Of a stretch of DNA of 64,000 nt, positions 1 through 64,000 are shown piece by piece (positions within the stretch are counted from its first letter, which is position 1; the number at the start of each line of letters is the position of its first letter). The translations under genes and the position numbers were made by a program. The stretch spans positions 576,001-640,000 of the forward strand of contig CAVOUE010000003.1 in assembly GCA_963699545.1 (NCBI GenBank), in the 5' to 3' direction. Origin of the DNA: Nitrospirota bacterium (lineage in GTDB: Bacteria; Nitrospirota; Thermodesulfovibrionia; Thermodesulfovibrionales; UBA9159). The notes beneath the pieces were generated by a model, which did no database searches, had not been told where the DNA came from, and saw only the letters and a program-made list of their open reading frames with translations.

Positions 1-784
1 TATCATCATTCATAAGATCGAAAGCTATGTGTCCGTCCGCAATGGCCTTGTAAATATTGTCGGCCGTTGCCAAACCCGAGGCATCTGCAACCGGTTCTCC
101 TTCTGTGTCAACCTCAGATTCGTCACGGTCTCTGTATTGCAGGAGGTCCGCGATGGTGAGCACCGCCTTTTCGGCAAGAACGCTTTTAAGAAGATCTACT
201 TTCCTCTCCTCAACGGGCGGGCAGGACGGGTCCATGTAGGCGGAAAGGAATTCAAGGTTCTGCACATATTGGCGTGGATGCTCATCCGCAGAACGGATCC
301 TGTAGGTTATGCCCATTTTGGCAAAATGCTCCTCTACGATAGGGAAACGCCAGCCGTCATCTTCCTTAATAAATCTGTCTGGATACTTCTTGGCAAGTTT
401 TTCGAGCCGCTTTTCCTCCCGCCATTCCTCGATGAGTATCTGGTCCTCCCGGATGATGAGGAAATCCGGCCAATGTTGTACGCGCGAGGGTTGGGTTTTC
501 CCCTCAGCCGTGGAAACCAGGTCCAGTTCACAGGGCTGGGCGTAGTATTCAAGGACAAAGGAGTCATGCTCGCACTGGACGGCAGTCGGGAACTCGACTT
601 TGCGGCTTTCGGTGCCTATAGGCCTGCCCATTTTCCTGCTGAAGTACCAGGTAATCACGTTACCGGAATGCGACTGGATATCCCTTACCGGCGCTTCCTT
701 CCTCGCCTTCTCCACTAAACGGCGGCCCGCCGTTGGAGTACCCAGTCGGTCAAACAAGGCATTTAATTCAATAGGACTCAGCAT
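1..784 (-). CDS. tnsA: Tn7-like transposase, TnsA endonuclease domain; probably N-terminus of a TnsA-TnsB fusion (runs off window, not in ORF track)
   Basis: Hand translation from ATG 784 (RBS AGGAGG 796-791): MLSPIELNALFDRLGTP...APVRDIQSHSGNVITWYFSRKMGRPIGTESRKVEFP...EHDSFVLEYYAQP...HWPDFLIIREDQILIEEWREE. TnsA_N motifs present; no stop in 261 codons. Confidence 0.88.
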   Translation of the reverse strand, partial: MLSPIELNALFDRLGTPTAGRRLVEKARKEAPVRDIQSHSGNVITWYFSRKMGRPIGTESRKVEFPTAVQCEHDSFVLEYYAQPCELDLVSTAEGKTQPSRVQHWPDFLIIREDQILIEEWREEKRLEKLAKKYPDRFIKEDDGWRFPIVEEHFAKMGITYRIRSADEHPRQYVQNLEFLSAYMDPSCPPVEERKVDLLKSVLAEKAVLTIADLLQYRDRDESEVDTEGEPVADASGLATADNIYKAIADGHIAFDLMNDD

Positions 785-892
785 CGTTGACCTCCTTTTA
801 AGGTTAGGCAACATGGCATCCAGTTAGATAAATCTAACTGAGCAAGTAAATAAAAAGCATTATTTGGCAGTATGTTCTTTCATGTTAGAAAT

Positions 893-922
893 ATCTTACA
901 ACATTTTGGCCTTGACAGTCAA
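893..922 (-). promoter_or_regulatory. sigma70 promoter for the transposase
   Basis: Minus strand TTGACT (922-917), 18 bp spacer, TAAGAT (898-893). Confidence 0.6.
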
Positions 923-941
923 GTAAAATGTTAGGTATAAT
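912..941 (+). promoter_or_regulatory. Consensus sigma70 promoter for the repressor (probably leaderless transcript)
   Basis: TTGACA 912-917, 18 bp spacer, TATAAT 936-941; ATG at 948 with no RBS. Confidence 0.8.
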
Positions 942-947
942 TTACAT

Positions 948-1568
948 ATGACGATCGGCGGCTATATGAAGGAAAAAAGAACATGGCTCAGACTGTCCCT
1001 GCGCGAGGCAGCGAAAGCGACAGGCATATCCCATGTTCACATTAAAGACATAGAAAACGATAAGATAAAGCCAAGTTTTGAAAAAATTATGCAGCTTCTT
1101 AAGGCCTATAATGCCGATATTCAGGGGTTCCTGAGTGAACTGGGCTTTCTGCCGCAAAACGTCGAGTCGGCCTCCATGGGGGAATCAAAGCCTGTGCCGC
1201 TTATTTCGTGGGTGGCCGCCGGACGGTTCGCGGACACCGATGCATTTCAGCAAGGTGAGGTTGCAGAATGGGTCGCCTCCGATGTGAAGGGACAAGATGT
1301 CTTTGCTTTGAGAGTAAGAGGCGATTCCATGGAGCCCGAGTTTACTGACGGCGATATTATCATACTGGACCCTCACGTAAAGCCTCATTCTGGGGATTAT
1401 GTGATAATAAGGAACGATGAAGGGGAAGCAACGCTTAAACAGCTTAAACAATATGGTAATATCCAGGTGTTGCATCCTCTGAACCCGAAGTACCCGGACA
1501 TAGAGTTATCGGGTGATCATCAGTATGTGATTGTTGGGAAGGTTGTGGAGAAGAAAAAGGGATATTAA
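948..1568 (+). CDS. Xre-HTH / peptidase S24 (CI/LexA-like) autocleaving repressor
   Basis: N-terminal HTH (LSLREAAKATGISHVHIKDIEND); cleavage site VAAG; catalytic Ser in GDSM and Lys in TLKQ. Confidence 0.93.
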   Translation: MTIGGYMKEKRTWLRLSLREAAKATGISHVHIKDIENDKIKPSFEKIMQLLKAYNADIQGFLSELGFLPQNVESASMGESKPVPLISWVAAGRFADTDAFQQGEVAEWVASDVKGQDVFALRVRGDSMEPEFTDGDIIILDPHVKPHSGDYVIIRNDEGEATLKQLKQYGNIQVLHPLNPKYPDIELSGDHQYVIVGKVVEKKKGY

Positions 1569-1688
1569 TTGTAACAGTGCTATTGATGAGTGAATGGGCA
1601 CTTCGCTTTTCTTTTGGGTAATGTCCATAGCATATCACCATAGACAGACAAGTTCGAAGAAGGGGCCACTTCCGTTAAAATAAACTCG

Positions 1689-2822
1689 ATGAATTTACCG
1701 CCAGAAAAGATATTCATTGCCAATTGCCATGTTAACAAGCTAGCCAAATTATCCAGAGATAATTTTCTTAAACGCGTAATCCACATAAAGGCTATCAGAG
1801 CTCAACCACTTAAAGCTTTCACTCTGCTTCCCAAGACTGAACAGGATTGGGTCGCGCTTGAACGTTTCTATGCTATTGTGAATAAGGGCGATTTTGGTCC
1901 AGACGCAAACCTTCCCTATGAAAGTCCTGCAAACACGATATTTGGAATCCATGTACCTTCCAATTTGTATCAGTGGTTTTCGAGGAACGACATTTCGACG
2001 ATCCTACGCCAAATAACGTTGTACTCAGCCACAGCATACCATCTTTACCATGGAGAGACCATACCCGAAATTGAGTCCCCCCTGATCAAAGAAGCGGTAC
2101 AGCAGGTGATGAATCGTTTCTATGCAAACAAGGATCTGTGGAATGTTCCCTTGGTCGAAGAAGCTTATCGCAATGCAGCACTTAATTACTGTAATTCGGC
2201 GATGCCGCTTTTCTTGTCGTCGGTTGCGGCCGATTTAAGCGAAGACGTCTACATCGATACGGCTTATTTCAGCAAGCACGACTGGAACTTTCACGTTCTT
2301 CGAAAAGTCACGAGGTCATATAAATGGCAGTATCTCGATGAGAGGCATGGCCCTAAGCCAAAACCAGAGGTTGATCAGAATTTGGTCGACGTCCCCCCGG
2401 AGCATTCTGAGAAGGTTTCCGAAAACGACTTAAGGGTGTCTGAAGCAAATGAAATTGCGTGGAGCATGTGGCTTATGACATTCCAACGCTATCCTGTCTC
2501 TAAGGCGCATATTTACAGCCTGTTCAGTAAGGAATCGGCAGCAGGCTACATCTATATTTTTCGCGCTGGAATGAGCTGCAGCTATAAGCTTGGGTGGACA
2601 GCAGATAGTGATATTGGCAAACGGCAATCTTCCCTTCAGACGGCCTCACGTGACCCTCTTATCATTGTCGATTTCTTTCCGGTATCTAACAGGAGGGCGG
2701 AAAAATCACTTCATGATATCTTTGCCAACAAAAGAACGTTAGGTGAATGGTTCGATCTAAGCGATGAGGATATATATCATCTGCGATCCGCTGACTGGAG
2801 ACGAGGGAATAACATATTTTGA
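1689..2822 (+). CDS. Protein with C-terminal T5orf172/Mug113-type GIY-YIG nuclease domain
   Basis: GYIYIF...YKLGWT...KRQSSLQTAS...EKSLHDIFANKRTLGEWFDL; N-terminal region not recognised. Confidence 0.8.
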   Translation: MNLPPEKIFIANCHVNKLAKLSRDNFLKRVIHIKAIRAQPLKAFTLLPKTEQDWVALERFYAIVNKGDFGPDANLPYESPANTIFGIHVPSNLYQWFSRNDISTILRQITLYSATAYHLYHGETIPEIESPLIKEAVQQVMNRFYANKDLWNVPLVEEAYRNAALNYCNSAMPLFLSSVAADLSEDVYIDTAYFSKHDWNFHVLRKVTRSYKWQYLDERHGPKPKPEVDQNLVDVPPEHSEKVSENDLRVSEANEIAWSMWLMTFQRYPVSKAHIYSLFSKESAAGYIYIFRAGMSCSYKLGWTADSDIGKRQSSLQTASRDPLIIVDFFPVSNRRAEKSLHDIFANKRTLGEWFDLSDEDIYHLRSADWRRGNNIF

Positions 2823-2857
2823 AGATGGCCTGTAAGGCTTCATTTCTCTGAGCGCCC

Positions 2858-5368
2858 CTATGTTTTTGCATATCGTGCGCGCTTTGTAAACTCGCAGTAA
2901 GGGAAATTTGAACATGCCAGGAAAGTTCCATACGGCCCATCCTTTTTTATCAGCTTTCCTCCTTTACAAAAGGGGCAGTCACCTCTTATCCCTTCTTTGT
3001 CCTGGATCTCTGTAATGAACTTGGATTTTTTTGACTCTTCGGTAAGTATAAAGACCTTGCGCTTTCCCCTAGTTAATGCCACATAGAATAGTCGTCTCTC
3101 CTCCGAGTTCTCATACAGATCAGGAGCTGTGAGCACTAGATTCAGTATGGGGTCATCCTCCATCTCGCTGGGGAATCCGTGCCTATCCTGAATTACGTTG
3201 TTTATTATCACATAATCAGCCTCCCTCCCTTTCGATTGATGGACGGATGTGAAATCGATGGTGATCTTGTTAAAACGCTGCACAAACTTGTCCAAAGTTT
3301 TTGGGGCCTTGAATTTGTATCTGTCTAAAATAAGAACGGATAACTTGCTCTTTTCCTTTCGTGCTTGTGTATTGATTCGTGACAAAACGTCGGCCAGTGG
3401 TTTATCATCGTCCTGCTCGCGCTTGTAAATGATCTCCAGTGAGGGCTCGCTCGCTATCAGATCTGTTTGTAGTTTCTTCGCCATTTGAAAAGGATTCTTC
3501 TGTATGAATTCACCTGAGATTTCGGAGATTTCCCTATTAAAACGAAACGTCTTCTCAATATAAGTTTTCTCGGTGTGGCCGAAATAATTCTCGAACGATG
3601 TCATGATATCCAAATCGCAGCCTGTGAATCTATAAATAGACTGCCAGTCATCTCCCACGCAAAATGTCTTAGTGCTGGGGGACTGATCAAGCAAGCTTTT
3701 GATCAGCGAGTACCTACCTTTGGAGATATCCTGGAATTCATCAATGAGGATGTAGTGAAAAGGAAACTCGTACCTGCCGCTTTTAATATAGGCCGTCGCC
3801 ATAGAAAGCATGTCGCTGAAATCAATACTGGACTCACTTTTCAAGTGCCCCTCATATTCCTCATAAATTGGTTCGAACACTTTCAGGAAGGCAATTGATC
3901 TTCCGGTTCTGTCTATCGTCGTAGCTTTCTCAATCACTTCCTGCATTGTGTATAGGTTCCCCTTAAAGAGGTTGAGGAATTTACAGATTAGGTGAATTAG
4001 TAGTGGGATATCTCTTGACTCCGTAAAATGCTTCAGGATTTCGTCGTCGTGTATTCTGTGGAGCATCATCCCTCTCTCCTGAAGCCTGAGGGCTAAATTC
4101 TTCAACAAAACACCTTCTCTTTTTTCATATGAGTATGTCTCTATGAGAGGAGTATTGTGCTCCATATGCATCCCTCGCGCCCACCCAATCTTTCCCTTAT
4201 AGAATTGGGATGCATTCATAGTACCTGTCTTCTGAAACCAGGGAGGAACGTTCCCATGTCTATCAATACCCCAATGTTCCAGGTAGATCTTGTGCTGTGG
4301 CAGGTAGAAATCCGGTCTATATTGCCTGTGATCCCGGTCCCTTGCCGGGAATTCGTACGGTCTCTCGTATTCGTAGTCGATGCCATTAAGAAAAAGGAAA
4401 TTCGCTATCTCAACTTCCTCGTAGCTTTTGAGTTTTTCGTTTTTCAGCGTAAAAATATTGTTTGACTTTATATACTGAATGTATTCATCGTGTGTCGAGA
4501 AAGCTTCCTGCGCTTTGTACGGGCGAAGATAATCGACAAGGTAGTCGACTAAGAGGGCTGAGTACTCTTCCCTTTTGACGAGCTTCTGATAAATGCTATT
4601 GATGAAAGATAAAGTATCTTGTTGCTCCCCAAATTTTACATCGGGCTTATCCCCCTTAACCGTTGCAATGACATCTCGACCAAAGCTGTGAAAAGTATGA
4701 ACCACAAATTGCGTGTCCGCGGGGGCGATGCCGGCAAGCCTCTCTTTTAGCCGATCGGCCATTTCTCTCATCACCTTTCTATTAAATGCAAGGATAAGGA
4801 TTTTATCTGGAGATATACCGTGTCTTGCAATAAGGTGGGCAACTTTCCCCACCATAGTTGTTGTTTTGCCCGTTCCCGCGCCCGCAATTACTAGACTGTT
4901 ATCCTCATCTTTGACTATAGCCAACCTTTGCGCTATATGAAGGGGATATCTTTCAACTGTATCAAAGAGCTGTGCGCATTCCTTCATCTCGCGGTCTGCA
5001 AACCACCCGTTGTATCTTTTGATGGTAGCGGTGCCATTGTCGCAGTACTTGAAATACCTAGAGAGCTTTGCCTTTACGTCGCTGCGGATTGGAAGTTTTT
5101 GAAAATCAAAGTCGATGACTGACTTGATATTCCCGTATTGCTGAAGCCAGTCCTCATACTTCTTCCAATTAAAGTATTCTTGACCCGAAAGATTCTTCTT
5201 GAACTCAAAAACGGCAGCCAACAGTTCGGGTTCGATAGAGGTGATGGCAGCCTTCCTTGCGCTCTCGATAGCGGCGATTACCGCCTTCCTCTTTCTTGTT
5301 ATCGTCTTACAGCGCCACCATATACCGAGAGCCGTAATTATAACGAGCGTTACTAAAAGATAGACCAT
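2858..5368 (-). CDS. UvrD/helicase IV-like SF1 helicase with N-terminal TM helix, inserted PD-(D/E)xK-like domain and C-terminal C4 zinc ribbon
   Basis: Walker A AGAGTGKTT, LIDEFQD, GDDWQSIY, EERRLFYVALTR; insert YEYE...RPDFYLP...LEHWG; CPFC...CSNFPYC. Confidence 0.9.
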   Translation of the reverse strand: MVYLLVTLVIITALGIWWRCKTITRKRKAVIAAIESARKAAITSIEPELLAAVFEFKKNLSGQEYFNWKKYEDWLQQYGNIKSVIDFDFQKLPIRSDVKAKLSRYFKYCDNGTATIKRYNGWFADREMKECAQLFDTVERYPLHIAQRLAIVKDEDNSLVIAGAGTGKTTTMVGKVAHLIARHGISPDKILILAFNRKVMREMADRLKERLAGIAPADTQFVVHTFHSFGRDVIATVKGDKPDVKFGEQQDTLSFINSIYQKLVKREEYSALLVDYLVDYLRPYKAQEAFSTHDEYIQYIKSNNIFTLKNEKLKSYEEVEIANFLFLNGIDYEYERPYEFPARDRDHRQYRPDFYLPQHKIYLEHWGIDRHGNVPPWFQKTGTMNASQFYKGKIGWARGMHMEHNTPLIETYSYEKREGVLLKNLALRLQERGMMLHRIHDDEILKHFTESRDIPLLIHLICKFLNLFKGNLYTMQEVIEKATTIDRTGRSIAFLKVFEPIYEEYEGHLKSESSIDFSDMLSMATAYIKSGRYEFPFHYILIDEFQDISKGRYSLIKSLLDQSPSTKTFCVGDDWQSIYRFTGCDLDIMTSFENYFGHTEKTYIEKTFRFNREISEISGEFIQKNPFQMAKKLQTDLIASEPSLEIIYKREQDDDKPLADVLSRINTQARKEKSKLSVLILDRYKFKAPKTLDKFVQRFNKITIDFTSVHQSKGREADYVIINNVIQDRHGFPSEMEDDPILNLVLTAPDLYENSEERRLFYVALTRGKRKVFILTEESKKSKFITEIQDKEGIRGDCPFCKGGKLIKKDGPYGTFLACSNFPYCEFTKRARYAKT

Positions 5369-5555
5369 TCCGCACCTTCTGAAAAGTATACCTCTTTTTT
5401 ATCTAAGAAATACTGATCTTTAGATGTGTGGAGTGTTTGTAATAGATGGCCATTCCACTTCCCCAGCTGTCTTAAGCGTAGTAGATAGGGGCACTATAAG
5501 TTAACCATTGGTGAGAAGAATAGTGCCCTTTTTGTTTTATGAAAGGAGAAAGAAA

Positions 5556-6215
5556 GTGTTTAAGCCACCATCTGCATTTAAGAAAGCCGGCGGTGAGAAC
5601 CGGTTGAATGCACTTTTGTCGTTAATGTCGCACAACAAGCGTCCCAATGGCGACTTTTGTACAATCAGTGTCCAAGAGAAGAAAACAAACACCTTAGGTT
5701 GGTGTGATAATGCCTTGAATGTCAGGCTACGGCTTGATTTATATGACGCGCAGCGCTGCTTTAAGTACTCCACTACTGTCTATAATGCTGTGTACTACTA
5801 CTATGGCGTCGCGACTTGTGGCAGGAGGAAAGATGTCGAGCTTCGCCTGGTATTGATTCAGGAGGACGGTAAAGTCCTTGACTCCGTGACGATTCATTCC
5901 TTAGAACGCCCTGCAGAGGAGGGGTACGGCGTTGAGGATCATAAGCATTATGAGTATCATGCCGAGGAGTTATATCGCGCCGAGGAGATTTGCTTTTCCC
6001 CTGAGAGCCCGATGTATTTCAGTTTATGGTTCGATATGAAATTATCGGGAGAGAATTCTGCCCATCAGGTCAAGGTGGATAGCGTTGGGGCATATCATGC
6101 TATCAAACAGGAGTATCGGAGGCATAAGGGTGGATGGGACAGGTTTACCATGATCATAGTAGATCACCTTCTGAACAATGACACACTGATAGACAAAATC
6201 AACGTGCGGTACTGA
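5556..6215 (+). CDS. Hypothetical protein
   Basis: Long ORF; AGGAG precedes GTG at 5556 (track start 5508); no family recognised. Confidence 0.55.
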   Translation: MFKPPSAFKKAGGENRLNALLSLMSHNKRPNGDFCTISVQEKKTNTLGWCDNALNVRLRLDLYDAQRCFKYSTTVYNAVYYYYGVATCGRRKDVELRLVLIQEDGKVLDSVTIHSLERPAEEGYGVEDHKHYEYHAEELYRAEEICFSPESPMYFSLWFDMKLSGENSAHQVKVDSVGAYHAIKQEYRRHKGGWDRFTMIIVDHLLNNDTLIDKINVRY

Positions 6216-6307
6216 GAAGTGGTTTCCCCGGCCTTTGATCGAGCCCCTTCAATCTTTATCCTTTCGGAATAAGTATCCCTGAGGAAGACACTTAGGTTTA
6301 TTTCCTC

Positions 6308-6336
6308 TTGACTTTTGTATGTAATTGTTTTTTAAT
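6308..6336 (+). promoter_or_regulatory. sigma70 promoter
   Basis: TTGACT 6308-6313, 17 bp spacer, TTTAAT 6331-6336. Confidence 0.6.
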
Positions 6337-6342
6337 TGTCTC

Positions 6343-6495
6343 AAGGGCTATGCGAAGGTCCGGACCGCCCGCAGGCGTTGAGAGCCACGGTGAAGCACAC
6401 AGCGATTCGCAACGATGTTTGTAGTTTCTCTGATCGACAGGGCACTTCCCTAAATATAGGGCTGCTCGATCGTCAATGCGGGCATTCGAGTATCA
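6343..6495 (+). ncRNA. Candidate structured RNA leader
   Basis: Nested pairings: GCCCGCA 6367-6373 with TGCGGGC 6477-6483; CGAA 6353-6356 with TTCG 6485-6488; GATCGA 6432-6437 with TCGATC 6466-6471; CCCTA/TAGGG 6448-6461. Confidence 0.55.
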
Positions 6496-6526
6496 GGGCA
6501 GCAACTATATTGAAGGAGGCATAGTG

Positions 6527-7862
6527 ATGTCGACAGAACAAGAGAATTTCCCCATTGATATTGCAAAAAGAAAAGCAAAGCATCTCCATTCCATCCTGAA
6601 AGTTCGTATCCCTGATATCTCTCTCGGCGAATGTCTTAACAGTTATGCAAGAATGGAAGGGGCGCGGGATTGGAATACGCTCAGTGCATCCTTCAAAGCA
6701 CAATCTCCCTATGAAGAAAGCCCTTATAAGAAGATAGGGACTTTTGTGGACGAGGTCTTGCGGCCTATGATGACGCAAATCGCCGGTGCACACGGGATGG
6801 AGTTTAGCGCCCCGGCGGCCTATTTTGTGGCACAGAAGGACGGGAGACGAAAACGTTGCAGACTCTCGACCGTCAAAGGAGCTCGAAGTGACCTTTTGGC
6901 CAAAAGGTCTGAGAAATAGCGATTTCAGTTTCAGCATCGAAGTGAGTCCTGCGGCTATTACTCAGGAAAGGGCAGAGATTACCTTTATGTTTCCGGAGCA
7001 GGCTTGCGGAGATGCAACGAGGATTCTCTCCAGTGAGAGGATGCCCTACGTTCTCACGCCAAGCCTTATGCGAACAACGGAAAAAGGGAGAACTATGTAT
7101 CGTCTTATCCTGGAGCTGGAGCCGTTCTTCTATTTCGCCGGCGAGGCTGGGGAAATGTGGCAAGCTGCTGAAAAGATTGAGCATGTCCGGCAGGAAGTTG
7201 AGGAAACCGTTGCCAAGTATGCAAAGCTCAACGCTGTTTTTCAGAGGCTGTCCAGAAAATGGGGCGATAAAAAACTCCTGTCCAGCTTTGAAACGACGTT
7301 ATGGGAGGTCTTCACCGGAAAGCCCCGCTTTATGTCCGCGTCGACCGAATTCCATCGTGCGTCTTTCGGAGATGTGACTCTTACAGCCCATGTGGGAGAC
7401 TCCGGGCCTTACCTCAAAGGTCCTGAAGGGAATCTCAAGCTCGGTGTGAGTTCAATAATCTACCTCGAAGGAGGCGATAAAAAGCCTGCCGGGTATTACG
7501 TCGCGAAGTATGGCAACGATTATGAGGCTGACATTTACCTGAAAGGCATCGCGAAGGAAGGTATTGCAGACATTACAGCCGAATTTGGAGTTCCCATGGA
7601 CTACAAACTAGCAGTGCAATTAGGGATACCCCTGGAAGAGGTCAAAGAGGAGTACGTCGCTTTTTACAGATCGCGTGCATTCCTTGGGCTGCAGGACTGG
7701 GTTTCCAGAAACCGGAGCTTTGCAAAGAGAATAAGCAGACAGGCTCCATATCTCCCTGATTGGTACGAAAGGGCTACCGGTCAGCGTCCGATTCCGGATT
7801 CGGATGAAGACTTGGACCAGGAAGGTGGAGCGATAAGGAACCGCCGCAGGTCAAGGAAATAG
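6527..7862 (+). CDS. Protein with N-terminal 'glyoxalase superfamily' (Glyoxalase_8-like) helical domain and unknown C-terminus; split by one frameshift near 6830-6850
   Basis: RBS AGGAGG 6514-6519; AKRKAKHLHSILK...ISLGECLNSYARMEGARDWNTLSA; overlapping ORFs 6476-6919 and 6786-7862. Confidence 0.6.
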
Positions 7863-7869
7863 GGCTGCA

Positions 7870-7901
7870 CGGGGAAAGGGGTTATTATTCCCCTTTCCCC
7901 G
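7870..7901. terminator. Perfect 12-bp hairpin (terminator-like or processing stem)
   Basis: CGGGGAAAGGGG-TTATTATT-CCCCTTTCCCCG; no U-tract. Confidence 0.55.
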
Positions 7902-7942
7902 GAAATGCGAGATCGCATAACACTCTACAGGAGGATTTTGTC

Positions 7943-8572
7943 ATGGCAGCTTCCCAGGAGGAGAGAGTAGAAAGGGCAATGAAGAAGCTCGGTATCGAGG
8001 ATGATACTCCACTCGATGATATCTGCGATGTTGTCACGCGCATGTTCGCTTATGGTGGGGTCGCCTATATGTCGTCTGACTGGCGAGAGCATACACATCT
8101 TACCCGAAGACAAGCCGGACGTCTCTTTGAAGGTTACTTTAGAGGGTTCCAAGGTTTCAAGAACTTCGGGACTGGTCCAGGCGGGATTGAGAGATATGGA
8201 TGCAGTCGCTTTAAGGTTCACTATTACCATCCGGAACTAAGGGCTGCGTTCGACCTTGTATCCAAAACAGGGGTAGCGCCTTCGCGGCTGGCTGGTGCAA
8301 GAGCAAAAGTCCGTTTCTTCAAGGATCTGAAAATTACCTATATCCCCTTGCCCTATTCAAAGCTTTATGAAATGGTCGTGGAGCGGGTAAGAAAGATCAT
8401 CAAGAACAAGGAACTCAACAGCAATAAGGCGGTTCTGTCTTACTTCATTGGAGACGCCCCCATTGAGCCTATGGAAGAAATGGGCCAAATATTTGGAACG
8501 ATATTTGGAGATCTCTTTGACAATATTTTCGAAACGAAACCGACAGTGAGAAAAGAGGAGGCCACTATCTGA
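7943..8572 (+). CDS. Hypothetical protein
   Basis: 209-aa ORF with GGAGG RBS. Confidence 0.7.
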   Translation: MAASQEERVERAMKKLGIEDDTPLDDICDVVTRMFAYGGVAYMSSDWREHTHLTRRQAGRLFEGYFRGFQGFKNFGTGPGGIERYGCSRFKVHYYHPELRAAFDLVSKTGVAPSRLAGARAKVRFFKDLKITYIPLPYSKLYEMVVERVRKIIKNKELNSNKAVLSYFIGDAPIEPMEEMGQIFGTIFGDLFDNIFETKPTVRKEEATI

Positions 8573-8726
8573 CAAGAAGGATATCGCCAGTAGGGTCAAA
8601 GAGCGCAGTGCCACTGTGGACATTGCTTTCACTCCCAGACGCGGGGTAGGCTGGAGTGCCTTTGATTCCGGCGTTTTGGCCCGCGTTTGCTAGGTCTCGT
8701 TAACAAAAGAATAATTAAGAAAAGTT

Positions 8727-9146
8727 ATGAGTATACGGGCTCGCATTGAGGATGCTTTGTTCCTATATCAAAACGGCAGATATGAAGGCGCATTTCTAAA
8801 TGCACTCATTGCCGTTGCTGCAACTGCTCGTGTCGAATCTCCTGGCCGCGCTACAAGCGATCGTGAATGTTTTGAGAAGTTCTTAGACAAGCGGCAGCGA
8901 GGCATAATCAAGGTCGAATATAGAGGCGAGCTACATACGGTTCCTCATATTTTATATAAATGGTTTAGATGCGAACTGGTACATGAAGGCAAGCTGCCCA
9001 TTGACGTTCAATTTATAGCAACAGATGATTTGTCTGTCAGGGCTGGCGGTGCTCCAGAATATATTCTAAAGATCTCTCATGGCTGGTTTCATTGGCTCAT
9101 CAACTCTGTTATAGAGGCCCCCTGCAATGCAAATGAATTCAAATGA
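8727..9146 (+). CDS. Small HEPN-like protein
   Basis: Helical N-terminus (A..LY..GRYEGA...ALIAV) and RxxxxH motif RCELVH. Confidence 0.65.
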   Translation: MSIRARIEDALFLYQNGRYEGAFLNALIAVAATARVESPGRATSDRECFEKFLDKRQRGIIKVEYRGELHTVPHILYKWFRCELVHEGKLPIDVQFIATDDLSVRAGGAPEYILKISHGWFHWLINSVIEAPCNANEFK

Positions 9147-9240
9147 TGAGTCTGTTGCTTGCATTACGCGACGTGGGAGCGTGCGAAACAGCCTTTTCAA
9201 GAATTATGTGATCTGATATTATCTTGCCATCGGACTAATT

Positions 9241-10284
9241 ATGGAAACACATGACTGGAAGAGTTTTGAAAGGCTTGTGGCGGCAATTAACGCCACTAAA
9301 ATGAGAGGGGCCGACGTCAGGTGGAATGATAAGATTAATGGTCGTCAATTCGATGTCAGCATCCGATTTAAATTTGGAGATTACGAATATTTGACCGTCA
9401 TAGAGTGCAAGAACTACGGGTCCAAGGTGGCGGTGGAAAAAGTTGAAGCCTTCATCACAAAAAGTGGGGACGTAAAGGCTAATAAGGCGGTAATGGTATC
9501 GTCCTTGGGATTTCAGGAAGGTGCAATTACAGTTGCCAAACAGCACGGGATTGATCTGATTACTTTAAATGAAAAAGTCGAGTATCCCGAAGAAAAGCTA
9601 ACCTCGATTGTGATTCCAGCTGTAAACATTTATGGCGTATCTTTATTAAGAAAAGGCAAAAGACAACCGATAGAGTTTGAGGGCGGCTCTAAATTACGTT
9701 ATTCGCTTTCTCATACGTTTGTGATTCAAGAATCGAAGAAAGCCGCTTTGGATAGCATCTTGTCGGATTGGGTCAATAAGAATTACGAAAAATTGTCATA
9801 CGCTGAAAGCATGCATGAAATAGCTTTCCCTGAAGGTTCCATTGTTGAAGTTTCCGAGAATGGTATTCAAAACCGTATTAGAGCAATTGCATTTAAGGCC
9901 CGCTTTATAGATACGACCCCCTCAAAGGGCCCGATGTTAGATCCACATCTGCATGAAAGAATGAATACTTATGTAGTAATGGATAATATACTCAACGGAA
10001 CCACAGAAAAAATTAAGCTGACAGACATTGAGCACGGTTTTGATACCAAAGTAAAAGAGGGATACTTCTACGTGTCGCCTCAATCAGGGCAGACTTATTT
10101 CTGTGAGAAGATCGAAGGTGACTTAGTTACTTGGTGGCTCGTAGAATCGTACCAGCACGGCCAAAGAATAGACATACGATTTACACAAGAGCTTGAGTAC
10201 TCCAAGTATTATAAGGAGATATTGGATGAAAAGATAATTAAGAGGTTGAGGAAATCGATAAATGAACTCTTGAAAGGCAGCTGA
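9241..10284 (+). CDS. Mrr-like restriction endonuclease domain protein
   Basis: WKSFERLVA...RQFDV...IECKNY...VEKVEAF...AVMVSSLGFQEGA; no adjacent methyltransferase. Confidence 0.85.
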   Translation: METHDWKSFERLVAAINATKMRGADVRWNDKINGRQFDVSIRFKFGDYEYLTVIECKNYGSKVAVEKVEAFITKSGDVKANKAVMVSSLGFQEGAITVAKQHGIDLITLNEKVEYPEEKLTSIVIPAVNIYGVSLLRKGKRQPIEFEGGSKLRYSLSHTFVIQESKKAALDSILSDWVNKNYEKLSYAESMHEIAFPEGSIVEVSENGIQNRIRAIAFKARFIDTTPSKGPMLDPHLHERMNTYVVMDNILNGTTEKIKLTDIEHGFDTKVKEGYFYVSPQSGQTYFCEKIEGDLVTWWLVESYQHGQRIDIRFTQELEYSKYYKEILDEKIIKRLRKSINELLKGS

Positions 10285-10389
10285 CAAAATTAACCCTTTT
10301 CCGCTGCGAGCCACATTTTGGTAAAACACGATGCGCCAAACTTTAGTTCCACTTTTGCACGGCGCGACAAACTATCGGCAACGTCACAC

Positions 10390-11175
10390 TCAGACTGCCT
10401 TCTTGTATCTGCATCTTGGAAAATTACTGCATCCCAAGAACGGTTCCCCTGCAGACTTACCACTCTTGGCAACGCGCTGTACGAGCTGCCCGCCACAGCG
10501 AGGGCAAATCGTTGTTAACTCATGACGCTCGCGCAACGAATCGAGGTGTGTATCGCGGCTTATAGGATTATCCTGTTTCAATTTTCTCAGCGATGTCTCT
10601 ATCTCAGTAACTTGTTGCGGTGTAAGGCAAGGCTGTCTGAAGTCTTTGATGTATGGAACGAGGCCGCTGCTCATCACATTAGAAGGCATAGGCGTCTTGA
10701 ATGTGCAATCCCCTATAAAGAAGACAATCGGCTTAAAGATCTCATGATCCAGGCGAAGATACTCAGACAGACATTTTGTATGCCGGTAGTTCTGCTTAAT
10801 GGGGTTTTGAAACTGGCTCTTTTTACCAAAGATTGACTGTGTCCATTTATCGTTTTCCGGGGAGCCGAATATCCACCCTTTTATATTCTTCGTTTCTATG
10901 ACGAAGATCCCATATACCGAGACGATCACATGGTCAATCTGTGTTGTGCCATCTGAGGCGGGTACAATTACGTCGTCGATTCTGCGGTAGGTATCTCTAT
11001 CCAGCAGCGCCCACATCCCGGCAGAAGTGATTTTTTCGCCGATCCAGCCCTTGACGGTCTTACGTCTGCGCTTTAATAAGGCTATGACCACTAGAATGAA
11101 AATAATAGGGATCAAAAACACTAATCCTTGGGAAAGCCCTTTCAAAAGAGCAAGAATCATGTCAATTGATGTCAC
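10390..11175 (-). CDS. NERD nuclease with N-terminal TM helix and C-terminal topoisomerase-type C4 zinc ribbon
   Basis: KGWIGE...TQIDHVIVSVYGIFVIETKNIKGWIFG...NPIKQN; CPRCG...GCSNFPRC. Confidence 0.92.
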   Translation of the reverse strand: MTSIDMILALLKGLSQGLVFLIPIIFILVVIALLKRRRKTVKGWIGEKITSAGMWALLDRDTYRRIDDVIVPASDGTTQIDHVIVSVYGIFVIETKNIKGWIFGSPENDKWTQSIFGKKSQFQNPIKQNYRHTKCLSEYLRLDHEIFKPIVFFIGDCTFKTPMPSNVMSSGLVPYIKDFRQPCLTPQQVTEIETSLRKLKQDNPISRDTHLDSLRERHELTTICPRCGGQLVQRVAKSGKSAGEPFLGCSNFPRCRYKKAV

Positions 11176-11198
11176 GATGGAAGTCCCTTCTCATCAGC

Positions 11199-11894
11199 TC
11201 ATTGACTACTTGTAATCTTGATGTCTTGGAAAAACTTTTGAGCTTGTGGGAGAATGTAATCAACATATTCAGGCTTTACCCTGACATATCCTGAGACCTC
11301 TCCGTTGTCTTTATCTTCAAATTTCGGGTCCAGCTCGATGAAGCCCTGTGCAATGTGTTTTCTTAATGCCCCGTCTTTGGTGTTAAGCAGACCCCTATTG
11401 TGGACTATCGCATTTCTAAGAGTCCGAAGGCCAACTATTTCCGGCCACTGAGCATTCTTTCCGAGGTCCAAATCCACATCTAAGACTTTTTCCATATAGA
11501 GCTTCGCCTGGTCCAGATAACCTCCCTTGAGGTCACTGTACCGTAAATCAACCTTTTCACCCTTTTTCTGTCTATCATGGCGAAGTGTATCACACAGGAG
11601 GCCCATTCCTGCCTCTATGCTGGCATAGAGCATCACGACGAAGGAGTCCAGAGCAAGCTTTCCGAAGACGTAGTCTATTTTTTGGTAATCGTCCGAGAAA
11701 AACTCTAAGTATTCCTCTTGCTCCTTTGCGTCTAAGCCTTTCGCTCCTTCTTCTAAACGCTCTGCAGTTAGCTTCTGCTCTCGATCAATGGCAAACTTCA
11801 TGAATGCATTATAATCCAGCAAGTTATCGAAGCCACTTATGATAAATTTGTGCATCATAGGGGCTAAACTCATAACATCTCCCTTGCTTGGCAT
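11199..11894 (-). CDS. HEPN-like protein
   Basis: VVMLYASIE...WPEIVGLRTLRNAIVHNRG (RxxxxH). Confidence 0.7.
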   Translation of the reverse strand: MPSKGDVMSLAPMMHKFIISGFDNLLDYNAFMKFAIDREQKLTAERLEEGAKGLDAKEQEEYLEFFSDDYQKIDYVFGKLALDSFVVMLYASIEAGMGLLCDTLRHDRQKKGEKVDLRYSDLKGGYLDQAKLYMEKVLDVDLDLGKNAQWPEIVGLRTLRNAIVHNRGLLNTKDGALRKHIAQGFIELDPKFEDKDNGEVSGYVRVKPEYVDYILPQAQKFFQDIKITSSQ

Positions 11895-12143
11895 ATCACA
11901 CTATTGACGTTCCCCGCCGTCGTTATTTTGTTTTTTGCCATGCCGATATTATGCCAGCTTTAGAATTTGCAGGCAATAGAAATGCAATACTTGATCACAA
12001 GAAGTCGTGGACTCCTGGGGCAGAGTGAGCACGGCGCTATTTAGTGATACGGACTTGACCATTATTCTAAGAGAATTATTCCAGTAGAATAATTCCCGAT
12101 GGCGGATGGGAACGGTTAGGTTGCATTAGAAGTAATGTAGGGA

Positions 12144-13142
12144 CTATTTTTTCTTCATAAAATCAGGAATCATCTTCCCTATTTTTAAGAGCATTACAAT
12201 ACCTGTCATAGTGAAAAAGAAAATAATAAACCAGCTCAAAGAGAAGATAACATTGAAAAGATATTGTTTGGAATCCAACAGGGAAAGAGATAAGTTGGTT
12301 TTGAAAAGATACTCTGAATTTAAATTAATACTATCGGAACCATAGACGAGAATACCCACCATGCAGAGAAGAACTAATAGAGAGACATAGGAAATGTTTA
12401 ATATAAATCCCTGTATAAAATATTTTCGTATAGCATTGTCATGCTGGTTTTCTGAGGTAATGATGCCGAGGAAGATACCAAGTAGTCCGACGTAAGATAC
12501 ATATACGGCAGAAATGGTTGTTAAGGCTGTCTTCAGTGTATCTGGAGCAATGACTCCAAAGAAATGAAAAGGGTAAACGCTTAGAACCAGAACAGCAGAA
12601 CATGCCACTAATACAAAATGGAACCAATTAGGAATGTCAAAAAATTCGTCATAAGGTCTTATTAGAATCCACTTAACAAAAAATATAGCAAATCCGAGCA
12701 TCCATATTGGCTGTTTCAGCTTATAAGCGAGATAAAGAAGAACTATCAATCTAAAGGGCTTAATGATAAAATCGTTGATATTATGACCGTCAGGAGAGGT
12801 GACATAGGCATTCCCAGTCTTTATCAGAAAACGGATTCTCAGGACATTCATAATTAGGTACGTGACAGCTAATATGAGGACACCGACATCTTTATCGGTA
12901 CAGTAAATTATGATAAAGGAAAGAAAATAGAACGCATTTTGGGATAGTGTCTGACTGCTAATTCTCAATTTGCTATGCTTCTCATGACGATGTGCTTTTG
13001 AAAAAGGTTCTTCTGTTAAAGATGCCTTTTTTCTCGTAAAGACTCGAAATATTAACCGTGGCACATCCGCAAGCATAAATAGAATCCAGGCCATTCTTAT
13101 CCAAGTGACAGGTGTCATATCATTCACCAAACCTGCAATCAT
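12144..13142 (-). CDS. Multi-pass membrane hypothetical protein
   Basis: Many hydrophobic segments; very AT-rich; 13120-13347 may be a frameshifted N-terminus. Confidence 0.7.
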   Translation of the reverse strand: MIAGLVNDMTPVTWIRMAWILFMLADVPRLIFRVFTRKKASLTEEPFSKAHRHEKHSKLRISSQTLSQNAFYFLSFIIIYCTDKDVGVLILAVTYLIMNVLRIRFLIKTGNAYVTSPDGHNINDFIIKPFRLIVLLYLAYKLKQPIWMLGFAIFFVKWILIRPYDEFFDIPNWFHFVLVACSAVLVLSVYPFHFFGVIAPDTLKTALTTISAVYVSYVGLLGIFLGIITSENQHDNAIRKYFIQGFILNISYVSLLVLLCMVGILVYGSDSINLNSEYLFKTNLSLSLLDSKQYLFNVIFSLSWFIIFFFTMTGIVMLLKIGKMIPDFMKKK

Positions 13143-13399
13143 ATCTGATTATAGTTGATATACTTGGCAATTTTCTCGCCGTTATTAATTTGCTTTGCTT
13201 CGGCATCCGTATAACCTTTGTCTCTAAAGCGTTCCTTTCCGGAAGAAACCCTACATTTATAGCAGAAACGCCATAGTGTACAACACGTTCAGCCAAGACA
13301 AGCAGCCGTGATTTCGAGGACATTAGATTGTCACGAAAGAAAATCACCGGGAGGATATTTTAGGGTATGCCAGCACCCTTCCTCCTAGTCTACACGGTG

Positions 13400-13542
13400 C
13401 GACAGGATATGCTTCTGATTCTGCACGGCACGACACATTATGCTTCTATGGGTAGTTAAATTCTGGCAATTAGACCGGTGATTTGAATAGTAAAACGACA
13501 GGTTATGATTCCGAAGGGCGACACATTATGCCTCACGGCACA
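13400..13542 (-). repeat. Tn7-like transposon end: four TnsB-type binding repeats plus 8-bp terminus
   Basis: CGACAGGATATGCTTC 13400-13415; CGACACATTATGCTTC 13431-13446; CGACAGGTTATGATTC 13496-13511; CGACACATTATGCCTC 13519-13534; then ACGGCACA (reads TGTGCCGT from outside). Confidence 0.85.
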
Positions 13543-13737
13543 GTTCAGTTCGTTCGTTGGCTTCCCGAAATCCTCAACGGACGTCAACAGGTTTCGTTTT
13601 GGCAGGGAGAAGTATTTCTGAATGCAGGTGATGTTCAGGCTGGAAGCCGGGAGACGGTATAGACCAACGCTCATTCCTGAGCCTTTGGCATAACAGGGAG
13701 ATCCAAACGTCAGGGCAAGACTACAACCTAAACTAAT

Positions 13738-13947
13738 TCAAAAGCCGTAACTGTATTGCCATTTCCTTCTTAAACATTTCGCCAAAAAGAGGGCACAGTT
13801 ATCATAGTTTTCGTTGTTGCAGCGCTTCAATCTTACTAATGCCCCTATCTTGAGAGATGTCACGGATGCTTTGCATACATCTGTCTTGACATCACAGTAC
13901 GGACATGCATCCAAGTCTTCTCTGGCCCTTGTTGCTAGTGCATTCAT
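13738..13947 (-). CDS. Small Cys-rich protein (69 aa)
   Basis: RBS AGGAGGTG before ATG 13947; CPYC...C...C...NCALFLAKCLR. Confidence 0.7.
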   Translation of the reverse strand: MNALATRAREDLDACPYCDVKTDVCKASVTSLKIGALVRLKRCNNENYDNCALFLAKCLRRKWQYSYGF

Positions 13948-13967
13948 GGTATCCACCTCCTTTCTTC

Positions 13968-14147
13968 TTAGCAATTGAATGAAAACCTCCTTGCGGCACT
14001 ATTCGCTATGATGCTTGGCAAGTTCAGTTCAGGTCTTACCCATACCTCCCTGTCTTCGATTTGTTCTTCGTAATCACAAAGAATGTTAGAACACTCATAA
14101 TGAGTTTCCCTGTCCAACATCTCTCTGCCGCACGCCAGGCATTTCAT
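13968..14147 (-). CDS. Small zinc-ribbon protein (59 aa; not in ORF track)
   Basis: RBS AGGAGGT 14160-14154; MKCLACGREMLDRETHYECSNILCDYEE... Confidence 0.7.
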   Translation of the reverse strand: MKCLACGREMLDRETHYECSNILCDYEEQIEDREVWVRPELNLPSIIANSAARRFSFNC

Positions 14148-14179
14148 GACACTACCTCCTTATCCGGATTACTGCTGAC

Positions 14180-14235
14180 AGTTTAGTAAAAGGATGTTAC
14201 AGGGTGATGACTGTACCGTGAAGTTTTCATGTCAA
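14180..14235 (-). promoter_or_regulatory. Pho-box-like (PhoB/OmpR family) tandem repeats with -10 element
   Basis: Minus-strand heptamers at 11-bp period: TTGACAT, ACTTCAC, CAGTCAT, CTGTAAC; then 10 bp and TAAACT. Confidence 0.6.
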
Positions 14236-14394
14236 ACCCCTCGTGAACTATCGAAATTATCGATATATGAGATAACCATAAATAACAACCTGACAAATGA
14301 TGTTATCCTGCCAAAATGAATAGAAAAACAAAATCCTGTGGACATCATCAAGGTGTATAGTCTCATTTCAATATTTCCTTTCGATGTCGATAGA

Positions 14395-14410
14395 AGCAAC
14401 TCACGTGCCC
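14395..14410 (-). promoter_or_regulatory. sigma54 (-24/-12) promoter
   Basis: GGGCACG-TGAG-TTGCT (GG-N10-GC); AT-rich tract upstream. Confidence 0.55.
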
Positions 14411-14653
14411 GAACAAAAAAGCTTCAATTATGGGCAGCTATAGAAGAGAGGTCTTTGCGTCAAATAACATAATTGTTATGTATAAACAATAATGTATTGA
14501 GATACCAGAGAACCGGCAGGGACATTCCCCTACGGGGGTCGCAGCGGCACTCCCGGGTGATCACTGATTATGAACGGGATGGCTAGAGGTAGCGCTGAGT
14601 TTATCTTTGCTCGGTTGGCGAAACATGAGCCTGAGGGGAAGAGTTTCCGGGGA

Positions 14654-15337
14654 CTAAAGAGGTGACTGGTCCGGCTCCTTCTCCGAGAACAGTTTCGTTC
14701 TTTTTATCGCTCCCATCAGATAGTCCTTGAATTTATCAGGAAAGAGCCACTGTATCCCCAGTTTCTCAGCCCAGAGGATCAAGCCCTGATCGGCGGAAAT
14801 CAACAGAGCATCCAGTTCCGCGGCGAGGAGGAGCAGGTCCACATCCTCTTTGCTGTCGATGATCCCCTCCCTCAGCGCCTCCCGGTACTTTCTTCTCAGG
14901 TCCTGGATTATCTCATCCGGTTTTTTCTTTTCAGCACCCCTCACTGCCTTCTCCGCGATCCGCAACCCCTTGTTCACCCTCTCCCGCATGTCTTCTATCA
15001 GTTCATAAAGCAGGAACGCGGGAATCTTAAGTTCATGCCGCTTAGGCGGTTTCTGATGCAGGATAAGGAGGAGGTCCCCGGGGATCCTTTCCTTTTCCAC
15101 AAAATGGAGCAGTTCCTCAAATATGGACGGCGGCATATAAAATTCCAGGATATGGATCTGCGCTGCCAGAAACAGGAAGGTCTCAAGGGCTTCTGTGGGC
15201 GTGCTCCCGAGGCTTGTCCGGACATCAGGATTGACAAAAAGACTTGTGTCCAGGACAACCCTATGGGGCGGCGGGAGAAAAGTGAGAGGAGGCGATGCAC
15301 CACCGTGGTCCTCGAGTTCGTTACGCTCATCGCCCAT
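14654..15337 (-). CDS. HARP protein-only RNase P (Aq_880-like PIN protein)
   Basis: VLDTSLF...YMPPSIFEEL...IPAFLLYELIEDMRERVNKGLRIAE...LRRKYREALREGIIDSKEDVDL...SADQG. Confidence 0.92.
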   Translation of the reverse strand: MGDERNELEDHGGASPPLTFLPPPHRVVLDTSLFVNPDVRTSLGSTPTEALETFLFLAAQIHILEFYMPPSIFEELLHFVEKERIPGDLLLILHQKPPKRHELKIPAFLLYELIEDMRERVNKGLRIAEKAVRGAEKKKPDEIIQDLRRKYREALREGIIDSKEDVDLLLLAAELDALLISADQGLILWAEKLGIQWLFPDKFKDYLMGAIKRTKLFSEKEPDQSPL

Positions 15338-15351
15338 CCCGATCTGTCCTT

Positions 15352-16665
15352 TCAGGCCTTGCAGACTCCGTAGAGATTGAACTGATACGTATCCCACTCC
15401 CTGCAGTTGGGGCATCTCCCCGACCAGTCATCTGAGGAATACCCACAGCTGTAGCAACAATACGGAAGCCTGAACGGTTTCTTCATGTCGATCACCTTCT
15501 TAAATTCTTCAACAGCCTTCTCGCATTGCTGCCGTCTCAGATAGATGTTCCCCAGGAGCTGGTGCAGCTCAGGATAGGGAGTGCTGCTCGTGTCAACCCT
15601 CACAAGGGTGTCGTATGCGTCGTCCAGCATCTCAAGCCGGTAAAAGAGTTTCCCCATAAAGAAGCGCAGGGCCTGGTTCTGGGGTTCCTTCAGCGTGCTG
15701 TTCCGGTAGAGGGTGATCAGTCTCCCGGGTTCGCCGAGATTAATAAGGAGATCCTCTATCCTCGCCAGGATTATGTTGGACGATGTCTGTTCGAACCCCC
15801 TCTGGAGAAGAGCGATCGCATCTTCGGATTCTCCTTCCCTGAGCATTGCCTCGGCAAGGCCGAGGTAGGCAGGTACAAAGTCCTTGTCCAGGCGGAGCAC
15901 TGTGGTAAAGGCTTTCTTTGCCTTTTCCGGTGCGGCGTTTTCGATGCCGTATCTGCCCTGTTCGTATTTATATCCTATGAGGTTCTTCTGCTCCCTCTGA
16001 CGGTCCTTCTCATTGTGTTCGCATTTGATTATGGTCCTCTGGATGGCGATGGTGTCGTCCCACCGTTCGCTTTTCTCAAGCAGTGACCGCTTCCGGTAAA
16101 GGGCAGTGAGGTTATCAGGGTCCAGCCTGAGGATTTCGTCCAGGTACAGGGTCGCTTCCGACCCTCTGCCGGTCTTCCCCATCATCCTTTCCAGGGAAAA
16201 GAGCACCTCGATATTCCGGGGCTGTATATCCCTTGCCCTCTTATAGTAGCCCAGGGCCTTCTGATAGTCCTCGTCCCCAGCAGCGATATCGCCAAGTCTC
16301 AGAAGGGCGTCCATGTGTCCGGGTTCTTCCTGGAGGATGCTCTCGAGGGCGGACCGGGCCTCATCTTCGTCGTCGGCGAGGATAGCGTTCAGCGCCCTTG
16401 AGTAAAGCTCCTGGATATGCATGTCCCGTTTCTGCCGGCGCTGATGCTGCCTGCTGTCAATGAACCGCTTGGTATCCCTGAAGAAAAAATAGACGAGCAT
16501 TACTGCAGCGCCCACCGCGAAGGACAGGAGGATGAGGGCTATCTTTGGCATCTCATACGCCGTCTTCGGAGCGACGGTAAGGGTGATGGTCTCCTCGTTC
16601 ATGACGGCAAAATAGCCGAGGGCCAAAAGCAACAACACAAAAAGCAAGAGGGCAAATTTACCCAT
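15352..16665 (-). CDS. lapB: LPS assembly LapB-like TPR protein with LapA-like N-terminal membrane region
   Basis: Two N-terminal TM segments, TPR repeats, C-terminal CYSC...WSGRCPNC rubredoxin motif. Confidence 0.8.
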   Translation of the reverse strand: MGKFALLLFVLLLLALGYFAVMNEETITLTVAPKTAYEMPKIALILLSFAVGAAVMLVYFFFRDTKRFIDSRQHQRRQKRDMHIQELYSRALNAILADDEDEARSALESILQEEPGHMDALLRLGDIAAGDEDYQKALGYYKRARDIQPRNIEVLFSLERMMGKTGRGSEATLYLDEILRLDPDNLTALYRKRSLLEKSERWDDTIAIQRTIIKCEHNEKDRQREQKNLIGYKYEQGRYGIENAAPEKAKKAFTTVLRLDKDFVPAYLGLAEAMLREGESEDAIALLQRGFEQTSSNIILARIEDLLINLGEPGRLITLYRNSTLKEPQNQALRFFMGKLFYRLEMLDDAYDTLVRVDTSSTPYPELHQLLGNIYLRRQQCEKAVEEFKKVIDMKKPFRLPYCCYSCGYSSDDWSGRCPNCREWDTYQFNLYGVCKA

Positions 16666-17069
16666 CAGGGTGAACACCTTTCATCCTGAGATGGGCGTAC
16701 GTCCTCTGGTTGAGGCGTAGGCCCGTCCTCCTCAACATTGACTCGTGGGGCATCCAGCCACAGTTTCTCCAGTTCATAGTAAGCCCTTGTCTCTTCTTCA
16801 AAGATATGGACGATGACGTCACCGTAATCCATGAGCACCCAATGTGCGTAGCGCAGCCCCTCTATGGATAACGGCGTCAGCGCGTGTTTCATAAATTCGG
16901 ACCCGACATGTTCTGCGATTGCTTTCACTTGGGTTGTGCTTTCGCCGGAGCAGATAACAAAATAATCCGTGAAGGTGGCCACGCCCTTCAGTTCAAGGAT
17001 AAGGGTGTTTCTTGCTTTCTTTGCTAATGCTGATCGTGCTGCTTCCAGGGCCTTATTCTTGGCTTCTAA
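16665..17069 (-). CDS. rsfS: Ribosome silencing factor
   Basis: DYFVICSG...QVKAIA...WVLMDYGDVIVHIF...RAYYELEKLW; frame open upstream to LEAKNKALEAARSALAKKA. Confidence 0.92.
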   Translation of the reverse strand, partial: LEAKNKALEAARSALAKKARNTLILELKGVATFTDYFVICSGESTTQVKAIAEHVGSEFMKHALTPLSIEGLRYAHWVLMDYGDVIVHIFEEETRAYYELEKLWLDAPRVNVEEDGPTPQPEDVRPSQDERCSP

Positions 17070-17740
17070 AGGTGATCACTCCCTTCCTTATAGAGGTTAT
17101 GAGAAATTATAAAGGATTCCACACTCTCTGGCAACAGGTATTTTATGCTCATCCCCTGTTTCACGAAGTTTCTTATGGCAGTCGCCGATATATCCAGAGG
17201 GGTCACGTTCACGAGGAAGACCTCCCCTCCGTTCTCAAGGACGGTGCTGTGTACAGCGCTGCGAGTGCTATCAAGCGCCGAAAATGCCTTCGCATCTGCG
17301 GCGGTCCGGGAAGGGAGCTGCGTGAAGTTGAAGCCCGGCCGTGACACTACAACGAAAGCAGTGAGTTCCACGAGCCTTTCCGGATGATACCACAGAGGAA
17401 TATCGAGAAATGCATCGATGCCCAGGATGAAATAGAGCTTCTTCCCTGGATGCATCTCCCTCAGTGCAACAAGCGTATCAACCGTGTAGGACTTCCCGGT
17501 CTTTGCGCACTCAACGTCCGAGACCTCGAAAGATGGATTCGATGCTATCGCAAGCGTGGTCATCTCGTGGCGGTATGCTGCTGAAGCCAGCTCCACATCT
17601 TTCAGCGGAGGATTTCCCGAGGGGATAAAGAGTATCTTTTCCAGGCCGATCCGCTCCCTCACTTCCTCAGAGACCCTGAGATGCCCGTAATGCACGGGAT
17701 TGAATGTCCCGCCCAGTATGCCGATCTTGCCGTCTCCCAT
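17066..17740 (-). CDS. nadD: Nicotinate-nucleotide adenylyltransferase
   Basis: GGTFNPVHYGH; ISATAIR. Confidence 0.96.
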   Translation of the reverse strand: MGDGKIGILGGTFNPVHYGHLRVSEEVRERIGLEKILFIPSGNPPLKDVELASAAYRHEMTTLAIASNPSFEVSDVECAKTGKSYTVDTLVALREMHPGKKLYFILGIDAFLDIPLWYHPERLVELTAFVVVSRPGFNFTQLPSRTAADAKAFSALDSTRSAVHSTVLENGGEVFLVNVTPLDISATAIRNFVKQGMSIKYLLPESVESFIISHNLYKEGSDHL

Positions 17741-17745
17741 AGTCT

Positions 17746-18708
17746 CTATTTTCCCTTCTTCCCAAAGACCAGCACCGTATCATCCATCATGGCATCCCTG
17801 ATATCCGCGAGTCCGGCTTTGGAGAACCACTTCTTGATCTCAGATGAGGAATAGCACCTGCCCCTCGCCGTATTCACAAGCATATTTACGGAAAACAATG
17901 CACTCTGAACCGGATGCGCCCTGTCCTTTCCGAGATAAAATTCCTGAACTACGATCCTGCCGCCGACCTTCAGGGCATCCCTGGATTTCTCAACGACCCG
18001 CAGACCCTCCCTCTCGGAACAGGAATGGAGCACCTGACTGATAAAGACGAGGTCATACCCCCCACCTATGCCATCGTCAAGAAAATCTCCGGAAAGAAAG
18101 CCGATGTTCTTCCGCCCCGCCTCTTTGATGACCGACTTTGCCACATCTATCGTCTCCGGCCTGTCAAAGAGGGTGACCGAAACTCCCCTCTTCGCCATTT
18201 CCATCGCGTAGGTTCCGGGACCGCCACCAAGGTCCAGCGCATTCTTCACACCGCGCAGTCCTATAGCACTGATAACCTTCCCGGCTTTGAGGACGGCGAG
18301 GTTATGCATCCCTTTAATGAACGATGGGTGGTCATGGGCCACGTGATGAGGGCGCCCTGTTCTTACCACTTCGTCAAGGCCGGACCAGTTCTTCCAGAGA
18401 GTATCAGCGTGCCGCATGATATCGCCCTGGTAAAAGGGGCTCTTTTTGATCAGGAAGCGATGAGAGAGTGCGGTGTTCGTATACCCGGCCCGGGACTTCT
18501 TTACGAGATCGAGTCCCGTCAGGGCATCGAGGAGTATTTCCGTTGCCCGCCTGTCGGTTTTCAGGATATCTGAAAGTTTGTCAGCCGTTCTCGGGATTTC
18601 CAGATGTTCGAAGACCCGGTAGTTATTTGCGGTCAGTATCACCCTCGATGACCAGAAGCCGCCCCATAATCTCCTCAGCTCCTTTGCGCCATCGGGAATT
18701 CCCGTCAT
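17746..18708 (-). CDS. O-methyltransferase with dimerisation domain
   Basis: LDLGGGPG; GDF; YDLVFISQVLH. Confidence 0.9.
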   Translation of the reverse strand: MTGIPDGAKELRRLWGGFWSSRVILTANNYRVFEHLEIPRTADKLSDILKTDRRATEILLDALTGLDLVKKSRAGYTNTALSHRFLIKKSPFYQGDIMRHADTLWKNWSGLDEVVRTGRPHHVAHDHPSFIKGMHNLAVLKAGKVISAIGLRGVKNALDLGGGPGTYAMEMAKRGVSVTLFDRPETIDVAKSVIKEAGRKNIGFLSGDFLDDGIGGGYDLVFISQVLHSCSEREGLRVVEKSRDALKVGGRIVVQEFYLGKDRAHPVQSALFSVNMLVNTARGRCYSSSEIKKWFSKAGLADIRDAMMDDTVLVFGKKGK

Positions 18709-18989
18709 TATTCAATCCCCATCTTTTTCAGCGCCTCATCTGCCGAGCTCTTTGGCGCCGGTGCATCCTCCAGCAGGTAGAACATCACCCCGCCCTTCAC
18801 CGGCCTGATAACGATCTTTCCCTCCTCGGCCAAACGGTTCGTCACCTCGACGGGATTCTCCCCGTCAAAATATTTCTTGAACGCCACATTAAACCCTGAA
18901 TACACGGAATGAATCCCCTTGTACCCTTCCTTCCTCAGGCTAACGATAGCCTTTTTCACAAACTCTTCGTGACTCATCTTCTCTGCCAT
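18708..18989 (-). CDS. Conserved hypothetical protein
   Basis: RBS AGGAGG; in operon; YKGIHSVYSGFN...RPVKGG. Confidence 0.8.
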   Translation of the reverse strand: MAEKMSHEEFVKKAIVSLRKEGYKGIHSVYSGFNVAFKKYFDGENPVEVTNRLAEEGKIVIRPVKGGVMFYLLEDAPAPKSSADEALKKMGIE

Positions 18990-19012
18990 GTCCCCCTCCT
19001 GTAGTTTATTTT

Positions 19013-20359
19013 TTATGCTTCACGAGATTCCTCAGATAAGAGACTCAGATTCCTCGGTTTCTGATCCAGCTGTTCGAGGACCGGAATCTCCTCGGCGCCC
19101 GTCGCCCCGAGCTCCTTGAATTTCCTCATCGATGGCAATACCCTGGCTTCCACGGAGCCGATGATCCTGTTATATGCGTCCATGGATTTTCCGATGGCGG
19201 CCCCCAGTTCGTCGAAGTACTTTGCCAGCGTTCTCATCCTTTCATAGAGTTCCTTGCCGAGTGCGCTTATCTCCTGGGCATTCTTCGTAACCTGCTCCTG
19301 CCTCCAGCCATACGCGATGGCCCTGAGCAAGGCGATAAAAGTGGTAGGGGTGGCGATGATGACGCGCCTCTGTATCCCGTCCTCTATGAGGGTGGTGTCG
19401 GTTTCAAGGGCCGAACTCAAAAAAGATTCTCCGGGAATGAAGAGCACGACAAATTCGGGAGACTGCTTGAACTGGGCCCAGTAGTCCTTTGATGCGAGCT
19501 TGTTCATGTGGGTCCTCACCTGCTGTGCATGCCTGTCCATTTTCAGCTTTCTTTCATCTTCTGTGGAAGCCGCGATGGCATCGAGGTAAGCTTCGAGAGA
19601 TACCTTTGAATCCACAACGATCTCCCGTTCCATGGGGAGATGCACTACCATGTCCGGTCTGATCTTACCCTTTTCGGTATCCATGGACTGCTGTTCGCTG
19701 AAATCACAATGCATGGACATCCCGGAAAGCTCGGCGACCCTTCTCAACTGCATTTCGCCCCACCGACCGCGCACTTGCGGCTTCCTGAGCGCAGAGACAA
19801 GGTTGCTTGTTTCCTTCTGGAGATTTTCATGGGTCGATGCCAGCGCCCTCAGCTGTTCTTCAAGGCTTCCATATGCCTTGTGCCTGCCTTCCTCAATAGA
19901 CCGTATCTGTTCTTCATACCTTTTCAGTGTCTCATGCAAAGGCTTTATCATTCCATCCAGGGCGGCCTGGTGTTCCCCCAGTCTTCCCTTGGTGTCCGAT
20001 ACGACCTTGCCGAGGTGCTCGGAGGCAAGCCTGAGGAAATCCTCGCTGCTGCTCTTGAGAGCGGCTGAAGAGAGGGCATTGAAGGTGTCGGTCATCTCTT
20101 TCTTCATGGTATCAATGAGCGCTTTCTGTTCTTCGAGGCTCTTCTGGGATTCCCTGAGACTGGTGAGGGCCTCGGTCTTCAGTTGTCCTTCATTCTGGAG
20201 TTCTTTCCGCACCTGCTGCATCTCAGAGTCGTTCTGCTGGATCTGCTGTCTCAATAGGGTATTCACAGCTTCAGCACTTTTTGCTTTTGAACCCGCAAAA
20301 AGCCAGGCGATTATCCCGCCGATTATCAGTCCGACCAAACCGTATATCATTATCTCCAT
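19013..20359 (-). CDS. rmuC: DNA recombination protein RmuC
   Basis: RGRWGEMQL...RPD...VDSK...FVVLFIPGE...TPTT. Confidence 0.95.
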   Translation of the reverse strand: MEIMIYGLVGLIIGGIIAWLFAGSKAKSAEAVNTLLRQQIQQNDSEMQQVRKELQNEGQLKTEALTSLRESQKSLEEQKALIDTMKKEMTDTFNALSSAALKSSSEDFLRLASEHLGKVVSDTKGRLGEHQAALDGMIKPLHETLKRYEEQIRSIEEGRHKAYGSLEEQLRALASTHENLQKETSNLVSALRKPQVRGRWGEMQLRRVAELSGMSMHCDFSEQQSMDTEKGKIRPDMVVHLPMEREIVVDSKVSLEAYLDAIAASTEDERKLKMDRHAQQVRTHMNKLASKDYWAQFKQSPEFVVLFIPGESFLSSALETDTTLIEDGIQRRVIIATPTTFIALLRAIAYGWRQEQVTKNAQEISALGKELYERMRTLAKYFDELGAAIGKSMDAYNRIIGSVEARVLPSMRKFKELGATGAEEIPVLEQLDQKPRNLSLLSEESREA

Positions 20360-20374
20360 ATATGCACTCTGGAA

Positions 20375-20935
20375 CTATACTTTTTCATACACCCAAACCC
20401 TGCCGCCATTTTTTGTTTCATCCATTCTTTTTACCAGCCGCTTCTTATGCAGATTCAGCAATCGTGTTCCGCTGGTGTTCGCAGGGACTCTCAGCATATC
20501 AGAAAGCTGGCCCGCGGTGATCTTGCCTTTCTTGAGTATGAGATCGAGGGTTTTCTGGAGATAATTATTGAGACTTCCGATCAGCACCCTGCTCCCGTCC
20601 CTCATCTGCGCCATGACCGCGAGGTCCTTCCTTTCGAGGGCAACCTCTATATTCTCCTTCTGGCTTTCGTTGAGACCCGTCAAAACGATATATTTATCCC
20701 CATATTCTCCGCTCAGCAGCCGCGAAACCAGCTTTGCCACGATCTCGTCAGCGCAGGAATAGTCCACAATCCCTATCTTCGAGAAATCGAGGGCTATGAC
20801 CGAACCGTCCTTCTCTCCCGTAATATCTCTTTCAATCCGCTCCCTGATCGCCTGCCCCGACTGACGCGTCACCAGATCGTTTGAGCCGTTCTTCAGTTCT
20901 TCCTTGAGGAGCTTATCCAGGTTATACAGAGTCAT
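20375..20935 (-). CDS. STAS-like (DUF4325-type) domain fused to winged HTH
   Basis: TRQSG...LDFSKIGIVDYSCADE; C-terminal ITAGQLSDML...TRLLNLHKKRLV. Confidence 0.7.
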   Translation of the reverse strand: MTLYNLDKLLKEELKNGSNDLVTRQSGQAIRERIERDITGEKDGSVIALDFSKIGIVDYSCADEIVAKLVSRLLSGEYGDKYIVLTGLNESQKENIEVALERKDLAVMAQMRDGSRVLIGSLNNYLQKTLDLILKKGKITAGQLSDMLRVPANTSGTRLLNLHKKRLVKRMDETKNGGRVWVYEKV

Positions 20936-21023
20936 GTGGACCTTTCAACTGGTTCAATTGAATCACAATAGAAGGACTTTGTCAAGAAGAAAGTGAGGGG
21001 CGGAGAAAGGGGAGATGAACCTT

Positions 21024-21866
21024 TCAGACTTCCGGCAGCAGGATGCTGATCTGTGCGCCGGGAAAAGGGGTAAGGTCCAGTTCTTTCTCTTTCCCCCGCG
21101 CCCATTTGGGGAGTATGGAGAGCTTTGCCGTCCCTGAACGAATAGAAAGTTTTCCGTTCCAGTGATGAACGAATTTCCTGACCGCAGCGAGTCCGTGTCC
21201 TCTTCCTTCATCCGCGAAACGGGAGGCGCCGTGGAGCAGGGCCTTTTCTATGGCATGGAGATCATTTCTCAGTAAGAACCTGTCCGAAAGCGAGTTCATG
21301 AAGCCGACGCCGGTGTCCATTACCGCGATCTTTACGACGTTCTTGTCCAGGTTCTGAAAATGATATTTCTGAATCCCCACAAATCCCTTGTTTGCGCTGT
21401 GTTCGACGATGTTCTGGCACACTTCCGAAAGAGCTACGATGAAGCCGTTTATCGCCCTCGCGGTATAATTGAGATGTTTTGCCAGTATCGCCTGGGCGCG
21501 TTCCTTGACCTTGCCCACAATAAAGTGTATGTCATCCGATTTCTCTGCGGGAGTAATTTCAAGGAGGACATCGGAAGAAGAATTTCTTGGGTATTTCCCT
21601 GCTATCTCCGGCTTGGCCGGCTCAAGAGTGAAGTAATTTCCGGCAAAACTGAAGAAATCCATTCTTTCGAGATATCTGAGGACTTCCTCTGATCCGGGGA
21701 GGCAAAGGGTTTTTTGAAGTCCTGCATTCTTGAACACTTCTCCCATCTCAAGAATGCCGACCATGCCGTATGGATCAATAAAGGTGGCGTCCCGGAGGTC
21801 CAGAACTGAAGACCCCATGAAAAGGGCCAGGACAGTATCAAAGGTCTCCTCCGTAATCTGTGTCAT
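21024..21866 (-). CDS. STAS-like plus GHKL ATPase (anti-sigma kinase-like) protein
   Basis: LDLRDATFIDPYG; N-box EVCQNIVEHS; DTGVG; GRGHGL. Confidence 0.8.
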   Translation of the reverse strand: MTQITEETFDTVLALFMGSSVLDLRDATFIDPYGMVGILEMGEVFKNAGLQKTLCLPGSEEVLRYLERMDFFSFAGNYFTLEPAKPEIAGKYPRNSSSDVLLEITPAEKSDDIHFIVGKVKERAQAILAKHLNYTARAINGFIVALSEVCQNIVEHSANKGFVGIQKYHFQNLDKNVVKIAVMDTGVGFMNSLSDRFLLRNDLHAIEKALLHGASRFADEGRGHGLAAVRKFVHHWNGKLSIRSGTAKLSILPKWARGKEKELDLTPFPGAQISILLPEV

Positions 21867-21869
21867 CTC

Positions 21870-22247
21870 TTATGCTTCGCTTTCGGCGATCTCGGTGCGG
21901 ACCAGTGCGAGTATGGCTGAATGCGGCACGATGAGATACTTCTTCCCTTCAAATTCTATCTCGACCGCCGCTTCCCTGAGGAAGATCGCATAATCCCCCT
22001 CAGCGGCCTGCAGGGGCACATAGCGCAAATCGGTCCTCTTGTTTGATGACCACGGCTCCTCAACGACTGCTCCGGGGTCGTGAACAGGATATCCCGGACC
22101 GACTTTTGCGATGTGCCCTCCCAGCACCTTCTCCTTTTCCTTAACAGTAGGGGGGAGGTAGAGACCTGAAGTGGTCTTGTCCATCCTCTCATCGGGATCG
22201 ATAAGGACCCTGTCACCTACAACGATAATGTTCTTCTTTGCTTTCAT
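21870..22247 (-). CDS. GroES/Cpn10-family co-chaperonin paralogue
   Basis: GDRVLI...KTTSGLYLP...VGPG...EFEGKKYLIV. Confidence 0.88.
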   Translation of the reverse strand: MKAKKNIIVVGDRVLIDPDERMDKTTSGLYLPPTVKEKEKVLGGHIAKVGPGYPVHDPGAVVEEPWSSNKRTDLRYVPLQAAEGDYAIFLREAAVEIEFEGKKYLIVPHSAILALVRTEIAESEA

Positions 22248-22254
22248 GATGGTG

Positions 22255-22659
22255 TTAAGAGAGACGTTCCCTTAAGGTCCGGTAGAGGTCATTGCCCTCG
22301 CAAGCCCACCTCCAGGAGCATGTGGCGCAAAAGGTCCGGTGCCATGCCGGGAATATCTCGCCGATTTTTTCCTCTATCTCTGCCCATCCGATCTTCGCTC
22401 TCCGGGAAAGCTTAAGCAGGTCCAGGGCCATTCTGTCCATCTCTCCGATCCCCCTGTCGGCATCTTCGCTGAACTGACATCTGGCATTGTTCAGGTGGGG
22501 ACACTGAGCGCAGACGTCATCAGCCCCGTGATGCACCTCAATGCCCATGTCCTGTGCGGTCCTGACAACACGCGCAAGGTTCTTGACGAACTCCTCGCTG
22601 TAGCCTTCTCCCCTGAAGAAGTGCAGGCATACAAGATGATGTCCTCTCAGCTTCGGCAA
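22255..22659 (-). CDS. DUF1284-family metal-binding protein
   Basis: LRGHHLVC...GYS...DDVCAQCP...CATCSW...C. Confidence 0.85.
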   Translation of the reverse strand: MPKLRGHHLVCLHFFRGEGYSEEFVKNLARVVRTAQDMGIEVHHGADDVCAQCPHLNNARCQFSEDADRGIGEMDRMALDLLKLSRRAKIGWAEIEEKIGEIFPAWHRTFCATCSWRWACEGNDLYRTLRERLS

Positions 22660-22765
22660 TGAATACGCTATGACAAAACCTCCGGTCTCAGTTGTCCGTA
22701 ACCGACTGTTTATTATATAATACTTTTAACTGCGGAGAAAAGATTGATGTATCAGGGAGAACCCT

Positions 22766-24030
22766 ATGCACTTTTTTAGATACAGAAACGGTGAGTTATA
22801 TGCTGAAGACGTTCCCGGTGAGAAGGATCGCGGAGGCATACGGAACGCCGCTCTATATCTACAGTTACAGCACCCTTCTTCGCCACTTCAAGGCATATGA
22901 CGATGCCTTTGACGGCGTACCGCATATTATTTGTTTCGCCCTGAAGGCAAATTCCAATACCGCCGTACTCGAGATTGCTGTGCGAAAAGCGGCGGAGGCG
23001 CCGATGTGGTGTCGGGAGGAGAAGTTATTCAGGGCGCTGAAGGCGGCAGTATCCTCCCGTAAGATCGTCTATGCGGGCGTCGGCAAGACAGAAGACGAGA
23101 TACGCTATGCCCTGAAATCGAAGATACTGATGTTCAATGTCGAGTCTGAAAGCGAGCTTATGGAGATCGACAGGATCGCTGGTATCATGAAGGTGAAGGC
23201 ACCCATCTCCCTCAGGGTTAACCCGGATATCGATCCCGGAGACGCATCCCTATATCTCCACCGGTCTCAGGGAACACAAATTCGGCATCCCCATAGGGGA
23301 GGCCTTCGAGTATTACAGAATCGCAGAACGGCTGAAGAACACGGAGATCATGGGTATTCATAAGCATATCGGTTCCCAGATTACCAAGGTATCTCCGTTC
23401 GTGGACGCCCTGAAAAAGACCCTTCTCCTTGTGGATGAACTGAAGGAACACGGCGTGGTCATCCGCTATTTTGATATTGGCGGCGGTCTCGGCATTACCT
23501 ACAAGGACGAAGAGCCCCCGGTTCCCCGGGACCCTTGCGAAGGAATCTCCTGCCCGCTGCTCAGGGGAAGGCGGCTCACGATCATTATGGAGCCCGGCAG
23601 GTCCATCGTGGGCAATGCAGGAGTTCTGGTCACGAAAGTGCTCTATCTGAAGAAAGGGGCGGAAAAGGATTTTGTGATCGTGGACGCAGGGATGAATGAT
23701 CTCATACGACCCTCATTTTACGATGCGTATCATCAGGTACAGCCGGTGAAGAAGAAGCAGGAGAAAGAACATCCTTGCTGATATGGTCGGTCCCATATGC
23801 GAGTCAGGGGATTTTCTCGCAAAGGAGAGGGAGATGCCGGACGTAAAGCCCGGGGAATACCTTGCGGTGATGTCGGCGGGGGCATATGCATTTACCATGA
23901 GTTCAAATTATAACAGCAGACCACGGGCTGCAGAGGTGATGGTGAAGGGTAAGGGACTTTGCCTTGGTGAACAAAAGGGAGAACATACAGGGACCTTGTA
24001 AAGGGCGAGGAAATTCCTGATTTTGTTTGA
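22766..24030 (+). CDS. lysA: Diaminopimelate decarboxylase (several frameshifts, likely sequence errors)
   Basis: MHFFRY start at 22766; [33 protein letters not shown] and SNYNSRPR lie in different frames. Confidence 0.93.
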
Positions 24031-24115
24031 AGCGGGGTGTGTCATGTATCCGCAACCCTCAGGGTGTGCGAATGTACTATTCACTGCATGCAGGCCTAAG
24101 CCACCACGGTAGAGA

Positions 24116-25046
24116 ATGAAGAGTATGGAACTGAAATTTACCAAAATGCACGGTCTGGGGAATGATTTTGTCCTCATAGATTGCAGAGGCTTCGAGCCTC
24201 CGGCCCTCTCCGTTCTTGCGCGGAAACTCTGTCACAGAAGGTTCGGCATCGGCGCCGACCAGCTTCTGCTCCTGTATCCCTCCGAGGGCGCCGATTTCAT
24301 GATGCGCATTTTCAATGCGGACGGCAGTGAGGTCGAGATGTGCGGCAACGGTATACGGTGTTTTGCCAAATATATCTGGGACAGGGGATTGTCAGGTAAA
24401 GGGGTGCTGAGGGTCGAAACCATGGGAGGCATTATAAGAGCGGAAAAGGCCGATGGTCTTGTCAGGGTGGACATGGGTGAGCCGATTTTCGAGCCGGGGG
24501 AAATACCGGTAAGGATAGTTCCAGGTTCCTCCGCCGTGGACCAGGTTCCCCGCTCGGACAAGTACCATTCAGCGGCCGACACCAGGCACTCAAAACCTGT
24601 GGTCGATTACCCCGTGCGGATTGATGATAAGGAATTCACAATGACCTGTGTCTCGATGGGGAATCCCCACGCAGTGGTCATTGTTGACAACGTGTCGGAA
24701 TTCCCGGTAGCATACTACGGCCCGATGATAGAGAATCATGCGCTCTTCCCGAAGAGAACGAATGTGGAGTTCGTTGAAGTCCTGGATCGCTCTGAAATAA
24801 GGATGCGGGTTTGGGAGAGGGGGACAGGGGAGACCATGGCCTGCGGAACCGGGGCGTCTGCCGCTGCGGTGGCTGCCCATCTGAAGGGACTTACGGGCCG
24901 GTCTGTTACCGTGCATCTGAACGGAGGGGATTTATCGATCGAGTGGGCCGCAGACAACCGTGTTTATATGGCAGGGCCCGCGGTGGAAGTATTTCAGGGG
25001 GGAGATAGAGTATATTCAGAATGGGACGGGGATCAGGTCTTTGTGA
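24116..25046 (+). CDS. dapF: Diaminopimelate epimerase (probable extra G in run near 24998-25002)
   Basis: KMHGLGNDF; EMCGNG; GNPH; ERG.GET.ACGTG. Confidence 0.95.
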
Positions 25047-25098
25047 GACGGAAAGAGTGTTTGGTTGAGGCGGTGAGAAGCCCCCTAAGGAGGTTGGC

Positions 25099-25976
25099 AT
25101 GTTCAGTGGCTCGGAATCGTCGCAATCGTTACGCCGTTTAAGAGCGGGAAGGTGGATGAAAAGGCACTGCGTGGGCTGGTGGAATGGCATATATCCAGCG
25201 GTACCAATGCCATAGTTCCCTGCGGTACCACGGGAGAGTCTGCAACCCTTGAGTATGAAGAACACTACAGGGTCATCGAGATAGTGATCAAGGCGGTGAA
25301 TAAGCGGGTTCCTGTTATCGCGGGGACAGGCGCCAACTCCACCGATGAGACGATAATGATTACCAAAATGGCGAAGAAGCTCGGGGCGGATGGTGCGCTC
25401 CTCGTAGCCCCTTACTATAACAAGCCGACCCAGGAAGGTCTCTACCGGCACTACAAGGCGGTGGCAGAGGCTGTAAAGCTTCCCATTGTCCTGTACAATG
25501 TGCCGGGAAGGACAGCGGTGAATATCCTCCCTCCCACGGTGGCGAGGCTTGCCGGGATAAAAAATATCGTTGCCATTAAAGAGGCAACGGGTGACATGAA
25601 ACAGGTGAGCGAGGTCATCAGGTTATGCGGAGACAGGATAGCGATTATTTCAGGGGACGACTTCACCACGCTCCCCCTTCTTGCCCTGGGAGGAAAAGGC
25701 GTGATATCGGTCACCGCGAACATCGCGCCCCGGGAGGTCTCTGACATGTGCAGGCTCTGGAAGGAAGGGAAATATGAAAAGGCGAGGGCACTTCATTACA
25801 GGCTGGAGCCCCTGAATCAGGCCATGTTCATAGAGACAAACCCCATACCAGCCAAAACGGCACTGGCTTTGATGGGAAGGGTACGGGAGGAATTCCGGCT
25901 CCCTCTGTGCGAGATGTCCGGGGTGAACAAGGAGAAGCTCAGGAAGACCATAAAGGATTACGGGCTGATAGAATAA
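25099..25976 (+). CDS. dapA: 4-hydroxy-tetrahydrodipicolinate synthase (5' indel)
   Basis: RBS AAGGAGG plus ATG 25099; GTTGE; YNVPGRT; IKEA. Confidence 0.95.
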
Positions 25977-25990
25977 AAAGATCGTTTTTG

Positions 25991-26020
25991 AGGCCCTCCC
26001 CATAAGGAGGGCCTTTTTTA
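25991..26020 (+). terminator. Intrinsic terminator
   Basis: AGGCCCTCC-CCATAA-GGAGGGCCT followed by T run, between convergent genes. Confidence 0.85.
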
Positions 26021-26677
26021 TTATCGGCTGCTGCCAACCCCCATTCTGGGACAGTGCATCTCGATAGCGCACTGGCTGCATACGGGAGATATAGGCCTGC
26101 AGACGCCCTGTCCAAAAGCAACGAGCAGGCCATTGATCTCCCTCCAATACTTGCCGGGTAGCTTCTTCCTCAAAGCAAACTCGGTTTCCTCTGGAGTCCT
26201 CGTCTTGACGTATCCCCACCTGTTGGTGATCCGGTGAACGTGGGTATCCACGCAGATGCCCTGCTTATTGTATCCCAGGGTGACCACGAGGTTGGCGGTC
26301 TTTCTCCCTACCCCTTTGAGCTTCAACAGCTCTTCGATCTCATCGGGCACTTTCGAATGATACTTTTCCGCAATCTCCCGGCTCATGCCCTTGATCCTGT
26401 TCGCCTTGACCCTGTAAAAACCCACCGGGTAGATCGCTTTTTCTATCTCCCGTACGGACAGCATCGCCATTTTTTTCGGCGTTGACGCCAGGGAGAAGAG
26501 TCTCTCAGATGCCTCGCCTGTTGTTTGATCCTGTGTTCTCAAGCTCAGGATGCAGGAGATGAGTATCGTGTAAGGGTCTCTTTCGCGGGAAACCATCTTC
26601 TCCAGCCAGGGCAGATGAAGGGTTCTCACCTGGCGCTTCAGGAGTGGCCAAATTGTATGGATGTCGAATTCTTGCAT
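26021..26677 (-). CDS. nth: Endonuclease III
   Basis: Hh[16 protein letters not shown]-x6-C-x2-C-x5-C. Confidence 0.93.
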
Positions 26678-26803
26678 GTATGAAGTATATCAAATCATAC
26701 AATCCGAGCATTGGGGGAGCCGCTTAAACCGCATCATCCGCCATGCCTGCTCATCGCTGAGGGTAGTGTATAATGAAAGGGGATTTGCTGCAAAAACTGA
26801 ACT

Positions 26804-27601
26804 ATGCGATACAAGAAGATAACGAGCACTTCAAACCCTCTGGTCAGAGAGATAGTGAAGGAGAAGAAAGAGAGAACAGGCGACATTTTGATCGTCGAAG
26901 GACGCCGTCTCATCGAGATGGCCTTGACCTCAGGCGCCGGCATGGGGAAGGTCTTCTTCACCGAAGCCTTTCAATCGAAGAACGAGGCGTTTCTCATGAA
27001 GCTCTCGAAGAAATCACCAGAACTCATAGAGACTTCAGATCATGTCCTTTCGAAACTTGCCGATACAGAAACACCCCAGGGCATTGTGGCCGAGGTGTTC
27101 CATAAAAGCCGCAGGCTCCAGGAATTACCTTTACAGGAGAGTCCCCTCATCGTTGTCTGTGACGGTGTCAGGGATCCCGGCAATCTGGGTGCCATCATCA
27201 GGACCGCGGATGCTGCAGGCGCTGATGCTGTGCTCCTCCTTCCTGGAACATGCGACCCTTTTTTGCCGAAGGGAATACGGGCCACCGCAGGAAGTATCTT
27301 CAATCTCCCTGTGCTTTTTTCAGAGCCGGCGGCGCTGGTGGAATGGCTCAGAAGAAGATCCATCGGCCTTGTGGTAAGCGATGTGAATGCAGCTGTCGGC
27401 ATTTTTGATGCAGACATGAAAGAACCCCTGGCCTTTGTCTTCGGGAATGAGGCAGCCGGAGTGAGCGAATATCTTAAGGACGAGAGCGGGATGAGTGTGA
27501 GGATTCCGATGCCGGGCAAGGCGGAAAGTCTCAATGTGGCGGCATCCGCTGCGATCTGCCTCTACGAAGCGGTCAGGCAGAGGAGAGGGGAGCCCCGGTG
27601 A
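26804..27601 (+). CDS. TrmH/SpoU RNA methyltransferase
   Basis: DPGNLGAIIRT; GNEAAG; ESLNVA. Confidence 0.93.
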   Translation: MRYKKITSTSNPLVREIVKEKKERTGDILIVEGRRLIEMALTSGAGMGKVFFTEAFQSKNEAFLMKLSKKSPELIETSDHVLSKLADTETPQGIVAEVFHKSRRLQELPLQESPLIVVCDGVRDPGNLGAIIRTADAAGADAVLLLPGTCDPFLPKGIRATAGSIFNLPVLFSEPAALVEWLRRRSIGLVVSDVNAAVGIFDADMKEPLAFVFGNEAAGVSEYLKDESGMSVRIPMPGKAESLNVAASAAICLYEAVRQRRGEPR

Positions 27602-27668
27602 ACCGGTTGAGGGAGATTTCCCATTATGCTACTGGATGATTCCATCCTAATCTGATATCCTTCCCTGC

Positions 27669-28940
27669 ATGGCGTCACCACAAACCGCATACCGCAATCC
27701 ATGGCTCTTCGTTCCGACGCTCTACTTCGGTGAGGGCCTGCCATACGTCCTCATCAACACGGTTTCGGTCATTCTCTACAAGAAGATGGGCGTGGACAAC
27801 GCGGACATCGCCTTCTGGACTAGCTGGCTCTACCTGCCCTGGGTCTTAAAGATGTTCTGGGCGCCGGTCCTGGATCTCACATGGAGCAAGCGCACCTGGG
27901 TGCTTGCGGCCCAGGGGGCCATGGCATTGAACATTGGCTTCATTGCCTACGCCGTCGGCAGGCCGGACTTCTTTTTCCCCTCCCTCGGAGCATTCATGGT
28001 CGGCGCGTTCATCTCTGCGACCTATGATACCGCCACCGATGGGTACTATATGTTGGCCCTTACGGAGAAAGAGCAAGCCTTTTTCGCCGGGCTTCGGTCA
28101 GGGTTTTATCGATTGGCGATGATTTTCGGATCGGGGTTCCTGGTCTATTTCGCAGGAAGTGTCGAGACAGCAACGGGAAGTATCACGAGCGGCTGGGGAG
28201 CGGTCCTGGGTATGAGTAGCGGGATCTTTATGGTCGCCTGGCTCTATCATTCTGCAGTTCTTCCCTACCCGACGACTGACCGTTGCCGCGTGGCCAACGG
28301 TGCCATCCAAAGACCAAGGTTCAAAGAGGTCTTCTCCGCCTATTTTCGGCAGGAAAAAATAGGAGTGCTCGTCGCCTTTATCCTCTTCTATCGTTTAGGC
28401 GAGGCCATGCTGCTCAAGCTGGTCACACCGTTCTTGCTGGATGGTCGAACTCATGGAGGGCTTGGGCTTTCCACATCCGAGGTCGGCCTGGTCTATGGTA
28501 CGGTGGGCATTGCTGCGCTGGTGCTGGGCGGAGTACTCGGAGGATGGCTTATATCCCGGTACGGGCTCCGCCGCTGTATCTGGCCGCTCGTGATCACCAT
28601 GCACCTGCCGGACTTGTTCTTCGTGTACATGGCATGGGAACAGCCCTCCCTGGCGATGGTCTATCCGCTGGTGGCGCTGGAGCAGTTCGGTTACGGCATG
28701 GGATTCATGGTCTTTACGGTCTATCTCATGTACTCTGCCGAAGGCAGCTACAAGACCTCCCACTATGCCATCTCCACGGGTATCATGGCTATCGGCATGA
28801 TGCTGCCGGGGTTCATCTCCGGCTGGGTCCAGCAAGAACTGGGCTATCCCCTTTTCTTCGTCATTGTCTGTCTTCTCACCATCCCCGGGATGCTGACCAT
28901 CCCGTTCCTTCCAAATAAGGAAAAAGCCTCTGCAAAGTGA
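27669..28940 (+). CDS. AmpG-family MFS transporter
   Basis: LYFGEGLP; LPWVLKMFWAP; SATYDTATDG. Confidence 0.88.
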   Translation: MASPQTAYRNPWLFVPTLYFGEGLPYVLINTVSVILYKKMGVDNADIAFWTSWLYLPWVLKMFWAPVLDLTWSKRTWVLAAQGAMALNIGFIAYAVGRPDFFFPSLGAFMVGAFISATYDTATDGYYMLALTEKEQAFFAGLRSGFYRLAMIFGSGFLVYFAGSVETATGSITSGWGAVLGMSSGIFMVAWLYHSAVLPYPTTDRCRVANGAIQRPRFKEVFSAYFRQEKIGVLVAFILFYRLGEAMLLKLVTPFLLDGRTHGGLGLSTSEVGLVYGTVGIAALVLGGVLGGWLISRYGLRRCIWPLVITMHLPDLFFVYMAWEQPSLAMVYPLVALEQFGYGMGFMVFTVYLMYSAEGSYKTSHYAISTGIMAIGMMLPGFISGWVQQELGYPLFFVIVCLLTIPGMLTIPFLPNKEKASAK

Positions 28941-29140
28941 GCACCCGGCTTCAGGTGCGAGTCGACGCAGAAGACTGAAGAATTTGATCGGTAATTGCCG
29001 GAAGAAGCTTTCCTTGCCTTAGCTGTTGTGGTTACCTTATGGCCTGGCAGACAATATCAATTGGCCCTAAACACAGGAGTACACCGACTGCCTGATAGAT
29101 ATTGCTAATCGAAACTCATGTTGACTTTCAGAAGAAATCC

Positions 29141-29185
29141 GCACAAAAAAAGGCGAGATATTTACCTCGCCCTTTATGCGTTTTT
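29141..29185. terminator. Bidirectional intrinsic terminator
   Basis: GGCGAG/CTCGCC stem flanked by A and T runs. Confidence 0.6.
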
Positions 29186-29194
29186 TATAATCTC

Positions 29195-29479
29195 TTACAC
29201 CTCACAACTAATAATAGGACCTCCAACGAAATCAATCCTGAAATAAATATTATTTGTATCCGATGTTATGTATCCCGCAACAATATCTTCCCATTCATCC
29301 CCTACTGAAGAATCACCATAAGGGTCTATCACGGAAGGAGACACTCCTGCGGCATCCCAATCAGTAACCAGGCCGTCCAAAGTAATTAGCGGTGGTGGTG
29401 CCCATGCATGTCCAGTTATGCTCAATACAATGCCCAGAACAACTAAGAACCCAATAGCCGCTTTTCTCTTACGAAGCAT
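29195..29479 (-). CDS. Small secreted protein
   Basis: Signal peptide ending AWA; ITLDG..DW...NIYFRIDF. Confidence 0.6.
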   Translation of the reverse strand: MLRKRKAAIGFLVVLGIVLSITGHAWAPPPLITLDGLVTDWDAAGVSPSVIDPYGDSSVGDEWEDIVAGYITSDTNNIYFRIDFVGGPIISCEV

Positions 29480-29484
29480 CCAGA

Positions 29485-29946
29485 TTAATCTTTTCTTCCA
29501 TAATCTGATGCCTCTGTGTTTGATTCTGCAGCCCCCTTCAGGTCCATTAGAAAAGAGGCGGTAAGCTCTTTCAATCTCGATTTCGGAAACAGAAAACGCA
29601 GGGTCTTTAGAGGGATGCCTTTAAAAACCTCCCTGCTGATGACCAGTACACCGTTTTCAACCTCTTCGAAGATGAATTCATGGCGTGCTGAGACGCCGTA
29701 CTTCCCGCTTGACCATATAACTCGCTTGTTGGGGATGACTTCCTCAATTTCAGGCTCGAAGAAAACGGGAAAATGAAATGGATAGATACAGAATTTCACC
29801 TTACCTCCTGCCGCCAGAATCTCTGTTTTATCGGGTGAGACATTTTTGAGTATCCTACTCCAGTCGTTCCAACAGGTGATATTGGTAAAAGTCGCCCAGA
29901 CTCTATCTATGCGCGCATGGATGATTGTGGATTCCTCGATTTCCAT
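29485..29946 (-). CDS. SRPBCC family protein
   Basis: IEESTIIHARIDRVWA...W..W; C-terminal helix LKGAAE. Confidence 0.85.
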   Translation of the reverse strand: MEIEESTIIHARIDRVWATFTNITCWNDWSRILKNVSPDKTEILAAGGKVKFCIYPFHFPVFFEPEIEEVIPNKRVIWSSGKYGVSARHEFIFEEVENGVLVISREVFKGIPLKTLRFLFPKSRLKELTASFLMDLKGAAESNTEASDYGRKD

Positions 29947-30096
29947 CTAATACCCGGTGATCTTCGGTCCACTTTCTTCTTCTGAAAAGGCTATCCTGAC
30001 TGCATCGTTAAAGGTAGTCTTCTCAAGAGGGATGAACGCATCAATGCGATTACCCCTGCAGACCACTTCATTGCTCAATCCCTCAATGAGGGGATG
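29947..30096 (-). pseudogene. C-terminal remnant of a YbjT-like NAD(P)-binding protein
   Basis: HPLIEGLSNEVVCRGNRIDAFIPLEKTTFNDAVRIAF with no Rossmann N-terminus. Confidence 0.55.
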
Positions 30097-30127
30097 GAAA
30101 AGCCAGCAGAGACAAAAAGAAGACATG

Positions 30128-30997
30128 TCAGGAGATGTGGAGCATGGTTGCATGTCTGAGCACTTCGCTTGTCGTGTCCCTGAGGTGCGAAAAGTTCTGT
30201 GCATTCTGAACAGCGATGGACGCATAGAGTGCGAGAGCATCCAGCATCTTGAGGTCATCAATGGTAAAGGGTTTGTCGGAACGGTTACTCATGTTGATCA
30301 CACCGAGATTGTAATTCCTGCACCTGAGCGGAGCACAGAGCATGGAGGTGATGTGGGAGACGCCGGGAATAAAACGTGAGTCAAGGGAGACATCGTTTAC
30401 CAGCTCTGCCGTGCCGGTCCTCAGCACATCACCGGCGATTCCTTTGCCCACAGAGAGGATCACCTTAGGGTCTACCTCCTCGCCAAAGGCTGCCGCAATA
30501 ACAAGGGATTTTTCCCCATCATCAAGCAGCATAAGGGAACCGTTATCAGCAGGGATGATGTTCTTTGCTTCCTTCAATATAAGCATGGCGGTCTCGTCAA
30601 CATCGACACAGAGGCGCGATATCTCTGTGTGCTCCTTTTTGAGCTTCGTAAGCTCCTCATCAAGCCTCCTTATCCTCTGACTCATCGATTCCACCATCTT
30701 GAATACAAGGGTAGGGTCCCTGTTGATGGTTGTGAAGAGCTTGTGCTTGTCCACGCTCAATACCCTCGCATCACCCAATGCAACGGCGGTGGCAGAGCGG
30801 GGCAGACGATCGAAAACTGCCATCTCCCCAAAAATTTCCCCTTCCCCGAGGGTTGCGATGGTCACATCTCCCGATTCAGTTTTCTTTGTGATCTTCACCT
30901 TACCCGACTGAATTACGTACATCACCTCACCTGTGCTGCCCTCATTGAAAATAATCTCACCAGTTGCATACACTCTCCCCAGTTCGCCCTCTTTCAT
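30128..30997 (-). CDS. cNMP-binding plus GAF domain protein
   Basis: IFNEG...GEIFGEMA...RSATA; GAF GKGIAG...SMLCAPL...FTIDDL. Confidence 0.92.
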   Translation of the reverse strand: MKEGELGRVYATGEIIFNEGSTGEVMYVIQSGKVKITKKTESGDVTIATLGEGEIFGEMAVFDRLPRSATAVALGDARVLSVDKHKLFTTINRDPTLVFKMVESMSQRIRRLDEELTKLKKEHTEISRLCVDVDETAMLILKEAKNIIPADNGSLMLLDDGEKSLVIAAAFGEEVDPKVILSVGKGIAGDVLRTGTAELVNDVSLDSRFIPGVSHITSMLCAPLRCRNYNLGVINMSNRSDKPFTIDDLKMLDALALYASIAVQNAQNFSHLRDTTSEVLRHATMLHIS

Positions 30998-32337
30998 GAT
31001 ACCCTCCTCGTGAGAACCTGCGAAAATTCCCTCAAGAGATTCCCGTGCATCCTGATGTCGAGGGCCTTGGGGAATATATTCTTATATCTCTCGTTCCCGG
31101 TAAACATATTCCAGAGGATTGAGCTGAGGATTCTGTGGTCAGCGGGTCCCTTCTGTTCTCTCCTGACGGTCCTGAGCATACCCTCAGTGAGGATCTTGTT
31201 TTTCCGGAATACGTCGGTAACGGTAAAGAGGAACTGACCGTAACGATTGTCAATGATGAGGCTTTGATAGACCGGATAATAATCCTTCTGAAAATGCCTG
31301 GCGCTCACCCCCTGAAACAGCGCGGTTTTTGCAGCAGCCTTTCCCATGAGATATGCGGCCCCGAGCCCGTCCTTGAAGAGCCTTGTGGAGCCTGCATCAC
31401 CGCATGTGACTACCCGGTCGGTGAAGGGTTTCAGGGGTGCCCCTGCATTCATTTTGGGCAAACAGCGGCACTCCACGGTATACGGGATGTCCTCCAACAC
31501 ATTTTTCACCACCGGTTTTTCTAGGAAGTCACTCACGGTGTTTGCATGCATCTCCTTTCCAAGTACGCAGAGGGTGACATAGGCGCCCTTGGGAATCATG
31601 GCAGCAAACTTCATCCCCTTGTCCGGAAGGAGGAAGAGATGAACCGAATTCCCAAAATGCTTTTCCACCTTCTCTTCGCCCAGAAGCAGCTCTGCGATGG
31701 CTGTGGTAACCGTGGGGGGTTCCTTGTATCCAAAGCCGATTTCCTCAAACATTTTTGGAGTGGTGCTGTTTACCCCAAATGCCCCAACCAGCAGGTCAAA
31801 TTGCCCCAGCTCCCAGTCCTTTGAGAAGAGAACAGGCTTCCTGTCCCTGATCTCAATGCGGTCAACCCTTACCGGATTAAGAACAGCCCCCTCCCTGATC
31901 GCGTCCTTGAGCAGAAAATAATCAAAGCTCTCCTTCCCCTTCGGGATCATTCCCTTCGGCCCGCCACCCCGGTACACTGTGGCGATGGTCCTTTCAAGGT
32001 CAGGAGTGGCGAAATACACTTCACCGTGATTTGTGTGGAGATTGTATGAATTAATGCCTTTTCTCACAACGGAGTCAGGAAGATTAATGCCCTCAACCGC
32101 GAGGTTCTGGACAAGGAGTTCCGATATTATCCCCCCGCAGCGGTTGCATCCCCCAGGTCCGTCCTTGGTGAAGTCTTTGGGCTCGAAGATCGTGAGCCGG
32201 ATCTGTTTTCCTATCATCCTCGCCATCTTGAGCGCAAAGATGCTGAAGAAGGATCCTGTAGGGCCGCCCCCTATTACCCCGATATGTGCGCCGTCTTCTA
32301 AGACATACGCATCAAGGTTGTCCGTTGTTTCCTTCAC
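30994..32337 (-). CDS. FAD-dependent oxidoreductase (geranylgeranyl reductase-like)
   Basis: IGGGPTG; CNRCGG; GDAG...DGLG. Confidence 0.85.
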   Translation of the reverse strand: MKETTDNLDAYVLEDGAHIGVIGGGPTGSFFSIFALKMARMIGKQIRLTIFEPKDFTKDGPGGCNRCGGIISELLVQNLAVEGINLPDSVVRKGINSYNLHTNHGEVYFATPDLERTIATVYRGGGPKGMIPKGKESFDYFLLKDAIREGAVLNPVRVDRIEIRDRKPVLFSKDWELGQFDLLVGAFGVNSTTPKMFEEIGFGYKEPPTVTTAIAELLLGEEKVEKHFGNSVHLFLLPDKGMKFAAMIPKGAYVTLCVLGKEMHANTVSDFLEKPVVKNVLEDIPYTVECRCLPKMNAGAPLKPFTDRVVTCGDAGSTRLFKDGLGAAYLMGKAAAKTALFQGVSARHFQKDYYPVYQSLIIDNRYGQFLFTVTDVFRKNKILTEGMLRTVRREQKGPADHRILSSILWNMFTGNERYKNIFPKALDIRMHGNLLREFSQVLTRRVS

Positions 32338-32525
32338 AGGCCCCCTCGTATGAATAATAACCGGATATGCGCACTGCTCTTATTTCCTGGGGCTATTAGA
32401 GGCTCGTTTGTGCGTCAACACAAATCTTATTTTCAGCCTGCGACGCTCAGTCTAGTCATAAGATTCCTCTGCTCTTTGTTGCTGCTCTCGAGCCAGAACC
32501 TCTTTTGCCCATTCCCCCTTAGAAC

Positions 32526-32559
32526 AAAAAAACCGAACTTACCAAAGATTTCTTTCGGC
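32526..32559 (-). terminator. Riboswitch expression-platform terminator
   Basis: Minus strand GCCGAA...TTCGGT followed by T run; shares CCGA with the aptamer 3' strand. Confidence 0.65.
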
Positions 32560-32634
32560 AGCTCGGCCATCTTTTCTCAAAAGATCCGCCGCTTTCTGTC
32601 CCCTCCTCACGAAGGGTTTAGTCTTATCGAGACT
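32551..32634 (-). ncRNA. GEMM-I cyclic dinucleotide riboswitch, A20 (3',3'-cGAMP-type) variant
   Basis: Minus strand CGATAAGACTAAACCCTTC-GTGA-GGAGGGGACAGAAAGCGGCGG-ATCTTTTGAGAAAAGAT-GGCCGAGCTGCCGAA. Confidence 0.88.
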
Positions 32635-32652
32635 TCTTGATTGGATACTTTC

Positions 32653-32681
32653 CTTGTAGCACAGAACATTTTCCATGTCAA
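32653..32681 (-). promoter_or_regulatory. sigma70 promoter upstream of riboswitch
   Basis: TTGACA (32681-32676), 17 bp spacer, TACAAG (32658-32653). Confidence 0.6.
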
Positions 32682-32970
32682 GTTAGTTATAACTTTAGTA
32701 ACTACTTTAGAAATTGAGGCAAGAGGTTATTATCCTGCTGATTTCTGCTTGAAACCTTCAGCGCTGACAAGACGACTGCTGGTGTCAGGTTCAGGAAGGA
32801 AATATCCGTGTATAGTTCGGCCAGAAGTCCGATGCCATGGGTGGTGGCTTTGCTCAAAAGATGAAGTGTCCGAGCTGAGCGGAATATCCGTGAGCGAGAG
32901 TCCGATGGCGAGAGATGCAATCGTATAGGGAATAACAATTGCCCGGTCAAAGAGGGAGAGGTTCACGAGT

Positions 32971-35082
32971 GTGATATTATATACGATGCCTGAATGGATA
33001 ACACAATGGGATACCGCGCTGTTTTATCTCCTCAACCGTGACTGCCAGAACCGGTTGTTTGACCTCCTTATGCCGACTATCACTCACAGGTGGTATCTCA
33101 TCGTCCTGCCGTTCCTGGTTCTTTTTTTTCTGCAGGAGAAGCGGAAGGCCCTTGCAGTCTTTGGTATCGCCTTTTTTTCCTTGCTTCTCGCTGACGGGTT
33201 CAGCAATGTGCTGAAACATGTCGCAGAGAGGACGAGGCCGTGTAACGTCCTTGAGGGCATCAATCTGCTGGTGGGATGCAGCAAGACCTTCTCCATGCCC
33301 TCAAGCCACGCCACCAACGCCTTTGCCTTTGCCACCCCATTTCTCTTCATGACCAGGAACCGTTTGCGCTGTCTCTTTCTCTTCATTGCCGTGCTTGTGT
33401 CCCTTTCACGTGTGTTTGTGGGCGTTCATTATCCCGGAGATGTTATTGGCGGCGCTCTGACGGGTGTTCTCGCTGCCGGAGCCGTTATGTATCTTTATGC
33501 GTGGGCTGAAAAGAGATTCCGGGACAGGCCGTATTCCACGGTCATGTATCTGTTCCTTCTCGGTCTGAGCGTGTTCCGTATGTATTACCTCTCCTTCGGT
33601 CCCCTTGACCTCAGCCCTGATGAAGCACATTACTGGGAATGGTCACGGAGGCTGGATTTAAGCTATTACTCCAAAGGCCCCGCGATCGCCTTCCTTATTG
33701 CCCTTTCGACTTCCCTGTTTGGTGATACGGTGTTTGGGGTGCGTTTCCTTGCTGTTGTCTTTTCCCTTTTCAGCAGCATCATTCTGTACGGGCTCGGCAA
33801 AGAGATGTACAATGAGCGGGTGGGGGCGGGTTCTGCAGTCCTTTTCCAGATCATACCCCTTTTCTCCGCGTTCGGCATCCTCTTGACCATAGACTCTCCT
33901 TTCCTTTTCTTCTGGATTCTCTCCCTGTATCTCTTCTGGAAAGCGGTTAATCCTGATGAGCCAGGCGGAATGCGTGAAGGGTCTCTTAGCGGTTCTTTCC
34001 GCTCAGTGCTCAGCACTCAAACCTCAACGAGGCTTTGTTGGTTTCTTCTCGGCATTTCGGTGGGGCTCGGTCTCCTTACGAAATATACCATGGCCTTTTT
34101 TTACCTCTGTGCGCTCTGTTTTCTCGTCTTTTCAGTTCACCACAGAAAGTTACTCAGGACCGCCGGGCCCTATGGGGCGTCACTCATAAGCTTCATTGTC
34201 TTCAGCCCGGTGGTGCTCTGGAACGCGCAGCATGACTGGGTCACGCTGAGACATACCGCCGGACAGGCCCATGTCGCAGAAGGTCTCCGGCTATCGGTAA
34301 AGAGTTTTATTGAGTTCGCCGGTTCTCAATTGGGTGTTGTTACGCCTGTTCTCCTTGTGCTGATCCTCATTGCGCTCTGGAGGGCCGGGGGCAAAGACCT
34401 CGACACTTCCGGCTCCCACGGGAAATTCCTCTTCTGGTTCTCGGTGCCGGTGATCATCTTTTTCATGGTGAAGAGTATCCAGGGAAAGGTCCAGGCGAAT
34501 TGGGCAATGACGGGGTATATCACGGGGCTTATTGCATTTTCAGAGATCTTCATGAACCATTGGGAGCGCCAGGGGACTTTTCTGAGGAAGATCATCATTG
34601 CAGGCATAACCCTTTCCCTTGGGCTGACCGCTGTCGCCCATTATCCGTCCAAGTTCCATCTTCCCCTTAAACTCGATCCTTCAGCCAGACTGAAGGGTTG
34701 GAAGGATCTAGGGAAAGAGGTGAGCGGTATATATTCCGATATGCGGGAGAGGGGAGAGGTCTTCATTTTTTCCGACAGCTACCAGGTCTCCAGCGAAGTA
34801 GCCTTTTACGCGGAGGGGCATCCGGTCACGTACTGTGTGAATCTTGGAAGGCGAATGAACCAGTACGACCTCTGGCCTGATTTCGGGTATTTTATCCATT
34901 CCAACGGGATTTTTGTTACAATAGGCGATACAGAATTGAACTCCAGGATCAGAGATGCCTTCCGCAGCTACCGGAAGCAGCTTTTAAAGGTGTACGACAA
35001 GGACAGGCTCTTGAGAGAATATTCAATTTTTCTCTGTTATGACTTTCAGGGTATGACGAACGAAACAATAGGAAAATACTGA
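32971..35082 (+). CDS. PAP2 phosphatase fused to ArnT/PMT-type GT-C glycosyltransferase
   Basis: KHVAERTRP, PSSH, SRVFVGVHYPGD; then PDEAHYWEWS...YYSKGP...LLTKY. Confidence 0.9.
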   Translation: MILYTMPEWITQWDTALFYLLNRDCQNRLFDLLMPTITHRWYLIVLPFLVLFFLQEKRKALAVFGIAFFSLLLADGFSNVLKHVAERTRPCNVLEGINLLVGCSKTFSMPSSHATNAFAFATPFLFMTRNRLRCLFLFIAVLVSLSRVFVGVHYPGDVIGGALTGVLAAGAVMYLYAWAEKRFRDRPYSTVMYLFLLGLSVFRMYYLSFGPLDLSPDEAHYWEWSRRLDLSYYSKGPAIAFLIALSTSLFGDTVFGVRFLAVVFSLFSSIILYGLGKEMYNERVGAGSAVLFQIIPLFSAFGILLTIDSPFLFFWILSLYLFWKAVNPDEPGGMREGSLSGSFRSVLSTQTSTRLCWFLLGISVGLGLLTKYTMAFFYLCALCFLVFSVHHRKLLRTAGPYGASLISFIVFSPVVLWNAQHDWVTLRHTAGQAHVAEGLRLSVKSFIEFAGSQLGVVTPVLLVLILIALWRAGGKDLDTSGSHGKFLFWFSVPVIIFFMVKSIQGKVQANWAMTGYITGLIAFSEIFMNHWERQGTFLRKIIIAGITLSLGLTAVAHYPSKFHLPLKLDPSARLKGWKDLGKEVSGIYSDMRERGEVFIFSDSYQVSSEVAFYAEGHPVTYCVNLGRRMNQYDLWPDFGYFIHSNGIFVTIGDTELNSRIRDAFRSYRKQLLKVYDKDRLLREYSIFLCYDFQGMTNETIGKY

Positions 35083-36026
35083 TGACGGTGTCTGTCGTCA
35101 TTCCGCTTTTCAATGAAGAGGATAATGTGGAGGCCCTTCACGAGAGGCTCGGAGGTGTCCTCGGTTCCCTCGGCACAGACTATGAGATCATCTACATTGA
35201 TGACGGGAGCACTGACAGGACCCTCCCCCTCCTTGAGAAGATACAGGGCGGTGACCCCTCTGTGGTTGTCCTCAGCCTCAGAAGGAATTTCGGGCAGACC
35301 GCTGCTTTTGCAGCGGGTTTTGATTTTGCCAGGGGAGATGTGGTCGTCACCATGGACGGGGACCTTCAGAACGACCCCAATGATATCCCCAAACTCCTTG
35401 AACTCATCAAGGACAGTGACCTGGTGAGCGGCTGGAGAAAAAAGAGGAAAGACCCGTTCTTCAGCAGGAGGCTGCCGTCCATGGCCGCGAACTGGCTTAT
35501 CAGTAAGGTGACAGGGGTTAAGCTCCACGACTATGGCTGTTCCCTGAAGGCGTATAGGCGCGATGTCATAAAGAACCTGAAACTGTATGGCGAGATGCAC
35601 CGCTTCATCCCTGCGGTTGCCAGCTGGTACGGGGTGAGGGTCGCAGAGGTCGAAACGGTCCATCATCCGCGGCTCAGGGGAAAGTCGAAATACGGTATTA
35701 CGAGGACCGTCAAGGTGGTTCTCGATCTCATCACCGTCAAGTTTCTCCAGAGCTTTTCGACGAAGCCCCTTCAGTTTTTCGGATCCATCGGCATGGCGTG
35801 CGGTTTTATGGGGTTCCTCGTGCTGTTCTATCTCAGCATTGAGAAACTCATCTTCGGCAACCCCATCGGCGGAAGACCTCTCCTGCTCCTCGGTGCGCTG
35901 CTCATCATAGTCGGCATCCAGTTCATCGGCATGGGGCTGCTCGGCGAGATGATCGTGAGGGTCTATCACGAGACACAGCGTAAACCCATCTATGTGATGA
36001 AGAAGGTCCTTGGCCCGTCCAAATAA
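35082..36026 (+). CDS. GT2 polyprenol-phosphate glycosyltransferase (ArnC-like)
   Basis: DDGSTD; RNFGQ; MDGDLQNDP; two C-terminal TM helices. Confidence 0.92.
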   Translation: MTVSVVIPLFNEEDNVEALHERLGGVLGSLGTDYEIIYIDDGSTDRTLPLLEKIQGGDPSVVVLSLRRNFGQTAAFAAGFDFARGDVVVTMDGDLQNDPNDIPKLLELIKDSDLVSGWRKKRKDPFFSRRLPSMAANWLISKVTGVKLHDYGCSLKAYRRDVIKNLKLYGEMHRFIPAVASWYGVRVAEVETVHHPRLRGKSKYGITRTVKVVLDLITVKFLQSFSTKPLQFFGSIGMACGFMGFLVLFYLSIEKLIFGNPIGGRPLLLLGALLIIVGIQFIGMGLLGEMIVRVYHETQRKPIYVMKKVLGPSK

Positions 36027-36921
36027 GATAATCATTCTTCTCATAAAGATCCTGGTCAGCGGAGGACTTCTGTATGCAGTCATCTCAAAAACAGGCATCG
36101 ACAAGGTGCTCTCTACGCTAAAGGGGATCAACATCTTTTCCTTCGTCCTTGCTGTCCTGATCTATATGTTCACCATCTATATTTCTTCCATCAGATGGCG
36201 TCTCCTTCTCCATGAGAAGTTTGGGATGAAAAGGCTTGTTTCCCTTTATTTCATCGGCTCATTTTTTAATCATCTTCTCCCCGGACTTATCGGGGGCGAT
36301 GCGGTAAAGGCCTACTATCTTTACCGGGACACCGGCCGGGGCTCATCCGCCGTCGCGTCTGTGTTCATGGATCGCTACATAGGATTTACCGCCCTTATGC
36401 TGGTGGGATTAATAGCGTTCCCCTTCGGGTTCGGTTACTTCAGGGGGTCTTACATCGAATGGGTCCTTCCCCTCATTGTTCTCCTCTTCATTACGGCGAG
36501 TTTCTTTGTTTTCGGTTTGAGGATCGGCAGGAGATTTAAGGCACTGTCGGGGTTCTATGACTATTTTGCAGTCTATAAGGGTAAGAAGACGGTGCTGGTG
36601 AGAACGCTTTTGCTCTCGGTAATGATCCAGACGATCATCATATTTGCCGTCTATGTGCTCGGCAGGGGCCTCAGCGTGAACGTACCGCTCCTTCCCCTGT
36701 TCATATTCATACCCGTGATCTGGACCATCGCCACGATCCCCATCTCCATCTCGGGGATAGGGGTGCGGGAGGCCTCTTTTGTGCTGCTTTTCGGCTTTCT
36801 GGGGATAAGCCCGGTTCAGGCGACCGCGGTGTCTTTTGCCTGGTTTCTCTCGGTCGCAACGGGGAGCCTCCCCGGGCTCGTCGAGTACCTGAGATATAAG
36901 AAGGGGACGCCAGGGAAATAG
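36010..36921 (+). CDS. Lysylphosphatidylglycerol synthase TM / flippase-like protein
   Basis: RW; FFNHLLPGLIGGD; DR; PISISGIGVRE. Confidence 0.9.
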   Translation: MARPNKIIILLIKILVSGGLLYAVISKTGIDKVLSTLKGINIFSFVLAVLIYMFTIYISSIRWRLLLHEKFGMKRLVSLYFIGSFFNHLLPGLIGGDAVKAYYLYRDTGRGSSAVASVFMDRYIGFTALMLVGLIAFPFGFGYFRGSYIEWVLPLIVLLFITASFFVFGLRIGRRFKALSGFYDYFAVYKGKKTVLVRTLLLSVMIQTIIIFAVYVLGRGLSVNVPLLPLFIFIPVIWTIATIPISISGIGVREASFVLLFGFLGISPVQATAVSFAWFLSVATGSLPGLVEYLRYKKGTPGK

Positions 36922-37085
36922 TTCTTTCATCATAGGGAGCAGTCTTGTCTTTTCGCATTCCACCATGCTAAATTTCACTTGTGTCAGTGAAATGGCTTCT
37001 CATTTCAGGGAAGAAACCAGCTGCTTAATATAGTTGTTATATCAATCAGTCGGCAATAATCTGGCGAGGTCTGAGAAAAAGTAAT

Positions 37086-38280
37086 ATGCGAAAAGACATA
37101 TTTATCGGGCTGTTGGCCATCCTGGTGATTGGATTAACCGTCCGGATGCGGAAAAACAAAAGCTCCCGCGGCCCCAAAGACCAAGGCACCGCGTGCGGTC
37201 CGCCTTGTTTCGGTCGAGAGAGGAAGTCTGCCCCGCACAGTTACCGTTACCGGCACACTCGCCGCCGATGAAGAGGTGGTCGCCAGTTTCAAGGTGTCCG
37301 GAAGGATCAGCGAAATTGCGGTTGATCTTGGCAGTACAATAAGCAGGAACCAGGTAATTGCGCGGCTCGACCCGACTGATTTTCTGCTCCGGATTGAACA
37401 GGCAGAGGCTGCCCTGCGTCAGACGCGTGCGCGGTTGGGACTTTCTCCTGATGGGTCCGACGACCGTGTAGATCCTGATAAAACAGCACCTGTCAGGGAG
37501 GCCCGGGCAGTCCTGGAGGAGGCCCGCCTGAACCGTGAACGCGCGGAAAAACTGCATGAGAAGAATTATATTTCAAAGATGGACTTTGACTCAGCCGTAT
37601 CACGCCTGCTCGTTGCCGAAAGCCGCTATCAGGCGAGTATTGAGGAGGTCCGCGACCGTCAGGCCCTCCTGGGACAGCGGAAAAGCGAGCTTGCGCTATC
37701 ACGCCAGCAGTTGGCAGATGCCACGCTCTACGCTCCCATGGATGGCGCTGTCAGGGAGCGAAAGACTTCGGTTGGTGAGTTTCTGGCCGCAGGTTCGCCC
37801 GTAGCTGTTATAGTCCGGACTCACCCCCTGCGACTCAAGGTTTCGGTGCCGGAGCGGGATGCCGCAGCCATCCGGGTCGGGCAGGTGACTCGCGTCAGGG
37901 TCGAAGGCGATCCGGCCGAACATACAGGGCGCGTGGTCCGTTTAAGCCCTGTCCTTGAGAAACAGAACCGCACGCTCACTGTTGAAGCCGAGGTGGAGAA
38001 CCGGCAAGGCAGGCTCAGGGCCGGCTCATTCGCAACGGCCGAGATACTTATCGATGCCCAACAGCCGGTTGTTCTGGCTCCTGCCTCGGCGATCGTCACC
38101 TTTGCCGGTATCGAAAAGGTGCTTGCAGAGAAACAGGGCCGCGCAATAGAACGCAGAATCCGTACCGGACGCCGTGCAGGCGACAGGGTGGAAGTCCTTG
38201 AAGGCCTTGCTCCCGGAGATCTGATCGTGGCCGAGCCCGGCAATCTTAGCGGCGGAGAGCCTGTCTCAGTGAAACAATAG
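37086..38280 (+). CDS. RND efflux membrane fusion lipoprotein (frameshift near 37140)
   Basis: Signal peptide, then GC lipobox in next frame; KVSGRI; APMDG; VEVLEGL. Confidence 0.9.
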
Positions 38281-38287
38281 GACCTTT

Positions 38288-41200
38288 GTGCAAAAACTCG
38301 CTGAAATCTGTATACGCCGTCCGATCTTTGCGGCAATGCTTATTTTGGCGCTCTGTGTTGTTGGCGGAGCAAGCTACGTCCGTCTCGGTGTCGATCGCTT
38401 CCCCTCTGTCGATCTCCCGACCGTCAGTATCCGCACAGAACTGCCAGGCGCCTCCACAGAAGAGGTTGAGACCGAAATCTCGAAGCGTATAGAGGAGGCG
38501 GTCAACACCATCCAGGGCATCGACGAACTGCGTTCGATCTCCGGGCCCGGAACTTCTGTTGTCATTGTGACCTTCAACCTCAGCCGTGACATAGACACGG
38601 CGACGCAGGACGTGAGGGACCGCGTCGCGACAGTGCTTAAAAACCTGCCCGAGGACGCAACCCCGCCGCTCATATCCAAATCAGACAACGACTCTCAGCC
38701 GGTGCTCACTGTCGCTCTTTCGGGTGAACGTACACTTCGTGAGCTGACCGAACTGGCCGACAAGGTCGTAAAGGTGCGCCTGGAGCGTTCTGACGGGGTG
38801 GGCGATGTGCAGCTTGTCGGCGGCCTGAACCGTGCCATGAACATCTGGGTGGAGGCGGACCGGCTGGAGGCTTACAGGTTCCCGATTACCCTCGTGCGCG
38901 ACGCCATAGTCCGCCAGAACACCGATTCTGCCGGCGGCAACGTGACCCGCGGCCCCCGTGAAGAGACACTCCGGACAATCGGCCGGCTGACAGACGCCCA
39001 GGCCTTTAACAACCTGGAAATAACCAGCATTGATGGCGCGCCGATCAGGATACGCGATATCGGCTGGGCAGAGGACGACGCCAAGGAACAGCGCTCAACA
39101 GCCCGTTTAAACGGTATTCCCACGGTGGTCCTCGAGGTCCGGAGGCAGTCGGGCGCCAATACGGTTGCAGTCATCGAGAGCGTCAAGAAAAATCTCAAGG
39201 CCGCCATGGGAGAACTGCCGGCCGGGCTTGAGCTGACCGTCATCCAGGACCAGTCGCGCTATATCTATGCAGCGCTTCACGAAATCAACGTGCATCTGAT
39301 CCTCGGCAGCATCCTTGCCTCCCTGGTCGTACTTGCCTTCATGCGCAACTGGCGTTCAACCGTGATCGCGGCTGTGGCTATCCCGGCTTCGGTGGTCGCG
39401 ACCTTCGGCATGATGCGCGCGCTCGATTTTACGCTGAACAGTGTGACCATGCTCGCCCTTGTGCTGATGGTGGGGGTTGTGATCGATGACGCCATTGTTG
39501 TCCTCGAAAACATATTCCGTTTTATCGAGGAAAAAGGCATGAAGCCCTTCGAGGCCGCAAAGGCGGCGACCGCTGACATCGGCCTTGCCGTCATGGCTAC
39601 TACGCTTTCACTCGTCGTTATCTTTATCCCGGTTTCTTTTATGTCGAGCATCTCAGGCCGCTTTCTCTATCAGTTCGGGATCACGGCAGCGGTGGCTGTC
39701 ATGGTAAGCCTGCTCGTTTCCTTTACCCTCACTCCTATGATGAGCGCACGACTGTTGCGGCCGGTGAGACCCGAGTCCGGTAACAACGATAACAAGGAAG
39801 AGGCGCCCCGGTCCCGGGGCGGATTCTATCGATGGCTCGACGAGGGGTACGGCAAGGTCCTCGCCTTTGCCATGCGTAATCGGCTTACGGTTGTCCTGAT
39901 TTCACTAGTGGTTATCATGTCTACAATCCCGTTGTATAAACTGCTTAAGCAGGATTACCTGCCGGGCAATGTGGACGAAGGCGAGTTTAACGTTAATGTC
40001 ACCGCTCCCCAGGGCACGAGTCTTGCCGCTATGGACGAGATCATGCTCGCAATAGGAAAAGAGATCCGGGATGTGCCGGGAGTTCAGATTGTACTCACTA
40101 CGGCCGGAGGCGGCTTCATCGGAGGAGTGAGCGAAGGCAGGACCTACGTGCGGCTCGCTCCCCACGAGGAGCGTGTCTTTTCCCTTGGGCTGCTCGCAAA
40201 AAACACTCTTGCGGGCAGGCCTCTTGCCACATTCCGGCAGATTGTCTCCCAGGCTGAAATCATGCAGGAGGTGCGGAAACGGCTGAAAAAATTCCGGGAC
40301 CTGAGGATCTCTGTGCGTAACCTGACCGGATTCAATATAGGCGGTGGCAGCTCTGAAATAGACTTCGTGCTGCGCGGGCCGGACCTCAATGCGCTCTATT
40401 CCTACGCTGAAGGCCTGCGGACCAGGGCAGATGCCCTCGGGATCATGGACGCGGACACGACCCTCAAGCTGGACAAGCCGGAACTGCGTATCCAGCTCGA
40501 CAGGGCCAGGGCCGACGATCTCGGAGTCGATCCCGGCCGGATAGGCACTGCGATCAGGCTCCTGGTTGGCGGTGATCAGGAGGTTTCACGGTTCCGGGAC
40601 CCTGCTGTCAACGAAGATTACGACGTTGAGTTACGGCTGCGTGAAGAGGACCGCGCGAATCCGGCTACCATAGGGCGGCTGTTTGTGGCCCGTGATGACG
40701 GCAGTCTTGTGCGTCTTGACAACGTGGCGCGGATCGAACAGATCAAGAGCGCCTCACGCATCGACCGCCTCAACCGGCAGCGGGAAGTCCGCCTGCGTGC
40801 GTCGGTAGCGCCGGGTTACGGCCTGGCGGACCGGCTGGCGGCCCTAAGGGCGGCTGTTACAGAGATGAATCTGCCTTCCGCCTACACAACCGCTGTCTCA
40901 GGCCGGGGACGGGAGCTCGAACGGACCTTCGGCGAATTCATCTGGGCCTTTGCCCTTTCAATGGTCTTCATGTACATGATCCTTGCCTCCCAGTTCGAAA
41001 ACCTCATCCACCCCTTCACCATCCTGCTGTCGCTGCCGCTGACAGTCCCCTTTGCGCTTCTGTCGCTCTGGCTCACCGGCAACTCGCTTAACCTTTATTC
41101 CGCCCTGGGCATCCTGGTGCTCTTCGGAGTGGTCAAGAAAAATGCCATCCTCCAGATCGACCACATGAACAACCTGCGGGCTGCCGGCATGGAACGTTCC

Positions 41201-41485
41201 GCGGCCATCCTGCAGGGCAACCGCGACCGGCTGAGGCCGATCCTTATGACCACGCTGACCTTTGTGGCCGGTATGATCCCTCTGGCTGTCGGCACCGGCC
41301 CTGGTTCCGAGGAGCGCCGTGTGATAGCAGTCGTTGTGATCGGGGGACAGACGCTCTCTCTCCTTCTGACCCTCATCGCCACTCCGGTCGTCTATTCACT
41401 TTTGGACGACCTGGGGTTTGCCTTCACAAAATGGCGGCGGCCCGGCTCAGGGAAGTTGTCCGCAGTCCGTCCGGTCAATTGGTGA
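38288..41485 (+). CDS. RND efflux permease (AcrB/AcrD/AcrF family)
   Basis: IRRPIFA; VIDDAIVVLENI; KNAIL; RLRPILMT. Confidence 0.96.
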   Translation: MQKLAEICIRRPIFAAMLILALCVVGGASYVRLGVDRFPSVDLPTVSIRTELPGASTEEVETEISKRIEEAVNTIQGIDELRSISGPGTSVVIVTFNLSRDIDTATQDVRDRVATVLKNLPEDATPPLISKSDNDSQPVLTVALSGERTLRELTELADKVVKVRLERSDGVGDVQLVGGLNRAMNIWVEADRLEAYRFPITLVRDAIVRQNTDSAGGNVTRGPREETLRTIGRLTDAQAFNNLEITSIDGAPIRIRDIGWAEDDAKEQRSTARLNGIPTVVLEVRRQSGANTVAVIESVKKNLKAAMGELPAGLELTVIQDQSRYIYAALHEINVHLILGSILASLVVLAFMRNWRSTVIAAVAIPASVVATFGMMRALDFTLNSVTMLALVLMVGVVIDDAIVVLENIFRFIEEKGMKPFEAAKAATADIGLAVMATTLSLVVIFIPVSFMSSISGRFLYQFGITAAVAVMVSLLVSFTLTPMMSARLLRPVRPESGNNDNKEEAPRSRGGFYRWLDEGYGKVLAFAMRNRLTVVLISLVVIMSTIPLYKLLKQDYLPGNVDEGEFNVNVTAPQGTSLAAMDEIMLAIGKEIRDVPGVQIVLTTAGGGFIGGVSEGRTYVRLAPHEERVFSLGLLAKNTLAGRPLATFRQIVSQAEIMQEVRKRLKKFRDLRISVRNLTGFNIGGGSSEIDFVLRGPDLNALYSYAEGLRTRADALGIMDADTTLKLDKPELRIQLDRARADDLGVDPGRIGTAIRLLVGGDQEVSRFRDPAVNEDYDVELRLREEDRANPATIGRLFVARDDGSLVRLDNVARIEQIKSASRIDRLNRQREVRLRASVAPGYGLADRLAALRAAVTEMNLPSAYTTAVSGRGRELERTFGEFIWAFALSMVFMYMILASQFENLIHPFTILLSLPLTVPFALLSLWLTGNSLNLYSALGILVLFGVVKKNAILQIDHMNNLRAAGMERSAAILQGNRDRLRPILMTTLTFVAGMIPLAVGTGPGSEERRVIAVVVIGGQTLSLLLTLIATPVVYSLLDDLGFAFTKWRRPGSGKLSAVRPVNW

Positions 41486-41576
41486 TGCCAAGTCATTACT
41501 TAGATCGATAGTGCCGATGACTGCTTGGATTTCCTGGAACAATCGGCCCTGTCCGCACGTGAAAGGAAGATCGAGT

Positions 41577-41858
41577 TTAAGCGCCGATGCGGTTCTTCAT
41601 TCGATCGTAGATGTCCTTCCGATGGCCGATACCAAGAACTATGATCATCGAACGGTCGAATTCAAAAATAACACGGTAGTCGCCGATGCGGAGCTTCCAG
41701 TATCCCTTCAGCGTCCTCCTCAACGGCACGGCATACTGTTCAGGATACGTGGTCAGCTTTGTTTCGATCGCATTCTTTACCGTAAGCTTCATAGCAGCTG
41801 GCAACGCCGGGATATCATGTTTCACTACTTCCTTGTGATAGCTGATAGTAAATGACAC
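41577..41858 (-). CDS. RelE/ParE-family toxin
   Basis: PLRRTLKGYWKLRIGDYRVIF...IGHRKDIY. Confidence 0.92.
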   Translation of the reverse strand: MSFTISYHKEVVKHDIPALPAAMKLTVKNAIETKLTTYPEQYAVPLRRTLKGYWKLRIGDYRVIFEFDRSMIIVLGIGHRKDIYDRMKNRIGA

Positions 41859-41859
41859 T

Positions 41860-42087
41860 TCAGCTCCAGGCCTTTTTATGAGAAACAAGCTCCGACTTCT
41901 TGAGAGATTTCTTCCTCTCATCCGCAAGCGCAGCCAAAGCTATGTCCTCCTGGATCTCCAGCGCATCCTCGATGAGATCCTCGACAACGGAAGACATCGA
42001 AAGACCTCTTGCTTCTGAAAGGGTCTGCACATCAGCATAAATACGCGGATTCAAAACGACATTTATGCGGGGTTTTTTCGTAGGCAT
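41860..42087 (-). CDS. RHH/CopG-type antitoxin
   Basis: RBS GGAGG; MPTKKPRINVVL...SMSSVVEDLI...EDIAL...SHKKAW; directly upstream of toxin. Confidence 0.88.
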   Translation of the reverse strand: MPTKKPRINVVLNPRIYADVQTLSEARGLSMSSVVEDLIEDALEIQEDIALAALADERKKSLKKSELVSHKKAWS

Positions 42088-42339
42088 AAACACCTCCCTT
42101 GTCTTTTCCATAGTGTAACACAAATAGCACACTGTACAAAAGACAGGGAAAAATATTCAACATACATAATTCCTATGGAAAACTAGGGACACATGTTAAT
42201 GCTCAGCGCCGGAGGCAGACAAACCGGCCCTGCCTCATCGAACCGTGTCAGTCCGGGCTTCTGCCTCCGCAAGTGACGCCCCTTGTCCTGGAAACCCATA
42301 TTGTCAGAATCCTCTGTAATGATGTAGAATTTATCAACT

Positions 42340-42852
42340 ATGGTCTTCGATAGCAAAACAGTGAAGAAATACTTTTCCTGGGCGCTGGATACGGCCAAAG
42401 AATCCCACCTGCGAGTGCTCAGCGATGTTCCCCTCTTTAAGGGCATAGGCAAGAAACTTCGCAGGAAACTGCTCATCGACCTCATTGAAAAGAAATACAC
42501 AACGGGTGATGTCATTTTTCACGAGGGGGAAAGCGGAAAGGCGGTCTATGTCGTCCTGGAAGGATCGGTAAAAATAATCAAGAGGTCGAGTTCAGAGAAC
42601 AAGACCCTTGCTGTGCTCGGGCCGGGGTCCCATTTCGGTGAGCTCGCCCTCATCGACCAATGTTCCCGCTTCGCGACTGCCATCACAGAAAAGGACGCCC
42701 TGCTTTTGATCATGTACAAATCGTATTTTGACGACCTTATCCGGGGGAACAGCGCCATCTCCTCCAGGATTCTTCTGAACCTGGCCGAAATCCTGTCAAG
42801 CTACATACACCGTGACCAGTCTGAAAGAAATGATCAAAAGACGTCGTCATGA
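42340..42852 (+). CDS. Cyclic nucleotide-binding domain protein
   Basis: VPLF; IFHEGE; FGELALID..RFATA. Confidence 0.9.
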   Translation: MVFDSKTVKKYFSWALDTAKESHLRVLSDVPLFKGIGKKLRRKLLIDLIEKKYTTGDVIFHEGESGKAVYVVLEGSVKIIKRSSSENKTLAVLGPGSHFGELALIDQCSRFATAITEKDALLLIMYKSYFDDLIRGNSAISSRILLNLAEILSSYIHRDQSERNDQKTSS

Positions 42853-44000
42853 CCGATGAAAGGCATCAGGGCGGCCCTTCGCTGACCGATGTGCGGAAGC
42901 TGCATCATCAGATGCCGAGATGGACCATGCTCCTTCTCATAGTCGGTGTTGCGGCAGTCGTCGCTTCTCGTATCACGCACCTCATCATGATGCTGATCGC
43001 CGCAGCGGCGATTGCCTATATCTTCAGCTCGGTCATCAGCGCCTTTGAAAGGCTTGGGATCAAGAGGAGCGTGGCGGTCATTCTGCTTTTTGTGCTCGCT
43101 TCCGTGTTCGTCGTTGCCGCAGATCTTATCTTCATCCCCGACCTTAAACAGGAGATCATGAATGCCTATGCAAAGTTTCCCGCGTTCTCGTGTCACATAC
43201 AGGACGCTCTTTTGCTGAGCGCACAAAGCAGCGCACAGACATATCCTGTCCTTGGGTCAAGTATCATGAAGCTTGTTGACAATGTGTTCGGTCCAAACGG
43301 AGTTATCGAACGGACGCTCAACGCTTCAGAGATTTTCATGCAGGCGACGTCATTTATTATGGCGCTCATTCTCGTCCCTTTTTTCGTCTTCTTTCTGCTC
43401 AAGGACTGGCCGAGCCTGCTGAGAAAAGTTATGGACTGGGTTCCGCCGTCATACGTAGAGACGACTATTTCAGTCATTGCAGAGATCAATATCCTCGTGG
43501 GAAAGTATCTCCGCGGGCTTGCCGCCGACTGTTTTTGTGTAGGGATATTGGCTTCAATGGGACTCTGGCTCATGGGGATCAACTATCCTATTATGCTTGG
43601 CATCTTGAGTGGTGTGGCGAATATCGTACCGTATCTTGGCCCTATCATCGGGTGCCTGGTATCCTCTCTCGTCGCCCTGATGCAGTACAACAGCCTTGAT
43701 CCCGTGCTGAATGTTCTTCTCCTGTACGTCGCCATAAAGCTCATGGACGACCTCGTTATACAGCCGTTGATGATCGGTAAGAGCGTGCACCTCCATCCCA
43801 TGCTCCTTGTTATTACGTTGATCATAGGGGAGAAGCTCTTCGGCATAAGCGGTATGATACTTGGGGTTCCCATCGTCACTGCTGCCCAGAAGACTGCCGG
43901 AATCCTGCTCGAACATCGACGGGGAACACTGAGGAGGGAATGCGCGAGAAGGCTCATACCGCTGCATCACGTTGACAAATCTCCCGTCAGGCCGATCTAG
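42849..44000 (+). CDS. AI-2E family transporter
   Basis: FFLLKD; NIVPYLGP; QPLMIGKSVHLHP. Confidence 0.92.
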   Translation: MTDERHQGGPSLTDVRKLHHQMPRWTMLLLIVGVAAVVASRITHLIMMLIAAAAIAYIFSSVISAFERLGIKRSVAVILLFVLASVFVVAADLIFIPDLKQEIMNAYAKFPAFSCHIQDALLLSAQSSAQTYPVLGSSIMKLVDNVFGPNGVIERTLNASEIFMQATSFIMALILVPFFVFFLLKDWPSLLRKVMDWVPPSYVETTISVIAEINILVGKYLRGLAADCFCVGILASMGLWLMGINYPIMLGILSGVANIVPYLGPIIGCLVSSLVALMQYNSLDPVLNVLLLYVAIKLMDDLVIQPLMIGKSVHLHPMLLVITLIIGEKLFGISGMILGVPIVTAAQKTAGILLEHRRGTLRRECARRLIPLHHVDKSPVRPI

Positions 44001-44191
44001 CTCTTTTCTTAACCATTAACCGGCCGCGATCAGCCACACCACCCGAAGCCCATGCTCACTATGGTCAAGGGGACACGCATCTTCACATATTCCCAAAGAC
44101 CGAGGTTCTTCGGGCGTGCACCTTCGACGTACAATTTATGTCAATCTGATCGCCTTTTTGTGTCATGTGCTCCAGTGGTCAACTAAATAGG

Positions 44192-44221
44192 CTTGACAAG
44201 CATCGACTCAACTAGTATCAT
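44192..44221 (+). promoter_or_regulatory. sigma70 promoter overlapped by HAIR (HspR operator)
   Basis: TTGACA 44193-44198, 17 bp spacer, TATCAT 44216-44221; CTTGACA-N7-ACTCAAC 44192-44212 versus HAIR CTTGAGT-N7-ACTCAAG. Confidence 0.75.
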
Positions 44222-44260
44222 ATGAATTAGAGAAATGCACGATGGTGAGGAGCTAAAGAG

Positions 44261-45337
44261 ATGCCGGCAGCGGTGAATGATTATTACGAAATACTTGGTG
44301 TGCCGAAGGGCGCCTCCCAGGATGACATCAAGAAGGCGTTCAGGAAACTTGCGCGCAAATATCACCCTGACCTCAATCCCGGCGACAAGACAGCAGAGCA
44401 TAAGTTCAAGGAGATAAATGAGGCGAACACGGTGCTGGGCGACCCGAAAAAGAGAGAGGAATATGACCGCTTCGGCAAGGCGCCCTTTGAATCCGGTGGC
44501 GCATGGTACGAAGAGGTCAGGACACCGAGCTATGAGGACATATTCGAATTCGGGATGGGCGATATCTTTGGAAGATCATCGGGAGCCGGGGGGCAGCACG
44601 CAAAGGGCGCGGACATTCTCGCGAGCGTTACCGTCTCTTTTGAGGAAGCCTTCACAGGCACGCAGAGAACGGTAGTTGCCAAACGGGAGTCAGACTGCCA
44701 GACATGCAGGGGAACCGGGGCAGAATCCTACGAGACCTGCCAGAGATGCAAGGGAAGTGGAATGCTCCAGACGTCAAGGGGGTTTTTCAGGATGCAGCAG
44801 GCCTGCCCTGAATGCAGGGGCAGCGGCAGGAGAGTAACAAAGGCCTGCAGGGCCTGCGGAGGCAGAGGCACGCTCATTTCCTCTGATACGGTAAAAGTGA
44901 AGATACCCGCGGGTGTGGATAACGGTTCAAGGGTGAAGGTGAAGGGTAAGGGAGATGCGGGTGCTGGAGGTGGTCCGCCCGGCGACCTTTATATCGAAGT
45001 GACGGTGAGACATCACGCGTTCTTCAGAAGGGAGGGCAATGACCTCTCGATAGAAGTTCCCCTGACCTTCGGGGAGGCTGCCCTTGGCGCGAAGATAGAG
45101 GTACCGACAATGGATGGTGTTACGATGATGACCATCCCGCCGGGAACCCAGGGAGGGCAGAAGTTCAAACTGACGGGCAAGGGGTTCCCCTCACCCAAGA
45201 CAGGAGTGCGGGGGAATCTGTACGTGAACATAAAGATAACGGTCCCGAAGGATTTGAACGACAGGACAAGAGAGGCATTAAAGGAGATAGAGGGATCATA
45301 CAGGGAAAATCCGCGGAGGGGGTTATTTAACCGATGA
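44261..45337 (+). CDS. dnaJ: DnaJ chaperone
   Basis: HPD J-domain; four CxxCxGxG motifs. Confidence 0.93.
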
Positions 45338-45684
45338 CGGGCTCGAAGGATAAAAAACAGCCGGTATTCATGATCAGTGTCGTTTCGCGGATGCTCGGAG
45401 TGCATCCCCAGACCCTCAGACTCTACGAGAGGGAGGGTCTGGTCACGCCCCAGAGGACGAAAAGGACGAGGCTGTATTCCCAGGAAGACGTGGAGAGGCT
45501 GGCCATGATCCTCAGACTCACAAGGGAGATGGGCGTGAACAGGGCAGGGGTTGAGGTAATACTGAGGCTGAGACACAGGTTGGAGGTCCTTCAAAAGGAG
45601 ATGGACGAAATGATGCAGTTCCTGGAGGAGGATCTCAGGAGTGATTTTATGAAGCGGATGAGAAAAATGTTTTTTGAGGAATAG
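45334..45684 (+). CDS. hspR: MerR-family heat-shock repressor HspR
   Basis: [23 protein letters not shown]...GVNRAG; lies between dnaJ and clpB. Confidence 0.88.
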
Positions 45685-45706
45685 TTCCTGAGTTAAGGAG
45701 GAAATT

Positions 45707-48352
45707 ATGAGAATGGACAGATTGACGATAAAGAGCCAGGAGGCGCTGCAGGATGCGCAGAGGTTTGCAGAGAGGAAGGGGAACCAGGAGCTCCAGCCCG
45801 AGCATCTCTTGTGGGCGCTCATGGAGGACGAAGAGGGCGTTGCGGTCCAGATCCTGAAGAGACTGGGAGTCGATACAAAACAATTGCAAACAGATCTCGA
45901 CAAGGAAATCGACCGTTTGCCCAAGGTCACGGGCGCGACCCCCCTTGGGCAGCTGTACATTTCTTCAAGGCTCAAGGAAGTCATCGAAAAGGCGTTCAGG
46001 GAGGCAGAGCATCTCACTGACGAGTATGTGAGCGTCGAACACCTTCTCGTGGCCCTCATATCCATCGGCGGGTCGTGCGCCGAACTCCTTGAAAGGTACG
46101 GGGTCACTTCGGACAAGTCCATGGCTGCCCTGCGGGAGATACGGGGCGCGCAGCGCGTCACCGACCCCAACCCGGAAGACAAGTATCAGGCCCTTACCCG
46201 TTACAGCAAGGACCTGACAGCCCTTGCAAGGAAGGGGAAACTGGACCCTGTGATCGGCAGGGATGACGAGATACGGAGGATCATCCAGGTCCTTTCGAGG
46301 AGGACGAAGAACAACCCCGTGCTGATCGGCGAGCCGGGTGTTGGGAAGACGGCCATAGCAGAGGGTCTCGCCCAGAGGATAGTGGCGGGTGATGTCCCGG
46401 AAACGCTGAAGGACAAGCGGGTGGTTGCCCTGGACATGGGCGCCCTGGTGGCGGGCTCAAAATACAGGGGTGAATTCGAAGAACGGCTTAAGGCTGTCCT
46501 TAAAGAGATTGAGCAGGCTGAGGGCAAGGTAATTCTCTTCATCGATGAACTTCATACCCTGGTGGGCGCAGGGGCGGCAGAGGGCGCCATTGACGCGTCC
46601 AACATGCTGAAGCCGGCGCTGGCAAGGGGCGATTTGCGGTGTGTAGGCGCCACCACTCTTGACGAATACAGGAAGCACATAGAAAAAGATCCGGCTTTGG
46701 AGAGGAGGTTCCAGCCTGTCCTCATAAAAGAGCCCACCGTGGAGGATACGATCTCGATCCTCAGGGGTCTGAAAGAGCGGTATGAGGTCCACCACGGGGT
46801 AAAGATCAAGGATTCCGCCCTTATTTCCGCCGCGGTCCTGTCCAATCGCTACATTACCGACAGGTTCTTGCCTGACAAGGCGATAGACCTTATCGACGAA
46901 TCGGCCTCGAAGCTCAGGATGGAGATCGACTCCATGCCCATTGAGCTGGATGAACTGGAGAGGAAACTCAGGCAGCTTGAAATTGAAAAACAGGCTTTGA
47001 TGAAGGACGGGTCAAGGGACGCGAAGGAGAAACTGGACAAGATAGGGAAAGAGATGGCGGAACTCCAGGAACGGAGGGATGAGTTCAGGGCCCAGTGGCT
47101 CAGCGAGAAGGAGATCATCGCCAAGATCAGAGAGATCAAGGAACAGACGGAGAAGACAAAGATAGAATCCGAAAGAGCGGAGCGCGAAGGAGACCTGTCA
47201 AAGGCCGCCGAATTGAAGTATGGGAAACTTCCCGAACTCCAGAAGGCCCTCGACGCCCAGAACAAAAGGCTTATGGAAACTCAGTCGAGGCGGAAGATGC
47301 TCAAGGAAGAGGTGGACGAGGAAGACATCGCAGAGGTCGTCTCGAAGTGGACAGGGGTTCCTGTTTCGAGAATGCTTGAGGGCGAGATACAGAAACTCCT
47401 GCACATGGAAGACAGGCTGAGGCTGAGGGTGGTCGGTCAGGACGACGCGATCATCGCAGTGGCGAATGCGGTACGGCGTGCGCGGGCGGGAATCCAGGAC
47501 ATGAACAGGCCGATAGGGTCCTTTATATTCCTCGGTCCCACCGGTGTGGGAAAGACAGAACTGGCAAAGGCCCTGGCAGAGTTTCTCTTTGATGACGAAA
47601 ATGCGATGCAGCGTATCGACATGTCTGAATATCAGGAAAGGCATACCATATCGAGGCTCATCGGTGCTCCTCCCGGCTATGTGGGGTACGAGGAAGGCGG
47701 CCAGCTCACCGAAGCGGTAAGGAGAAGGCCATACTCTGTGATCCTGTTTGATGAGGTCGAGAAGGCCCATGCGGAGGTATTCAGTCTCCTTCTGCAGCTC
47801 CTGGACGATGGGAGGCTCACCGACGGACACGGCAGGACCGTTGACTTCCGGAATACCGTGGTGATCATGACCTCCAACATCGGGAGCACTCATATTCAGG
47901 AGATCCTCGAGGGAAGGGAGAAGCGTCCCGCAGTATACTGGGGGAAGAGCAATAACGAGGATCTCAGGGAAAGTGTGATGAACGACCTGAAGGCATTCTT
48001 CAAACCGGAATTCCTCAACAGGGTGGATGAGATCATCCTCTTCAATCCCCTTTCGAAGGCTCTCCTGAAGGAGATCGTAGACATCCAGGTGAAGAGGATG
48101 AAGAAATACCTCTTTGAAAAGGGGATCGACCTGGTGCTCACCGATGCCGCGAAGGAAAGGCTTGGCGATATCGGGTATGACCCTGTGTATGGCGCGAGGC
48201 CGTTGAAGCGGGTGATGCAGAGGGAGATTTTGAACCCGCTGGCCGTAAAGCTCCTTGATGGGACATTCAGGGATGGGGACGTTGTCGAAGTAGATGTGGA
48301 ACGTGACGGGCTTGTATTCAGGAAACTTGCGGAGGCGGAGGTGGGAGCGTGA
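45707..48352 (+). CDS. clpB: ClpB disaggregase
   Basis: GEPGVGKT and [11 protein letters not shown] domains with coiled-coil middle domain. Confidence 0.98.
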
Positions 48353-48489
48353 ACGATCTTCCATGCGACTGATTGCCCGGTCCTGACGCTCTTCCCCCCT
48401 TCCCTACTTTACCGACTAAATCGTTCTATGAAATGAAACCCTGCCTCTGCGCTAAAAGGCGCAAGAGTGCTTTTTTCACCCGTGACGGC

Positions 48490-48517
48490 CGTTTGACCTG
48501 CCAAGAATTGTCAAACG
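48490..48517. promoter_or_regulatory. Inverted repeat, candidate enhancer-binding-protein site
   Basis: CGTTTGAC-N12-GTCAAACG about 120 bp upstream of a sigma54 promoter. Confidence 0.45.
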
Positions 48518-48637
48518 CCTTTCCCCCAGTCCCGGAAAGCGGTTTCTCATTGCAAAAAAGAGAAGAAAAATGGTAATCTCAAAGGGCCTGTGAGGGGTAG
48601 TCGCGGAGGGGCGGCAGGTTCTGACTTCCTAGGGAAG

Positions 48638-48653
48638 TGGCATGTTATTTGCT
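48638..48653 (+). promoter_or_regulatory. sigma54 promoter
   Basis: TGGCATG-TTAT-TTGCT; GGAGG RBS and ATG follow. Confidence 0.8.
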
Positions 48654-48692
48654 AAGTGTTTATCGTAAGACATTCCTTGGAGGAACTGAATA

Positions 48693-49892
48693 ATGAACAT
48701 AAGCATGCCAAGAAAGATACATGAGAAGCCCTTTACAATGCCTGCCATTTTTTTGTTTTTTGTCGTCGTCCTGCTGTTTGTTCACGGACAGGCCTTTGGA
48801 TTAGCCGTCAACTACTTCTCCTCCATTCCCACACCTGGTCACAATCCCATCAGGATAGCGTCGGACAACGCCGGCACATTGTACGTTGCGGCGTCAGCCT
48901 CGGGAAAGATTCTCAAGTATTCTCAGGATGGCTCGGCGCTCGGCTCCATAAACGGCTTTGCAAAACCGATTTCAGTGGCGGTGGACAGTTCCGGAAGGAT
49001 ATATGTCGGGGATTTCCAAGACGGAAGCGTAAATGTCGTGAGCTCAGACGGGCAGGCCCTCTTCAGTCTGGGGAAAGGCGAGGGAGAGTTCGGCATGCCG
49101 GGGGATATTGCGATCGGTTCTAACGGCTCTGTCTACGTTACCGATAGTCCGAACAATGTTGTCAAGGTGTATGGATCCGACGGCGCCTATCAGTTCTCCT
49201 TTGGAGGTTTTGGCACAGGTCCTGGCCAGATGATATTCCCGACCGGCATTGCTTTGGACGACACAAATCAGGAGATCTACGTGGTTGACTGCACCAATGG
49301 AAGGGTGGAGGTCTTCACTCTTGGAGGAGTTCTAAAGCGAAGTCTTGGCAGCTACGGCTCGGGGCAGGGTAAGCTCACAAGACCTCAGGGAATCCACGTC
49401 TATGGCGGAAAGGTGTATGTGACGGATGCGTACCAGAGCACTGTTGAGATCTTCGATACCAGTGGGACTTTTGTCCAATTCATAGGGCAGTTTGGCACCG
49501 GCCAGGGCAACCTGAAACTCCCCATGGATGTTACCACCATCGGTACCCGTCTCTTTGTCTCAAACACCGATAACCAGAGGGTGGAGGTATTTGATATCGT
49601 GAACCGGCAGGGATTGAGCATATCTCCTTCAGCGTTCTCGTTTACCGCCTATATCGGTACGAATCCCGGCGCAATTCGGACATTCCCGGAGGATAGGACA
49701 GTCCCAGCCCTCTCTGCCGTGGACTGGACCGGCGACGGCGCTGCGGAGATCCTCGCGGGCCCAGGCGGAGACCGGGACAACGATACGACGGTGAGAATCT
49801 ATGATCTCAGGGGAGCGGTACTAAATGAGTTTAAAGCCTTCGGTGCGTCTGCAAAATATTTTGCGAACGCAGCCTCTGGCATAAAGCAGTGA
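48693..49892 (+). CDS. Secreted NHL-repeat beta-propeller protein
   Basis: Signal peptide; repeated P.GIA.D..G.IYV.D..N..V.VF; FG-GAP-like DWTGDG tail. Confidence 0.9.
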   Translation: MNISMPRKIHEKPFTMPAIFLFFVVVLLFVHGQAFGLAVNYFSSIPTPGHNPIRIASDNAGTLYVAASASGKILKYSQDGSALGSINGFAKPISVAVDSSGRIYVGDFQDGSVNVVSSDGQALFSLGKGEGEFGMPGDIAIGSNGSVYVTDSPNNVVKVYGSDGAYQFSFGGFGTGPGQMIFPTGIALDDTNQEIYVVDCTNGRVEVFTLGGVLKRSLGSYGSGQGKLTRPQGIHVYGGKVYVTDAYQSTVEIFDTSGTFVQFIGQFGTGQGNLKLPMDVTTIGTRLFVSNTDNQRVEVFDIVNRQGLSISPSAFSFTAYIGTNPGAIRTFPEDRTVPALSAVDWTGDGAAEILAGPGGDRDNDTTVRIYDLRGAVLNEFKAFGASAKYFANAASGIKQ

Positions 49893-49903
49893 AAGGGGTC
49901 GTC

Positions 49904-51300
49904 ATGACAAAAATATATATCCGGGCTATCATCGGCCTCATCGGCCTGTGTGTTTTTGTCTTTCCCGGGGTCGTTGCGGCGGGCAGCGATCCGCACAGCG
50001 GAACCGGGTATGAAAACGTTTCATGCGGCAGCTGTCATATAGTGCACAATGCCCTTGGTTCCAGCCTTACCAATAATGTGTCAAATCCGAACCTCTGCAT
50101 GAGCTGCCATGTTTTGGGGGGGCCGGCAGCTAACTGGCCGTTCTCTTCAACGGATCAGGCAAATCCCGGGACGTCAGGCACCTCTCACAGGTGGGACGGA
50201 GAACATGACACCGAATGTTGCGCCACTAAACCTTGTTGCCGGTGATGCCAACAATACGTATGGGTTAAGGACGGCAGGTGAATTGACGATACCGGCCCTC
50301 AAGACCTATATGCTGGTATTCAGTAATGTCGTCGCCTGTTCTGTCTGCCATGCGCAGCACAGCCAGAACAGCACCCCCTACGACCCCTTCTCCTATAATG
50401 CATCCAGCGGAGAACGGAGGAGGCACAGCGACCGGCAGCAGCTCGCAGGTTACTCTTTCAGATACCTCAAAAACGTGGACATCGAACCAGTGGGCTACCT
50501 ATACCGCGGTGATCACCGGCAGCGTAAACGCGTCCAACGTCGGCGCAGTAAGGACAATTTCGGGCAACACCGCTGACACCCTGACGGTCTCGTCAAATTT
50601 TCCTGTTGCGATTCAGGCAGGGGATACCTACTATATTACAATGAACACTGCCGGCTCGGACTATGGCACAGCCACAGGAGGCGCAACAACCTCGGTTATT
50701 GCCGCCTTAAAGACCTGGACCACAAATGCATGGGCGGGCTACTATGTGAAAATGACGAGCGGAGCCAACGCCGGCCTGAGAAGCAGGATTGAGAGTAATG
50801 ACGCCACTACGTTGACCATTCCGGCAGCAGAGGCATTCCCAGATCCTGTGGGAAATGGCGACAAGTTTTATATCACGAGCAACAGACACTTCATGCGCAT
50901 AAATAACGCGGAGAATGAGCTCTGCGTAGACTGCCACTATTACAGGACTCCCGGTTCGAAACCGGGTGGCACCATATCCCAGACTGACGTGCGGACATGG
51001 GACGGCAATAAGAAGAGCCATCCCATCGCAAAGAATCTCAGTCAATACAATGCCGGTACTAACCCTAATGGCGTTCAGGATGGCGCGCAGTTTGTCGCAG
51101 TCCCCCTTGAACCCCAGGCTGCGAACTGGGCGGTCCAGGGAGGCTCGAGGGGTCATTTGAACGGCGGGACTGACACAAACCTTACGAACAATATCACTTT
51201 CGGCATCGACGGCACGATCAGCTGCCTCTCATGCCACAACATACATTATTCAGATTCCAATGCATCCACCGTGGATACGCCTTCGGGCTATGCGCCATAA
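49904..51300 (+). CDS. Secreted pentaheme c-type cytochrome with two inserted beta-rich repeats (two frameshifts, near 50200 and 50410)
   Basis: CGSCH, CMSCH, CSVCH, CVDCH and CLSCH across three overlapping ORFs. Confidence 0.8.
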
Positions 51301-51397
51301 TGATAATGGCAGGGAATGAGAGAGTCGTCACATGATTTTGCCTGCAGTGATCAGCGCGGAATGCTTATCGAGAATGAGGATATGAGGAGGTCCGGGC

Positions 51398-53461
51398 ATG
51401 GGAGTCATTGATAACTTTAATCTTCATAGATCAAACCTGTCAAAGATCAGCCTCTTCTTCATCCTGACCTCTGCCGTGATTGGTCTGATCACTGTGAGCC
51501 CGTTGTTTGCCGCCGGCGACGGCAATCTTTTGAAGCGTTCTCAGGAGGAGACCTGCCATGCGTGCCACAAAACGAATGTGAACACCCCGTCCCCAGGGAC
51601 AACCGGATATGTGGTGTCTGACTGGGACAACACCATCAAAATGCATAGCGGCGAGACTATCGGCACATGTTCCAATTCGACCTACAAGACGAGGACTGCC
51701 TGCGTCAACAATAGCGGCACCTGGACGCCTACGAAGTGGGCCGGATTAGGGGGTTGGGGAGTTCCGTCTGGTAGGTATGGCGAGTTTGGCTGCACCACAT
51801 GCCACACGGCACATGACACAGTCAATATCTATCTTATCAAAGAGGCGGTGACCGCGCCCGGCTCTCCCGCTTTCCCCGGAAGCACGGTGGATTTCAGGAC
51901 CACCGGGGCAGGAACCGGCTCGATGGGTGACGACACCGGCGGACACACCAGTTCGGCAAGAGTGTGTGAGGTGTGTCATACTTTTGACGGAACCGGTGCT
52001 AACGGATTAAAGTATCATGGATATGCGATGGCCTCTGACGCCGGCCATAACAACAATACTAACTGCGCTTCCTGTCACGGCCACAAGCTGGCCTTTGCCT
52101 CTTGCAGGGCCTGTCATCCCCAGATTGTGCCGGGAACAAACCACCACGGCGTGTCTGTTCTCTGCACGACCTGTCACGGAATTGACCATGGGGCAGCTCC
52201 ACCGAATCCGGCTGACAACGCATTCTGCTTAACCTGCCACACGCAGTCCGGTTCAAATTCCAGTCACCATGCGGTAACAGGTGTAGCAGCGTGCAACAGC
52301 TGCCACGTGATTCCCGGGGTGACTGTGCCGCCTTCGACGAACGCTAATTGTCTGGCGTGCCACAGCGGTGCCATGGGCACGTTCGGCGCCATTACGCCCG
52401 GGGTAAATCACCATGGCAGTACTCAGAACTGCACGGTTTGCCATACCGCTGAGCCGTTTGTTCCTCTTCCGGACACGACAGACCCGACCTGCACAGCATG
52501 TCATGCTGAACGCGTTTCAACCATGAACCATCCGCAGGTTGCTCCGATGTTCACGTCACTCACCTGCGCGCAGTGTCATGCGATACCGGGGACTTCCTAT
52601 CCCGGACATAAACCGGGAATCGAGGTCTGTGCACAGTGTCACGGCCCCTTCGAGGTCTGGCCACTTACCGATGTTGCTCTTACGGCAAGGGTGGACGGCA
52701 TGCACCAGATGACGCCTGACCTCGTGATCGGAGGTATCTTTGTCACACCGACTACGGTGGCTACGGGCGGCTCGGTCTCTGTGACAGACTTTACCTCGAA
52801 CATGAGCGTTGGCGGAACGGCAGGAGCCTCCACAACAGGGTACTATGTGCAAACAGCTTGCACCAATATGCCTTCGGGAAGTCCTGTTGCGACCAAGGCG
52901 GTGAGCAGCCTCGGACCGGGCGCAAGTAGCCCGTCATCCCCTGCCACTTCAGTGCCGATGGGATCAACACCCGGCACCTTCTATATTGTTGCGAAAGCGG
53001 ACTATCTCAATGTTGTTGATGAAGGAACCAGTCCGACTGCTGGTGAGAACAACAATACCAGGTGCAGTGATCCGATAACCGTGATGGGCGCTTCACCCGA
53101 CCTTGTTGTGGCAGCGGTTGCGGCTCCTGCTTCGGCAACACATGGTAATTCCATCAGTGTTTCCGATAGGACTCAGAACATAGGCACCGTGCTCGCAGCG
53201 GCCTCGAAGACGGCTGTCTACATAAAGAGCGGCACCACTTGTCCTGCAACCGTTGCTGGTGCGACACCGGTTAATGCTCCGGGGAGGTCCGTTCCTTCTC
53301 TTATCGCGACCGGAAGCAGCACCGCGACTTACAACGTAACCATTCCTGTCGGGGCAACGCTGGGCGCGAACCAGCTGATCTGGAATGCGGATGATGGAGG
53401 AGTTGTTGGCGAGTCCAATGAAGGCAACAACATCAAGTGTAAGGCAATAAACGTTCTATAA
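51398..53461 (+). CDS. Secreted 13-heme c-type cytochrome with two C-terminal CARDB-like domains
   Basis: 13 CxxCH motifs counted; PDLV...ADY..VVDE...ENNN and PDLV...ADD..VVGESNEGNN. Confidence 0.92.
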   Translation: MGVIDNFNLHRSNLSKISLFFILTSAVIGLITVSPLFAAGDGNLLKRSQEETCHACHKTNVNTPSPGTTGYVVSDWDNTIKMHSGETIGTCSNSTYKTRTACVNNSGTWTPTKWAGLGGWGVPSGRYGEFGCTTCHTAHDTVNIYLIKEAVTAPGSPAFPGSTVDFRTTGAGTGSMGDDTGGHTSSARVCEVCHTFDGTGANGLKYHGYAMASDAGHNNNTNCASCHGHKLAFASCRACHPQIVPGTNHHGVSVLCTTCHGIDHGAAPPNPADNAFCLTCHTQSGSNSSHHAVTGVAACNSCHVIPGVTVPPSTNANCLACHSGAMGTFGAITPGVNHHGSTQNCTVCHTAEPFVPLPDTTDPTCTACHAERVSTMNHPQVAPMFTSLTCAQCHAIPGTSYPGHKPGIEVCAQCHGPFEVWPLTDVALTARVDGMHQMTPDLVIGGIFVTPTTVATGGSVSVTDFTSNMSVGGTAGASTTGYYVQTACTNMPSGSPVATKAVSSLGPGASSPSSPATSVPMGSTPGTFYIVAKADYLNVVDEGTSPTAGENNNTRCSDPITVMGASPDLVVAAVAAPASATHGNSISVSDRTQNIGTVLAAASKTAVYIKSGTTCPATVAGATPVNAPGRSVPSLIATGSSTATYNVTIPVGATLGANQLIWNADDGGVVGESNEGNNIKCKAINVL

Positions 53462-53495
53462 CCCATAAGCACTGATCTGCTTGTGGTTATCTCAC

Positions 53496-53535
53496 AAAGG
53501 GGTCAGGTTCTCAGAATCGGACCCCTCCCTTTTTG
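53496..53535 (+). terminator. Intrinsic terminator
   Basis: AGGGGTC...GACCCCT followed by CCCTTTTT. Confidence 0.6.
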
Positions 53536-53675
53536 TTCGTGACAGGACCGCCGCCTATCCCTTAGCGCTTTCCCCTCCGCCTGCGTTTCCTCTGTCCTTT
53601 CTGGCATCCATAGTGTTACCATTGCCCTTGCAGTGGCATATATATCGTCGGAAAGATCCCGGAAAGAGGTGAACG

Positions 53676-53876
53676 GTGAGCGAACGTGACAAATTGAGGC
53701 ATCTGCTCCACCACTGGATGGAGCATAATCAGGAGCATGCAGAGGTCTATGGGGAGTGGGCAGAAAAGGTTTCCGCATCAGGCGACAGGGAACTGTCAAC
53801 GATTCTCAGCAGGCTCCGTCATGAAACTGAGAAATTGAATACATTGTTTGAAGAAGCGCTAAAGCTTATGGTTTGA
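53676..53876 (+). CDS. Small His-containing helical protein (putative metal-binding)
   Basis: [27 protein letters not shown]. Confidence 0.75.
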
Positions 53877-54659
53877 GACTTCCGGACCTTCCGGAGAGGA
53901 CGCGGGGAAGAGCTTCTTCCCGTTTCTGTCAAAGAGGGGCGACCGTATCCCCATTCTGTGCAGCACGTACTTAAGAGAGGTGGAAAGGACCCCGAAGCCG
54001 TACTGTACGCTCCTCCTGAAATTTATGGAGGAAGCATCCTCAAAGTACTTGGTCGGGCAGCTAATCTCTCCTATGTTGAAGCCAAAAGCGATCGCCTGGG
54101 CGAGCATCTCATTATCGAAAACGAAGTCGTCTGAGTTCTCCTCAAGGGGGAGGGTTTCCAGAACGGTGCGGCTGAACGCCCTGTACCCCGTATGGTATTC
54201 CGACAGTTTTACGCCGAGCGCGAGGTTTTCGATGAGCGTAAGGAACCTGTTCGCTATATATTTGTAAACCGGCATGCCTCCCTTGAGTGCGTCGCCTCCC
54301 AGTATTCTTGAGCCGAGAACAACGTCATAGTGACCGGAGATGATCATGGATGCCATCGCGGCAACGAGCCGGGGTGAATACTGGTAGTCAGGATGGACCA
54401 TGACGACGATATCCGCCCCCAGCTTGAGCGCCTCGCGATAACACGTCTTCTGGTTTGCTCCGTATCCCATGTTCTTGCTGTGGACGATCGTCCTAATTTC
54501 GAGATCCCTGGCGATCCGTGCCGTGTGATCATGTGAGGCATCATCTACAAGGACCACATCATCGACGTATTCATGGGGCAATTCCTCATACGTCTGGCGG
54601 AGAGTCTTTTCAGCGTTGTACGCGGGCATTACCACGATAAGTCTTCTGCCGAGGATCAT
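53859..54659 (-). CDS. GT2 glycosyltransferase
   Basis: MPAYNA; VDDAS; GYGANQK; HPDYQY. Confidence 0.92.
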
Positions 54660-55660
54660 GTGCCTCCCTTGACGCGGGACGGGTACTGTTTAACCGCATA
54701 TATCGTAACAGTCCCTCCCCGCTTCAAGACAGCAGATTCGAATGCGGACAGCGCAAGAGAAAACAGCACATACAAAGGGAGCAGGGCGAAGGTCAGAACG
54801 AGGTCACTCTTCTTCGCAGCCGCAAGGTTCCTCGACCGCATTTCAGGACTCTTCAGGAGATCATAAAAGAGGTTCTTCCTGATACCCGTGAGGTTCAACA
54901 GTGTCTGTAACCAGCCAAAGGGATTGTGTTCGAGATCAAATCTCCTTGTCTTCACAATCTCGAAAGAATTCTTCTTGAGCAGTTCTGATAGCCCCTTCTC
55001 GGAAAAGTGATAGAGGTGATAGGGGATATCAAGGTGAAACCAGACGCGTTTCCCTGCAGATGCCTGAAGGCTCGCTATGTTGGGAACCGCGATCACAAGG
55101 AGTCCGCCCGGCCTCAGTAATCTCCCGCATTCCGAAAGGACTCCTGAAGGATTTTGGACGTGTTCCAGGACATGAGTAATCGTGATGACGTCGAAGCTGT
55201 GATCATCGAACCCCCACTCCGCAGCGTCCCCTGTCTTCACATCGATCCCATGAACCTCTGAAGCATATGCCGCAGTCTCTCTGCTGAATTCGACCCCGCT
55301 CACCGTCCATCCATGCTCTCTCATCAGCGCCAGGAAAAGTCCCCTCCCACACCCGATGTCAAGGATCCGGCCCGGCCCGGCGTACCTCTCGATCTGTCTC
55401 CTTCTCCATCTCCTGAAGAGATAGACCACGAACTCCACAGGCGGATGAAAGCGCTTCCCGCTCAATACCCTGTAGTGTCCGGCTGCATATAATTTCGACA
55501 GCTCTTCCACCGATGGCCTCGGAACCGTGAGGCCGACCATGCACCCTTCACAAAGAAAGACCGTATAAGGTCCGCCCTGTCCGTCAACATCTTTTATGAG
55601 CTTTGTTGTTACAGGGTTATCGCAAAACACGCACACCTCTTCTCTATCGTTCCTCTTCAT
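54656..55660 (-). CDS. Class I SAM-dependent methyltransferase with N-terminal CxxC motifs
   Basis: [16 protein letters not shown]. Confidence 0.9.
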
Positions 55661-55771
55661 CTCATCTGTCGCGGATAGCGGTCTGTGAGCAAAGCCTTTC
55701 CCGGCGCCACGGTCAGCCGACAGTAAAGCTCAGGGGCGCTTTCTCTTATCTGAGCACCCCGCCATAGATAC

Positions 55772-56752
55772 TCATTCGCCCTTGTCTGACGGCTGCCGCG
55801 TCTGTGCACCATTTATCTCGTTTTCAATAATGATAAGCGGTCGTTTCTTAACCTGCTTATAAATGCGTCCCAGATATTCGCCCACTATTCCCAGAAAAAG
55901 AGCATTGAGACTTATGGACAGGAGTATAAGAATTGTGGTCGTTGCAAAACCGGCCGGCCACGCCTGCCCGAACAGCAGCTTTCCCGCCAGGTAGACGACA
56001 AGACCGGCGAACGTCAGCACAGATATTGACAGGCCGGTAAACGTCGCGATCCGCAGTGGGACAATGGAATGGTTGAGGAGTCCATCCACCGCCAGGCCAA
56101 GCAGGTCTCGAAGTGGAAATTTGCTCTTCCCACGGACCCTTTCTGTACGGTCATAGGGGATGCCGGTCTGATTAAAGCCCATTGAAGCGATCGTTCCACG
56201 CAAATATGGCTGGTAGTCGTCGATCTTCCGGAGTTCATCCAGGACTCTTCGGTCCACGAGCCTGAAGTCTCCTGCGTCAAGGGGGAGGCGGTCTTCACTC
56301 AACCGATCTATTATCCGGTAGAACGCTTTGCGGAGCGCGCCCATCCAACCCGCTTCCGTTCTTGAACGGCGAATCCCGTATACAACCTGATACCCCTCCT
56401 CCCAGCGTTTTATGAATTCAGGGATCAGCGCGGGAGGGTCCTGCAGATCACAATCAAGCTGAACGGCCGCATCACCCTGTGCCTTGACATATCCTGTGTA
56501 GATGGACCGCTGGAATCCGAAATTACGCGAGAAGCGGTAGATCCGGATCCTGGAGTCCGCAAGGGCCAGGCTTTTCAGCCTCTCGAACGTTCCGTCCGTG
56601 CTGTGATTATCCGTAAAGATAAGTTCGTAATCGTATCGATCAGCAAGACATGACATGACTCTGCTCACCGCGGAATACAAGGGGTCCACATTGTCTTCTT
56701 CGTTGAACACCGGCACAACGATCGAGAGCAGTCGCTTCTTTGTCTCAGCCAT
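55772..56752 (-). CDS. GtrB-like GT2 bactoprenol glycosyltransferase
   Basis: SRNFG; DCDLQDPP; GDFRL; GEYLGRIY. Confidence 0.92.
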   Translation of the reverse strand: MAETKKRLLSIVVPVFNEEDNVDPLYSAVSRVMSCLADRYDYELIFTDNHSTDGTFERLKSLALADSRIRIYRFSRNFGFQRSIYTGYVKAQGDAAVQLDCDLQDPPALIPEFIKRWEEGYQVVYGIRRSRTEAGWMGALRKAFYRIIDRLSEDRLPLDAGDFRLVDRRVLDELRKIDDYQPYLRGTIASMGFNQTGIPYDRTERVRGKSKFPLRDLLGLAVDGLLNHSIVPLRIATFTGLSISVLTFAGLVVYLAGKLLFGQAWPAGFATTTILILLSISLNALFLGIVGEYLGRIYKQVKKRPLIIIENEINGAQTRQPSDKGE

Positions 56753-57452
56753 CTTTTCTCGCCACCACTGCGTACTGGGCGCCTAAAGGAACCCGATACA
56801 GAAAAGGTTCAAAACGGCGGAACCAGGACAGCATGCGCGGAAAAAAGACGATATAGTCACGCCTCACGAGGCGAAGCCCTGATCGAACGAGATCCGCCTC
56901 TGCTTCTTCAGGCGCAAGCAAGACAGCGTCCCGATCCAGGGGGCAGCGATCCACAACCCATCGGGTCAGAGGATTTAAAGGATTATGTTCAAGCATGATC
57001 AGCCAGCCTCCTGTCGAAAGTCGATCCCGCAATTCAACGGCTGTTTTCAGACGGTTCTCCAAGGGAATATGATGCATAACGTTGGAGATAATAATCAAGG
57101 CGTAATCGTTGTCGAGCTGAGAGCTGTCCGCCGTAAAAAGACCCTGCGACGAGAGATCCGCGCTGATCATCCCGATACTTTCCTTCGAGATGTCGTAGCC
57201 ATGAATCATCGCTCTGGAAAGATACGTTCTCAACGAGGATGAAAGCATCCCGATGCCACAACCGAAATCGAGAAGTTTTCCGGCAAAGTCCGGCGATACG
57301 ATCTTTGAAATATACTGTGCCTTATATGCCGAGAAATATTCGGACTTCTCACCAGAAATCCTGACGCCTTTATCCAGCGTTTCCCTGTATTCTCTGGAAA
57401 ACCTGTCAAACTGTTCCACAGTTCCTCTATCAGTCGCCGTTCCGGGCGGCAC
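56745..57452 (-). CDS. Class I SAM-dependent methyltransferase
   Basis: LDFGCGIG; EHNPLNP; GAQY. Confidence 0.9.
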   Translation of the reverse strand: MPPGTATDRGTVEQFDRFSREYRETLDKGVRISGEKSEYFSAYKAQYISKIVSPDFAGKLLDFGCGIGMLSSSLRTYLSRAMIHGYDISKESIGMISADLSSQGLFTADSSQLDNDYALIIISNVMHHIPLENRLKTAVELRDRLSTGGWLIMLEHNPLNPLTRWVVDRCPLDRDAVLLAPEEAEADLVRSGLRLVRRDYIVFFPRMLSWFRRFEPFLYRVPLGAQYAVVARKDG

Positions 57453-58374
57453 GTATCATTCTCCCGATTCCTTCGGAAAGGCTCACCCCGGGGCTCCATC
57501 CCGTGGCCTCAACAAACCTCCGGTTGTCTCCAACCATCCACATGGGCTCATCAGGGCGGTACGGTCTCTTCCCCCACTGGAGCAGTTGAGGCGGTTTGTC
57601 CATAGCCTTTGCAACGGTCTCTCCGACATCCCGTACGCTCACCGGCATGCCGGAACAAACATTATATATGCCGGGACGCTCCCGGTGATCGCCGCTGTTT
57701 GCTGCCCTCAGGAATGCCTCAACGACATCATCAATATACAGGTAGTCTCTGACCTGCTCCCCGGGCGTAACATCGACGGGTTCGTCGCGCCGCAGGTGGT
57801 CGATGATGTAAGGCATTAGCCTTCGGGGACCTTCGCCGATCCCGTAAACTCCAAACAGTCTCAATGTCACAAAAGGGATGTTGAACCGGGCGGACAAGGC
57901 GCTGCCGTAAAGTACGGACGCTGCCTTAGCGGCTCCGTAGAGAGAAATCGGATGAAGGGGGTGCTGCTCCGTGAGCGGTTCACGACCCATGGGCAGACCA
58001 TATTCAGAGCAGCTCCCTGCATGAACAAACTGTCGTATCTTCCACTGTCGGATCGCAAGCAGCAGATTCATGACAAGATTCACGTTACCCTCAAGCATGA
58101 TCTCGGGATCGGAATCCTCCTGACTGACGCCGGAGGCAGCGAGATTAAATACTACGTCAGCGATCGTTCCGGTCAATGCCTTCTGCAGCTCTGAGGTCCG
58201 AAAGGATTGGACTTCGATCAGCTCCACTTCCGGGAGCGGCCCCAAGCGCTCCGCGTTGCTTTGCCTTCTCACGAGGCAAGAAACCTTAATGCCTTCTTCA
58301 GCCAACCGTCGGGTCAGCGCCGATCCGATAAATCCTGTAGCGCCTGTGACAAGAGCCGATGTAAAAGCGATCAT
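57430..58374 (-). CDS. NAD-dependent epimerase/reductase (CDP-deoxysugar pathway)
   Basis: TGATGFIG; YGAAK; ATGA overlap with rfbG stop. Confidence 0.88.
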   Translation of the reverse strand: MIAFTSALVTGATGFIGSALTRRLAEEGIKVSCLVRRQSNAERLGPLPEVELIEVQSFRTSELQKALTGTIADVVFNLAASGVSQEDSDPEIMLEGNVNLVMNLLLAIRQWKIRQFVHAGSCSEYGLPMGREPLTEQHPLHPISLYGAAKAASVLYGSALSARFNIPFVTLRLFGVYGIGEGPRRLMPYIIDHLRRDEPVDVTPGEQVRDYLYIDDVVEAFLRAANSGDHRERPGIYNVCSGMPVSVRDVGETVAKAMDKPPQLLQWGKRPYRPDEPMWMVGDNRRFVEATGWSPGVSLSEGIGRMIRAARNGD

Positions 58375-59445
58375 CGGGAAAGCAGTTCCCTGTACTGTTG
58401 AATCTGCCCTTCCATCAGCTTGCCTGATACTGTTTTGTCTTCCATACACTCTCTATACCATTTGACCGTCAAATCAAGGGCTTTCTCGATATCCAGCAGA
58501 GGTCGCCAGCCAAGCCGCGCACGAGCCTTGCTGCAGTCCAGCCTGAGATACCGGGCTTCGTGCTGCTCACTCCCGGACCCCTGGATCTTCACTTCGCCTG
58601 ATCTCCAGATGTGGATTATTCTCTCTGCCAGCTCACGAACGGACAGCATGTCTTCCTCGGACGGTCCGAAGTTCCACGCTTCTGCGAACGTATCCCCCTG
58701 CCGCCAAAGCCTTTCTCCCAGCAGAAGGTATCCTCCAAGCGGTTCAAGAACGTGTTGCCATGGCCTCACCGCACCCGGATTTCTGAGGATCACAGGCACT
58801 CCTGATGCAATTGCCCGGACTATATCAGGGACGAGCCTGTCCTCGGCCCAATCCCCCCCTCCGATCACGTTTCCCGCCCGGGCAGAGGCAACCGACACCC
58901 GGTCGTTTCCCCTGAAGAAAGAGTTCCTGTATGCCGAGATCACAAGCTCAGCGCAGCCCTTGCTGGAACTGTAAGGATCATATCCCCCCATGGGATCAAT
59001 TTCACGATATCCATAGAACCATTCCCGATTCTCGTAACACTTATCGCTCGTTATCATCACTGCAGTGCGGACGGAAGGGGTTTGTCTTACTGACTCGAGA
59101 ACGTTCACCGTGCCCATGGTGTTTGTCTCAAATGTCTGCACCGGTTCGGTGTATGAACGTCTTACCAGCGACTGTGCCGCCAGATGGAACACGACCTCGG
59201 GCTCATATGTCTTAAACGCTGACAGGAGTGAGGGGATGATCCCTGATATCCCCAAAGAGCGAAACCATACCCTGCTCTACGGAGGCGGATTCAAAGAGGT
59301 TCGGTCTGCCTTTTTCAGGCGGAAGGGAAAAACCGACAACACGGGCACCGAGCATCTTTAACCATGTGGAAAGCCAGCTGCCCTTGAAGCCTGTGTGGCC
59401 GGTGACCAGAACCTTCTTCCCATGGTACAACGTATCAAACGACAT
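58371..59445 (-). CDS. rfbG: CDP-glucose 4,6-dehydratase (one frameshift near 59240)
   Basis: TGHTGFKGSW; HLAAQSLV; TSDKCY; DPYSSSK; RPWQHVLEP. Confidence 0.95.
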
Positions 59446-59448
59446 GAT

Positions 59449-60222
59449 CTACCATATTTTCCAGGGTGCCCTGCCGTCTGCCCAGAGCGACTCGAGAAGT
59501 TGTTTTTCACGCAGGGTATCCATGGGCTGCCAGAAGCCGGGATGCAGAAAAGCCATGAGCTGGCCGTCACGTGCCAGGCGTTCCAGCGGTTCACGTTCAA
59601 GACTGGTTTGGTCACCGGCGATGTAGTCCAGTACACCCGGTTCAAACACAAAGAAGCCTCCGTTTATCCAGCCCTCACCGGTTTGGGGCTTTTCGGTGAA
59701 CTCCCGCACTCTGTCTCCCTCAAGCACCAACCCGCCAAAACGTGCAGGGGGCCGGACCGCTGTCACTGTGGCCAGCTTCCCATGCCCCCGATGGAAGTCA
59801 ACAAGGGCCTTGATATTCACATCCGCAACCCCGTCACCGTACGTTACCATAAACGTCTCCTCCGCGAGCGCGCCCTTCTTCTTAAGATTGAGGAGTCGCC
59901 CTCCAGTCATCGTATTCAAACCCGTATCAATCATCTCGATACTCATGTCGGGGGTTTCAGAAGTGATCACCGTGCAGGCGCCGTTCCTTAAGGAGATCAC
60001 AAGGTCACTTTCATGAAGGAAATAATTGCGGAAGTATTCTTTGATCATTGCTCCCTTGTACCCGCAGGCCACGACAAAGTGATTGTAGCCGTGACTCGCA
60101 TACATGTTCATGATATGCCAGATTATGGGCCTGCCGCCAATTTCTATCATGGGCTTTGGTCTCAATAGTGTCTCTTCAGACAACCGTGTGCCAAATCCCC
60201 CTGCCAAGATCACCGCCTTCAT
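59449..60222 (-). CDS. rfbF: Glucose-1-phosphate cytidylyltransferase
   Basis: LAGGFGTRLSEET; TMTGGRL; FWQPMDTLRE. Confidence 0.96.
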   Translation of the reverse strand: MKAVILAGGFGTRLSEETLLRPKPMIEIGGRPIIWHIMNMYASHGYNHFVVACGYKGAMIKEYFRNYFLHESDLVISLRNGACTVITSETPDMSIEMIDTGLNTMTGGRLLNLKKKGALAEETFMVTYGDGVADVNIKALVDFHRGHGKLATVTAVRPPARFGGLVLEGDRVREFTEKPQTGEGWINGGFFVFEPGVLDYIAGDQTSLEREPLERLARDGQLMAFLHPGFWQPMDTLREKQLLESLWADGRAPWKIW

Positions 60223-60371
60223 AAGAATTCCCCCGGCACTTCATTCATAGCGATATAATGTAACATAGTTTTGCTTGTAAGTGAAAGAAAAGGACATGCA
60301 GAAGCATGGACAAATATCAATACATTACAGGGAGTTATCATCTGTCGTGACTGTCAGAGGATCTGATTCTC

Positions 60372-60866
60372 TTAGAGGGATCTGATATCTGTTTTCTTGC
60401 CGCTGCGGATCTGCTGATGTTCAAAGAGGGTCTTCACCTCGTCCATGAGGTCGTTAAGGTCCCTGAACTGTCTGTATACCGAGGCGAATCTGACATATGC
60501 AACCTTGTCAGTTTCCTTGAGGCTGGACATGACCTCCTCGCCTACCCATGTGCTTGCTATTTCTTTCACCCCCATGCTGGCGAGTTTCTTTTCTATGGAG
60601 TCCACAATGCCGTCAAGGAGATCAACACTGATCGGCCTCTTTTCGCACGCTTTTTTCAGACCATGGAGTATCTTCGCCCTATCGAAGGATTCGCGCCTTC
60701 CATCTTTCTTGACGACCATGGGGATCACGTCGTCAACGCGCTCATAGGACGTGAATCGCTTGCCGCACTTCAGGCACTCCCGTCTTCTGCGGATCGCCTC
60801 TCCCTCTTTGCTCGTACGGGAATCGATGACCCTGTCCTCGAGATTTCCGCAGAACGGGCACTTCAT
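60372..60866 (-). CDS. nrdR: Transcriptional repressor NrdR
   Basis: MKCPFC; IRRRREC; ATP cone; VAYVRFASVY. Confidence 0.97.
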   Translation of the reverse strand: MKCPFCGNLEDRVIDSRTSKEGEAIRRRRECLKCGKRFTSYERVDDVIPMVVKKDGRRESFDRAKILHGLKKACEKRPISVDLLDGIVDSIEKKLASMGVKEIASTWVGEEVMSSLKETDKVAYVRFASVYRQFRDLNDLMDEVKTLFEHQQIRSGKKTDIRSL

Positions 60867-62101
60867 CAGTAAATGGGAAAACGCTGGCAGAGGGTTTTTA
60901 CGCGCTGGGCAAGGTGGCTCATCTCATTCGGGTTCTTACAGTTCTTCAGCACCTTCTCTATAATGTCCGCTATTTCAACCATTTCTTCTTCTCCCATGCC
61001 TCTTGTGGTGACGCACGGGAGTCCCGAGCCTGATCCCGCTGGTGACAGCAGGCGGTCTTGAATCATAGGGGATGGTGTTCTTATTAACGGTTATGCCTGC
61101 ACTGTCGAGGGCCTCTTCAGCCTCTTTCCCCGTAACAGGGGAATCCGAGAGATCAACGAGCATCAAGTGGTTGTCGGTTCCACCGGAGATGATCCTGAAT
61201 CCTCTCTTTATCAGTTCCTGCGCAAGCCTTTTTGCGTTTCTTACCACCCGTTCCTGGTAGATCTTGAAATCCTTGCCTAATGCTTCTTTCAGGGCAACCG
61301 CCTTAGCGGCAATGACATGGACCAGGGGCCCTCCCTGTATTCCGGGAAAGATCATCTTGTCGATGGCCTTTCCATGTTCGGCCTTGCACATGATCATGCC
61401 GCCCCTCGGGCCCCTGAGGGTCTTGTGGGTTGTGGTCGTAACAAAATCGGCGTAGGGAACAGGTGAAGGATGTAGCCCCGTTGCGATAAGTCCGGCGATG
61501 TGTGCGATATCAGCCATGAAGAAGGCCCGGCCTCTTTTGCGATATCGGAGAATGCCCTGAAGTCCAGGACCCTCGAATAAGCGCTTGCACCTGCGATGAT
61601 CATCTGCGGCTTGTGCTCCAGGGCGATCTTCCTCAGCCCCATCATAGTCGATATAGCCGGTATTCCTGTCCACGCCGTAGGAAATGCTCCTGAAGAGAAG
61701 GCCGGAGAAATTCACTGAAGCGCCGTGGGAGAGGTGCCCGCCTTGGTTGAGGCTCATGCCCGAGAATAGTATCTCCCGGGCCTCAGAAACGAGAAATAGA
61801 CCGCCATATTCGCCTGGGACCCTGAATGGGGCTGCACATTGACGTGCTCAGATCCAAAGAGTTCCTGGCCCGCTTTATCGCAAGGATTTCGACCTCATCC
61901 GCGTATTCGCACCCGCCGTAATAGCGTCTGCCCGGGATATCCTTCGGCATATTTGTTCGTAAAAATAGAGCCCTGCGCCTCAAGGACCGCATTGCTCACG
62001 TAGTTTTCGGACGCGATGAGTACGATCTTCTCTCTTTCCCTCTGCATTTCCTGCTGAAGAGAGCCATACACCTCCGGGTCAGCAGCTTTGAGATGTTCCA
62101 T
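60866..62101 (-). CDS. glyA: Serine hydroxymethyltransferase (several frameshifts, likely sequence errors)
   Basis: [35 protein letters not shown] and FPIY distributed over frames. Confidence 0.95.
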
Positions 62102-62556
62102 ATCCCGATCCCTTCACTTTACTCTCTATGCGGAGTATCTTGTCCAGCCTGTTCACATGCCTTCCGGCTTCAAAAGGTGTGGTGAACCACACCCGTACTA
62201 TCTCTTTTGCAAGGTCTTTCCCCACGATCCTGCCCCCGATCACCAGAACATTCGCATCGTTGTGCAGCCTGCTCATCTTTGGCGGTGAACAGGTCATTGC
62301 AGAGAGAGGCCCGTATACCGGGGAATTTGTTGGCCACAATGGACATTCCTATTCCGGTGCCGCAGATGAGAATTCCCCTGTCCATGCCTCCAGAACTGAC
62401 AGCACTGGAGACCTTCTCCCCGAAATCAGGATAGTCCACCGATTTAGGGACGTCGGTACCATAGTCGACGCAGTCAAATCCCATATCTTTAAGGAGGGAG
62501 ATAAGTTCCAACTTGAGTTCCAAGCCGGCATGATCACAACCGATTCCAATCTTCAT
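62079..62556 (-). CDS. rpiB: Ribose-5-phosphate isomerase B (frameshift near 62280)
   Basis: DHAG; DYPD; CGTGIG; HNDANVL; GRH. Confidence 0.95.
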
Positions 62557-62705
62557 TCTCACCTCAGCTACTTATCTTAGCCGAGGAATTCTGCCTAAGT
62601 CAAGGAAGCAAAAAACAGGGTACAGAGCGAATCCCGGGCAGGCATGAGCATCCTGAAAGACACGGTCCTGCTGCAGCAGTCCGACCGCTTATGGTATTCT
62701 TAGAT

Positions 62706-64000
62706 ATGAATTTGTGCCGTTTTGAGAAACCGAGCAGATATATCAATCGGGAGCTGAACTCCATTCACAAGAATGCTGAGGTCAGGGTCGCCCTTGCATT
62801 TCCTGACATCTACGATGTGGGAATGTCCCACCTTGGCCTGAGAATACTCTACGGGATCATAAATGACCTGCCCTTTGCCGCTGCGGAAAGGGTCTTTTCC
62901 CCATGGCTTGATATGGAAGCTGAGATGAAGGCTCGGGGGATTCCCCTGGTGTCTCTCGAAACGAAAAGACCGGTAAGGGACTTCGACATCGTGGGCTTCA
63001 GCCTCCAGTATGAGCTCTCCTATACCACGGTCCTTAACATGCTCTCTCTTGCCGGAATACCGTTGAGGTCCGAGGCCAGGGGTGAGAAATATCCTTTGAT
63101 CATTGCCGGGGGGCCGTGCACAGTGAACCCCATACCCATGTCCCCCTTCGTGGATGCCTTTCTCATTGGCGATGGGGAAGACGCCGTCCGGGATATCCTG
63201 GGAACTTTCTATGAATGGAGGACGGAGGGTGACGGCAGGAGAGAGTCTCTCCTGAGAGGGCTTTCGGAAATAGAAGGGATCTATGTTCCGGGTATCCACA
63301 GAAATCCCCCTGCATCCCGCGATAAATTTCCCCATTCCTCCTTTGCCAACGAGGGGAGTAAAGCGGGATTCGTAAGGAGACGCTACCGGGAATTTCTTGA
63401 CGATGCGCCGTATCCGGTTGCGCCTGTGGTCCCCTACACGTCCATAGTCCATGACAGGATCACCATCGAGCTTTCCAGAGGCTGTAGCATGGGGTGCAGG
63501 TTCTGTCAGGCCGGCATGATCTACCGGCCATTGCGCGAGCGAAGCCCTGAAAGGGTTTTGCGGATTGCGGAGGATTCCCTGAAAAATACGGGGCACGAAG
63601 AGATATCCCTCACCTCTCTCTCCGCCGGGGATTACAGCTGCCTTTTGCCGCTGGTGAAGGAGATGAACAGGAGGTTCTCCCGAAAGGTTGTCTCTCTTTC
63701 CCTCCCGTCCCTGCGGGTCGCCGCGGTGGACAGGGATGTGCTGCGTGAGATAAAGACGGTGAGAAGAACGGGGTTCACCATGGCTCCCGAGGCTGCCACC
63801 CCGAGGCTCAGGGGCGTGATCAACAAGGACTTTGGCGATGAGGACTACGAGCGGGCGCTGCACGCCCTCTTTGCAGAAGGCTGGGAAAGCATCAAGCTCT
63901 ATTTCATGGTGGGCCTGCCGACTGAAACGGATGAGGATGTGGAGGCGATCCCTGAAATGGCGCTCAGGGCCATAAAGACCGCAAAGAAGTATTCCCGAAG
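62706..64000 (+). CDS. B12-binding-like radical SAM protein (TIGR03960-like), 3' truncated; not in ORF track
   Basis: Hand translation MNLCRFEKPSRYIN...FPDIYDVGMSHLG...GFSLQYEL...RGCSMGCRFCQAG...APEAA...KLYFMVGLP. Confidence 0.9.
   Translation, partial: MNLCRFEKPSRYINRELNSIHKNAEVRVALAFPDIYDVGMSHLGLRILYGIINDLPFAAAERVFSPWLDMEAEMKARGIPLVSLETKRPVRDFDIVGFSLQYELSYTTVLNMLSLAGIPLRSEARGEKYPLIIAGGPCTVNPIPMSPFVDAFLIGDGEDAVRDILGTFYEWRTEGDGRRESLLRGLSEIEGIYVPGIHRNPPASRDKFPHSSFANEGSKAGFVRRRYREFLDDAPYPVAPVVPYTSIVHDRITIELSRGCSMGCRFCQAGMIYRPLRERSPERVLRIAEDSLKNTGHEEISLTSLSAGDYSCLLPLVKEMNRRFSRKVVSLSLPSLRVAAVDRDVLREIKTVRRTGFTMAPEAATPRLRGVINKDFGDEDYERALHALFAEGWESIKLYFMVGLPTETDEDVEAIPEMALRAIKTAKKYSR

Follow-up and report, generated by a model that had tools for sequence, protein, structure and literature searches.

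What governs the transposase operon of a Tn7-like element when a gene for a CI-like repressor stands back to back with it is the question raised by a locus in the 64-kb stretch of DNA analysed here (the window; Table 1). Tn7-like elements are valued because their insertion is tightly targeted (CASTs, genome engineering), and they carry large defence and resistance cargoes. Positions 785-947 of the window probably form the control region of such a transposon, in which a repressor of the peptidase S24 type would silence the tns operon through three palindromes.

Table 1. Features of the locus in window coordinates (a point stands for a feature listed with no strand).
Feature	Position	Strand	Remarks
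tnsAB, 5' part (TnsA-TnsB fusion of 912 aa)	1..784	-	gene runs past the window edge to L002 16049
Shine-Dalgarno sequence of tnsAB, AAGGAGG	790..796	-	5 nt ahead of ATG 784
O1	823..838	.	perfect palindrome GTTAGATAAATCTAAC; tnsAB 5' leader, about +48 to +63 of predicted P_tns
O2	884..899	.	GTTAGAAATATCTTAC; covers predicted -10 and start of P_tns
Predicted tnsAB promoter (P_tns)	893..922	-	TTGACT (922-917)-18 nt-TAAGAT (898-893), 9/12; tentative
-35 palindrome	911..923	.	CTTGACAGTCAAG; two overlapping back-to-back -35 boxes
Repressor promoter	912..941	+	TTGACA-18 nt-TATAAT, 12/12
O3	930..945	.	GTTAGGTATAATTTAC; covers the repressor's own -10; autoregulation proposed
CI-like repressor, 206 aa	948..1568	+	Xre-type HTH_3 and Peptidase_S24; Ala91-Gly92, Ser127, Lys164
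Whole cargo block	1689..13142	.	the four genes below and several ORFs without family
T5orf172/MUG113 protein	1689-2822	+	
UvrD/GajB-like helicase with Zn ribbon	2858-5368	-	
Mrr_cat nuclease	9241-10284	+	
NERD protein with Zn ribbon	10390-11175	-	
tRNA-distal transposon end	13399..13542	+	four direct CGACAnnnTATGnnTC repeats, terminus ...CACGGCACA
CGACAnnnTATGnnTC repeats, PWM 18-mers	starts 13399, 13430, 13495, 13518	+	
Target-site duplication GTTCA	13543..13547	.	second copy at L002 11878-11882

Extent of the transposon and its operon

The locus had been predicted to belong to a Tn7-like element, and it lies within a genuine 19.7-kb Tn7-like transposon with ends, a 5-bp target-site duplication (GTTCA) and a tRNA attachment site. 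The element comprises 19,660 bp (C3 569883-589542, corresponding to L002 11883 to window 13542), begins 28 bp after a tRNA-Leu(CAG) gene, and includes both the repressor gene and the defence-type cargo within its boundaries. Its ends show the TGT...ACA termini and several internal transposase-binding repeats by which Tn7-like ends are recognized: the last 25 nt of the tRNA-distal terminus match the opposite end in inverted orientation (TGTG..CATAA..TGTCGC), and the repeats, seven in total, are confined to the two ends, which were also the only matches to a weight matrix derived from these repeats in the region scanned (-30 kb to +64 kb). As is characteristic of a homing site, the element is located downstream of a conserved gene, and relatives without the insertion exist: tRNA-Leu(CAG) is 64 bp from the homologue of the window gene 14654-15415 in a genome of the same genus (G401) and 30 bp from it in a genome of the same family (G175), the gap in the source genome being about 20.8 kb. 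An exact alignment of the empty site was not possible, since the spacer after the tRNA gene is not conserved in comparison with these two genomes and an extra 1.1 kb is present beyond the element. Homing to tRNA-Leu, 30-33 nt downstream, has already been published, as the accessible part of the corresponding paper states (PMC10293859).

The tnsAB-tnsC-tniQ operon reads leftward from the ATG at 784. The original prediction was right in the coordinates and the TnsA domain of this first reading frame, but the gene does not encode TnsA only, as the window edge cuts a TnsA-TnsB fusion with Tn7_TnsA-like_N, rve and Mu-transpos_C domains. The first of these domains (cut-off 26.5 bits) scored 28.5 bits in the window fragment and 26.2 bits, i.e., marginally below the cut-off, in the full 912 aa. 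According to the domain search the downstream genes encode AAA_22/TniB (tnsC) and TniQ (tniQ) products, and thus TnsA, a DDE TnsB, an AAA+ TnsC and TniQ/TnsD, which together mark an operon as Tn7-like, are all found here. Residues D527, D596 and E632 of TnsAB are invariant in 29/29 aligned relatives. The proteins of relatives begin with MLSxIELN. In the presumed TnsA E-x-K motif of the protein studied here Lys is replaced by Arg. The tnsAB promoter is positioned 6.9 kb from the attachment-site end, toward which the operon points, and 12.8 kb from the opposite end.

The cargo is variable and defence-type. Two reading frames, orf266 and orf129, were considered as a conserved second target selector and rejected, having no match in any collected locus. 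As a side observation, the transcript of the repressor gene may extend into the cargo genes on the same strand.

The repressor and its putative operators

The rightward gene from 948 does encode the predicted Xre/S24 repressor, its product scoring 42 bits with HTH_3 and 98.1 bits with Peptidase_S24 (PF00717, cut-off 23.3 bits). The best solved match is lambda CI (3bdn, E 4e-13), and the alignment to it agrees with the prediction that the Ala-Gly site and the Ser/Lys dyad are kept: Ala91-Gly92 falls on VQAG, Ser127 (GDSM) on GNSM, and Lys164 on FKKL. The aligned residues of lambda CI are presumably Ala111-Gly112, Ser149 and Lys192. The domain score, the Ala-Gly linker site, and the Ser nucleophile with the Lys general base, i.e., the marks of a self-cleaving S24 repressor, are thus all present in the protein. 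Among 121 homologues the residues were retained in 121 (A91), 111 (G92), 120 (S127) and 117 (K164) cases, and the site together with the dyad is intact in all three copies linked to Tn7-type genes. Roughly 40 homologues have identities of at least 64% to the repressor (64-92% for the closest ones). We infer from these residues that the repressor is cleavage-competent and that its self-cleavage would be stimulated by RecA, which the host genome encodes (459 bits). Identification of the protein as LexA proper was rejected, considering its TIGR00498 score of 53.7 bits (cut-off 110.95) and its HTH_3 N-terminus; two further S24 reading frames of the host genome, having no evident N-terminal similarity to the element repressor, are read as LexA-type proteins of the host, distinct from it. 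Homologues of the repressor in prophage contigs and other genomes occur in the cI-cro arrangement, where a 62-73-aa HTH gene occupies the cro position, the place taken here by tnsAB.

The divergent spacer between tnsAB and the repressor gene (785-947) is AT-rich and has the predicted length of 163 bp. The -35 palindrome and the three repeats were likewise found where they had been expected, as was the placement of the repeats on the predicted -10 of tns, on the -10 of the repressor gene and in the tns leader. As a 16-bp palindrome of the form GTWAG-N6-YTWAC, the repeat gives five strand-matches at three places and none elsewhere in the 64-kb window, cargo included, the expectation being 0.29 +/- 0.59; a regular-expression search on the + strand of the 3.04-Mb genome gave eight matches, three of them in this spacer. 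The promoter scan found four promoters in total against 2.0 +/- 1.4 in shuffled sequences, so that the count as such is not significant. A second candidate promoter of tns has its -10 at 864-859. The ATG of the repressor gene is located only 6 nt past the -10, and its mRNA is therefore probably leaderless.

The same repressor diverges from tnsAB in two further loci, L003 and L004, both from Nitrospirota, with TnsAB identities of 75% and 74%, respectively. Across the three loci, 27/30 columns of the operator half-sites (9/10 in each of O1, O2 and O3) and 12/13 columns of the -35 palindrome are invariant, versus 26/93 columns in the remaining spacer; the -35 of tnsAB, the -10 and the ATG of the repressor gene are also kept in L003 and L004, and the -10 of tnsAB is, in our own reading of the spacer alignment, poorer in L003. 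One could suppose that the palindromes are not operators at all, being either chance repeats of an AT-rich spacer, TnsB end sites, or a hairpin of the leader RNA, where O1 is indeed able to form a 9-bp stem. Such an explanation appears extremely improbable, as 0 of 100 shuffled sequences reached the observed number of matches, the end repeats represent a different motif restricted to the two ends, one and the same half-site is used at three places and kept across three loci, and the stability of the tnsAB leader RNA is ordinary (z = -0.86). A search against Rfam gave no family in window positions 1-16000. Judging by their sequence and position, the palindromes are putative operators of the repressor, the binding of which would repress tnsAB.

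The centres of the three sites (830.5, 891.5 and 937.5) are 61 and 46 bp apart, which makes adjacent cooperativity of the lambda type inapplicable, and there is no reading frame between the operators and tnsAB, hence no Cro-like gene there. The lambda-like three-operator switch of the original prediction was abandoned for these reasons. Instead, we propose that repressor dimers would bind the three palindromes, GT(T/A)AG-N6-(C/T)T(A/T)AC in consensus; that at O2 they would block the -10 and the start of the weak tnsAB promoter, and at O3 the repressor's own -10, resulting in negative autoregulation; and that O1 may assist from the tnsAB leader, either through a loop formed with O2 or by acting as a roadblock. 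The tns operon of an established host would thereby be silent. Derepression could then follow (a) from entry of the element into a repressor-free cell, i.e., by zygotic induction, or (b) from DNA damage or conjugative entry of single-stranded DNA, when activated RecA would stimulate the repressor to cleave itself at Ala91-Gly92 with its Ser127/Lys164 dyad. To the RecA dependence, taken alone, we would assign a little less than an even chance.

Another task can be envisaged for the repressor, namely that it mainly controls the downstream defence or restriction-modification genes in the manner of a C protein or a damage-sensing regulator, its adjacency to tnsAB merely reflecting the boundary of core and cargo. 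The genes next to it share its strand in 3/3 loci and are of defence type (T5orf172, XamI endonuclease with methylase, or C5-methylase), and the repressor has a weak HTH match to capH (PADLOC, E 2.6e-06). However, tnsAB and the operator region remain constant in loci whose cargo differs each time, O1 and O2 are situated to the tnsAB side of the -35 boxes, and the window has no copy of the operator elsewhere; considering this, we regard control of the cargo as the main task of the repressor as improbable and return to silencing of tnsAB as the preferred reading.

Comparison with known systems

The mRNA of lambda cI transcribed from PRM is leaderless. The locus resembles lambda in this presumed feature, in the two-domain HTH and S24 architecture that the repressor shares with lambda CI and other phage S24 repressors, including the Ala-Gly site and the Ser/Lys dyad, and in the back-to-back divergent promoters with operators over the -10 boxes. 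Unlike in lambda, Cro is missing, the first gene of the putatively repressed operon is a transposase gene, the operators are non-adjacent, and the whole is a transposon without phage genes. Bistability of the CI/Cro kind is not expected, and in the lack of Cro and the spacing of its operators the system is closer to SetR or LexA than to lambda.

SetR, reportedly described by Beaber et al. in 2004 (a reference listed in PMC12452197), is a CI-like S24 repressor that couples the mobility of SXT/R391 ICEs to the SOS response. Its targets are activators of excision and conjugation, and the ICE uses a tyrosine recombinase. Both repressors are CI-like S24 proteins of non-phage mobile elements, whereas in our case a Tn7-like element would have its DDE transposase operon as the target. 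The binding of TnsB represses the tnsAB promoter of canonical Tn7, which is situated in the right end. The element studied here shares with Tn7 the TnsA/TnsB/TnsC/TniQ-TnsD machinery, the 5-bp duplication, homing downstream of a conserved gene and, presumably, a tight transcriptional limit on the transposase, but its tnsAB genes are fused, their promoter is far from the ends, and a dedicated repressor cassette stands alongside. Integron integrases and Tn5 are examples of mobility genes under the host LexA. The same two are named as LexA-controlled in the accessible part of PMC12452197. An S24 repressor would wire mobility to DNA damage in both cases, with the difference that both the repressor and the operator motif belong to the element itself in the case described here.

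Repressors encoded by Tn7-like elements and acting on their transposition modules have been described before. According to the accessible portions of the papers, Xre regulators repress the transposition modules of I-F3 CASTs (10.1101/2020.07.02.184150), RtaC/RtbC having palindromic sites at their own and at the target promoter, with zygotic induction proposed (10.1101/2020.07.02.184150; PMC11406308), and CvkR is a MerR-type regulator of V-K CASTs (PMC9938897). From the same portions, these regulators differ from ours in being C-protein-like Xre proteins of 68-100 aa or of MerR type, without S24, in controlling tniQ-cas or guide RNAs rather than tnsAB, and in being located between tnsABC and tniQ-cas. 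The accessible part of PMC12452197 states that a CAST and Tn7 are not under SOS control; the accessible texts report no connection of RtaC, RtbC and CvkR with the SOS response, and tnsB was unchanged by mitomycin C in that one study. Our literature search found regulators of Tn7-like elements of the Xre (I-F3) and MerR (V-K) types only, and none of the papers found described such an element with an S24 repressor; supplementary survey tables may list some. The joint claim that this is the first Tn7-family transposon induced by DNA damage via its own CI-type repressor, and that it belongs to a TnsAB-fusion branch with plug-in regulator cassettes, is put forward tentatively and with some doubt.

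Regulator cassettes at the tnsAB slot of relatives

The original prediction could be expected to show a conserved pairing of the two genes in relatives. The repressor, its operators and the -35 palindrome do recur together in L003 and L004, but the pairing of an S24 repressor with tnsAB is rare and not general: S24 was found in 2/119 divergent upstream reading frames of TnsAB relatives (27/119 had DUF6471, likely a regulator at this slot), and in a phylum sample of 401 genomes only 1 of the 14 loci with a full-length repressor homologue had it beside tnsAB. An iterated HMM search with the repressor, run on the reading frames of the loci collected to that point, recovered the window, L003 and L004 only. 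Placement of the repressor inside the element is established for the source-genome locus, L003 and L004 showing its adjacency to tnsAB; the end-repeat matrix had no match in L003 and weak scattered matches in L004 and L006.

Equally close TnsAB relatives, as judged from a quick tree, carry in the same slot a different Xre regulator without S24 (the L006 type, Xre and an unknown 170-aa domain), and in comparison with them sequence homology begins only at the tnsAB start codon. The promoters, the operators and the regulator gene form one of several interchangeable cassettes at this position of the TnsAB-fusion elements.

The non-S24 regulators of equally close relatives imply that the family can do without an SOS input. 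They would agree with a switch that acts at entry only, as an immunity function: tnsAB would be silenced and released by zygotic induction in a naive cell, with no induction by DNA damage, and the S24 domain would serve as a dimerisation module or respond to a trigger other than RecA. The accessible texts present RtaC/RtbC as acting in this way, and S24 repressors without RecA dependence have been reported, according to the part of PMC7101444 that is accessible. Additionally, no conserved plasmid- or phage-targeting selector was seen in the collected loci, so that a benefit of SOS induction in a resident host is not evident. Against this stands the integrity of the Ala-Gly site and the Ser/Lys dyad in the three Tn7-linked copies and in 111-121 of the 121 homologues, which argues for selection on cleavage, and we consider restriction of the switch to entry rather unlikely.

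If the preferred reading, silencing of tnsAB by a cleavable repressor, is true, Tn7-type transposition would be tied to DNA damage or conjugative entry by a CI-type repressor that the element itself carries and that acts on the tnsAB promoter. On the more tentative joint claim, the TnsAB-fusion branch would have traded the end-linked autoregulation by TnsB for a plug-in cassette at the tnsAB promoter, with the sensor-repressor swapped among close relatives (S24 autopeptidase, Xre with the unknown 170-aa domain, DUF6471), and different lineages would jump on different signals. Exchange of regulator cassettes between close relatives suggests a general, unexplored layer of control in this transposon branch. 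The operator-repressor pair is compact (163 bp and 206 aa) and could serve as an inducible control module.

For the L006-type regulator, AlphaFold2 prediction from three sequences gave a mean pLDDT of 41, too low for use, and a look-up of its C-terminal part in the ESM Atlas gave scores of <=0.78, which are not informative. Between the homologous end and the start of tnsAB, which lies about 330 bp further in, the Geothrix relative L008 has no regulator gene.

Control region and repressor

The tnsAB gene, encoding a TnsA-TnsB fusion transposase, and the divergent repressor gene are separated by 163 bp (Table). The coordinates originally given for both ORFs, the spacer and the -35 palindrome were all reproduced on the sequence, and the pattern and promoter scans likewise placed the sites over the tns -10, over the repressor -10 and in the tns leader. 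The pattern GTWAG-N6-YTWAC, describing the 16-bp palindromes O1, O2 and O3, occurs in the 64-kb window at these three positions only (five strand-matches vs 0.29 expected; at least five in 0 of 100 shuffles), and three of its eight matches in the 3.04-Mb assembly (regular expression, plus strand) lie in the spacer. The number of promoters returned by the consensus scan was not above that in shuffles.

The closest solved relative of the repressor is lambda CI (3bdn, E 4e-13), and this alignment confirmed the predicted retention of the Ala-Gly site and the Ser/Lys dyad, as Ala91-Gly92, Ser127 and Lys164 align with the VQAG, GNSM and FKKL segments of lambda, which we take to hold the cleavage site and dyad (A111-G112, S149, K192). 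More than 120 homologues were found (48-92% identity); all of the 121 aligned retain A91, and G92, S127 and K164 are present in 111, 120 and 117 of them, respectively. Assignment to LexA was rejected (TIGR00498, 53.7 bits vs a cut-off of 110.95); the host genome has RecA and two S24 ORFs elsewhere, which we read as LexA-type proteins.

The repressor has a match in 51 of 401 sampled phylum genomes, and tnsAB adjoins it in one of 14 full-length loci from other genomes (G322, presumably the genome of locus L003), while two of the other full-length loci carry a divergent Cro-like HTH_3 gene (71-73 aa) beside it. Relatives were also found on six IMG/VR viral contigs (four full-length, 41-42% identity), and on the one inspected the repressor is divergent from a 62-aa HTH gene, i.e., in the classical cI-cro arrangement. 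Thus, the repressor of the Tn7-like element is an immunity repressor of phage type, and tnsAB occupies the position of cro.

Table. Coordinates of the features analyzed (bare numbers refer to the window, C3 576001-640000 in the genome, L-numbers to loci fetched around tnsAB; L002 covers sequence of the same genome upstream of the window)
Feature	Position	Strand	Remarks
tnsAB, 5' part	start ATG 784	-	AAGGAGG in front; Pfam Tn7_TnsA-like_N
Repressor ORF, 206 aa	948-1568	+	Pfam HTH_3 and Peptidase_S24 (the latter 98.1 bits)
-35 palindrome	911-923		CTTGACAGTCAAG
O1	823-838		within tns leader
O2	884-899
O3	930-945
Predicted repressor promoter		+	TTGACA-18-TATAAT, 12/12, consensus scan; -10 overlapped by O3
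Predicted tnsAB promoter		-	TTGACT-18-TAAGAT, 9/12, consensus scan; -10 overlapped by O2
TniB/AAA_22 ATPase, 364 aa	after tnsAB
TniQ protein, 467 aa	after tnsAB
UvrD/GajB-like helicase	2858-5368	-
NERD nuclease	10390-11175	-
tRNA-Leu(CAG)	L002 11768-11854		28 bp before element start
tRNA-proximal terminus			begins TGTGTCGCGGAACCATAAC...
Distal terminus	ends 13542		...CACGGCACA, inverted counterpart of TGTGTCGCGGAACCATAAC
orf266 (266 aa) and orf129 (129 aa, membrane-protein-like)	L002 12230-13404	-	between tniQ and tRNA-proximal end
Unusual proximal-end layout	L002 11883-11957; L073 10389-10454; L008 6625-6700
Alternative regulator	L005 5885-6589; L006 6171-6893; L070 3504-4244	-	HTH_3 and C-terminal domain of about 170 aa
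DUF6471 protein (examples)	L022 6573-6884; L025; L036; L074 482-817; L076 4587-4916	- (L022, L074, L076)

Conservation and exchange of the regulator

The search for TnsAB homologues gave 160 at E ≤1e-10, and the loci set comprised 67 from species-representative genomes and 80 from metagenomes; 127 were kept after 20 had been dropped as lacking the N-terminus, having <700 bp upstream or being duplicates. In 119 of the 127 loci, the 600 bp upstream of tnsAB contain the start of a divergent ORF at least 60 aa long, and Pfam recognized DUF6471 in 27 of these ORFs, HTH_3 in eight and Peptidase_S24 in two. Both S24 loci, L003 and L004 (75 and 74% TnsAB identity), are from Nitrospirota, and the repressor search led to the same two. 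They preserve all three sites together with the -35 palindrome, the -10 and an ATG just after the -10, while the other spacer sequence has drifted: between them and the window 27 of 30 half-site columns and 12 of 13 palindrome columns are invariant, vs 26 of 93 in the remaining spacer. Thus, the predicted conservation of a divergent S24 repressor with its operators held for these two relatives but not as a general pairing (2/119 ORFs). Three further pairings are suggested on the sole basis of same-size contigs (4568, 21039 and 11217) for TnsAB and repressor matches.

The gene after the repressor differs at each locus (T5orf172 in the window, XamI endonuclease and methylase in L003, C5-methylase in L004), so what stays constant beside the repressor is tnsAB and the control region, not cargo; a role as regulator of the downstream cargo is therefore improbable. 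That the palindromes are not operators at all, despite their enrichment and conservation, is very unlikely. The spacer and repressor are a real, conserved control cassette, and its anatomy, conservation and linkage to tnsAB are directly visible at these loci.

Equally close relatives, L005 (67%), L006 (73%) and L070 (68% TnsAB identity), have a different regulator at the repressor position. Its C-terminal domain has no Pfam or NCBIfam match, its AlphaFold model was too low in confidence for use (pLDDT 41), and the ESM Atlas look-up gave nothing informative. At the tnsAB promoter, L006 and L070 have another long palindrome in common (TATGTAA...TTACATA in L070). Sequence homology across all six loci begins only at the tnsAB start codon, and a quick TnsAB tree shows loci of both regulator types interleaved; promoter, operators and regulator are therefore exchanged as a unit. 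The small DUF6471 protein, called at about 100-120 aa and encoded divergently and directly upstream of tnsAB in 27/119 relatives, mainly Betaproteobacteria, is probably the usual regulator of the TnsAB-fusion transposon branch; the literature searched held no mention of it.

Proposed regulation and known systems

In the mechanism that we favor with moderate confidence, repressor dimers at O2 would block the weak tnsAB promoter, occupancy of O3 would make the repressor negatively autoregulate its own, probably leaderless, mRNA, and O1 (in the tns leader, at about +48 to +63) would help via looping or as a roadblock. Operator binding, repression and cleavage by the repressor are what we infer here. 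Derepression would occur when the element enters a cell that lacks the repressor and, though this is less certain, via RecA-stimulated self-cleavage, a route quite conceivable but tentative. Counted against this mechanism are the weak tns promoter match, the rarity of the S24-tnsAB pairing, and the facts that no escape route is evident and no conserved second target selector was found (orf266 and orf129 are not conserved). A further point against it is the statement in PMC12452197 that a CAST and Tn7 ignore SOS. A switch responding to entry only, with no SOS input, we consider unlikely, given the retained cleavage site and dyad.

The predicted lambda-like three-operator switch was not borne out, since there is no Cro and the operators are non-adjacent (O1-O2 61 bp); for these reasons our preferred repressor-operator mechanism is closer in working to SetR or LexA-type derepression. 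The regulators known for Tn7-like elements in the literature searched are RtaC/RtbC, small Xre proteins that belong to I-F3 CASTs (10.1101/2020.07.02.184150, PMC11406308), and the MerR-type CvkR of V-K CASTs (PMC9938897). In the paper texts searched, no Tn7-like element was described as carrying an S24 repressor, and Benler et al. 2021 (PMC8649781) use no Xre/repressor, S24/LexA, SOS/autocleavage or divergent-regulator wording in their main text; supplementary tables might list such genes.

Element, ends and cargo

The tns gene is cut by the window; in the genome, its full product is a 912-aa TnsA_N, rve and Mu-transposase_C fusion, with D527, D596 and E632 invariant in 29/29 aligned relatives. 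Residue 122 (window about 419-421, minus strand) is Arg at the Lys of the presumed TnsA nuclease motif PD...E-x-K (PDF...EEW-K/R), a position held by Arg in 19/25 close relatives and by Lys in 15/29 of the wider family.

GTTCA borders both termini, and the repeat CGACAnnnTATGnnTC is present in three copies at the tRNA-proximal end, in four at the distal one and is absent from the remainder of the -30 to +64 kb region scanned; the element therefore measures 19,660 bp. As this repeat is confined to the two ends, the spacer palindromes were rejected as transposase end sites. The repressor and defence-type cargo (T5orf172, UvrD/GajB-like helicase, Mrr_cat, NERD) lie inside. From tRNA-Leu(CAG) to the gene at window 14654-15415 there are about 20.8 kb in this genome, vs 64 bp to its homologue in G401 (same genus) and 30 bp in G175 (same family). 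Related elements have been described with TnsAB fusions and with homing to a point about 30 nt downstream of tRNA-Leu (PMC10293859).

The attachment-site-proximal end carries a terminal transposase site and then, in opposite orientation, two sites that pair as a palindrome at a distance of 20 bp, a layout kept beside tRNA-Pro (L073) and tmRNA (L008). L008 has no regulator gene here, and its tnsAB begins about 330 bp inward of this end; the entire tns operon of the window lineage is inverted relative to the end and adjoins the regulator cassette. As orf266 and orf129 have no Pfam family and no match among the fetched loci, the tns operon has cargo to its left and right. The helicase and the NERD nuclease both end in a C-terminal topoisomerase-type C4 zinc ribbon (Zn_ribbon_Top1), and the helicase also matches the PADLOC model of DRT-associated helicases (RTasHel, E 6e-46).

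Between the GTTCA duplication and the flank common to relatives lie about 1.1 kb (window 13548-14636) with no ORF of at least 80 aa and no Rfam match; since parts of this segment (about 13720-14500) have matches on other contigs of four family genomes, it may have been left behind by a different mobile piece. Just before tRNA-Leu (L002 10919-11695, plus strand), 30 nt separate a DsbC_N ORF of 147 aa from a co-oriented thioredoxin-like ORF of 102 aa; the two may represent a split or frameshifted dsbC/dsbG or an assembly error.

Follow-up and report, generated by a model that had tools for sequence, protein, structure and literature searches.

The window, the 64-kb stretch of DNA analysed here, begins inside what is very probably one Tn7-like transposon of 19,660 bp, a member of the fused-TnsAB tRNA-homing clade whose homing is protein-guided, without CRISPR-Cas, and which carries 12.6 kb of cargo. 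The element covers window positions 1-13542 and a further 6,118 bp to the left (Table 1). An ordinary representative of a known family, it stands out solely by a phage-style repressor gene beside the transposase gene.

Table 1. Features of the element and its target site, from left to right. L002 coordinates refer to a DNA stretch that reaches left of the window.
Feature	Position	Strand	Remarks
tRNA-Leu(CAG)	L002 12768-12854		left of window
Left copy of 5-bp target-site duplication	L002 12878-12882		left of window; GTTCA
Left end	L002 12883-12956		left of window; opens with TGTG at 12883
Two ORFs adjoining left end, 266 and 129 aa	L002 13604-14404, 13227-13616		left of window; no assigned family
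tnsD, TnsD-type TniQ, 467 aa	L002 14580-15983		left of window; TniQ domain at 33-172
tnsC, 364 aa	L002 15980-17074		left of window; Pfam AAA_22 and TniB; PDB match
tnsAB 5' part, codons 1-261 of 912	window 1..784	-	continues left to G000:C3:574046 (L002 17046)
Shine-Dalgarno sequence of tnsAB	window 790..796	-	AAGGAGG; read from sequence
Candidate operator O1, palindrome	window 823..838	.	GTTAGATAAATCTAAC; in tnsAB leader
Candidate operator O2, palindrome	window 884..899	.	GTTAGAAATATCTTAC; overlaps -10 of minus-strand promoter-like site
Promoter-like site toward tnsAB	window 893..922	-	TTGACT-18-TAAGAT, 9/12 matches; consensus scan
Perfect sigma-70 consensus	window 912..941	+	TTGACA-18-TATAAT; 6 nt ahead of repressor ATG
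Repressor gene, CI/LexA-type, 206 aa	window 948..1568	+	HTH_3 and Peptidase_S24; divergent from tnsAB
Cargo, 377 aa	window 1689..2822	+	C-terminal T5orf172/MUG113 domain
Cargo, UvrD-type helicase, 836 aa	window 2858..5368	-	C-terminal Zn ribbon; PADLOC GajB-like and DRT-helicase models
Cargo, same-strand ORFs of 235, 358, 209 and 139 aa	window 5508..9146	+	no family match
Cargo, 347 aa	window 9241..10284	+	N-terminal Mrr_cat restriction-endonuclease domain
Cargo, 261 aa	window 10390..11175	-	NERD nuclease-related domain and Zn ribbon
Cargo, two ORFs of 231 and 332 aa	window 11199..13142	-	no family match
Right end	window 13390..13542	.	four same-orientation TnsAB-binding repeats; terminus ...CACGGCACA
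Right copy of 5-bp target-site duplication	window 13543..13547	.	GTTCA

The transposase gene encodes a fused TnsAB

The initial annotation had placed a TnsA gene, fused to TnsB, at the left edge of the window beneath a shadow ORF on the opposite strand. The minus strand is indeed open for 261 codons (window 2-784) from an ATG at 784 to the window edge, and the strong ribosome-binding site described for it corresponds to AAGGAGG, 5-6 nt ahead of that ATG. An in-frame ATG is also present upstream at 814. The start at 784 is preferred because of the spacing of the AAGGAGG and because TnsAB homologues in the alignment begin at the equivalent ML.. residues.

Followed past the window edge, the frame continues beyond the 270-280 aa at which a stop would have spoken against a fusion, and it forms a single ORF of 912 aa. 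It contains TnsA_N (PF08722; residues 77-164, E 2.3e-6, 28.5 bits against a Pfam cutoff of 26.5), a weak match to TnsA_C (E 0.17), an rve/DDE domain (519-625) and a Mu-transposase C-terminal domain (736-783). The TnsA identity and the fusion are thus borne out, and both TnsB-side domains for which a search had been proposed are present. In PDB 9bw1, the TnsAB chain of 898 aa aligns with residues 13-854 of the 912 (E 4e-133, 449 bits). An identical 912-aa protein (P0001) is found in the protein collection, and close relatives carry the NCBI name 'DDE-type integrase/transposase/recombinase'.

In an alignment of 19 TnsAB sequences, the DDE residues Asp-527, Asp-596, and Glu-632 are invariant, as are the acidic residues Glu-59, Asp-107, and Glu-120 of the TnsA half. 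The lysine of the PD-(D/E)xK motif (D107 ... E120-x-K) is replaced by Arg-122; seven other sequences also have arginine and 11 have lysine, the catalytic role of this column being taken from the motif and not from a structure. Because the motif lysine is an arginine, the nuclease half may be weakened, and movement may be replicative instead of cut-and-paste.

TnsC and TnsD lie left of the window

A tnsC gene and a target selector had been predicted just left of the window, and both were found there. TnsC matches the TnsC of 9bw1/8fcu (E 8.6e-40), and its translation contains Walker A (GPTGAGKT) and Walker B (IIDE) motifs. The selector is a TnsD: residues 20-426 match the 462-aa TnsD of 8v32/9bw1 (E 2.6e-39), and the small Pmc TniQ is matched by its N-terminal residues 20-205 only. 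Its size and the extent of the match to the Pmc TnsD fit a large TnsD-type TniQ of more than 450 aa, with a predicted DNA-binding region at the C-terminus. All three core proteins match solved chains of PmcCAST, a type I-B2 system (PDB 9bw1, 8v32).

Ends and target site

The element has TGT/ACA termini, the right one ending in CACA at window 13542. Seven copies of a repeat with the core CGACA-N4-TATG-N-TTC are grouped at the two ends, and the 20 kb scanned contains one further regex match. The left end consists of one terminal site and two inverted sites, 28 bp apart, and the four sites of the right end (window 13400, 13431, 13496, and 13519) all share one orientation. A second end was sought first at window 785-947 and was absent there; the pattern of the end repeats pointed to window 13398. 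The left end is proximal to the target, with 28 nt separating the 3' end of tRNA-Leu(CAG) from the first base of the element, and GTTCA is present on both sides. The GC content is 47.2% for the element versus 52-53% for the flanks, and the 87%-complete genome holds a single copy.

The tRNA gene and the left flank are conserved in six loci of the same family, none of which gave a blastn alignment to the right flank. The left flank and tRNA align well to the same-family genome L023, to which the right flank aligns only weakly (score 42; shuffles mean 29, s.d. 5, maximum 49). In five genomes of the same family, the genes of the right flank lie elsewhere and not beside tRNA-Leu(CAG). Because a clean empty site was not found in the relatives, the element boundaries rest on the terminal repeats and the target-site duplication.

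Cargo and targeting pathway

Cargo fills the 12.6 kb from tnsAB to the right end; it consists of nuclease and helicase genes of the defence-island kind and several unassigned ORFs. A 147-aa plus-strand ORF within window 5508-9146 has a weak Glyoxalase_8 match. No homologue of the two left-end ORFs or of 10 of the 11 cargo ORFs was detected in the relative loci compared, and the UvrD helicase gave two weak partial matches among them.

Pfam on 13 cargo ORFs and PADLOC on 10 of these identified none of the Cas genes (Cas6, Cas8 or Cas10d, Cas7, Cas5). The XRE (repressor) gene and the overlapping 147-aa (+) and 154-aa (-) ORFs at window 6473-6937 were covered by Pfam, and the five left-side proteins, which include the two left-end ORFs, had no Cas match in Pfam and NCBIfam. 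The sole Cas-like match is a weak one to Cas1a (E 1e-3) on the Mrr protein. No CRISPR array was found: the short-range direct repeats in 20 kb consist of the end repeats and one 24-nt pair, and Rfam matched the tRNA as its sole family and no CRISPR repeat. A second, small TniQ is likewise absent: of all the ORFs of the element that were scanned, a single one encodes a TniQ domain. Because no Cas genes, CRISPR array or second TniQ were found, targeting is read as protein-guided tRNA homing. This settles on a TnsD-type selector beside tRNA-Leu(CAG) for the targeting pathway, which the initial annotation had left to a reading of the adjacent DNA.

By homology to PmcCAST, McCAST, and CyCAST, TnsD would bind the tRNA-Leu(CAG) gene in its 3' part and recruit a TnsC ring, which in turn would recruit TnsAB by way of its C-terminal tail. 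Bound to the end repeats, TnsAB would then insert the element with the left end leading, at a distance of about 25-30 bp beyond the tRNA, producing the 5-bp duplication.

Alternative readings

The plus-strand shadow ORF of the initial annotation is a genuine open frame (window 2-718) and is long, extending to 332 aa once the DNA left of the window is included (L002 18720-19718). That this ORF is the true gene, with the TnsA-like frame arising by chance, is almost inconceivable, however: full-length homologues of the minus frame score E = 0, a solved structure matches it, and relatives do not preserve the plus frame as an open one, the locus L004 having only a 141-aa antisense ORF and L005 several short ones. 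Scarcely better is the case for a cryptic I-B2 or I-D CAST with Cas genes hidden in the cargo ORFs at window 5508-9146 or 11199-13142, which we regard as very unlikely. The homology of the core proteins to PmcCAST and the six cargo ORFs without a family match would agree with it. Against it stand the lack of any Cas5/6/7/8 or Cas10d match by Pfam on 13 and PADLOC on 10 cargo ORFs, the absence of both a direct-repeat array and an Rfam CRISPR repeat, and the sizes of the unassigned ORFs, none of which is that of Cas8 or Cas10d. The element also lacks the small second TniQ that is present in every described I-B2 or I-D CAST (PMC9881144, PMC10293859).

More weight is due to the reading in which a TnsA half crippled by the lysine-to-arginine change leaves the element a fixed relic or confines it to replicative movement, although we consider this improbable as well. 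At the position of Arg-122, 11 of the 19 homologues have lysine, and the genome holds a single copy; PmcCAST, with an apparently intact motif, is itself reported to give cointegrates (PMC9881144). On the other hand, the core ORFs are all intact, both ends are complete, the target-site duplication is perfect, and the acidic Glu-59, Asp-107, and Glu-120 do not vary. Eight diverged sequences, the most distant at 44% identity, moreover have the arginine in common, a pattern that would fit tolerance or selection better than decay. A transposon that homes by TnsD remains the preferred reading.

Comparison with known systems

Tn7 of E. coli moves with TnsABC and TnsD: TnsA is a nuclease, TnsB a DDE enzyme, TnsC an adaptor, and TnsD a TniQ-family protein directing insertion to attTn7 at glmS. 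TnsA and TnsB together form a heteromeric transposase. Tn7 insertions have a single orientation, lie downstream of a conserved gene and are flanked by a 5-bp duplication, and the TGT/ACA ends contain several TnsB sites. The present element shares these components (TnsA, TnsB, TnsC, and TnsD) and these features of insertion and ends. It differs in that TnsA and TnsB are fused, a tRNA gene is the target and TnsE is lacking. Furthermore, the left end and not the right faces the target, and transcription of the tns operon runs toward the end nearest the target.

The fused-TnsAB tRNA-homing clade is the source from which the type I-B2 and I-D CASTs arose. The initial annotation had named a lineage comprising these CASTs and tRNA-targeting elements, in agreement with the clade as described by Hsieh & Peters (PMC9881144). 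There, the clade is also reported to have left-end binding sites in both orientations and left-end-proximal insertion; the terminal site and two inverted sites of our element correspond exactly to that layout.

PmcCAST, from the Peltigera membranacea cyanobiont 210A, has a TnsA-TnsB fusion of about 900 aa with the PD-(D/E)xK domain at about 73-172 and the DDE domain at about 509-634, as in this element (PMC11915506, PMC12585508). It also resembles the element in its AAA+ TnsC, its large TnsD of about 460 aa and its homing downstream of a tRNA gene, and the three core proteins match over nearly their full length. In contrast to PmcCAST, the element lacks Cascade genes, a CRISPR array and a second TniQ, and its host belongs to the Nitrospirota and not to the cyanobacteria. 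The PmcCAST target plasmid named in PMC10293859 carries tRNA-Val, versus tRNA-Leu(CAG) here.

For the type I-D systems McCAST and CyCAST, PMC9881144 and PMC10293859 describe TnsABC+TnsD insertion downstream of tRNA-Leu, left end proximal, with left-end sites in both orientations, all in keeping with our element. CyCAST homing is reported to place the insertion 30-33 nt after the tRNA-Leu gene (PMC10293859). Asp-106 of the McCAST TnsA domain, equivalent to Asp-107 here, is reported to be needed for cut-and-paste transposition (PMC9881144, PMC10293859). Unlike these systems, the element lacks a I-D Cascade and has arginine for the motif lysine; the McCAST termini are TAC/GTA versus TGT/ACA here.

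Distribution of relatives

TnsAB homologues are widespread: at E <= 1e-10 there are 160 such proteins. The TnsABs of betaproteobacteria and acidobacteria reach 551-1075 bits against this TnsAB, more than the 449 of the Pmc chain. Within the phylum of the host, 10 of 401 sampled genomes have a match, six of them to a fused protein of about 900 aa or more, so the clade is present but sparse there. Among 79 metagenomic loci that contain a relative of TnsAB, 15 include a tRNA gene, which is always placed downstream of, and in convergent orientation to, the tns operon. One relative is L004, whose TnsAB is 75% identical. It has a nearly identical terminal sequence, 31 nt from a tRNA-Asn gene, and the same layout of end sites; a search of its 10 kb of upstream sequence did not turn up the right end. 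The TnsD proteins are 63-74% identical, yet the L004 element adjoins a different tRNA.

A repressor gene divergent from tnsAB

The gene divergent from tnsAB encodes a protein with HTH_3 at residues 7-59 (E 1e-10) and the full Peptidase_S24 model at 84-200 (E 3.5e-28) in Pfam. An Ala-Gly site (VAAG), a serine in GDSM and a lysine in TLKQL are present, which we take to be the hallmarks of LexA. The two candidate operators are 61 bp apart and are the sole matches to GTTAGA-N4-TCTAAC in 64 kb, with 0.12 expected by chance. The position of the sigma-70 consensus directly before the repressor ATG suggests a leaderless or near-leaderless mRNA.

L004 keeps both palindromes at identical spacing and has a 70% identical repressor at the equivalent position. 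This is the only non-Tns gene common to the two elements; the remaining 13 non-core ORFs (11 in the cargo and two at the left end) all lack a counterpart in L004. An HTH_3-type gene, recognized by Pfam or homology, occupies this position in all six loci with upstream DNA in the subclade of at least 67% identity, two with an S24 domain and four with a different C-terminal domain. A generalization of the XRE/HTH_3 neighbour to the wider clade was rejected, with HTH_3 in four and S24 in one of 62 proteins, a set made up of a crude nearest-upstream-ORF pick for 61 metagenomic loci and the element's own repressor. Eighteen of the 79 loci had been dropped from that pick: the upstream DNA was shorter than 900 bp in 17 of them, and in one no nearby ORF reached 60 aa.

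We tentatively propose, from sequence and with the odds somewhat against it, that this sub-lineage carries a CI/LexA-type switch, in which the repressor would occupy both palindromes and DNA damage, through RecA-stimulated self-cleavage, would turn the transposase on. Such a switch would be comparable to those of prophages and SXT-type ICEs, where DNA damage likewise acts. The predicted repressor resembles phage lambda CI, LexA, and SXT SetR in joining HTH and S24 domains, in being divergent from its presumed target genes and in the palindromes between them; it differs from these in sitting in a Tn7-like transposon and not in a prophage or ICE. Tn7 and an I-F3 CAST are reported not to be SOS-regulated (PMC12452197). 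No link between a Tn7-like element and an S24 repressor was found in the literature searched by title and abstract start. The repressor beside tnsAB is possibly a new lead.

Significance

As a transposon, the element adds little, since fused-TnsAB tRNA-homing Tn7-like elements have already been described and structurally solved. It shows that the published end architecture also holds outside the cyanobacteria, and the nuclease and helicase genes that it carries along form a block of 12.6 kb. If the proposed repressor switch is true, this would be a Tn7-family element with its movement wired to a stress signal, which would bear on the control of these elements and of CAST-derived tools.

A fused TnsAB transposase

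The minus-strand TnsA frame of 261 codons recognized in the initial annotation at the left edge of the window is confirmed by an AAGGAGG ribosome site and by a Pfam TnsA_N match (residues 77–164, E 2.3e-6; 28.5 bits, cutoff 26.5). A second in-frame ATG is present at 814, and the starts of homologues correspond in the alignment to the ATG at 784. The shadow ORF described over this frame exists as an antisense plus-strand frame of 238 aa inside the window and 332 aa when complete; its openness is not conserved among the relatives examined.

A TnsA-TnsB fusion had been suspected, and the frame indeed passes 270–280 aa without a stop and reaches position 17046 of L002, a fetched 20-kb stretch that ends at window position 1000 (window position equals L002 position minus 19000). 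The product is a single 912-aa polypeptide carrying TnsA_N (77–164), rve (519–625) and Mu-transposase C (736–783) domains. In an alignment of 19 homologues of 25–76% identity, Glu-59, Asp-107, and Glu-120 of the nuclease half and Asp-527, Asp-596, and Glu-632 of the DDE half are invariant. The lysine column of the PD-(D/E)xK motif, two residues after Glu-120, holds arginine here and in seven others, and lysine in 11; the arginine might weaken 5'-end cleavage. By position, Asp-107 corresponds to Asp-106 of McCAST, whose mutation made that system form cointegrates, as described in part of PMC9881144.

The tnsC gene and target selector expected just left of the window are both there. After tnsAB, on the same strand, come a 364-aa AAA_22/TniB protein and a 467-aa TniQ protein, followed by two ORFs of 266 and 129 aa without significant family match in Pfam or NCBIfam. 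Both are situated between tnsD and the left end; the 129-aa one has hydrophobic stretches, and no fetched locus contains a homologue of either.

TnsAB residues 13–854 align with chain M (898 aa) of PDB entry 9bw1 (E 4e-133), and the ATPase matches TnsC of 9bw1 and 8fcu (E 8.6e-40). Chain lengths and names in 9bw1 fit the TnsABCD transpososome published for the type I-B CAST from Peltigera membranacea cyanobiont 210A (PMC12585508). They also fit PMC11915506, where PmcTnsAB is described as a naturally fused protein with nuclease at 73–172, DDE domain at 509–634 and C-terminal hook at 855–898. For the TniQ protein, the match to the 462-aa TnsD of 8v32/9bw1 runs nearly throughout (residues 20–426, E 2.6e-39), whereas the match to the 329-aa TniQ of 8fcu is limited to the N-terminal residues 20–205. 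This pattern points to a TnsD-type, DNA-binding TniQ as the selector and not to the Cascade-coupling type.

Element ends and predicted targeting

Features of the element and its target site
Feature	Position	Strand	Remarks
tRNA-Leu(CAG)	L002 12768–12854	plus	ARAGORN and Rfam
GTTCA 5-bp duplication	L002 12878–12882 and window 13543–13547		abuts both termini
Left terminus TGTGTCGCGGAACCATAACTTGTCGCA	starts L002 12883		28 nt after tRNA-Leu(CAG)
266-aa and 129-aa ORFs	L002 13227–14404	minus
tnsAB, 5' part	window 2–784	minus	open frame, 261 codons, runs past window edge
AAGGAGG ribosome site	window 790–796	minus	5–6 nt ahead of ATG at 784
Candidate operator palindromes	window 823–838 and 884–899		repressor-tnsAB spacer
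Repressor gene, 206 aa	window 948–1568		HTH_3 and complete Peptidase_S24 (Pfam); divergent from tnsAB, 163 bp between
T5orf172/MUG113 protein	between repressor and right end		Pfam
UvrD-type helicase with Zn ribbon, 836 aa	between repressor and right end		PADLOC: GajB-like and DRT-helicase models
ORF run (235, 147, 358, 209, 139 aa)	window 5508–9146	one strand	no Pfam/PADLOC match bar one weak Glyoxalase_8
Mrr_cat protein	between repressor and right end
NERD-plus-Zn-ribbon protein	between repressor and right end
Two further ORFs	between repressor and right end		no family match
Right end, terminus ...CACGGCACA	ends window 13542		four repeats at 13400, 13431, 13496, 13519

A pattern from the left-terminus repeat pointed to window position 13398, and the end repeats have the core CGACA-N4-TATG-N-TTC. 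Within the 20 kb scanned, seven matches to the repeat expression fall at the two ends and a single one lies outside them. At the tRNA-side end, one terminal site has the expected orientation and two more, 28 bp apart, are inverted; the far end holds four sites in a single orientation. The enclosed element is 19,660 bp long, with a GC content of 47.2% versus 52–53% in both flanks. Same-family genomes yielded no convincing empty site, so the element's boundaries are drawn from its inverted termini, its repeats, and the 5-bp duplication.

To the right of the element, window 14654–16677 encodes a PIN_5 ribonuclease (253 aa) and a LapB-like TPR/Zn-ribbon protein (441 aa) and is ordinary chromosomal flank. 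The 1.1 kb next to the element has small cysteine-rich ORFs only (78 and 59 aa). Here 13568–13639 and 13722–14382 are 74–82% identical to stretches of two same-family genomes, and the 72-nt piece matches a contig of genome G398 that also has a TnsB-like gene.

The initial annotation linked the fusion to a lineage with I-B2 and I-D CASTs and tRNA targeting, in agreement with the branch containing PmcCAST (I-B2) and McCAST (I-D) described by Hsieh and Peters (PMC9881144). According to that paper, TnsA and TnsB form one polypeptide throughout the branch, most members occupy tRNA attachment sites for which a large TnsD-like TniQ is the recognition protein, McCAST inserts with its left end beside the target in more than 99% of cases, and left-end binding sites in both orientations are called unique to the branch among Tn7-like elements. 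Part of Faure et al. (PMC10293859) describes CyCAST homing 30–33 nt past a tRNA-Leu gene with TnsAB, TnsC, and TnsD alone. The present element shares the fusion, the tRNA site, the large TnsD, the left-end-proximal insertion, and the mixed-orientation left sites.

The HMM searches that recovered TnsA_N, rve, Mu-transposase C, AAA_22/TniB, and TniQ returned no Cascade protein. No Cascade protein or second TniQ was found among 13 cargo ORFs (Pfam; PADLOC on 10 of them) or the five left-side proteins (Pfam, NCBIfam), and the sole Cas-named match was a weak Cas1a (E 1e-3) on the Mrr-domain protein. A search of the element for a repeat array was negative, and Rfam reported the tRNA alone. Together these absences argue for protein-guided homing to tRNA-Leu as the predicted targeting pathway.

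Related elements

A Nitrospirota MAG locus, L004, encodes a TnsAB of 75% identity. Its element terminates in almost the same DNA sequence as here, repeats the one-plus-two-inverted site layout, and ends at a distance of 31 nt from a tRNA-Asn(GTT) gene. This neighbor (21073–21148) is not tRNA-Leu, and the two tRNA genes have a common T-arm core, GGGTTCGA(G/A)TCCC; tRNA choice in this subclade may therefore be relaxed or depend on only a few residues. The tnsD of L004 (13793–15134) is 63–74% identical and appears broken into two reading frames.

At E <= 1e-10 there are 160 homologues of about 900 aa; those with names belong to Nitrospirota, Acidobacteriota, and Betaproteobacteria. Ten of 401 sampled Nitrospirota genomes gave a match, six of them (including the source genome) fused, at about 900 aa or more. 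A tRNA gene was present in 15 of 79 metagenomic loci with a TnsAB relative, in every case downstream of the tns operon, convergent with it and 2.5–6 kb past tnsAB (Met, Ser, Arg, Leu, Pro, Gln, and one without assignment); the remaining 64 had no tRNA within the locus sequence, and many of these are short.

In L018 (genome G024, TnsAB 68% identical), an OLD-type ATPase/TOPRIM gene identified by Pfam lies downstream of tnsD and adjoins a 557-aa ORF that has a P-loop motif; the two (8077–11526) look like a Gabija-like GajA/GajB pair. In metagenomic loci L058–L083 and others, from a more distant, betaproteobacteria-like branch with TnsAB 35–38% identical, a co-directional ORF of about 150–175 aa touches or overlaps the start of tnsAB. 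Across the whole set of 62 upstream proteins surveyed, DUF6788 matched six.

A repressor gene with candidate operators

The repressor contains VAAG, GDSM, and TLKQL, which we take to be the cleavage site and the Ser/Lys dyad of LexA-type proteins. Located 6 nt ahead of the repressor ATG is a perfect TTGACA-18-TATAAT sequence; the promoter-like site pointing toward tnsAB is weaker. The palindrome GTTAGA-N4-TCTAAC, allowing one mismatch, occurs twice in the 64-kb window (0.12 expected by chance), both times in the repressor-tnsAB spacer, and the copy at 884–899 overlaps the -10 element of the tnsAB-facing site.

In L004, a repressor gene of 70% identity occupies the same position, gene and spacer together spanning 9214–9970, and the 22.7 kb of this locus match the palindrome only twice, both in the spacer and 61 bp apart as here. 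Since the 13 other non-core ORFs (11 cargo and two by the left end) have no homologue in L004, the repressor travels with the core and not with the cargo. In the other four loci with upstream DNA in the subclade of at least 67% identity, namely L005, L018 (equal to L047), L037, and L041, a 235–247-aa HTH_3 protein with a different C-terminal domain takes this place. An HTH_3/S24 neighbor as a general clade trait was rejected, as HTH_3 was found in four and S24 in one of 62 proteins, comprising the ORF picked for each of 61 metagenomic loci and the element's own repressor.

A damage-inducible repressor switch is a lead here, not a finding. According to PMC12452197, SOS has no effect on the genes of an I-F3 CAST, and that paper cites a like result for Tn7. 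The titles and abstract openings surveyed held no link between a Tn7-like element and an S24 repressor.

Cargo

Defence-rich cargo has been reported for Tn7-like elements, and the genes between the repressor and the right end look like such cargo. Pfam and PADLOC identified no complete known defence system among them. The ORF run at 5508–9146 has helicase and nuclease genes on its two sides; it may encode a defence module not yet described.

The element is thus an apparently intact, well-formed, non-CRISPR member of the fused-TnsAB, tRNA-homing Tn7-like clade. The identification in the initial annotation was right, and the element adds one more member to an already described clade; its repressor-operator module is the single part that merits a bench test.
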